A stretch of DNA of 32,000 bases. Source: Candidatus Saccharimonadota bacterium (GTDB lineage Bacteria; Patescibacteriota; Gracilibacteria; UBA4473). The notes below the pieces were generated by a model. It saw nothing but the letters and a program-made list of their open reading frames with translations. It did no database searches and had not been told where the DNA came from. The stretch is taken from positions 270,001 through 302,000 of the forward strand of contig OY781871.1 in NCBI GenBank assembly GCA_963677105.1, given 5' to 3'. Positions 1-32,000 of this stretch are shown piece after piece (within the stretch, counting starts at the first letter, position 1; each line of letters opens with the position of its first letter). The translations under genes and the position numbers were made by a program.

Positions 1-2075
1 TTTTCTCCATATCTATCTAGAACAAGCATTTGAACAAAGTCTCCTCTCGAAACAGCTCTTTCTAAATGGAGTTTCCCATTCAATTCTGGCTGGAGAATAT
101 TTTTTTCAACCAAATCCAAGACAAATGGCATTGCCCAGTGATTCGGATCAAAATCACGAACAAATGCTCTGTCACTTGGTAAAGCATTTTCTCTTCCTCC
201 AGAAATAATTGAAAAACAACGAAATAAAGTACAAAACTCAACTTCTGTCGCAACACCAAATGGTTCTGCAAATACTTCAGGGAAAAGAACAAATAATTGT
301 CGTTGTGCTGCAGAAAAAGGTGCAATTTTTATCCATCGATCTGGTGTCACTCGATCGTGGAAATCAAATGATCTCCAAATATTTTTCATATCTTTCCACA
401 AAGGAACTCCGTTTACAAGCTTAATCCCAGTGTCTTGCAACTCCGTATTTATTTTCCACAATTTATCAACAACAAGCCAAATATCTGTAGACGTAATCAG
501 TACTTTTTCTAACTCAGTACGCGTTGTGTTTTCAGTGAAAAACAAAGTTTTAATTCCAAATCTTCGTGAAATAGAAAGAATCGCATCCAAAGATTCTGTA
601 GAAAATATATGTTGCTTCTTTTCTCCCGTTTCTAATATTGTTGCTATACGCGAAGCAGCCCATTGTCGCGGAAGCCAATCAAACCAAGTCCGATCCTCAT
701 TTGATTGCAAAACAGAATCAATTCTTCCAACGAATACTGGTGAAAGCGAAGTAGATTGAGGAATCAATTCTGTCGGGAGAATTTCTTTTTCATTCTCTTG
801 CAAAAGAACATCTGATGCATACAAAGGATGACGACGATTTTCTACTGAAGAAAGTAATTCTTCTGCTTCTCTTGTTCCTAAAACACTTCTAAATGCTCGT
901 TGTACAACTCCTTTCGTCGCTACAGCAATCTTTTTCCATACAGAAGATTGTTCCGGTGAAAAAAACTGTAATACCGCAATCGGAGCTCCTCCAGAAACTG
1001 CTGAAATATCTTTCGCATCAGAAAAAATCATAAGAATATGATCTGTCACTGGTTGACTCACTCGAGAAAGAATCTCTGATATATCACATTTTCCTAATGG
1101 ATTTCTCCACGCAGTAGATTCAATGATTTTTTTTCTCAACGCAAGAGTATTTGGTTCAAAACTCTCATCATCTCCCACGAGCCATTCAATTCCTTCTGTT
1201 CCAATAAATGCTACTCGAAAAGATCTTTCCTCTTGGTGTTCTAATAAAAAACGAAGCAATTCCTGTACATGTGCCCATACATCTGACATTGATCCTGATG
1301 TGTCTAATAAAAGCGTAACATTATGAAACTCTTGCACTGGTGGCAACGAACGAAAATGCGCTACATATTCATGATCCCCTGTAAAAAATCGCGCTTCTGG
1401 ATCATTTTCTTTTGACCAAATAATTCGTAAATTTTTTGTTGGAAGAAATGAGGCAATTTGACGCAACGCAACAATTCCTGTTTCTGAACGATCCATTATT
1501 GCCTCCGATAAAAATGGCGACCAAAAATGTTGAATTGGGTCCATTTGTGCCACAGAAAATTCTATATGAAATAATTCATCTTCTATTCCGTCATTTAAAA
1601 AGATTTCTATCCCATCAAATCCTCCTTGATGAGAAACCGGAATATTGTATTCCAGAACCACTTCTACTGATTCATTCGGGAGAATAGAAAATTCTGTTGT
1701 TCGAAATACGCGCGTCCATGGATTTTCTGCCAGTCTAAAAAAACGAATATCTTTTTTTTCTTCTGCTGCGTCCGCTAGAGCGTCTAATCGAGCTCTATCT
1801 TGAAATTCTACAAGTGAAATTCCATTCGCATTTATAAAACATTTAATGTCTTTTGTTCCTAAGGAAGCTGGCCACCAAGAATGAGTTTTTAAGAGCTTTA
1901 ATGTTGGATTGAAAAAAACAGATCGTATTCGCACATGAGCGTCTTTTTCTATAACTGAAATTTCCACAGTCCTTTCCTTACGAATAAGCCCAGAATCCGG
2001 AACCCATGCAGAACATTCCTTCACACATATTAATGCAAGAAACATCAATAGAACATGTGTTACTCGAAATTTCAT
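1..2075 (-). CDS. Secreted von Willebrand factor A (vWA) domain protein with a VIT-like N-terminal region and an SLH-like C-terminal segment; 3-prime end runs off the window (partial, at least 691 codons)
   Basis: Absent from the supplied ORF track because it has no stop codon inside the window. My reverse-strand translation from the ATG at 2075-2073 stays open for 691 codons down to position 3. It begins MKFRVTHVLLMFLALICVKECSAW (signal peptide), followed by a beta-rich region where a VIT domain would sit. HNVTLLLDTSGSMSDVW carries the vWA DxSxS MIDAS motif (codons at 1304-1290). Near the edge, FDPNHWAMPFVLDLVEKNILQPELNGKLHLERAVSRGDFVQMLV is SLH-like. The + strand ORFs listed between 209 and 2194 are antisense shadows of this gene. 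Confidence 0.8.
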   Translation of the reverse strand, partial: MKFRVTHVLLMFLALICVKECSAWVPDSGLIRKERTVEISVIEKDAHVRIRSVFFNPTLKLLKTHSWWPASLGTKDIKCFINANGISLVEFQDRARLDALADAAEEKKDIRFFRLAENPWTRVFRTTEFSILPNESVEVVLEYNIPVSHQGGFDGIEIFLNDGIEDELFHIEFSVAQMDPIQHFWSPFLSEAIMDRSETGIVALRQIASFLPTKNLRIIWSKENDPEARFFTGDHEYVAHFRSLPPVQEFHNVTLLLDTSGSMSDVWAHVQELLRFLLEHQEERSFRVAFIGTEGIEWLVGDDESFEPNTLALRKKIIESTAWRNPLGKCDISEILSRVSQPVTDHILMIFSDAKDISAVSGGAPIAVLQFFSPEQSSVWKKIAVATKGVVQRAFRSVLGTREAEELLSSVENRRHPLYASDVLLQENEKEILPTELIPQSTSLSPVFVGRIDSVLQSNEDRTWFDWLPRQWAASRIATILETGEKKQHIFSTESLDAILSISRRFGIKTLFFTENTTRTELEKVLITSTDIWLVVDKLWKINTELQDTGIKLVNGVPLWKDMKNIWRSFDFHDRVTPDRWIKIAPFSAAQRQLFVLFPEVFAEPFGVATEVEFCTLFRCFSIISGGRENALPSDRAFVRDFDPNHWAMPFVLDLVEKNILQPELNGKLHLERAVSRGDFVQMLVLDRYGE

Positions 2076-2085
2076 ACTCAATAAA

Positions 2086-4314
2086 TTACTTTTTTTCTGT
2101 TACTGATACATCTTTGATTGCAGTAGACACGATTCCTCGAGAATCTGTAATTTTTAATTTCACAGGGAAAACACCTCCGTATGTGAATGTGTGAACTGGA
2201 TATGGCTCAACCGAAACAGAACCATCTCCAAATGTCCAAAAATATGATTGAATATTCCCTGTTGAAAGAGTTGGACTAAACCGCACTTTTAATGGTGCTT
2301 CTCCAGCCATTGGAGAAGTTTCAAATGCCGCTTGTAATACCTGTCCTCTTACAGAAATAAATATCTCTTTTTCTGCCCTTTTCCCTGAAGAAGTAAGCAC
2401 TTCTAATTTTACAGGAAACACTCCCACTTGCCGAAATTCGCGAGCAATTTTCCCGTTGTAATGAATTGGTGTTTCTCCTTGAAATGTCCAAATGTAATCA
2501 ATTATTTCTCCTTCTGTTGTTTGAGAACCAGCTCCGTCAAATTCAACGGTTAATGGTACTGTTCCAGAACTTGGATTTGCTGAAATATTTGCAATTACTC
2601 CCACCTTTTCAACCACAATTTTTTGTGTTTTCGTAAATTCATTATCATCTGCGTCAACAATTGTAAGCGTCGTTTCATATTCTCCCGGTGTACGAAAAAT
2701 ATATGAATCTGTTTGTTTTCGACTATCGACAATGTCATCTGTTTCAAAATCCCATTTCCATTCAACGGCATTTGGGATTTCTGATTTTGACGCATCAAAT
2801 GTTACTTCAAATGGAATTTTTCCACGAACAATATCATCTGCTCCTTTTGCTGGAACAGTTGTAATATTCATTTCTCTATAAGTTAATACTTTTACGAGTT
2901 GTTTTGTCGTGTCACGATCCCCAGAATCATTTTCAATAAGAAGTTCTACTTCATATTCTCCTTCTGTATCAAATTTTCTATACATTTTTCTTCCTAAAAA
3001 AGGCTTTGGTTCTCCATCTATTCTCCACTCAAATTTCACAATTTTCCCTGACTGAGAATAGGATTGTCCACCATCAAACGTAATTTCTAATGGAGCCATT
3101 CCTTCAAATGCTGAATCCGGTGAAACAATTTCTGCACGAACTTTTTGTTCTCCTTCAATAACGGTAATCGTCTTTTCGTCAATAGAAAAATCATGATTTT
3201 GTCCGGTAACACGCAATCGCACTTGATATTCCCCTATTTTATAAAATATTTTTTCAACTTCTTTTTCATCAACACCACGAATTTCAAATTCCCCATCTCC
3301 ATCCAAATCCCATTCATATTGAATAATTTCTCCATCTAAATCTGTTGATTTTTCTGCCGTAAACTTCACAGTCAATGGCACAGCTCCTGTCTCTGGTGTT
3401 GCAGTCATTACTGCTGCTGCCGCTACATTTGAAATCACAACATCATGCGTTTCTGTATAGGTTCGTTCTTCGTTCACATTTGGAGAAAAATAAACTACAT
3501 CTACTTTCATAGTATACCGTCCATCATTTGATCCTCGATCTAGAAATCTATGAGTAACTTCTGCTTCAGAAGCATCTGTTTCACCATCTCCATCGAAATC
3601 CCAACGAATTTCTCTTACTAAATCCTTTGGAATTTTTTCAAAAAGTTTCGTCCCAATATCAAAAGTAACTGAAACTGGTGCTGTTAACCCATAAAGACTT
3701 GCCGGTTGAGTTTGGATTAGTTTTTCAGACTTCGTCGTTGTCATTGGTGGCGCAGCATCTGCTCGAGAAACAAGCCATATAACTCCCATCCAAATTGCGA
3801 TCATCAATACTAACAGAAACACAAAAACTCCCATCTTTTTAAGATGATGTTTTTTGTATATCGACGATGATGACGTCATTATCCATTGAAAAAACTTCAC
3901 AAGCGTCGCGATCAAAAAGATAAACGACACTCCTCCAAAAAGAAAATGTGTAATAAGTGTAAATTTTTCTTTTAGCTGCACAGGATTCATTCCTGCCATT
4001 TCAAGAAACTGTGCAAACTGTGGATCATTGAAGTTCCCTTCAACAATAGTCCATAAGATAAAAACATATGCTACCGCAACAAGTCCCAAAACGATTGCTA
4101 TTAAGCCTACAAAAACTTGCGTAGCGGGTTTTTTCTGTTTTTTCTCTACCGGTGCTTCCTCTTCTTGTGTCGGAACTGATGCAACTTGTTCGTCCGTTAC
4201 ATTTTCCTCAGGAACTACTGGCTCTGCTGAAGGTGGCACAACTGGTGCAGGAGGAATTACTGGAGTTGTATTTTCCTCATTTTCAGGTGTCGGTACCGTT
4301 GGAATGTCTGTCAT
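2086..4314 (-). CDS. Membrane-anchored surface protein: Pro/Glu-rich N-terminus, three TM helices, six tandem PKD-like domains
   Basis: 742-aa ORF with TAA stop at 2086-2088. TM helices are GLIAIVLGLVAVAYVFILWTIV, FTLITHFLFGGVSFIFLIATLV and MGVFVFLLVLMIAIWMGVIWLV; the basic loop KKHHLKK places the C-terminal 540 aa outside the cell. PKD signatures: IRWDFDGDGETD, YEWDLDGDGEFE, FEWRIDGEP, WKWDFETDD, YIWTFQGETP, YFWTFGDGS. Confidence 0.85.
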   Translation of the reverse strand: MTDIPTVPTPENEENTTPVIPPAPVVPPSAEPVVPEENVTDEQVASVPTQEEEAPVEKKQKKPATQVFVGLIAIVLGLVAVAYVFILWTIVEGNFNDPQFAQFLEMAGMNPVQLKEKFTLITHFLFGGVSFIFLIATLVKFFQWIMTSSSSIYKKHHLKKMGVFVFLLVLMIAIWMGVIWLVSRADAAPPMTTTKSEKLIQTQPASLYGLTAPVSVTFDIGTKLFEKIPKDLVREIRWDFDGDGETDASEAEVTHRFLDRGSNDGRYTMKVDVVYFSPNVNEERTYTETHDVVISNVAAAAVMTATPETGAVPLTVKFTAEKSTDLDGEIIQYEWDLDGDGEFEIRGVDEKEVEKIFYKIGEYQVRLRVTGQNHDFSIDEKTITVIEGEQKVRAEIVSPDSAFEGMAPLEITFDGGQSYSQSGKIVKFEWRIDGEPKPFLGRKMYRKFDTEGEYEVELLIENDSGDRDTTKQLVKVLTYREMNITTVPAKGADDIVRGKIPFEVTFDASKSEIPNAVEWKWDFETDDIVDSRKQTDSYIFRTPGEYETTLTIVDADDNEFTKTQKIVVEKVGVIANISANPSSGTVPLTVEFDGAGSQTTEGEIIDYIWTFQGETPIHYNGKIAREFRQVGVFPVKLEVLTSSGKRAEKEIFISVRGQVLQAAFETSPMAGEAPLKVRFSPTLSTGNIQSYFWTFGDGSVSVEPYPVHTFTYGGVFPVKLKITDSRGIVSTAIKDVSVTEKK

Positions 4315-4316
4315 AA

Positions 4317-6893
4317 TTATGGTGCTGTTACGGTTATTGTTTCTGTGTCATGAGCATTTTCTTTTCCGTCAAAGACGGTAACTCGCACAATGTGTGATCC
4401 TATTTCATCAAAACGATGTGCAACATTATTCCCTCCAGATTGAGTTTCTCCACCTGGAAATGTCCATGTGTAAATCAAATCATCTCCATCTGGATCGTGT
4501 GCTTGAGTAAAGAATCGGAAAAGCGTACTTGTCGTTCCAGTATTTGATGGTGTAACAAATAAACTCACTGTTGGTGGAGCATTTCCAGACTCTGGAATAG
4601 TAATTGATTCTTCTTCAACAATCGATCGAACTCCTCCATCTGAATCCGTTAATTCTAATTGGAATATAACACTATGTGTTCCGACATCTAAATGCGATGC
4701 CAAATCCATAATCATTGTAACATTTCCATCTGCATCATCTGGAACCATGTCCCCTGAAAGCACTTGTACTTCCAGAATTTTTCCATACTGAGAAGCGACC
4801 AATCGATATTGATCAATTTCACCGTCTGGATCAACACTTGTAATACTTACATGAACTCCAGTTTCATCTGAAGAAACTCCTGTAATCTGTCCTCCTGGAA
4901 GAATATTTTCTACTTTAATCTGAAACGACATTGTTGATTTCTTGCTTGGATCTGCCTTCGAAGTAGCAGTTAATGAAATGTTATGTGTTCCTAATTGTGT
5001 AAAGATTTGCCCTAAATATTCCTCTTCAGTAATCGCTCCATTCCACTTCCATGTATGCGTCACATTCGCATTTTCTCCACAATTACCAAACTCATCACAA
5101 GAAGCTGTACTTAACGTCGGCGACTCAATTCCTCCATATATACGATCTACGGTTTTCGTACTATTCGGAATAATAGATTCTTCATCTAGCGCTGCAATCG
5201 CCGTTGGTGTTGCTAATGAAGCAACTACAACATTCTTCACTACATCTCCTCCTATTTGTGTTCCTTCTTCTCCTGCTGTATAAGCTTTTAATTTCACTCC
5301 CCACACACCAGCAACATCAAACGCATACAAATTAACATCTCCTGCAAACTCATCCGCACTTGTGAAATCCCAATTATTTATAGTTTCGTCAAATTCATTG
5401 GTAATAAACCATTCGTATCTTCCATCTGTCGGTGCTCCAGATGCTTTTAATTGAACTTGTTCGTTTTCTATAATTCTATTTGGAACGGTGAAATTAATCA
5501 GTCCCGCCTCAATGTTCTCATCCTGAATTTGAATCATTTCTTCTGTTGCAGGAGTAGTAATAATTGCTTCTGCTCCTACTTTCACCTTTACTACAAGGGA
5601 AATTGTAACCGCTCCTGGTTCATCAAATGTAGCAAAAAATGTTTTCTTTTGTTTATCTGCAACACCTTCGACCATTTTTTTCTCATTGAAATCAGTACAA
5701 ATGCTTTCAGGAACTCCAGCCGGAACACAATTCCATTCATAACCATCAATCGCTCCTGCTTCAATCATTGATCGAGAAGCATCAAATTCAATACTATTTC
5801 CAACTCTTGGATTTCCTGCTGGATTCATTTTTATTTTTGCTATCCCAATATCTCCCACCAATATTCGTGTTTGCCCAATAAAAGTGTTCCATGGATCTTC
5901 ATCCTGTGGATCCGGGTTTTCTTTTTTAATTCGTCCCATTACTTCTACTTCATACCATTTTTGCTCACTAAAAGATCTTGTAATTTGCCCATGTTGATTT
6001 TGTTCTGTTTCACTCGCTGTGTCATTAAAATAAGAACCTTCATAAATCCCACCGTCACCGAAATTCCATTGCACATCTTCTAACAAATCTCCTTCTGCAG
6101 ATCCACTAATGCTTTCCCCGCTAAGATAAAAATTAATATTATAATATTCTCCTAACATATAACCTCCAGAAGCTCCTAATTTATAGAGTTGCTCTTTACA
6201 AGCGGCTAGTTCTGGCGATCCCGTTTCGTCTGTACATTCTGCAATAATTTCAATATCTGTTACTACATCATCAACCGAAACATAATTCTGAACACCTTCA
6301 AAATTATCTCCCCCTTCAAGTGTTTTTGTAATCAATGTATTTACGATTGCATACGAACTCAATATCACAATTATTCCTATTGCTGCATATAAAATCATTT
6401 TTTTCGATTTCTCGTTATTTTCTTCTCCGCCTACGACATATAAATATCCGGCAAAAATAATTACGGCAACAGCCAGTATTCCCAGAAAACTCAACACCCA
6501 ATCAAGAACGTTGAGAATAAACTTCCGCAAATCTGTATTCGATCCGATCTGTCCGAATTTTTCCGCTTTCGGAAGTTTGAATTCTCCCGTCGGAAGCGGA
6601 CCAGCTCCTGATAGTCCATATCCATATAACTCTTTCCATTGTTGAAAACTTAAATCCTCCTCTGAATACGGACGCATATAATATTGCATTCGCAGATTAA
6701 AATCTTCGACATCACGAAACGCCTTTCCAACTGTTGCAAATCCTTTTTCCACAAGCGTTTTCCCCCATTTATCTCTATTACATCGTTTTTTTTCTGCTCC
6801 AGAATAATTATCACAATCTCCCCAAGCATGAACTACTGTCTCTCCAGTAAATCCAAACATAATAAGTATTACGATGACAAATAGTTTTTTCAT
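4317..6893 (-). CDS. Surface protein: signal peptide, TrbC/VirB2-like pilin hairpin, long PKD-rich ectodomain
   Basis: 858-aa ORF. Signal peptide MKKLFVIVILIMFGFTGETVVHAW. Two-TM hairpin at aa 120-189: DLRKFILNVLDWVLSFLGILAVAVIIFAGYLYVVGGEENNEKSKKMILYAAIGIIVILSSYAIVNTLIT. PKD-like modules include VQWNFGDGG, YEWNC, HTWKWNG and DPDGDDLIYTWTFPGGETQ...HRFDEIGSHIVRVTVFDG. The start ATG overlaps the upstream TGA (ATGA at 6890-6893). Confidence 0.85.
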   Translation of the reverse strand: MKKLFVIVILIMFGFTGETVVHAWGDCDNYSGAEKKRCNRDKWGKTLVEKGFATVGKAFRDVEDFNLRMQYYMRPYSEEDLSFQQWKELYGYGLSGAGPLPTGEFKLPKAEKFGQIGSNTDLRKFILNVLDWVLSFLGILAVAVIIFAGYLYVVGGEENNEKSKKMILYAAIGIIVILSSYAIVNTLITKTLEGGDNFEGVQNYVSVDDVVTDIEIIAECTDETGSPELAACKEQLYKLGASGGYMLGEYYNINFYLSGESISGSAEGDLLEDVQWNFGDGGIYEGSYFNDTASETEQNQHGQITRSFSEQKWYEVEVMGRIKKENPDPQDEDPWNTFIGQTRILVGDIGIAKIKMNPAGNPRVGNSIEFDASRSMIEAGAIDGYEWNCVPAGVPESICTDFNEKKMVEGVADKQKKTFFATFDEPGAVTISLVVKVKVGAEAIITTPATEEMIQIQDENIEAGLINFTVPNRIIENEQVQLKASGAPTDGRYEWFITNEFDETINNWDFTSADEFAGDVNLYAFDVAGVWGVKLKAYTAGEEGTQIGGDVVKNVVVASLATPTAIAALDEESIIPNSTKTVDRIYGGIESPTLSTASCDEFGNCGENANVTHTWKWNGAITEEEYLGQIFTQLGTHNISLTATSKADPSKKSTMSFQIKVENILPGGQITGVSSDETGVHVSITSVDPDGEIDQYRLVASQYGKILEVQVLSGDMVPDDADGNVTMIMDLASHLDVGTHSVIFQLELTDSDGGVRSIVEEESITIPESGNAPPTVSLFVTPSNTGTTSTLFRFFTQAHDPDGDDLIYTWTFPGGETQSGGNNVAHRFDEIGSHIVRVTVFDGKENAHDTETITVTAP

Positions 6894-8083
6894 ATATGAA
6901 AAGAGTTAATAATTTCTACTCTTGTAGAAAAGTCTGCTGTCATAAGAGTATTTACGATTGCATATGATCCTGCAATCACCAAGATACCTACAACAACCCA
7001 AATAAGAATTTTTTTTGCTTGCTCTTGTCTCGAACCATCTCCCATATCAGTAATATATAATATTCCTGCCCACACAACTGCGACTACAGCAATAATAGCA
7101 ACCAATTCAAGTGAAAATTTAACCCATCCCAGAATTAATGTTTTCAAGTCTACTTGATGAGAAATTGATTTCGTCAAATGATCATGTGCAATTAATGCTC
7201 CACTTCGTAATCCTCCGCCATTAAATGTCGCTCCTGGATATAACGAATCCATATTATTTCCACATTGCTCCAGCGCAACTCTTCTTCGTTCTCGTGCAGC
7301 CTCGTCTTGTAAGCTACTATTATACACTGTTTCTGCGTCTTCTATACATTTCCGACTTATAGCATTCAATCTATATCTTATCGCTCTTGCACATTTCTTT
7401 TTCCCTGCGCTAGTCATGTCTGCGGCATTTGTATCACAAAACGATTGTATATCTTCTGCCGTTCGCGGTTGATCACAGCTACTAGGAATTTCTTTTATCC
7501 AAAATGGATTATTTGGAGCCGAGCAAGCTCTATCTCCCGTGACTAAAACTGAAACTTGCTTTCCATCTGCCTTACTCTTACAATCACAAAACCCAATCAT
7601 TTCTGAAACGGCAGCATCCTCTAATCCTGGTCCCTTTAATTGACATTGGTCATTTCTCCATGCGCAATCTGAAGACCAAAAACATGTAAATCTATTTCTA
7701 GATTCACAATATCCAGTCTCGGGATAACAAGATTTTTTATCATCATTCCAATTACATCCCCTTTCAGTACAATATGCGTTCCTCTTAGCTAACCCTGGAT
7801 CATTCACTTCGTTATATAAAGTATTCACTTCCCAACAATCAGCAGCATTTGCATAACATCTTCCTGGAACAGGAACTCCATCCATATTTGTATATGGAGG
7901 ACTCCATTTACAATGAGAATAATTACCTATTTCACATATCGTAGAACCCGTATTCGGAGTTGCTTCACTACATTTTTTCAATGCTTCATCTGCCCTCACT
8001 CCACCAAGTGGCACAAAAAATATTCCCAGAAACATCCCCAGTACTAATCCGCGGAGAATTGATTGTGTTTTTGTTTTTTTCAT
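6890..8083 (-). CDS. Cys-rich secreted protein with C-terminal TrbC/VirB2-like pilin hairpin
   Basis: The track ORF runs 6890..8101 from a GTG. The ATG at 8083 gives a better signal peptide (MKKTKTQSILRGLVLGMFLGIFFVPLGGVRA). About 20 cysteines lie in a roughly 270-aa ectodomain. The C-terminal hairpin DLKTLILGWVKFSLELVAIIAVVAVVWAGILYITDMGDGSRQEQAKKILIWVVVGILVIAGSYAIVNTLMT is paralogous to aa 120-189 of the next gene. Confidence 0.8.
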   Translation of the reverse strand: MKKTKTQSILRGLVLGMFLGIFFVPLGGVRADEALKKCSEATPNTGSTICEIGNYSHCKWSPPYTNMDGVPVPGRCYANAADCWEVNTLYNEVNDPGLAKRNAYCTERGCNWNDDKKSCYPETGYCESRNRFTCFWSSDCAWRNDQCQLKGPGLEDAAVSEMIGFCDCKSKADGKQVSVLVTGDRACSAPNNPFWIKEIPSSCDQPRTAEDIQSFCDTNAADMTSAGKKKCARAIRYRLNAISRKCIEDAETVYNSSLQDEAARERRRVALEQCGNNMDSLYPGATFNGGGLRSGALIAHDHLTKSISHQVDLKTLILGWVKFSLELVAIIAVVAVVWAGILYITDMGDGSRQEQAKKILIWVVVGILVIAGSYAIVNTLMTADFSTRVEIINSFHI

Positions 8084-8236
8084 ACTAATGCATCTTGGCA
8101 CAGTGTAAGGTCTGAGCGCAAGTCTTGATTCATTTTTTTATTCAAAATCACTTGACTTACACGAATGAAAATGTAAAAGAAATATAACAAAGAAACAAAA
8201 ACAAAAAAGATTTCCCCTATTTGTGATTTTTGTTTC

Positions 8237-8995
8237 ATGATTCTCTCTCTCTTCGCTGCCCTCCTTTGCTTCTCAATAACGCCTGTTTACGCAGTTCCAC
8301 GGATTTCTCCCCCCGTACAAAAAACTCTTCCTTGGACCGGACATTTTTCAGCAAAGAATTTTAAAAAAACACGAACCGATAGACTGCGACTTTCGTTTGT
8401 AAAAAATCAAGTTCGAAAAACAATTTTGGCACTTCCAAAATGGCACACAAATGCACTCGATACACTTGAAATTCGCAATGAAGCAAATGTATCACGCGGA
8501 CTTTCTACTTCAAAAAAAATAATTCTTCATACAAATTCTATTGATACTACCGATGAATTGCAAAGCGTTTTTATTCATGAACTCGGTCATATTGTTGATC
8601 TTGGCGCGTTGAACGGAAAACAAGGAATACAAACAAATTTTCGAGATGGGAAACATCCTATTTTATCCGACGATCCAAGTGTGGAATTTTATAATATTTC
8701 GTGGACTTCTTTTAATTCGTTAAAAACAAGTGCTCAACAATCTGATTTTGTCTCTGGGTACGCAAAAACGGATTGTTTTGAAGATTTTGCTGAAAGTTAT
8801 CTTTTTTATCGATTACACGGTGAAAAATTTCGCGCACTCGCAAAAAATTCTTCCATTTTACAAAAAAAATACGAATTCATGAAAACAGTTGTATTCGATG
8901 ATATGGAATTTGAATTAGAAAAAGAAGATACCACAGTCGCATATTTATTTGATGCAACATTACTTCCTATAGAGACTTTACAAGCAATACGCTAA
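8237..8995 (+). CDS. Secreted zinc metallopeptidase, anthrax lethal factor / Pro-Pro endopeptidase-like (M34/ATLF-type motif set)
   Basis: 252 aa. Signal peptide MILSLFAALLCFSITPVYA. HExxH motif within FIHELGHIVD (H114/E115/H118). Downstream GYAKTDCFEDFAESY gives Y175-x6-E182-x-FAE, the Tyr-x6-Glu-x-FAE pattern I recall from anthrax LF and PPEP-1. Confidence 0.6.
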   Translation: MILSLFAALLCFSITPVYAVPRISPPVQKTLPWTGHFSAKNFKKTRTDRLRLSFVKNQVRKTILALPKWHTNALDTLEIRNEANVSRGLSTSKKIILHTNSIDTTDELQSVFIHELGHIVDLGALNGKQGIQTNFRDGKHPILSDDPSVEFYNISWTSFNSLKTSAQQSDFVSGYAKTDCFEDFAESYLFYRLHGEKFRALAKNSSILQKKYEFMKTVVFDDMEFELEKEDTTVAYLFDATLLPIETLQAIR

Positions 8996-9005
8996 TAAAA
9001 TCCTT

Positions 9006-9033
9006 TGTCATTCTCGCGAACGCTAGAATCTAG
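9006..9033. repeat. REP-like hairpin repeat, copy 1 (TGTCATTC ... GAATCTAG family)
   Basis: TGTCATTC-TCGCGAACGCTA-GAATCTAG. It shares the 8-nt flanks of 14607-14633 (TGTCATTC-CAGCTTGTCTG-GAATCTAG). The core differs but is still self-complementary. Confidence 0.6.
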
Positions 9034-9049
9034 TTGATAAATATTTAAT

Positions 9050-9069
9050 GGAACGGATATATCCGTTCC
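9050..9069 (+). terminator. Perfect 20-nt palindrome downstream of the peptidase gene (possible terminator hairpin without a U-tract)
   Basis: GGAACGGA-TATA-TCCGTTCC forms an 8-bp GC-rich stem. It is followed by CAACAAAAGAAATTTT rather than a clean T-run. Confidence 0.35.
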
Positions 9070-9102
9070 CAACAAAAGAAATTTTATTGTATACTGAAAA
9101 TA

Positions 9103-9714
9103 ATGAAAATTGACGACATATTATTAAAAAAGGCGGAATTTTGGGCAAAACTTCTCGGACATCTTCCCGGTGTAAGAGCTATTTTTCTTTCTGGTTCCCT
9201 CGCCAGTGGAAAAGCAAAAAAAACATCTGATATTGATTTTTTAATTATTACTCGATTTGGTCAGATTTGGACAGCTCGTTTTTTTGTGTTTGTAGTTTTA
9301 AAAATTTTTAATCAACTTGCGAAACCACATCATCACGCTGGATACATTTGTCCAAATCATTTTATTACCGATCACTCCCTTGAAATTAAAGAAAAAGATG
9401 CATATTCCGCACAACTTTTTTGTCATAATATTCCACTCTACGACCCGCTTAAACTCTGGAATAATTTTGTAGATGAAAATAGAGATTGGATTGAGTCTTT
9501 CGGAGAAATGTTTCATGAAATTCCTGAGAAAAATTTTGGACCACCACGCAAAAAAACAAAATTTCATCATTCTCTTTGGGAAACATTTTTTCGCTTTATC
9601 CAACGAACAAAAATAATAAAGAATTCTGATTTCAAAAAACCTGGAGCAAAAATTATTTTAACTAATGAAGAGCTCCGGTTTCATCCAAAGCCAAAAAATA
9701 AATACTGGAAATGA
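9103..9714 (+). CDS. Nucleotidyltransferase (Pol-beta-like NTase fold) domain protein
   Basis: 203 aa. IFLSGSLASGKAKKTSDIDFLIIT matches the GS-x(n)-DxD minimal NTase motif, followed by a helical C-terminal half. The TGA stop overlaps the next start (ATGA at 9711-9714). Confidence 0.65.
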   Translation: MKIDDILLKKAEFWAKLLGHLPGVRAIFLSGSLASGKAKKTSDIDFLIITRFGQIWTARFFVFVVLKIFNQLAKPHHHAGYICPNHFITDHSLEIKEKDAYSAQLFCHNIPLYDPLKLWNNFVDENRDWIESFGEMFHEIPEKNFGPPRKKTKFHHSLWETFFRFIQRTKIIKNSDFKKPGAKIILTNEELRFHPKPKNKYWK

Positions 9715-10586
9715 TATTCTTTTTGCTCGCAATTGGCGCAATGCTCGGATATTCCATTTATGGTTCTTTAATTGCGCATCATGTAAGAAAATATAACGGA
9801 CTTTCTGTCGCTACGATTAGAAATTTATCACTCGCAATTTCCATGGCGCCATTACTGCTTTTAGCAAATCCCGAGAATTTCATACTTTTTCCTGCCTTTC
9901 TAAAAAATATTGTTCTCGCTGGATTCTCTGGTGCAGCAAGTATGTGGCTTTCTTATAATTCTTTACGCTTCCTTCCTATCGGTATAAAAACTGTTTTTGG
10001 AAGAATTAGTAGCGTTGTATTTATCTTTTTAATTGGATGGATTTGGTTCCAAGAACTTCCGACACTTTTGGAATGTATGTGGATTATTCCAATTGTTTTT
10101 AGTGGAATTATGCTTTCTACACAGAAAATAAAATTCGATCATCTTGATGAACGATCTAAAATAGGAATTGTATTAATGCTTATTGCAACAGCATTTTCGA
10201 GTCTTTCTTTTGTACAAATGTCAGATGTTGCACGAAATCTTGATCCATTTATCGCAGGATATTTTTGGGAAGTCTCAATTGGTTTGTGGGCTCTGCTTTT
10301 CGGAATCATTCGGTGGATTACTTGTGGAAAACCTATTTTAGGAAAAATAAAAATACAAGAGGCTGGTAAAATTGCTCTTGTGTCAGCACCAACACTTATT
10401 GGAACAGGATGTTTTGCTCTTGCTGTAACTATGGGTCCCATTGGAATTGCAAATGTAATTGGAACTGGCGGAATCTTTGTTTCTATTCTTTTGGGACATT
10501 GGCTCTATCACGAAAAAATGACCACCAAACAATGGTTTTGGATTGGCGTATGTATTGTTGGACTAATTGGACTTGGATTAAGTTAA
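9711..10586 (+). CDS. DMT superfamily (EamA-like) transporter, about 10 TM helices
   Basis: 291 aa, hydrophobic throughout, with two homologous five-helix halves typical of EamA duplications. Translationally coupled to the NTase gene. Confidence 0.7.
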   Translation: MIFFLLAIGAMLGYSIYGSLIAHHVRKYNGLSVATIRNLSLAISMAPLLLLANPENFILFPAFLKNIVLAGFSGAASMWLSYNSLRFLPIGIKTVFGRISSVVFIFLIGWIWFQELPTLLECMWIIPIVFSGIMLSTQKIKFDHLDERSKIGIVLMLIATAFSSLSFVQMSDVARNLDPFIAGYFWEVSIGLWALLFGIIRWITCGKPILGKIKIQEAGKIALVSAPTLIGTGCFALAVTMGPIGIANVIGTGGIFVSILLGHWLYHEKMTTKQWFWIGVCIVGLIGLGLS

Positions 10587-10660
10587 AATTACAAATATCA
10601 AACTTCAAAGCTCAAATATGGAATTTTTTGTAATTTCTACTTTGTAGTTTGTAGTTTTGC
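10586..10660. repeat. Heptamer-periodic intergenic repeat with 10-bp inverted repeat (locus L1)
   Basis: AAATTACAAA (10586-10595) is the inverted repeat of TTTGTAATTT (10627-10636). Seven-nt units in complement orientation: ACAAATA TCAAACT TCAAAGC TCAAATA (10591-10618). Units in direct orientation: AATTTCT ACTTTGT AGTTTGT AGTTTTG (10632-10659). The element fills the convergent gap between the DMT and HAD genes and covers the last 8 HAD codons. Confidence 0.6.
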
Positions 10661-11287
10661 TAATATTTCATGTAACGAAGAAAAAACTTCATCTGCTCTC
10701 GATAAATCTAAATTTTTTGTTTGATCAGTTGGAACAGCCCAAACAGTCATTCCTGCCATTTTCCCTGCTTTAATTCCTCTCGGAGAATCCTCAATTACTA
10801 AACATTTTTCTGGAGAAACTCCTAATTTTTGAGCGGCTAACAAATATCCATCTGGAAATGGTTTTCCTTGAGAAACATCTTCATTGGTAATCGCAAAAGG
10901 AAAATAATTCAACAATTCTGTTTGAGAATGAGCTAATTCTAAATGTGGTCGATATGTTGCCGTAACAATTGCTCGAGGAATTTCTTGATTTAGCAAAAAA
11001 TCTAATACATTTAAAATTCCTTCCATTGGATCTATTCGTTGTGATAAAAGTTTCTCATATCTCCTGTCTCGTTGTTGTTGATATTTTTGAATTTCAACAT
11101 CAGAAACTCCTTGCTCTTTTAACCAACCAGTTGTCCCCGTTCCTAATGTATATCCATATTTATTATATATTTCGATATCCAAAGTTTTCCCAAATAATTC
11201 AAACACAATCTCCTGACATGCTTGAACATATCGTCTCTCTGTATCAATTAATATTCCATCATTATCGAATAATATCGCTTCAAACAT
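10637..11287 (-). CDS. HAD-IA family phosphatase (beta-phosphoglucomutase-like)
   Basis: The track ORF runs 10637..11314 from a TTG. The ATG at 11287 gives MFEAILFDNDGILIDTE (motif I, DxDGxxxDT). Further motifs: VTAT (II), GKPFPDGY (III), EDSPRGIKAGKMAGM (IV). TAG stop. Confidence 0.8.
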   Translation of the reverse strand: MFEAILFDNDGILIDTERRYVQACQEIVFELFGKTLDIEIYNKYGYTLGTGTTGWLKEQGVSDVEIQKYQQQRDRRYEKLLSQRIDPMEGILNVLDFLLNQEIPRAIVTATYRPHLELAHSQTELLNYFPFAITNEDVSQGKPFPDGYLLAAQKLGVSPEKCLVIEDSPRGIKAGKMAGMTVWAVPTDQTKNLDLSRADEVFSSLHEILAKLQTTK

Positions 11288-11334
11288 CGACCAAAGTTTA
11301 TGTATTGGAAACAAATTATCAAGACCGGTTTCTC

Positions 11335-11368
11335 TTTGAAATTTCTAGTTTGAAGTTTGTAGTTTGAA
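11335..11368. repeat. Heptamer-periodic repeat (locus L2), direct copy of 10627-10660
   Basis: TTTGA AATTTCT AGTTTGA AGTTTGT AGTTTGA A compared with TTTGT AATTTCT ACTTTGT AGTTTGT AGTTTTG C gives 28/34 identical positions in the same orientation. The two copies bracket the HAD gene. Confidence 0.6.
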
Positions 11369-11379
11369 TCTGTTACACT
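11350..11379 (+). promoter_or_regulatory. Candidate sigma-70 promoter of the hydrogenase operon (extended -10)
   Basis: TTGAAG (11350-11355), 18-nt spacer, TGtTACACT (11371-11379). The -10 box ends 7 nt before the ATG at 11387, which implies a leaderless or near-leaderless mRNA. Confidence 0.4.
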
Positions 11380-11386
11380 TCGCACG

Positions 11387-11893
11387 ATGATAAAAACTCA
11401 AGAATTAGCTCGACCATTTCCATTAAGCAAAACCTTTGAATGGATACTTTTTTTTGTTTTAATCGGAACTGCACCATTAATTCTGCACGAACAATGGATA
11501 ACTGGTCCAATTGTAAACGCACTTTTGATTGTTGCTCTTTTTCAACTTGGAATAACTCAGGCAATAATTCTTGCTTTTATTCCGAGCGCAGCAGCACTTG
11601 CGATTGGAACATTACCAATCGTTCTCGCTCCAACAATCCCCTGTATTATTCTTGGAAATATTCTCTTCATTTCTGGTGTCCACGTTTTTCAAAGAAAACC
11701 ACTTCTCGGAGTTCTTGTGGGAGCAATTGTGAAGTTTATATGGCTGACAATTTCTACACAGTGGATTCTACAATTTTTCCTTTCTGAAACAATTCTTGGT
11801 CGTGTTACAACAATGCTTTCTTGGCAGCAACTAGCAACGGCACTGGTTGGTGGATATTTTGCTGTAAGCGTTTTAAAACTCGTGAAACGATGA
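11387..11893 (+). CDS. Small polytopic membrane protein (about 5 TM), function unknown; first gene of the hydrogenase operon
   Basis: 168 aa, hydrophobic, for example WILFFVLIGTAPLIL, ITGPIVNALLIVALFQLGITQAIILAFIP and LLGVLVGAIVKFIWL. Its stop overlaps the next start (ATGA at 11890-11893). Any ECF S-component-like similarity is only an impression. Confidence 0.6.
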   Translation: MIKTQELARPFPLSKTFEWILFFVLIGTAPLILHEQWITGPIVNALLIVALFQLGITQAIILAFIPSAAALAIGTLPIVLAPTIPCIILGNILFISGVHVFQRKPLLGVLVGAIVKFIWLTISTQWILQFFLSETILGRVTTMLSWQQLATALVGGYFAVSVLKLVKR

Positions 11894-12882
11894 ATGATCT
11901 TCTTGAAAAAATTGAAGCAGCTGGATTAATTGGGCGTGGAGGAACTGGTTTTCCGGTTTATAAAAAATGGAAATCTGTGTTAGCGGCAGAAAATAACGAA
12001 AAATTTGTTATTTGTAATGCATCAGAAGGAGAACCTGGAGTGAAAAAAGATTGGGAACTTTTATCCAAAGAAATGGATCAAGTTTTTGATGGAATGTGTC
12101 TCGCATGTAAACTTATTGGAGCAAAAAAATGCTGGATAAACTGCAATTATGAATATTTAAAAAAGCTAAAAAAATCGCTCGAAAAACAAGTAGAACGATT
12201 GGCAAAAAACAATATTGAACTCATTTTATTTGAAGAAAAAAAGAACTCTTATCTTGGTGGAGAAAGCAGTACAATTATGAATGTAATTGAAGGAAAAAAT
12301 GAAATTCCTCGAAGCAAAAAGTTTCACGCAACTGAACATGGATTATGGGGAAAACCAACTCTAATAAACAATGTGGAAACATTTTTTGATGTTGCTGCAG
12401 TTGCAAATGGAACGTTCGATAACACTCGGTTATATACCATTTCTGGAGCAGTAAAAAATCCGGGCGTATTTCGCGTATCATCAGAACTCTCCGTTCATGA
12501 TGTGTTAGAAAAAACAAATAATGCCATTGACCCAAAAAGTTTTGTACAAATCGGTGGTGGAGCTTGTGGAGAAATTCAACGAGGAAATAATCTAGATAAA
12601 CCAGCAATTGGTGCTGGATCTATTGAAGTTTTTCCTCTTGAAACAAAACCAAAAGAAATTCTCATTCGTTGTCTTGAATTTTTCGAAAAAAGTCTCTGTG
12701 GGACATGTACTCCTTGTCGAGATGGCGTTCCTCAAATTCTAAAACTTTTACAAGAAAATGAAGAAGTGTCGTGGAAAGAAATATTAGAAATCACAGAAGT
12801 ACAACGAATCTCTGCTTTTTGTGGACTTGGTCGATCTATTGATACACCTGTTCGATCCCTTTATGAATCTTTGCAAAAATGA
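11890..12882 (+). CDS. NuoF/HydB-like NAD(P)H-binding flavoprotein subunit (short form)
   Basis: The real start is the ATG at 11890 (MNDLLEKIEAAG); the track ORF begins upstream at a TTG. Motifs: GLIGRGGTGFPVYKKWK, ICNASEGEPGVKKDWELL (FMN/NADH site), and CGTCTPCRDG plus a distal CGLG (C-terminal 4Fe-4S). About 330 aa. Confidence 0.8.
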   Translation: MNDLLEKIEAAGLIGRGGTGFPVYKKWKSVLAAENNEKFVICNASEGEPGVKKDWELLSKEMDQVFDGMCLACKLIGAKKCWINCNYEYLKKLKKSLEKQVERLAKNNIELILFEEKKNSYLGGESSTIMNVIEGKNEIPRSKKFHATEHGLWGKPTLINNVETFFDVAAVANGTFDNTRLYTISGAVKNPGVFRVSSELSVHDVLEKTNNAIDPKSFVQIGGGACGEIQRGNNLDKPAIGAGSIEVFPLETKPKEILIRCLEFFEKSLCGTCTPCRDGVPQILKLLQENEEVSWKEILEITEVQRISAFCGLGRSIDTPVRSLYESLQK

Positions 12883-14588
12883 CAACTACCTTTTTTATTG
12901 ATGGACAAAAAGTAACTGCTAAAGACGGAGAAAGCGTTCTTCAAGCAGCACTAAACGCTGGATTTGATATTCCTCATGTTTGCTTTGGGGCTGAATTAAA
13001 AAGCACTGAAAGTTGCCGAACTTGTTTGGTGGAAAATGAAGAAACAGGACGCATTACAACCAGTTGTTCACTTGTTCCAAAAGAAGGAATGAAGCTCAGC
13101 ACCAAAACACCAATGGTTGAAAAGGGAAGAAAAATCAATTTAGAACTTTTGTTTGCGAATCATCAAAAAAAATGTCCCGATTGTGCGGAAGGTCGCTGGT
13201 GTAAAATTGCCGAAAAATGTAAATCTCGTGGATTAGATTTAAAAAAATTTGCACCACGAACTAAACAAGGGAAAATTGAACGTTTTTATGATGGCCCATG
13301 TATTGAGTTTGACCCAAATATGTGCATCAATTGTAAAAAATGTATTGAAGTTTGCCGAAGCTGTAGCACCGCTTTTCTCGCAGAAAAAGGAGAAGGAAAA
13401 CATGCAACAATGGGAACACTTACCGGAAAAGTGGCTTGTATTTTTTGTGGACAATGTACAACGGTTTGCCCTACTGGTGCACTTCGTGAAGTTCGATCAA
13501 TAAAACAAGCTGAAGAAGCGCTCGCTGATCCAGATATGTTTGTAATTATTCAACCAGCACCTGCGATTCGTGCAGCACTCGGAGAAGGATGGAATCAAAA
13601 ACCAGATAACACTTCTACGGGAAAAATGTACGCAGCTTTACGCAAACTGAATCCTAATAAAATATTTGATATTAATTTTGGTGCAGATATTACAACTTCT
13701 GTAGAAGCAAATGAGCTAGTAGAACGAATTGAAAATAATGGAGTTTTACCGATGTTTACATCTTGTTGTCCATCATGGGTACGATATGTAGAAAGCGTTC
13801 AACCGCAACTCATTCCAAATCTTACTTCTGCACGTTCTCCACATATTCATTCTGGAGTAGCATATAAGACTTGGTGGGCAGAAAAAAATAATATTGATCC
13901 GAAGAAAATTTGCGTTATTTCCGTTGTTCCCTGTACAGCAAAAAAATATGAAAGCAGTCGTAAAGAATTATTTATTAATGATAAAAGTATTCCACCAGTC
14001 GATATTTGTCTCACAACACGAGAACTTATTATCATGCTGAAATCTCGTGGAGTGGAGTGGAATAAACTGAAAGAAGACAAAGCTGATGCTCTTGCTGAAC
14101 ACTCTGGAGCTGCTGCAATTTACGGCGCTTCGGGTGGTGTAATGGAATCTGCTTTGCGAAATACGTATTGGAAATTGACAGGCAAAAATATGCCAAATTT
14201 GGACTTCAAACCGGTTCGCGGAATCCAAGGCGTAAAATCTGCAGAAATAAAAATCGGGAAATTAACTGTTCGAGTGGGAGTTATTTCCACTATTCGAAAT
14301 CTTCCTTTTATTCTTATGCAATTGAAAAAAGACCCAAAAGCATATCATTATATTGAAGTAATGGCATGTCCTGGTGGATGTATAAATGGTGGTGGACAAC
14401 CACAATATGAAGATAAAAACGTAGTGAAAGAACGACAAGAAAGTTTATATGATATTGATTCACACAAAAAAATTCGTACTGCTCATGAAAACAAAGAAGT
14501 ACAAAATTATTTAGAATGGATAGAAAAACAAGAGGAATCTATCAAAGAATCTTTTCTTGAAACACATTATCACGAAACGGAAATATAA
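12879..14588 (+). CDS. hydA: [FeFe]-hydrogenase catalytic subunit, CpI-like domain architecture
   Basis: 569 aa. N-terminal 2Fe-2S region (CRTC). His-ligated cluster HQKKCPDCAEGRWC. Two ferredoxin-type motifs (CINCKKCIEVC, CIFCGQCTTVCP). H-cluster motifs FTSCCPSW, VPCTAKKYE and EVMACPGGCINGGGQP. ATGA overlap with the flavoprotein gene. Confidence 0.92.
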   Translation: MTTTFFIDGQKVTAKDGESVLQAALNAGFDIPHVCFGAELKSTESCRTCLVENEETGRITTSCSLVPKEGMKLSTKTPMVEKGRKINLELLFANHQKKCPDCAEGRWCKIAEKCKSRGLDLKKFAPRTKQGKIERFYDGPCIEFDPNMCINCKKCIEVCRSCSTAFLAEKGEGKHATMGTLTGKVACIFCGQCTTVCPTGALREVRSIKQAEEALADPDMFVIIQPAPAIRAALGEGWNQKPDNTSTGKMYAALRKLNPNKIFDINFGADITTSVEANELVERIENNGVLPMFTSCCPSWVRYVESVQPQLIPNLTSARSPHIHSGVAYKTWWAEKNNIDPKKICVISVVPCTAKKYESSRKELFINDKSIPPVDICLTTRELIIMLKSRGVEWNKLKEDKADALAEHSGAAAIYGASGGVMESALRNTYWKLTGKNMPNLDFKPVRGIQGVKSAEIKIGKLTVRVGVISTIRNLPFILMQLKKDPKAYHYIEVMACPGGCINGGGQPQYEDKNVVKERQESLYDIDSHKKIRTAHENKEVQNYLEWIEKQEESIKESFLETHYHETEI

Positions 14589-14606
14589 AGTATTAATATT
14601 TTACTG

Positions 14607-14669
14607 TGTCATTCCAGCTTGTCTGGAATCTAGTTTGCCACACTCCACTTCGTTGCGCTGGCAATGACA
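14607..14669. repeat. Pair of REP-like hairpins in inverted orientation between convergent genes
   Basis: Copy 2 of the TGTCATTC...GAATCTAG element lies at 14607-14633 (stem ATTCCAG/CTGGAAT). A diverged inverted copy lies at 14635-14669 (stem TTGCCA/TGGCAA). Outer arms TGTCATT (14607-14613) and AATGACA (14663-14669) are complementary. The pair sits between the hydA stop (14588) and the lipoprotein stop (14696) and may act as a bidirectional terminator. Confidence 0.55.
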
Positions 14670-14681
14670 ATTTTAACGTTG

Positions 14682-14703
14682 TACTTTCTACTTTGTTATT
14701 TGA
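14682..14703. repeat. Heptamer-periodic repeat (locus L3)
   Basis: T ACTTTCT ACTTTGT TATTTGA. The 10-mer TACTTTCTAC also occurs on the other strand at 19991-20000. The 12-mer TTTCTACTTTGT also occurs at 10634-10645. The element overlaps the lipoprotein stop codon. Confidence 0.5.
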
Positions 14704-15166
14704 TCTCTGGAGCGTCAGCGATTAGCCATTCTGTAGCACGTTCTAAGTTTTTTGCTTCTAATTCTGGAATATTTCGTTCTTCATTTTTAATTTTTTCTAC
14801 AGCAATTTCAGAAAAGTTTTCTTCAATAGAATTCATATATTCTGAACCATCTGCTGGAATCACGTGTAGCGAAGGATTCGCAAATGTAATTTTTACAGGC
14901 AAACTTACAGCTGCTCCTGTTTCCAACTCATTATTTTTAACGATAAATTCCTCACACAACGCCCACACTTCTACAACATTTGCTCCTGGTTGATTTAACC
15001 ACTCGAAATTACAAACTGCTGTATCTGTATCTAAAATATTTTCCTCCAAATATTGTTGAATACGTCCATCATTTCCTTCTCCAAGAATTCGTTCTGGAAC
15101 GTCCGATGTCACGTTACATCCTGCAAGAAATACCAATAAAGCTGTCGCCAAAAGAGTCTTTTTCAT
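14696..15166 (-). CDS. Lipoprotein of unknown function
   Basis: MKKTLLATALLVFLAGC contains a lipobox (LAGC). The track ORF extends to an upstream ATG at 15190. TAA stop. Confidence 0.7.
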   Translation of the reverse strand: MKKTLLATALLVFLAGCNVTSDVPERILGEGNDGRIQQYLEENILDTDTAVCNFEWLNQPGANVVEVWALCEEFIVKNNELETGAAVSLPVKITFANPSLHVIPADGSEYMNSIEENFSEIAVEKIKNEERNIPELEAKNLERATEWLIADAPEIK

Positions 15167-15244
15167 ATGAGATAAATAAATCTCACTCATAATACTTACT
15201 TTGCAATATTTTCCAAGTCGATGAATTATAATCTAAGTAATATT

Positions 15245-17749
15245 TCAAGTCATCATAAGATCCGCTTCTCCTATTTGATTTCCTGGTTCTTCCTGCTTTT
15301 TCTCAACCGTAACAAATCCATTCTCTGTATCTGTTAAAGTATATAAATCTTCATCAATATTCACAGTATCTTTTTTAAACTCAATATTAGTTGCAAGATT
15401 TGCTAAATCTTCAAGAGAAGAATTCTGCAAACAAGCTCCATTAAGCTTAAGCGTACTTATCTTTCCCATATTGTTTAATTTAGGAGAAGTCATTCCTGAA
15501 GCATCAAGAGAATAGTCTAAAGTTGGAGGAATAAATCCACGAGGAATATCTCCTGTTATATTTGAAAGATTAAGCTCTCCTGTCATTTTTGTTCCAGAAA
15601 GGTCTAAATAGGAAAGTTTTCCTGAATCTTCTATTCCTGAAAGGTCAATGTTTCCTACATTTTTCGGAAAAACAACTCCTTGTGGAATTTCTTTTAAGCC
15701 ACTAAGGTCAAGTGTTCCATAAATTGTTTCTGGAAATGTAAATCCTTCTTCTGGAAGTTTTGTTACCCCAGACAAATCAGCATTTCCCCCTATACTATTT
15801 GGCATTTGAATATTTGTATACATATTCGCAGCATTCCACTCAATATTTCCAGGTATTGATAGCGGAAGTACCATGTCCTGTTCTCTCGTTAACCAAGGAT
15901 TATTTATTTGTATATCACCTTTAATTACAGTTTGAGAAAGATCTATAGCAGAATTTATTTCACCTGTTTCTAAATTATTCACTACTGCGGGACATTCTCC
16001 AGTTTTACTTAAAGTGAAATCAGCCAATGGAGCAATATGCATTTCATTATTTTCTTTCATTGTTAAAACAAATACCTGCCTCTTCCCATCATTTGTTATT
16101 GGAAAATATTCTAGTGTTCCTTCTTCCATATTACGTGTAATAAGATATGGATTATTATCTATTGTGGCTGATTTAGATGTCCCATCTTTTAATTGATTTA
16201 ATTTATTTACATCACTAAGTTCTGTATATTTCTCATCAATACCAGATTCCAAATTTACCGTCTTAATTACCAACGCTTCTTGTTTTTGTTTTTGAGCTAA
16301 AAATTCTTGATTAACAACACCCAAAGCTGCAATAGTATTTGGCCCAGCCCAACCATCAGCATCTGTGTTTATTTTCTTTTGAATTGCAATAACTCTGTCT
16401 TTTGATGTCACACTGTCATCAAAAGATAGTTTCAAGTAAGTAAGCATTTCTGGTGTTATTTTATCTAAAAATGCTTCATTCGCAGTAGTACGTGCTACTT
16501 CTCGTGCTCTTTGTTTTTGTGCCACTTCTTGTTCTTCTCTCTTAATTTCGTCCGAGATTTCCGTTATAATGTCTGGATAATTAGCCGTATAAAAAGAAAT
16601 ATCTGACATAGTAACACCTGTTCCCTCTAAATATGGAGCAAGTCCCTCCTTATCGAGAGTGGTTGTTTGCTCAGCATCCTGAGATGCAATTGATATATTT
16701 GTTATCTGCTCTTCTGTCCCATGATCTACTAAATATTTTTTTATTACATCTCGCATAGCAGCCTCTTCTTGTGTTCGTTTTTCTCTGTTTTCACGTCCTT
16801 GAGCACGTATCTTATCTCCTTTTTCATTAATACCGTTAATCAAAAAATTCATTGCTTCATTTAGTGAGTCCGTATGTAAGGAAGCATACTGATCTGTAGA
16901 AGTTCCTATTAAAACTTCATATTGAGTTGCCTCATGTATTTCATCCAGTCTTTGACTACAAATCAACTGTCCTACACAATAATTTTCAGGATCTTTACTC
17001 ATTATCGTTCGAGTAATATTACCAATAGATTCAGATGGATTTACTTCATATTTATTACTATCAAAAGCAGTATTTAATCTTTCTGTTTGCTTATTAAACT
17101 TTTCCAAATCAGTCATATTAGCAGTCTCTTCTACCTGCTCTTTTATTTCATCTTTATGGGCATTTAAGTAGTCTGTAATTTGTTCGGCTTGATTTCCTGG
17201 AATTCCCGCAAGAGATCTTAAGCCTTCATCCGAACGAAGCCATGTCTTGTCCCATACAACTATCCCATTTTTATTAGAAAATGTTTTGGTGATATAAGTT
17301 TCCCAATTTATTAAATTTGATGGAATATGTGTAAGCTCGGCTACAACATCTTCTAGAATACTTTCTGGATTTACCTGCATATTTTCTAACGTTCTTGTTG
17401 TAAGAACTTTCTGAATTTCATTTTCAAGATATTTTTTATAAGCCCTTATCTCTGGATCATTAATATAATTTTTATCTGTATCATACTCACCACTCAATCC
17501 ATGTCTCCTCTCTCTTACATCAACAAGAATTTGATCATAAAATTTTTGTTGTTCTTCAATCGTTAATTTCGATAAAGAATTCTCTATAATCTTATTGAAA
17601 CTATCAAATGAAGGATCTTGACTTGGAGTACCGCCATCCATTGCTTCTGTAATTTGTGTTTCATGCGTATTTAATGCATCGGGGGTTCCTATATTCCAGA
17701 GAAACTCATTATTTGTATCAAAATCCGAAAACGTGAATAAATTTTTCAT
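15245..17749 (-). CDS. Large acidic protein with a PG-binding-like motif and C-terminal leucine-rich-repeat-like array; no signal peptide seen
   Basis: 834 aa. Residues 450-477, DRVIAIQKKINTDADGWAGPNTIAALG, resemble a peptidoglycan-binding domain (PG_binding_1 type). Residues 655-755 carry repeated L/IDLSG units (ADLSGVTKLPEEGF, LDLSGLKEIPQGVVFP, IDLSGIEDSGKLSY, LDLSGTKMTGE, LNLSNITGDIPRGFIPP). The start overlaps the upstream stop (TAATG at 17747-17751). Confidence 0.75.
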   Translation of the reverse strand: MKNLFTFSDFDTNNEFLWNIGTPDALNTHETQITEAMDGGTPSQDPSFDSFNKIIENSLSKLTIEEQQKFYDQILVDVRERRHGLSGEYDTDKNYINDPEIRAYKKYLENEIQKVLTTRTLENMQVNPESILEDVVAELTHIPSNLINWETYITKTFSNKNGIVVWDKTWLRSDEGLRSLAGIPGNQAEQITDYLNAHKDEIKEQVEETANMTDLEKFNKQTERLNTAFDSNKYEVNPSESIGNITRTIMSKDPENYCVGQLICSQRLDEIHEATQYEVLIGTSTDQYASLHTDSLNEAMNFLINGINEKGDKIRAQGRENREKRTQEEAAMRDVIKKYLVDHGTEEQITNISIASQDAEQTTTLDKEGLAPYLEGTGVTMSDISFYTANYPDIITEISDEIKREEQEVAQKQRAREVARTTANEAFLDKITPEMLTYLKLSFDDSVTSKDRVIAIQKKINTDADGWAGPNTIAALGVVNQEFLAQKQKQEALVIKTVNLESGIDEKYTELSDVNKLNQLKDGTSKSATIDNNPYLITRNMEEGTLEYFPITNDGKRQVFVLTMKENNEMHIAPLADFTLSKTGECPAVVNNLETGEINSAIDLSQTVIKGDIQINNPWLTREQDMVLPLSIPGNIEWNAANMYTNIQMPNSIGGNADLSGVTKLPEEGFTFPETIYGTLDLSGLKEIPQGVVFPKNVGNIDLSGIEDSGKLSYLDLSGTKMTGELNLSNITGDIPRGFIPPTLDYSLDASGMTSPKLNNMGKISTLKLNGACLQNSSLEDLANLATNIEFKKDTVNIDEDLYTLTDTENGFVTVEKKQEEPGNQIGEADLMMT

Positions 17750-18072
17750 TATTCAAAAAGGTTATTAATTTGATCTTCAAGATCAGCAATCGTTTGTTCT
17801 TCTTCTTTTGCTGATTTTGCTTCTTTTTCTTTAGAACTTGCCACCATAGCTTTTCGAAAATCCTGTTTGATTTGTTTTATTAAATCAGGATTTGCAGTAA
17901 ACGCTTGTTTCAATATTTCTTCCTGTTTGTCTTGCGCATCAAGTAACAGTTTTTCTAATTTACTTTTTTGATTTTCATCAAGCGTTTCGAGCTTTTCTAA
18001 AACTTCTGCACGAGTCTCTCCTGAAAGAAGAATGCTCTTTTCTACGAGTTTACGGAGTTCATTTGTTGTCAT
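17749..18072 (-). CDS. Small acidic coiled-coil protein
   Basis: 107 aa, rich in Glu, Lys and Leu with heptad character (LEKLETLDENQKSKLEKLLLDAQDKQEEILKQ). Translationally coupled to the 834-aa gene. Confidence 0.65.
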   Translation of the reverse strand: MTTNELRKLVEKSILLSGETRAEVLEKLETLDENQKSKLEKLLLDAQDKQEEILKQAFTANPDLIKQIKQDFRKAMVASSKEKEAKSAKEEEQTIADLEDQINNLFE

Positions 18073-18093
18073 GATTTTTTATTAAATCCAGAC

Positions 18094-18122
18094 ATTCTAC
18101 CTTATTGAGACAAAAAAAACAA
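18094..18122 (-). promoter_or_regulatory. Candidate sigma-70 promoter for the 107-aa/834-aa operon
   Basis: Read on the minus strand: TTGTTT (18122-18117), 17-nt spacer, TAGAAT (18099-18094). This lies about 20 nt upstream of the ATG at 18072. Confidence 0.5.
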
Positions 18123-18180
18123 GTAGGACATCCGTGAGAACTTACTCTGTAATAGGTTTCGCTTCCTTTATAAAATATAT

Positions 18181-18209
18181 TTGCATTTTTCTGTTTTCCG
18201 TGTTACAAT
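18181..18209 (+). promoter_or_regulatory. Near-consensus sigma-70 promoter with extended -10 and no ORF downstream
   Basis: TTGCAT (18181-18186), exactly 17 nt of spacer, TGtTACAAT (18201-18209). This is the best promoter match I found in the window. Confidence 0.65.
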
Positions 18210-18215
18210 GTCCTA

Positions 18216-18747
18216 TCAACTTCGAAATTGAGCAATCAAATAGAAGTTGTTAAAGCACTTGTTCTTTTACACTGTTTATCGCTTTATTTTCGATTCAATC
18301 GTTGAAATTCCTTTGAATCTATTGAAGAAAGAATTCTTCCCCACTGTTATATTTATTTGGGAAAATGTTGAACCTACTTTCGTAACATGAAGTAATCAAT
18401 GGTCAGTACTTTGTAGTAATACAAAAGAAAAAACTACCTCAATGTTTTCGTCTAAGGTACTTTAAAAAGACGTTAAAAATCATCAATACGTTACCGCCGA
18501 ACCTAATTTATTCGGTTGATGATACTTCAGAAATTTTCATTAAATTATAAAATCTCTGAGTTGGATCAGACTGTCCAATGGCAAAAAAAAGGCTGTCATA
18601 AATAAGTACAAAGTTTTTTAATAATCTAAACCTTGCAACTAATTATGATAAAGAAAATAGTGTTATAAATAAGAATTAGACCCCAGGTACTTTTAAATCA
18701 AAATAGAAAATTCCCTACTATGGTTGTGCGTAGTAGGTATTTTTTTT
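18216..18747 (+). ncRNA. Candidate novel non-coding RNA of about 530 nt, family not recognised
   Basis: Bounded by the promoter at 18181-18209 and the intrinsic terminator at 18714-18747. All three forward frames are full of stops; the longest ATG ORFs are 7-8 codons. Local helices: 18217-18223/18243-18249; 18479-18486 plus 18497-18501 pairing with 18511-18523; and 18561-18565/18574-18578. Confidence 0.5.
18714..18747 (+). terminator. Rho-independent terminator
   Basis: CCTACTA(TG) stem, 6-nt loop, (CG)TAGTAGG stem, followed by TA and a T8 run (18740-18747). Confidence 0.7.
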
Positions 18748-18941
18748 ATGAAAAATTAAATACAAATAAATTTTTCCATTGTTGCCTTTGCGAATGCAGA
18801 ATAAAACAATTTTTCGCAATGAACGTAAAATATTGCTCGTAGTTCAAACTTCTTTGAACGGAGTTTGCAAGATTTAGTGAATAAGAAAATTTTATAAAAT
18901 ACCTCTCTTGTAATTATTAACTTAATTTCATTCAAATAAAT

Positions 18942-18970
18942 TTGCTTTCTCAAAAAAGTACACGTATCAT
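18942..18970 (+). promoter_or_regulatory. Candidate promoter of the perR-prx operon
   Basis: TTGCTT (18942-18947), 17-nt spacer, TATCAT (18965-18970). The predicted transcription start falls inside the operator at 18974-18992. Confidence 0.5.
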
Positions 18971-18973
18971 TTT

Positions 18974-18992
18974 ATTGAAAATCATTTTCAAT
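18974..18992. promoter_or_regulatory. Fur-family (PerR-type) operator, perfect 9-1-9 palindrome
   Basis: ATTGAAAAT-C-ATTTTCAAT. The inner 7-1-7 core TGAAAATcATTTTCA differs from the Fur 7-1-7 consensus TGATAATnATTATCA at one symmetric position. It lies 9 nt upstream of the Fur-family gene start. Confidence 0.65.
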
Positions 18993-19000
18993 AATAAAAA

Positions 19001-19402
19001 ATGAAAACACTTCCAAAAAATAGAAACTATCGAGTAACTCCTCAACGAAAGATTGTTTTAGAGGAAATACAAAAAGTATGTACGCATCCAACTGCACAGG
19101 AAGTATTTCAAATGGTGCAAAAAGTCGATCCTACTATTGGACTGACTACGGTTTACCGAAGTTTAGATTTTTTAGAAAAACAGAATTTGATTCTCAAGTT
19201 GCAGTCAAAAAACAAAGAAGCTCGTTATGATGGAAATCCTGAAAAACACTGTCATCTTTTTTGTAAAAAGTGTGGTGCTGTTCAAGATATTTTTGATGTC
19301 AGTGATGTGAAAATCACTTCAAATGAGCTTAAAAAATCAGGATTCACTCCCGAGTTTGATTTTTTAGAACTGCATGGAATTTGTAAAAATTGTATCTCTT
19401 AA
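19001..19402 (+). CDS. perR: Fur-family metalloregulator, PerR-like by gene context
   Basis: 133 aa. Winged-helix region RVTPQRKIVLEEI...LTTVYRSLDFLEKQNL. HCHLFCKKCG and HGICKNC supply the two CxxC structural Zn motifs. Peroxide and superoxide detoxification genes follow. Confidence 0.7.
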   Translation: MKTLPKNRNYRVTPQRKIVLEEIQKVCTHPTAQEVFQMVQKVDPTIGLTTVYRSLDFLEKQNLILKLQSKNKEARYDGNPEKHCHLFCKKCGAVQDIFDVSDVKITSNELKKSGFTPEFDFLELHGICKNCIS

Positions 19403-19413
19403 CCCTTATTACA

Positions 19414-19965
19414 ATGAACGAAGAAACAAATTATCTCAAAATTGGGCATCCCGCTCCAAATTTCACCGCTTCAGCATATATTCCCTCAAGCGATAATGTT
19501 GAAGGAAAAATATCACTCAGTGATTTCAAAGGAAAATGGGTTCTCCTTTTCTTTTATCCACTTGATTTCACATTTGTGTGTCCAACAGAGTTAATAAAAC
19601 TCGGAGAAATGGCCGAAGAATTTAAGAAAAATAATTGCCAAATCATTTCTGCTTCTGTGGATTCCACGTTTTCTCACCAAGCATGGTTGAAACAAGATTC
19701 TCGTCTTAAAAATATTTCATTTCCAATGATCGCAGATCTCACAAAAGAGGTAGGATTTGAATATAGTGTCATCCACGATGACGGAATTCATTTACGAGGA
19801 GCTTTCTTGATTGATCCAGACGGAGTTTTGCAATCAATGACTGTGAACAACCTTCCTGTAGGACGAAATCCTGAAGAATTATTACGAACACTGAAAGCAT
19901 TTCAAACAGGAGAACTCTGTCCGGTAAACTGGAACAAAGGAGAAAAAACTCTTGGAAAAGCCTAA
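19414..19965 (+). CDS. ahpC: Typical 2-Cys peroxiredoxin (AhpC/Prx1 subfamily)
   Basis: The real start is the ATG at 19414 (MNEETNYLKIGHPAPNF); the track ORF starts at an upstream TTG. Peroxidatic Cys in FFYPLDFTFVCPTE, resolving Cys in GELCPVNW. Confidence 0.85.
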   Translation: MNEETNYLKIGHPAPNFTASAYIPSSDNVEGKISLSDFKGKWVLLFFYPLDFTFVCPTELIKLGEMAEEFKKNNCQIISASVDSTFSHQAWLKQDSRLKNISFPMIADLTKEVGFEYSVIHDDGIHLRGAFLIDPDGVLQSMTVNNLPVGRNPEELLRTLKAFQTGELCPVNWNKGEKTLGKA

Positions 19966-19976
19966 TAGCTCTAGCA

Positions 19977-20047
19977 CTTGAAATTACAATGTAGAAAGTA
20001 AAAATAAAAAAAATCAATATTTGAACTTTGATATTTGTAATTTGAAG
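19977..20047. repeat. Heptamer-periodic repeat with 13-bp terminal inverted repeats (locus L4)
   Basis: CTTGAAATTACAA (19977-19989) pairs with TTGTAATTTGAAG (20035-20047) at 12 of 13 positions. Right arm units: TATTTGA ACTTTGA TATTTGT AATTTGA (20018-20045). The left arm reads ACTTTCT ACATTGT AATTTCA on the other strand. Shares AAATTACAAATATCAAA with L1. Confidence 0.6.
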
Positions 20048-20079
20048 GTTTAATATTTAACTCTACTAACCTTTCCTCT

Positions 20080-20454
20080 ATGTCTCTCAAAAATCACGTT
20101 TACAAATGTTCTGTCTGTGGACAAATTGCTACCATTCTCCACGAAACAGCGATAGATATTCACTGTTGTGGAAAACCAATGGACCTCTTGAATGAAAATA
20201 CACAAGACGCTGCTCAGGAAAAACATGTTCCTGTAATTCAAAAAACCGAAACGGGAATAAAAGTTATTGTTGGAGAAGTTTCTCATCCGATGACAGAAGA
20301 TCATTTTATTGAATGGATTGAAGTCGTTTCAGATGGAAAAACCTATCGACAATTTCTTTCTCCTGAAGATCTGCCGGAAGCAGAATTTAACATATCAGGA
20401 GAAAACATTACTGCTCGCGCATACTGCAATCTCCACGGATTCTGGAAAAGCTAA
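20080..20454 (+). CDS. dfx: Desulfoferrodoxin (2Fe superoxide reductase)
   Basis: 124 aa. N-terminal desulforedoxin-like site YKCSVCGQ...HCCGKPM. Centre II residues EKHVPVI, HPMTEDHFIEWIE and CNLHGFW. Confidence 0.85.
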   Translation: MSLKNHVYKCSVCGQIATILHETAIDIHCCGKPMDLLNENTQDAAQEKHVPVIQKTETGIKVIVGEVSHPMTEDHFIEWIEVVSDGKTYRQFLSPEDLPEAEFNISGENITARAYCNLHGFWKS

Positions 20455-20483
20455 TTTCTTTCAAATATTTTTAGAAAATAATT

Positions 20484-20503
20484 CTCTCTGTTCTGACAGA
20501 GAG
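20484..20503 (+). other. Hairpin between dfx and nrdA (possible weak terminator or attenuator)
   Basis: CTCTCTG-TTCTGA-CAGAGAG, a 7-bp stem. No T-run follows it. Confidence 0.25.
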
Positions 20504-20541
20504 GGACTCATCAACTCTCTTTATAAAATAAATCAAACACA

Positions 20542-23160
20542 ATGTCTCATCCTCAAATACAAAAACGAACCGGTTCTCTCGTAAATTTTGATCCACAACG
20601 AATTCAAGTAGCAATTCAAAAAGCTATGATTTCAACACCAGATCATGGAATTTCACTTCCTCAATTTGCAGAGTTTCTCACACAAGAAATCACACAAGAG
20701 TTGGAAGAACGATTTTTCTGTCATGAAAAAATACCAACTGTTGAGGATATTCAAGATATTGTCGAAGAAAAATTAGTAGAGTCTGGAAATTTCCAAGTTG
20801 CACGAAGCTATATTTTATATCGTGCCAAACGAGCACAAACTCGTGCAGAAAAACGACTCCAGGAGTTAGAGAAAATTGATAAAGAACTTTTGAAGGTGAC
20901 CAAACATAACGGAAAAAAAGAGAAGTTTTCACGAAAAAAACTCGAAGCTGTCTGGAAAATTGTTTCAAAAGGATATGAAACTTCTTGCCCATTTGAAACG
21001 GTATTTAATGTATTTAAAATCACACTTATCGATGGAATAGAAACATCTCAAATATTAAAAAACTTACGGAAAGCAACTTTGGATTTAATTTCAGTTGAAA
21101 ATATTGATTGGCAAGTTATGGCGGGAAGACTCTATGCAATGGAGTTTTATAAATCTGCTTGTCGAAACCGAAATATTTCACAAGAAGAAATTTATACTGC
21201 AGAAGCATGGAAAAAACATTTTGATAATTATGTAAAAAAAGGACTGTATTCAGAAAAGTTCTTGGAAAATTATACGAATGAAGAAATCTTGTCGGCCGGA
21301 AAATGGATGAATAAAGAACTCGATTTTTCTTATATTTATTCCACTCATTTAGCGTATGATCGACGATATTTATTGAATCCTGATAAAAAAATTTATGAAT
21401 TGCCACAAGAAATGTATTTGGCTGTAGCACTTTTTCTCGCAATTCCAGAAAAAAAAGAAAATCGAATGGACGTAGCAAAACGTATTTATGAAGCAACTTC
21501 TCAACAAAAATTAAGTCTTCCTACTCCGACATTGCTGAACGCAAGAACTACATTTCACCAACTTTCCAGTTGCTTCAAATTGAATGTTGATGACGATCTT
21601 CGTTCTATTTATCACAACATCGAAAACATGGCTCAAATTTCTAAATTTGGTGGTGGAGTTGGTGTATATCTCGGACATATTCGAGCAAAAGGAGCAGCAA
21701 TTCGAAATACAAAAAATGCTTCTGGTGGAGTAATCCCATGGGTTCGAGTTATCAACGATACGGCGTGTGCAGTGAACCAATTAGGCGCTCGACTTGGTGC
21801 GATTTCTCCAACGATTGATGTGTGGCATCGTGATATAAACGATTTTTTGAACATACAAACAGAAACTGGAGATATTCGATCCAAAGCATTCGATGTATTC
21901 CCAGCAATTTCGGTTCCCGATCTCTTTATGAAACGCGTAGAATCAAATGAAAATTGGACTCTTTTTGATCCACATGAAATATTTAGTGTTACTGGAAAAC
22001 GACTCGAAGATCACTTTGATACTGATTTTGAAAGATTTTATTTGGAATGTGAAAAAAATAAAGAAATCGAACTCAAAGAATCTGTAAGCGCAAAAGAGTT
22101 GATGAAGGAATATATGAAAACTGCAGTTGAAACAGGAATGCCGTATATATTTTTCCGAGACACCGTAAATCGACTGAACCCAAATAAGCACGAAGGAAAT
22201 ATTTATTCCACTCAACTCTGTACAGAAATTTGCCAAAACACGAGTCCATCACACTTTATCGAGGAAACGGAAAAAGACGGAACTGTCTCTATAAAATATG
22301 AAGCTGGAGATAGCGTTGTGTGTAATCTCGCATCAATTAATGTGGCAAAAGTTCACACCGAAAAAGATATTAAAGAAGTATCTGAAATCGCAATGAGAGT
22401 GTTGGATAATGTTGTTACACTGAATTTTTATCCGATTAAAGAATCTCAAATCACGGCTCAAAAATACCGATCAATCGGTCTTGGATTCATGGGATTAGCA
22501 GAATATTTAGCGTGTAATGGATATGCATATGATAGTGAAAAAGCGAGAAATCATGTCGATGAATTATTTGAAAAATATGCTTTTTATTCGTTACAAAATT
22601 CAATGAAACTTGCTCAAGAAAGAGGTGCATATGAATTATTTTCTGGAAGCGAATGGTCAAAAGGAAAACTCTTTGGACGTGATAAAAATTGGTTTGTAAA
22701 AAACACAAAAACAGATTGTAATTGGGAAACTCTTATCAAAAATATTCAAGAAAAAGGTCTTCGTTTTGCGTATCATTTTGCACCAGCGCCAAACACATCA
22801 ACTTCTGGAGTTGTGGGAACAACGGCTGGACTGTTGCCTATTTACAAAAAATTTTTCGTGGAAACAAATGTAATCGCGCCAACGGTTACAGTCGCGCCGA
22901 ATTTAAATACAAAAAATTTCTGGCTTTACAAAGAATATTCTCACATGAATATGAACGAAGTGATTGATATGATGGCAACTATTTATAAATGGATCGATCA
23001 ATCAATTTCATTTGAATGGATGCTGAATCCTGCAGAAACTTCCCCGAAGGAATTGTATGAATATTATATAAAAGCTTGGAAATCCGGGATAAAAACTATT
23101 TATTATCTCCGTTCAATGTCAGGAGAAATTAAAGAAGATTGCGTAAGTTGTTCTGGTTAA
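20542..23160 (+). CDS. nrdA: Class Ia ribonucleotide reductase alpha subunit with N-terminal ATP-cone
   Basis: 872 aa. ATP-cone IQKRTGSLVNFDPQRIQVAIQKAM. Active-site region PTPTLLNARTTFHQLSSCF, followed by FGGGVGVYLGHIRAKGAAI and STQLCTEI. C-terminal redox tail CVSCSG. Confidence 0.9.
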   Translation: MSHPQIQKRTGSLVNFDPQRIQVAIQKAMISTPDHGISLPQFAEFLTQEITQELEERFFCHEKIPTVEDIQDIVEEKLVESGNFQVARSYILYRAKRAQTRAEKRLQELEKIDKELLKVTKHNGKKEKFSRKKLEAVWKIVSKGYETSCPFETVFNVFKITLIDGIETSQILKNLRKATLDLISVENIDWQVMAGRLYAMEFYKSACRNRNISQEEIYTAEAWKKHFDNYVKKGLYSEKFLENYTNEEILSAGKWMNKELDFSYIYSTHLAYDRRYLLNPDKKIYELPQEMYLAVALFLAIPEKKENRMDVAKRIYEATSQQKLSLPTPTLLNARTTFHQLSSCFKLNVDDDLRSIYHNIENMAQISKFGGGVGVYLGHIRAKGAAIRNTKNASGGVIPWVRVINDTACAVNQLGARLGAISPTIDVWHRDINDFLNIQTETGDIRSKAFDVFPAISVPDLFMKRVESNENWTLFDPHEIFSVTGKRLEDHFDTDFERFYLECEKNKEIELKESVSAKELMKEYMKTAVETGMPYIFFRDTVNRLNPNKHEGNIYSTQLCTEICQNTSPSHFIEETEKDGTVSIKYEAGDSVVCNLASINVAKVHTEKDIKEVSEIAMRVLDNVVTLNFYPIKESQITAQKYRSIGLGFMGLAEYLACNGYAYDSEKARNHVDELFEKYAFYSLQNSMKLAQERGAYELFSGSEWSKGKLFGRDKNWFVKNTKTDCNWETLIKNIQEKGLRFAYHFAPAPNTSTSGVVGTTAGLLPIYKKFFVETNVIAPTVTVAPNLNTKNFWLYKEYSHMNMNEVIDMMATIYKWIDQSISFEWMLNPAETSPKELYEYYIKAWKSGIKTIYYLRSMSGEIKEDCVSCSG

Positions 23161-23177
23161 AATTTAAAAATGAAACA

Positions 23178-23414
23178 ATGATTCACATAAAAGTCTGTAA
23201 CGGTCATGCCTGTCATAATATTGGGGAACATATTCTCGATCGAGCAAAAATCGAAGCACAAAAAAGAAATGATGTTTCTGTCGGCACGTGTCCATGCATG
23301 GGACAATGTCACAAAGGTCCAAATGTCTCTATTGAAAAAGATGGGAAACGAGAAATTCTCAATAACATGAATCCCATAAAAATATATAACCTCATTAAAA
23401 ATGAAAAAAAATAA
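23178..23414 (+). CDS. Thioredoxin-like [2Fe-2S] ferredoxin (NuoE-fold type)
   Basis: 78 aa from the ATG at 23178: MIHIKVCNGHACHNIGEHIL...GTCPCMGQCHKGPNVSI. Cys pattern is C-x4-C ... C-x3-C followed by GPNV. Overlaps the nrdB start by 14 nt. Confidence 0.7.
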   Translation: MIHIKVCNGHACHNIGEHILDRAKIEAQKRNDVSVGTCPCMGQCHKGPNVSIEKDGKREILNNMNPIKIYNLIKNEKK

Positions 23415-24429
23415 AATATTCAATCCTACAGGAGATGATTCCATTGAAAACAGAAGTATTATTAAGGGAAACACCACAGGATTATTCAACCTTGATGATG
23501 TGAAATATTCTTGGGCGAAAAATATGTATCAAGTCATGATTGGGAATTTTTGGGTTCCTGAAAAAATCAGTGGACTTGGCGATGATGCAACTATGTACAA
23601 AAATCTTTCTGATGCTGAGCGAGAAGCGTACAAAGGAATGCTCTCTTTTCTAACTTTTTTAGATAGTTTGCAAACAATAAATCTTCCTCATTTTTCTGAT
23701 TATATTACTTCACCGGAAGTGAATCTATTATTGTCTATTCAGTCTTTTCAAGAAGCAATTCATTCTCAGTCATATACTACGATTTTGGAAACAGTGGTCG
23801 CCGCCAAAGAACGAGAAAAAATTTATTATTTTTGGAGAGATGATGAAGTTCTTTTATCTAGAAATAAATACATCGGTGAAATTTATCAAAACTTTTTTGA
23901 TACTCCGAATGATGAAACTTTTTTCAAAGCATTAATTGGAAATTTTTTATTAGAAGGAGTGTATTTTTATAATGGATTCGCGTTTTTTGACACGCTCGTA
24001 TACAACTCAAAAATGATCGCAACTGGTCGAATGATCAATTATATACGACGAGACGAACTCACTCACGTAGCATTATTTGTAAACATTTTACGAGAAATAA
24101 AGCACGAGTTTCCGGAAATGTTTAATGAAAAAGTTATTTATGAAATGTTTGAAGAAGCGGTAAAACAAGAAATTACTTGGACAAATCATATTATTGGAAA
24201 CGCGATTCCCGGAATCACAAAAGAATCCACTCGAAAATACACACAATTTTTAGCGAATGATCGTTTAGCAATGCTTGGACTTGATCCATTATTTCCAGAA
24301 ATAACTCAAAATCCGTACAAACATCTCGAAGCAATGGCTGATAATAATTCTGAAAAAACAAATTTCTTCGAATCTACCGTTGTGAATTATACTCAATCGA
24401 GCTCAATGAATGGAACGTGGGATTTTTAA
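23401..24429 (+). CDS. nrdB: Class Ia ribonucleotide reductase beta subunit (di-iron, tyrosyl radical)
   Basis: 342 aa. Metal ligands and radical Tyr are intact: FLDSLQ (Asp), QEAIHSQSY (Glu, His, Tyr), LLEGVYFY (Glu), RDELTHVALF (Glu, His). Confidence 0.9.
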   Translation: MKKNKIFNPTGDDSIENRSIIKGNTTGLFNLDDVKYSWAKNMYQVMIGNFWVPEKISGLGDDATMYKNLSDAEREAYKGMLSFLTFLDSLQTINLPHFSDYITSPEVNLLLSIQSFQEAIHSQSYTTILETVVAAKEREKIYYFWRDDEVLLSRNKYIGEIYQNFFDTPNDETFFKALIGNFLLEGVYFYNGFAFFDTLVYNSKMIATGRMINYIRRDELTHVALFVNILREIKHEFPEMFNEKVIYEMFEEAVKQEITWTNHIIGNAIPGITKESTRKYTQFLANDRLAMLGLDPLFPEITQNPYKHLEAMADNNSEKTNFFESTVVNYTQSSSMNGTWDF

Positions 24430-24430
24430 A

Positions 24431-25126
24431 CTATATTTTTTCAAACACCACTATTTCGGAAATAAAAAAAGGAGGTTTATCACCACTTTCATGTATCTGC
24501 CTAAATCCATTATTTTCTATAAACTGAACAAAACTATCCTTTGGATGATTATGATAATTTTTTGTCCCTTCTTTTCTTCGTGCAGACATGACTGCATAAA
24601 TTGGTTCAATGGTATTAAATAACAATTTCCTAATTGGATTTTCAAGTTTAAACGTATCAATAATCACTAATTTTCCACCAACTTTTAAGCGATCATACGC
24701 AGTATCGATAATTTGTTTTAATTCTGAAGCTTCAAAGTGATGTAAAATTTGATAATACATCATCACGTCCTGACTTTCTGATTCAACATTTTCCAATGTA
24801 TAAGCATCTCCTTGCTCCAAATCATTTTTTAATTCTGGATATTTAGATCTTCCAACTTCTAACATTCTCTCTGAATAATCAATTCCACGAGTGTTTATGT
24901 TTTCCGGTAAATGTTTTTTTGTTATAGATAATTTATCTCCACTTCCAACTCCAACTTCAAGAACATCTTTTGCTGCTTCAAAAACTCCCCATTCTAAAAG
25001 TTTCGGAATATAGTATTTTTCATATAATTTCGAACGTAATCCCAAATTGAATCGCTTTCCCGGATTTCCAGCAGTCTCATTATAAAATTCTGTATGTGAA
25101 GGGGAATTGTTCTCTGTATTGTTCAT
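24431..25126 (-). CDS. Class I SAM-dependent methyltransferase
   Basis: 231 aa. Motif I VLEVGVGSGD. Rossmann-type order, with DVMMYYQILHHF and GGKLVIID. Convergent with nrdB, 1-nt gap. Confidence 0.75.
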   Translation of the reverse strand: MNNTENNSPSHTEFYNETAGNPGKRFNLGLRSKLYEKYYIPKLLEWGVFEAAKDVLEVGVGSGDKLSITKKHLPENINTRGIDYSERMLEVGRSKYPELKNDLEQGDAYTLENVESESQDVMMYYQILHHFEASELKQIIDTAYDRLKVGGKLVIIDTFKLENPIRKLLFNTIEPIYAVMSARRKEGTKNYHNHPKDSFVQFIENNGFRQIHESGDKPPFFISEIVVFEKI

Positions 25127-25268
25127 ACTATTTCTAATGTACTAAAAAATCATGCGCAATGTATAACTTATTTTAAATATGTCAATCGCCATTAAAAACA
25201 AAATTCACTTATCTTGAACTAATATTTCTCAGTGATACGATAGTTATAGTTTTTTCTCCACAACACAC

Positions 25269-25655
25269 ATGGAAACTTTTTATCAAACAATCGTACTTCC
25301 TTCTTTTGCGCCTCCGTCATGGCTTTTTGGTCCAGTATGGACATTCCTTTACGTTCTCATTTTTATTAGTTTTGGATGGACTCTTTTGAAAATAATTCAA
25401 AAAGAATTTTCTCCCAAACTATGTATTCCATTTGGAATAAATCTGATTACAAATTTTATTTGGACTCCATTGTTCTTTCGTATACAAAATTTCGATCTCG
25501 CTTTATTAGATATTTTCCTTGTTTTGGGAAGTATTATTTGGATTATGATTATAATGTGGAATAAAGCTCGGTGGGTTTCATTTATCCAGATTCCTTATTT
25601 CCTCTGGGTAAGTTTCGCCAGTGTTCTCATGATTGGAATTTGGTGGATGAACTAA
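25269..25655 (+). CDS. tspO: TspO/MBR family membrane protein, short form (first TM helix apparently absent)
   Basis: 128 aa. LPSFAPPSWLFGPVWTFLYVLI matches the conserved TspO TM2 region. Trp-rich helices follow. No coding potential for an extra N-terminal helix is seen upstream. Confidence 0.65.
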   Translation: METFYQTIVLPSFAPPSWLFGPVWTFLYVLIFISFGWTLLKIIQKEFSPKLCIPFGINLITNFIWTPLFFRIQNFDLALLDIFLVLGSIIWIMIIMWNKARWVSFIQIPYFLWVSFASVLMIGIWWMN

Positions 25656-25758
25656 ATAATATAAATCTACGCGATTAAATCTTCATATAATTTTTATTTC
25701 ATTTGCAAACTAATAAAAAAGAATATAATCGCTCGGATTTATTTCATTATTATCAAAA

Positions 25759-26667
25759 ATGAATATTTGGATTCTTACAAGAAATAAGGAGGATTTTGAG
25801 AAGTATGAAAATATACGATACATTGAAGAATCGAAAAAAATAGGTCTCAATTGTAGACTAATATCTGGAGAAGATATTGATATCTTACTTCACAAAGAAG
25901 ACGAAAAAAGTGTTCTTTTTGAAGGAAAAAAAATACCACTTCCAGATGTGATTATACCAAAGGCAGGAGCATATAGTACATATTTTATGCTCGCTCTCAT
26001 TCGTCATTTCGAAAAACTTGGAGTATTTGTACTAAATCCTGCAAGTTCAATATCTCAAGCAAAAGACAAACTTCACACACTACAAATTCTTTCTTCTCAG
26101 AATCTTCCTATTCCTAAAACTCTCCTCGCCAAATTCCCTATCAATCAATCAGTAATCGAACAAGAGTTTTCTTATCCATTTATAATGAAAAAGATTTCTG
26201 GAAGTTTAGGAAAGGGTGTATTACTGATTAAAACAGCTCAACAATTAGAAGATATTCTTGGTCTATTAGAAGATCCTCATGATATCGCTCAACCAAATCT
26301 TATTTTTCAGGAATTTGTAAAATGTTCCGCAGGAAAAGATATTCGAGTATTTGTCGTCGGAGGAAAGGTTATTGGAGCAATGCAACGAACCGCAAAAGCA
26401 GGTGATTTTCGTGCAAACGTAAGCGCAGGAGGAAACGTAAGTGATTTCAAAATCACCCCTGAAATCGAGTGGCTTGCTATTGAAGCCGCTAATGCACTTC
26501 AACTTGGTATAGCTGGAGTAGATTTACTTTTTGAAAATGATGGATATAAAATTTGTGAAGTAAATGCAAATGCCCATTTTCAAGGATTTGAAAAAGCTAC
26601 TGGTATAAATGTTCCCCAAAAAATATTTGAATTTATTTCTATAAGATTTCAAAACATTCCCGAGTAA
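25759..26667 (+). CDS. rimK: RimK-family ATP-grasp ligase (alpha-L-glutamate ligase type)
   Basis: 302 aa. FIMKKISGSLGKGVLLI, QEFVKCSAGKDIRVFVVGGKVIGAMQRTAKAGDFRANVSAGG and GVDLLFENDGYKICEVNANA are RimK-type ATP-grasp motifs. Confidence 0.8.
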   Translation: MNIWILTRNKEDFEKYENIRYIEESKKIGLNCRLISGEDIDILLHKEDEKSVLFEGKKIPLPDVIIPKAGAYSTYFMLALIRHFEKLGVFVLNPASSISQAKDKLHTLQILSSQNLPIPKTLLAKFPINQSVIEQEFSYPFIMKKISGSLGKGVLLIKTAQQLEDILGLLEDPHDIAQPNLIFQEFVKCSAGKDIRVFVVGGKVIGAMQRTAKAGDFRANVSAGGNVSDFKITPEIEWLAIEAANALQLGIAGVDLLFENDGYKICEVNANAHFQGFEKATGINVPQKIFEFISIRFQNIPE

Positions 26668-26689
26668 ATCCATTTCTTTAAAAGAAAAA

Positions 26690-27193
26690 ATGAATGAATT
26701 CGACATCCGACAAATCACTCTTAAAAAAATAGAAGAAAAGAATGTCTCTACTTTATTTAAACTCATTCAAAAAAATCCAGAAATAACTAAATATCTTTCT
26801 TGGACCGTTCCAAATTCTCTTCGAGAAATGAAAATTCGTCATAAAGAATTAGAACAAAAAGAAACAGAAAAAAAACTTATCAGATTCGGTATTTTCTACG
26901 AAAAATCTCTCATTGGAGCTATTTCAATTAACAATATTATCCATAAATCAGGACGCCGAAATTATAATTCAGGAGAACTTGGATATTGGATTTCTCCTGA
27001 TTATTCAGGACAAGGATTCACAACAAAAGCTGCACAAAAAATGCTTGAATATGGATTTAAAATATCACAATTACAAAAGATAAAAGCTGCCTGTGTTTTA
27101 GAAAATATTGCTTCAGAAAAGATCCTTCAAAAAATAGGAATGCGATATGTTGGGATGAGAAAAGATCACTACTTTGAAATGTGTCGTTGGTGA
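26690..27193 (+). CDS. GNAT N-acetyltransferase, RimJ/RimL-like, ended by an in-frame TGA before the last conserved strand
   Basis: 167 aa. GELGYWISPDYSGQGFTTKAAQKMLEYGF is the acetyl-CoA-binding core. After the TGA at 27191-27193 the same frame continues as DMKLYEITVNEWQ..., which looks like the normal family C-terminus, up to a second TGA at 27281-27283. Confidence 0.75.
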   Translation: MNEFDIRQITLKKIEEKNVSTLFKLIQKNPEITKYLSWTVPNSLREMKIRHKELEQKETEKKLIRFGIFYEKSLIGAISINNIIHKSGRRNYNSGELGYWISPDYSGQGFTTKAAQKMLEYGFKISQLQKIKAACVLENIASEKILQKIGMRYVGMRKDHYFEMCRW

Positions 27194-27372
27194 GACATGA
27201 AATTATATGAAATAACCGTAAATGAATGGCAAAACATGGATTCAACTACGATTCACAAAGCTCCTGCAACAACAGTTGTATGATTTCATTTTGACATTTT
27301 TTATTTTTTATGAAAAATAGAAAAAATGTTATTTTTTGAAAGAATATTTTTTTTTCTGCGTATGATGTAAGA

Positions 27373-29274
27373 ATGACAAAAAAAGTAACGGCATCGATTC
27401 TGCTAGAAAGTAAAAAAACTAAGCAAAAAAATCGCTGGTGGTTTATTATCTCAGTCGCAGTTTGTGTCTTAGGAATAGGAGCATATTTTATATTTTCTAA
27501 AACGTCCTCTCCAGAACCAATAAAAAAGGCTCAAATTATTGCTCCCAAAAAAGGAAATCTCAATGTTTCAATTGAATCTGATGGATCAATTATTAATCCG
27601 AATATTGTAGATTTATCATTTTTGATAAATGGAACATTAGAGATGATTTATGTACACGAAGGAGATCGAGTAGAAGCAGGACAGAAGTTAGCAGAACTAG
27701 ACACGAGAGATTTAGAATTTGATTTACGAACAGCAGAGAGCGCTTTGCAAATTGCATATGCCAACTACACGGCAAAAACTGCAATGCTTACCGATACTCA
27801 ATTACGAGAACTTCAAAATAGCCTATCTTCACAACAAGATGAACTGGATTCCATCACTCGTAATGTAGATCAGACATTGCAACAATCCTTGGACTCCGGA
27901 ATTGTGACACTTGATGTAACACTTCCTTCATTAGAAATCGTCTTACACGCAGCTGATACTGTATTATTAGTTGACATGCTTCACTCTGATGCATATCAAA
28001 TTTTGTCCACAGTACACGATTCTGTTGGCATCAATAATGCAAAAAACATCTATATCGAATCACGAAGAAAATTAAATGAGTTGACTACTCAATATCAATC
28101 GCAAGAAAACATAGATTCTGAAGAAATAATTCTTTTTCTAAAAGAAGTTCGTATTTTAGCACAAGAAATACAGAACTTAATAGATCAGATCATTGCTGTT
28201 TTACGTACGGCAAATGCGACTTCTTTTATTTCTCAAACAAAAATTGATTCTGTAAGAAATGATATTTCATCTGCAAATAACAAGGTTTTGTCTGAAATAA
28301 CTTCTCTTACATCAGCTATTCAAAAAATTGAAACCGCATATTTAAATCAACAAGACAAGGTTATTAGCGCAAAAAATGCTATTACAAAATTAGAGACACA
28401 GATGGAAACGGCAATTGAGTCTGTAGAAGAAAAAGAGATTTCAAAAAAAACTTCTCTATCCATTTTGTCAGCACAAATTACACAGGCTCAAATTAAAGTA
28501 GATAAAGCAAAATATAATTTAGAACTCGCAAAACTTTCGGCTCCAATTTCGGGAGAAATTATCCAAATTAATGGAAACGAAGGAGAGGCTATTAAAATTG
28601 AATCAACAAGTTCAGATACGGCTTTTATCAAAATCCTTTCAGATTCAAACTTCACAACAGAGGTATATGTAGAAGAAATTGATATCGCACAAATTCAAAA
28701 AGACCAAAAAGTGATTATTACATTAGATGCAATTCCTGATTTGGAACTAGAGGGAAAAGTGACATTCATCTCAAGTACAGCAACTAAATCGAGTTCTGGC
28801 GTAGTAACTTATCTAGTGCGAGTTGAGATTACAGATGATCAAGGAGCACAAATCAAAGAAGGAATGACAACATATGTGGAATTTCTGACTCAGGAAGCAG
28901 TAGATGCCATTCTCGTTCCAGTAGAAGCCGTAACAAATCGAGGACGAACATCAACGGTAACATTAGCAGATGGAAAAGAACGAGAAGTAATCGTAGGCGT
29001 TTCTGATGGAACAATGATAGAGATTATTTCTGGACTATCGATAGATGAAAATATTCTCGTCGGAGGTTCTCCTTTATCAATTGAAAAAAGACCTGAACGA
29101 ACTTTATCGACTGAAATGTTAGAGAAAATGAAAGAAGGAGGATTTACTGATCAAGAAATCGAAAAGGCAAAATCTGGAGAAATGACTACGGAAATGAAAG
29201 AAAAAATGAAAGCATTAAGCGGAGGATTTGGAGCTCCAAGAGTTCCTGGAATGGGTGGTGGACGAAAACGATAA
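27373..29274 (+). CDS. HlyD/MacA-type membrane fusion (periplasmic adaptor) protein with a very long coiled-coil insert
   Basis: 633 aa. N-terminal TM helix WWFIISVAVCVLGIGAYFIF. Lipoyl-like motif MIYVHEGDRVEAGQKLAELD and its partner APISGEIIQINGNEGEAI. About 280 aa of helical sequence lies between them. Gly/Lys/Met-rich tail. Confidence 0.8.
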   Translation: MTKKVTASILLESKKTKQKNRWWFIISVAVCVLGIGAYFIFSKTSSPEPIKKAQIIAPKKGNLNVSIESDGSIINPNIVDLSFLINGTLEMIYVHEGDRVEAGQKLAELDTRDLEFDLRTAESALQIAYANYTAKTAMLTDTQLRELQNSLSSQQDELDSITRNVDQTLQQSLDSGIVTLDVTLPSLEIVLHAADTVLLVDMLHSDAYQILSTVHDSVGINNAKNIYIESRRKLNELTTQYQSQENIDSEEIILFLKEVRILAQEIQNLIDQIIAVLRTANATSFISQTKIDSVRNDISSANNKVLSEITSLTSAIQKIETAYLNQQDKVISAKNAITKLETQMETAIESVEEKEISKKTSLSILSAQITQAQIKVDKAKYNLELAKLSAPISGEIIQINGNEGEAIKIESTSSDTAFIKILSDSNFTTEVYVEEIDIAQIQKDQKVIITLDAIPDLELEGKVTFISSTATKSSSGVVTYLVRVEITDDQGAQIKEGMTTYVEFLTQEAVDAILVPVEAVTNRGRTSTVTLADGKEREVIVGVSDGTMIEIISGLSIDENILVGGSPLSIEKRPERTLSTEMLEKMKEGGFTDQEIEKAKSGEMTTEMKEKMKALSGGFGAPRVPGMGGGRKR

Positions 29275-29281
29275 ATTTTAT

Positions 29282-29995
29282 ATGACAAAAAATACAACTG
29301 AAAGCGTAATCCAGATGCAGGGAGTCAAAAAATCTTATTGGCTTTCCAATGGCGTAGGAGTTCCCGTATTACATGGAATTGATTTAGATATAAAAAAAGG
29401 AGAATTCGTAGCACTGATGGGCGAATCTGGTGGAGGAAAATCAACATTGATGAACATTATTGGGTTTCTCCATCCTCTCGATGAAGGAAATTATTTTCTT
29501 GAAGAAGAAAATTTAGGAGGGATTCAAGATGATTTTACGTTATCATTTATAAGGAATCGAAAAATTGGATTTATTTTTCAACAGTTTAATCTCGTAACAA
29601 AATTAACAGCATTAGAAAATGTAGCATTACCTGGATTTTATGCTGGTAAAGAACGACATGAACGTTTACAAAAAGCTCAAAATTTATTGGAAACGATGGA
29701 TATGGGAGACCGAACTCATCATAAACCAAGTGAATTATCGGGAGGACAACAACAACGGGTTTCAATTGCTCGTTCTTTGATTAATGACCCAGAAATTATC
29801 CTTGCTGATGAACCAACTGGAGCATTAGATTCACAGACAGGAGAAGAAGTAATGAAACTTTTGACCAAATTCAAAGATAGAGGAAAAACTGTAGTAATGG
29901 TGACACATGATCCACACGTAGCAATGCATGCTGATAGAATCATTTTTATGAAAGATGGACTCATACTTGATCATGATTATAAGCTAAAACAATGA
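29282..29995 (+). CDS. ABC transporter ATP-binding protein (MacB/LolD type)
   Basis: Start is the ATG at 29282 (MTKNTTESVIQMQGVKKSY); the track ORF begins at an upstream TTG. Walker A GESGGGKST, signature LSGGQQQR, Walker B ILADEPTGALD. Confidence 0.9.
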   Translation: MTKNTTESVIQMQGVKKSYWLSNGVGVPVLHGIDLDIKKGEFVALMGESGGGKSTLMNIIGFLHPLDEGNYFLEEENLGGIQDDFTLSFIRNRKIGFIFQQFNLVTKLTALENVALPGFYAGKERHERLQKAQNLLETMDMGDRTHHKPSELSGGQQQRVSIARSLINDPEIILADEPTGALDSQTGEEVMKLLTKFKDRGKTVVMVTHDPHVAMHADRIIFMKDGLILDHDYKLKQ

Positions 29996-31179
29996 AATAC
30001 GAATTATTGATTATGGCATCAAAGTCTCTGCGATCAAATGGCGCACGAACATTGTTGTCAATGTTGGGAATTGTGATTGGAGTAGCAACCGTTATTGCGG
30101 TAGTTGGAATTGGTGTGGGCGCAAAAAAAGCAATTGAAGCACAGTTTAAAAATTTATCAGTAAACACGCTGATCGTTATGGGATCTGGTGGAAGAGGTGC
30201 TAGTACACGGGTTGGGGAAGAAGATGTTCCTTTCGTTTTAGGAAAAGCAGAGTTGATCAAAAAGGGAACAGCAATGGTTTCAGGAAGTTCAACTGTAACG
30301 TATGCCAAGGAAGAAGTTTCTGGAACAATAATTGGAGCACAATCAAGTATTTTCGATTTACAAAACTTGGAATTAGAATTTGGTCGATTATTTACAAATG
30401 CTGAAGTGAGTTCACGCGCAAATATAGCAGTAATTGGATGGAATATGGCAGAAGAATTGTTTGATGAGATACCAAAAAATGCTGTTGGGAAAACGATAGC
30501 AATTGGGTCTCGAAAGATCGAAATAATAGGAGTTTTAAAGGAAAATGGTTCAGGAATGGGAAACCTAAATCCAGATAGTACAATTTATATGCCATATAGT
30601 ACTACGCAAGCACGAATACTAGGAAGGAATGCGCGAGTGATGTTAATGTTTCATGCACAAAATCCAGACGTAATTCCGCTCGCACAGGATGAATTAAAAC
30701 AATTATTGCGAGAAAATCACCGTTTACGAGATTCTGTAGATGATGATTTTCGAATTATGGATGCAGGATCGATGGTTTCAAGTGCGACAGAATCTACTGA
30801 CACAATGTCGTTTTTACTTACTTCAGTAGCAATTATTGTACTTCTGGTTTCAGGAATTGGAATCATGAATGTAATGTTTGTAACTGTTGCAGAACGAACC
30901 AAAGAGATTGGAATCATGAAAGCAATTGGTGCACGACAACAAGATATTTTATTACAGTTCTTGTTAGAAGCTATTGTATTATCGATGGTGGGAGGATTAA
31001 TAGGTGTTGTATTGGGATACAGTATCCTACCATTTTTAGGAGATTATGGCGCAACAATTTCAATTAACGGAGGTTTACTCGGATTTGGATTTTCTGTAGT
31101 GGTAGGAATTATCTTTGGATTTGTACCAGCACTTCAAGCGAGTAAATTAGACCCCGTTGATGCACTAAGAAACGAATAG
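29992..31179 (+). CDS. ABC transporter permease, MacB-type (periplasmic domain plus FtsX domain)
   Basis: 395 aa. TM1, then an extracytoplasmic domain of about 230 aa, then three C-terminal TM helices ending in PALQASKLDPVDALRNE, typical of FtsX/MacB permeases. ATGA overlap with the ATPase gene. Confidence 0.88.
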   Translation: MKYELLIMASKSLRSNGARTLLSMLGIVIGVATVIAVVGIGVGAKKAIEAQFKNLSVNTLIVMGSGGRGASTRVGEEDVPFVLGKAELIKKGTAMVSGSSTVTYAKEEVSGTIIGAQSSIFDLQNLELEFGRLFTNAEVSSRANIAVIGWNMAEELFDEIPKNAVGKTIAIGSRKIEIIGVLKENGSGMGNLNPDSTIYMPYSTTQARILGRNARVMLMFHAQNPDVIPLAQDELKQLLRENHRLRDSVDDDFRIMDAGSMVSSATESTDTMSFLLTSVAIIVLLVSGIGIMNVMFVTVAERTKEIGIMKAIGARQQDILLQFLLEAIVLSMVGGLIGVVLGYSILPFLGDYGATISINGGLLGFGFSVVVGIIFGFVPALQASKLDPVDALRNE

Positions 31180-31239
31180 ATTAGTGACTTTAAACCTTGC
31201 TCTCTAAAATGAATAATCTCGATTTCATATATGAATCCT

Positions 31240-31734
31240 TTATAAGCGCTTGTGACTATTTTTAACTTCATTAATTATCCGAAGAAAATCTTCAGGATAA
31301 GAAATTCGACGTAAACAATATTCTCGATTTGCAAATACAAGTCGTACCGTTCCAAAATTAAAAATCCTTCCTAATAAACTTTTAGAGAAAGTTGCCGCTT
31401 CCACCTCTGGTAATATATATTGCTGAGTACTGGTTAAAAAAACACCTTGATGACACATCAGTAAATTATCTTCAAACCAATAATAATTGAACATCCATTG
31501 AATAAATATGTGAAACGTAAGTGCAAACTGCAAAAATAAAATTACAAAAAAGAATTCTTCTTTAGCCGTTAGTGTAGTTATTAAAAAACTTTCTTTCGGG
31601 GAAAAATCAATAAAAATTACTATAAATAGAAAAAATATGTCAGAAATGATCAATAATGAAAGCACCTGTAAAAACAAGGTTACAGGATTTCTATAAATAC
31701 GAATTATTTTTGGTTTCATATGAAAATTTCTCAA
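31240..31734 (-). CDS. Membrane protein with C-terminal bacterial PH-like (YdbS/YdbT-type) domain
   Basis: 164 aa. Two to three N-terminal TM helices. The C-terminal half (YILPEVEAATFSKSLLGRIFNFGTVRLVF) resembles membrane-flanked bPH domains. The assignment rests on impression only. Confidence 0.5.
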   Translation of the reverse strand: MRNFHMKPKIIRIYRNPVTLFLQVLSLLIISDIFFLFIVIFIDFSPKESFLITTLTAKEEFFFVILFLQFALTFHIFIQWMFNYYWFEDNLLMCHQGVFLTSTQQYILPEVEAATFSKSLLGRIFNFGTVRLVFANREYCLRRISYPEDFLRIINEVKNSHKRL

Positions 31735-31745
31735 AAATATATGTT

Positions 31746-31780
31746 CTCCTCCCCCACTAAAAAATTTTGTAAGGGAGGAG
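31746..31780 (-). terminator. GC-rich hairpin downstream of hsp20 (probable terminator)
   Basis: CTCCTCCC (31746-31753) pairs with GGGAGGAG (31773-31780), an 8-bp stem. On the minus strand it follows the hsp20 stop by 12 nt and is followed by an A/T-rich stretch ending in TTTTT. Confidence 0.5.
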
Positions 31781-31792
31781 GACTAAAAATAT

Positions 31793-32000
31793 TTATTTAA
31801 TTTTTTTTATCTCAAGTAATTTTTTCTTATTCTGTTTTTTCTTTGGCACTAAAATCGTTAAAACCCCGTGTTTTGAACTACATTCTGCTTTATCAAGATC
31901 AGCAGTTGAAGGGAATTGAACTTTTTGATAAAAACTTGCTGTTGATCGATCACTTCGAAGATATGTTCCTTTTTTATCCTTTTCAGAAGAATCTTTTTTA
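31793..32000 (-). CDS. Hsp20/alpha-crystallin small heat-shock protein, C-terminal part (5-prime end outside the window)
   Basis: Not in the ORF track because no start lies in the window. My translation: KKDSSEKDKKGTYLRSDRSTASFYQKVQFPSTADLDKAECSSKHGVLTILVPKKKQNKKKLLEIKKIK, stop TAA at 31795-31793. FYQKVQFP...A....HGVLTILVPKK matches the ACD C-terminal strands. Confidence 0.7.
   Translation of the reverse strand, partial: KKDSSEKDKKGTYLRSDRSTASFYQKVQFPSTADLDKAECSSKHGVLTILVPKKKQNKKKLLEIKKIK

Follow-up and report, generated by a model that had tools for sequence, protein, structure and literature searches.

A cassette of four minus-strand genes (A–D) in a 32-kb window, the whole stretch of DNA analyzed, from an uncultured ultra-small bacterium of the Peribacteria/Gracilibacteria-type CPR most likely encodes an attachment complex that is rooted in the membrane and tethered to the wall, and not a self-contained pilus, a reading to which we give a probability of roughly 0.4. 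Read directly from the sequence, A and B overlap by ATGA, B and C are 2 nt apart and C and D 10 nt apart; the four genes total 2,688 codons and fill about 25% of the window. The ORF list and the translations gave the same four genes, in agreement with the initial annotation, which had described the same gene arrangement and some 2,690 codons in a quarter of the window. The features of the locus are as follows:

8084–8236, no strand: intergenic sequence upstream of A, read from the sequence and shared with a divergent gene (8237–8995)
6890–8083, minus strand: gene A, 397 aa; an open reading frame with the same sequence as database protein P0028
6929–7147, minus strand: hairpin of A, from the Pfam stretch and the translation; two TM helices with the loop TDMGDGSRQEQAKK
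4317–6893, minus strand: gene B, 858 aa; its start overlaps the stop of A (ATGA)
6333–6527, minus strand: hairpin of B (aa 123–187), from the PF18895 match (38.5 bits) and the translation
4326–6284, minus strand: ectodomain of B (aa 204–856), six beta-sandwich modules in the AlphaFold model, with pLDDT mostly 70–90 there
2086–4314, minus strand: gene C, 742 aa; Pro/Glu-rich N-terminal tail, TM region and PKD array
1–2075, minus strand: gene D, 691 of 818 aa in the window, cut by the window edge 127 codons before its end; the full-length protein is P0001
1341–2003, minus strand: predicted VIT-like beta-sandwich of D, from the model match to ITIH1 (6fpy)
876–1328, minus strand: predicted vWA domain of D, from the model match to ITIH1 (6fpy)
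1290–1304, minus strand: DTSGS, the DxSxS of a MIDAS site, from the translation
6–170, minus strand: first SLH repeat of D, degenerate (SRGD)

The start of A was set at the ATG at 8083, as in the identical protein P0028; with a GTG further upstream, at 8101, the product would be 403 aa long. The intergenic sequence is presumed to hold the operon promoter region, and no strong consensus promoter or terminator was found inside the four-gene block. Signal peptides and topology were judged by eye from the sequence. The N-termini of A, B and D show a basic n-region, a hydrophobic core and a small-x-small site, with putative cleavage between VRA and D in A, between VHA and W in B and between CSA and W in D, while the TM region of C (3760–4128) comprises three hydrophobic segments with a positive-inside pattern. 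Every product appears to carry a signal peptide or a TM anchor, as annotated initially, and it is plausible that all four are extracytoplasmic.

Both A and B contain a two-helix hairpin that exceeded the cut-off of the Pfam model PF18895 (T4SS_pilin; 31.5 bits for A and 38.5 bits for B vs. 26.6), and precomputed PF18895 matches were also present in their orthologues. The TrbC/VirB2 model PF04956 (gathering score 27.9) was narrowly missed, with 25.1 bits for A and 26.1 bits for B, and a second VirB2-type model, NCBIfam Mbov_0395 pilin-like, also stayed just under its cut-off. The VirB2/TrbC-like hairpins proposed for two products were hence borne out by a significant match to a pilin family. 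A PDB search with the hairpin profile matched no solved pilin structure by sequence. The hairpin belongs to a VirB2-like pilin family that is already known from Patescibacteria and very large (45,328 representative matches in our family search), and which has been tied to a T4SS (PMC12102498, PMC10633639). Both proteins fit the family layout of a signal peptide followed by two hydrophobic helices with a short charged loop, and both exceed in length the small, hairpin-only pilin form. Such long forms are frequent in the wider family, as 31 of the 49 single-hairpin top matches reach at least 400 aa, and the combination of a hairpin with a PKD array was present in all ten long relatives sampled. 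This runs against the earlier statement that no characterized system has a like composition; a published description of the four-gene cassette itself was not found in a literature search of limited breadth. The same profile also finds tandem "poly-hairpin" proteins. The hairpins of A and B are 39% identical to each other (E 2e-14), compared with an average of 25% within published pilin arrays, and, judging from this similarity, they are paralogous.

In A, the signal peptide is followed by a cysteine-rich ectodomain of ~250 aa, a conserved pre-hairpin segment and the C-terminal hairpin. Eighteen cysteines are invariant across 19 orthologues, and mean pairwise identity is 82% in the hairpin vs. 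48% in the ectodomain. The position of A is taken by a short pilin of 188–196 aa in two distant relatives, L018 and L019. B has a signal peptide, an N-terminal segment of ~80 aa and the hairpin, modeled by AlphaFold as helices 120–154 and 156–190, and then six Ig-like modules. Only the last of these (aa 771–856, 4326–4583) is recognizable as PKD by sequence (Pfam PKD_4, E 1.2e-14), the remaining five being Ig-like in the AlphaFold model only. A Foldseek search with the modeled ectodomain matched multi-Ig arrays, including the Sap S-layer assembly domain and SbsB. Among B orthologues, identity is 71% in the hairpin vs. ~35% in the Ig modules, and protein length ranges from 858 to 2,219 aa. Since the hairpins are the best-conserved parts of A and B, they appear to be under a constraint above that expected for a plain membrane anchor.

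The PKD region of C (2095–3720) consists of six modules that tile aa 199–740, as delimited with a self-built HMM, and Pfam PKD_4 matched five stretches (E 5e-56). C accordingly shows the layout of the PKD family (PF18911/PF00801), with beta-sandwich modules of ~85 aa in repetition. C has no hairpin, and its TM region is not pilin-like (hhalign probability 1.4%). Identity among C orthologues is 59–74% throughout, in every region. The claim that two products hold at least ten PKD-like modules holds at the level of fold, with 12 Ig-like modules (six each in B and C), whereas only seven are PKD by sequence.

D is a VIT-vWA-SLH protein, its VIT-vWA portion being predicted from a structural model; a helical stretch in the middle and then three SLH repeats come after it. 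Foldseek placed inter-alpha-inhibitor heavy chain 1 (ITIH1, 6fpy; E 5e-19), a VIT and vWA structure, first among the PDB entries matching the model; the model has a mean pLDDT of 52 and is good only at aa 30–190 and 250–370 (60–88 over 250–370). The N-terminal half of D would share with this protein and with bacterial VIT-vWA proteins the order of the two domains over ~440 Foldseek columns and the DxSGS motif, although identity is just 14% and D has an extra helical region of ~235 aa and the SLH repeats. Among 13 family members, D258, G261 and S262 of the motif are invariant and S260 is at least 90% conserved, and the motif is retained as DQSGS in the L019 protein, which is 21% identical. D353 (FSD motif) is also conserved in the family, and the expected MIDAS Thr loop reads P-L-G-K-x-[DN]-[IV], with no conserved Thr identified. 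Pfam models gave weak vWA matches (PF00092, E 0.15 on P0001; VWA_2, E 5e-4 and 21.1 bits vs. a cut-off of 27 on P0012), and the VIT model was sub-threshold in D relatives. On full-length D, SLH model PF00395 matched 2–3 stretches (E 1.3e-20, 73.6 bits vs. a cut-off of 20.8), and the D family profile matched the Sap SLH domain (E 5e-12); repeats 2 (SRAE) and 3 (TRAE) lie beyond the window edge. The initial annotation had assigned to this last gene a vWA domain with an intact DxSxS MIDAS and an SLH-like segment: the fold match, the conserved DxSGS and the three SLH repeats agree with it, the conserved parts of the putative MIDAS being DxSGS and D353.

The order A-B-C-D was kept in all nine relatives where it was visible, with D identity as low as 21–37%, and every locus had exactly two hairpin genes. 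The expected co-conservation was therefore found, the four genes standing together and in the same order in every relative examined. The flanking housekeeping genes EamA, HAD and pyrE are also collinear among relatives, so that synteny of the cassette may partly reflect lineage-wide collinearity rather than selection on the cassette. Neither virB4 nor virB6 nor other T4SS machine genes occurred in the 32 kb of the window or in the 20-kb loci of the relatives, and the window also had no assembly ATPase (VirB4/VirB11 or PilB) or platform genes. A gene for a VirD4-like coupling ATPase lies one gene (pyrE) past D in four of the nine relatives with downstream sequence and is absent in five. The initial view that no ATPase gene is nearby consequently stands for the 24 kb upstream of the cassette, whereas downstream the window already ends within D, and it is on this side that those four relatives carry the VirD4-like gene. 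PilB, PilC and PilO were encountered 6–10 kb upstream of the cassette in L019 alone. In that same locus, another SLH protein adjoins the cassette. As Gracilibacteria T4SS components are mostly located away from virB4 (PMC12102498), the missing assembly genes in the 32-kb window say little.

The closest known counterparts include the Patescibacteria T4SS pilin arrays, such as SEML1_0006-0019 of Southlakia epibionticum, whose epibiotic growth requires its VirB2-like pilin arrays (PMC10633639). These arrays of PF18895/PF04956 pilins (Quinonero-Coronel et al. 2025) belong to the same hairpin family and the same phylum, they too consist of adjacent, divergent pilin-family genes, and as in the cassette a relaxase is not evident. 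In contrast, the published pilins have been described as small VirB2-like proteins encoded in or near a virB4 cluster, whereas here the hairpins reside in a 397-aa and an 858-aa protein with large ectodomains, genes for a PKD stalk and for a VIT-vWA-SLH protein follow, and the 32 kb shown lack virB4. With the SLH-anchored S-layer proteins Sap (Bacillus anthracis) and SbsB (Geobacillus), the cassette shares the three tandem SLH repeats in D and the multi-Ig ectodomain in B, like the Sap assembly domain. However, Sap combines N-terminal SLH repeats and the Ig array in one protein, while in the cassette they are split between the C-terminus of D and the membrane-rooted B and C. From the same broad lineage, Vampirococcus lugosii has been described to encode giant PKD/DUF11/integrin-type membrane proteins, and Ca. 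Peribacter riflensis Cys-rich extracellular ones (PMC8080830, PMC4736985); these are likewise large, in some cases Cys-rich surface proteins with an inferred role in host attachment, but the reports do not mention a pilin-type hairpin root or the four-gene cassette. More generally, Peribacteria encode large, often Cys-rich extracellular proteins together with S-layer genes (PMC4736985).

From the observed domain identities, conservation pattern and synteny, we infer the topology and physical association of A–D and their function in attachment as follows. A and B would be "modular" members of the VirB2-like pilin family, inserted by the Sec pathway with both termini outside. The two-helix hairpin would act as a conserved root that mediates A–B association and possibly docks to T4SS parts encoded elsewhere, with the disulphide-rich domain of A and the fast-evolving, length-variable chain of Ig-like modules of B facing outward. 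C, with an anchor of its own, would be a stalk that evolves slowly and is made up of six PKD modules. D would be secreted and held on wall polysaccharide by its three SLH repeats, and its predicted VIT-vWA head may bind the stalks or a partner-cell ligand via a putative metal-ion site.

It is possible, though on the unlikely side, that the locus instead serves a true T4SS pilus. In such a case, A (as the ancestral short pilin) and B (as an adhesin-bearing pilin) would be extracted and polymerized by a VirB4-type machine encoded elsewhere, the hairpins would leave the membrane as a polymer, the pilus would be decorated or tipped with Ig-like stalks, and C and D would surround it as a wall collar or serve to anchor it. 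In line with this, A and B belong to PF18895, and the hairpin, like the segment directly preceding it, is strongly conserved; the same holds for the near-canonical A of the distant L018 and L019, which stands beside a modular B like a major pilin beside a minor adhesin pilin. Precedents for added modules also exist: F pili display short epitopes that have been fused to the C-terminus of F-pilin, and among type IV pili there are "modular pilins", for example Streptococcus sanguinis PilB, which bears a grafted vWA module. This protein, together with PilC, PilY1 and the sortase-pilus tip adhesins RrgA and GBS104, shares the design of a polymerization or anchoring module with a grafted adhesion module, and a MIDAS-type vWA is linked to a filament system. 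Nevertheless, the pilin fold and the assembly machinery of these type IV and sortase pilins are unrelated to the VirB2 hairpin, and the vWA of the cassette is on a separate, SLH-tethered protein and not on the pilin. Further, in the clade of the window both hairpin proteins carry bulky ectodomains (~30 and ~70 kDa), so that a polymer of A and B only would be sterically doubtful and its threading through the wall difficult. The pilin arrays in Patescibacteria T4SS clusters are essential, and these clusters may produce pili (PMC10633639, PMC12857230), but the literature found reports no observed T4SS-type pilus in any CPR bacterium. Similarly, the scattering of Gracilibacteria T4SS genes (PMC12102498) could account for a distant machine, yet no virB4 or virB6 accompanies the cassette in the stretches covered. 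The VirD4-like gene past D in four lineages also speaks for a T4SS pilus, but it is separated from D by pyrE and missing in five, and T4CP homologues are abundant in Patescibacteria and mostly unlinked to virB4 (PMC12102498).

The initial annotation had favored a self-contained appendage, in which pilin-like subunits self-polymerize without a dedicated assembly ATPase and the vWA/SLH protein serves as their cap or tether. The tight packing and constant co-occurrence of the four genes and the ATPase-free 24 kb upstream would suit it, but to our knowledge every characterized VirB2-family pilus requires a VirB4 ATPase. Moreover, outside this cassette the hairpin family is part of T4SS biology (PMC12102498, PMC10633639) and the window stops within D, on the side of the VirD4-like gene of the four relatives, which together make such a pilus very improbable. 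A structural envelope layer, that is, an S-layer-like or spacer lattice of Ig-like arrays on membrane roots with an SLH-tethered partner, defining the envelope rather than attaching to a host, is quite unlikely. The SLH repeats of D are of the type that tethers S-layer proteins such as Sap, C is as highly and uniformly conserved as structural proteins are, a second SLH protein adjoins the L019 cassette, and S-layer genes have been reported from Peribacteria (PMC4736985). The Foldseek matches of the B ectodomain to the Sap assembly domain, SbsB and other multi-Ig arrays point the same way but are generic. Against a lattice, a vWA/MIDAS head such as that predicted for D is a ligand-binding module, and the B ectodomain evolves fast and differs ~2.6-fold in length among close relatives, as is seen more typically in adhesins that face a host or the environment.

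The cassette bears on the function of the VirB2-like pilins that are essential in the Patescibacteria T4SS and on host recognition by CPR bacteria. Here, surface proteins that are very large and evolve fast are rooted by a T4SS pilin hairpin, and they share a conserved unit with a predicted metal-ion-dependent binding domain and a wall tether. This yields the hypotheses that the ectodomains set host range, that the hairpin is an assembly module and that the SLH repeats are the wall anchor, and it provides a defined gene set to track in metaproteomes and by cryo-ET. If the hairpins were mere membrane anchors, tens of thousands of proteins would carry a Pfam "T4SS pilin" label in need of qualification. 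A bolder and unlikely proposal is that A and B are the first "modular" VirB2-type pilins, with grafted adhesion domains, polymerized by a distant T4SS into a decorated or adhesin-tipped pilus through a vWA-SLH wall collar. If true, Gracilibacteria/Peribacteria-type CPR bacteria would possess a host-specific grappling organelle of rapidly evolving and length-variable reach, and the tandem hairpin proteins would be covalently pre-linked pilus segments.

The cassette lies in the first 8.1 kb of the window, where four tightly packed minus-strand genes, A to D, together account for 2,688 codons:

6890-8083, minus strand: gene A, 397 aa; its ATG at 8083 is also the start of an identical database protein (P0028)
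4317-6893, minus strand: gene B, 858 aa
2086-4314, minus strand: gene C, 742 aa
1-2075, minus strand: gene D, 691 of 818 codons before the window edge; P0001 is the full protein

The junctions, read directly from the sequence, consist of an ATGA overlap between A and B, a 2-nt gap between B and C and a 10-nt gap between C and D, which bears out the gene anatomy described in the initial annotation. Promoter and terminator scans were uninformative, and the window contained neither an Rfam family nor a tRNA. Divergent from A, a gene at 8237-8995 (plus strand) encodes a 252-aa secreted metallopeptidase-like protein with an HExxH motif (FIHELGH). It holds the same position in all relatives (55-71% identity) and might help to process the cassette proteins.

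The pilin-like hairpins previously proposed for two of the products were recovered in A and B, each of which has one match to the VirB2-like family PF18895 (T4SS_pilin) above the curated cut-off of 26.6 bits (31.5 bits in A and 38.5 bits in B). Both proteins fell just under the cut-offs of the classical TrbC/VirB2 model and of the NCBIfam pilin-like conjugal-transfer model, and a PDB profile search with the hairpin gave no pilin match. The two hairpins share 39% identity (E 2e-14). In A, a signal peptide and a ~250-aa domain, whose 18 cysteines are invariant across 19 orthologues, precede the C-terminal hairpin. The hairpin of B is N-proximal and appears in the AlphaFold model (mean pLDDT 69) as long helices at 120-154 and 156-190, with six beta-sandwich modules downstream that resemble generic multi-Ig arrays in the PDB; at the sequence level, only the last of these modules is recognizable as PKD.

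C combines three TM segments with six clear PKD modules. Its TM region was also considered as a degenerate third hairpin, a reading rejected because comparison showed that it is not pilin-like. With the single PKD module of B, the two proteins therefore reach seven PKD modules at the sequence level, and their folds give 12 Ig-like modules, so that the earlier count of at least ten PKD-like modules stands by fold but not by sequence. A Pfam search with the D fragment of the window returned no match. In full-length D, however, the proposed SLH-like segment was confirmed as SLH repeats (E 1.3e-20) homologous to those of B. anthracis Sap, only the first of which, degenerate, falls inside the window. 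The structure model of D, of low overall confidence but good at aa 30-190 and 250-370, found its best PDB match in inter-alpha-inhibitor heavy chain 1, a VIT and vWA protein (E 5e-19), and relatives gave sub-threshold VIT and VWA_2 matches at corresponding positions. The vWA domain had been described as having an intact DxSxS MIDAS; the DTSGS motif (1290-1304) and a downstream Asp are conserved, and inspection revealed no MIDAS threonine.

The A-B-C-D order, whose conservation the initial annotation had proposed to test, was found in every relative with enough visible sequence (L001, L004, L006/7, L013, L014, L016, L018, L019 and L020; L010 is covered in part), and over the set D identity ranges from 63% down to 21%. 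Those relatives that carry a name are MAGs assigned to Candidatus Peribacteria and Candidatus Gracilibacteria. Every locus contains exactly two hairpin genes, and the hairpin is the most conserved part of both products (82% vs. 48% elsewhere in A; 71% vs. approximately 35% elsewhere in B), while C is evenly conserved (59-74%). B varies from 858 aa, the length of the window's copy and the shortest among the orthologues, to 2,219 aa; its fast evolution and length variation suggest that B is the specificity element. Of the relatives with a called gene at the A position, the two most distant encode there a 188-196-aa protein with a signal peptide, a linker, a hairpin and little else. It follows that A gained its Cys-rich domain later, within the window's clade.

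Several relatives' loci showed further peculiarities. In the public annotation of L020 (14631-19351), C and the first part of D are joined in one 1,201-aa product and no gene is called for the remainder of D; tblastn located D at 16895-19351 (37% identity). The discrepancy resembles a frameshift or calling error, and precomputed tables can thus hide the cassette. In L019 (1-8834; contig of 1.33 Mb), B appears split into ORFs of 654 aa and 1,151 aa. Type IV pilus genes (PilC-, PilO- and PilB-like) are found at a distance of 6-10 kb from the cassette, which adjoins another SLH protein that carries a fused beta-propeller. In L018, a Gracilibacteria MAG, two GIY-YIG genes, a bAvd-like gene and a reverse transcriptase 3' of the cassette (17775-21027) look like a diversity-generating retroelement.

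Whether the cassette is self-contained, with no ATPase nearby, received a divided answer. No ATPase was found in the 24 kb upstream of it, the D side ending at the window edge, and no T4SS or pilus-assembly gene was present in the remainder of the window, which is ordinary chromosome ([FeFe]-hydrogenase, ribonucleotide reductase, Fur, peroxiredoxin, desulfoferrodoxin, RimK and a MacB/HlyD efflux pump). Beyond D, however, four relative lineages carry pyrE directly after D, followed by an operon for a ~940-aa VirD4-like coupling ATPase (DUF8128 and T4SS-DNA_transf domains) and a ~2,000-aa CLIPPER/DUF11-repeat surface protein:

L004, 13176-22333: coupling-ATPase/CLIPPER operon
L006, 13208-21763: coupling-ATPase/CLIPPER operon
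L013, 10774-19391: coupling-ATPase/CLIPPER operon
L020, 20620-24620: coupling-ATPase/CLIPPER operon

Five other lineages have something else at that place, and in L001, L010 and L012 a Fib_succ_major gene was observed there. Because a housekeeping gene separates D from the operon and collinearity extends over the whole neighbourhood, this adjacency is a weak hint of a linked machine rather than evidence for one. Competence ComFC was also considered for the 208-aa phosphoribosyltransferase gene that follows D in relatives; the gene is pyrE, and so the link to DNA uptake was dropped.

Elsewhere in the window (15245-18072, minus strand), a Pfam-less 834-aa protein has LRR-like 'DLSG' repeats in a run towards its C-terminus; the gene before it encodes a 107-aa, Lys/Glu-rich and mostly charged protein, and the two genes share one base, 17749. 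Inspection of both sequences revealed no obvious signal peptide, and their identification as divergent VirB4 and VirB3 was rejected, as P-loop and TM features were absent. The adjacent 0.93-kb AT-rich gap (18073-19000; window GC 0.29), flanked by divergent genes and situated upstream of the fur-peroxiredoxin-desulfoferrodoxin cluster, contains no supported ORF of any length and showed neither an Rfam match nor a DnaA-box cluster. DnaA-box-like 9-mers, within one mismatch of TTATCCACA, were enriched window-wide (24 vs. 10.3 +/- 3.3 expected; 0 of 100 shuffles reached 24) but scattered through coding sequence, so a replication origin in the gap was rejected; the excess may reflect oligonucleotide bias. 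At 11821-14588 (plus strand), a NuoF-like flavoprotein gene overlaps by 4 nt a full-length [FeFe]-hydrogenase gene with a small-subunit domain; the Ca. Peribacter riflensis paper reports no more than one hydrogenase subunit for that group (PMC4736985).

The hairpin profile of A and B matched 45,328 representative proteins (E<=0.001) in a library of 1.84 billion. Many of the top matches are long, with a hairpin close to the N-terminus that leads into PKD arrays (10 of 10 sampled), and 31 of 49 single-hairpin top matches reach at least 400 aa; thus, the design of a pilin hairpin with a large ectodomain is widespread and not confined to the cassette locus. In other top matches, a single chain holds from 2 to 11 or more hairpins in tandem. 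In P0048, P0053, P0050, P0075 and P0080, PF18895-like hairpins are joined by Gly/Ser/Thr linkers, with examples of seven hairpins in 641 aa and 11 in 1,147 aa. Read-through of tandem pilin genes was rejected on account of the Gly/Ser/Thr-rich linkers and the absence of start or signal sequences inside the chains, and the standard view of pilins as small monomers does not account for such "poly-pilin" chains.

VirB2-like pilins have been mapped across Patescibacteria with PF18895 and PF04956, revealing 441 arrays of 2-11 pilin genes, Gracilibacteria T4SS components largely unclustered with virB4, and numerous VirD4-like T4CPs mostly remote from virB4 (Quinonero-Coronel et al., PMC12102498). In Southlakia, a T4SS cluster including a pilin array is essential for epibiotic growth (Wang et al., PMC10633639), and a 2025 review describes Patescibacteria T4SSs as the only monoderm ones with potential for conjugative-type pili (PMC12857230). 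Large surface proteins, often Cys-rich or PKD-bearing, are known from Peribacter and Vampirococcus (PMC4736985, PMC8080830). Our literature search found no paper describing pilin-PKD fusions or the four-gene cassette.

We consider a membrane-rooted, wall-tethered attachment complex the most likely mechanism, at a probability of about 40%. Sec would insert A and B with both termini outside, a topology that fits the position of the ectodomain, which precedes the hairpin in A and follows it in B, as well as the positively charged hairpin loop. The conserved hairpins would associate within the membrane, co-production fitting the ATGA coupling of the two genes, and the variable ectodomains would project outward. 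C would contribute its conserved six-module stalk, and D, held on wall polysaccharide via SLH, would bind either the stalks or a partner-cell ligand through its vWA site. It is less probable that a machine encoded elsewhere extrudes the hairpins into a pilus, though the pairing of a short pilin with a modular one in distant relatives speaks for this. A purely structural, S-layer-like cassette is rather unlikely. To our knowledge, all characterised VirB2-family pili require the VirB4 ATPase, and so a pilus that self-assembles without a dedicated machine is the least likely reading.

The analysis confirms what the initial annotation observed and supports part of its interpretation. The individual parts are familiar and the architecture is common in databases, the function of the cassette being predicted from sequence. 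Here, VirB2-like pilin genes of Patescibacteria occur as modular proteins within a conserved pilin-PKD-vWA/SLH unit, which yields testable hypotheses on host attachment in the CPR and raises the question of the true job of the PF18895 hairpin.
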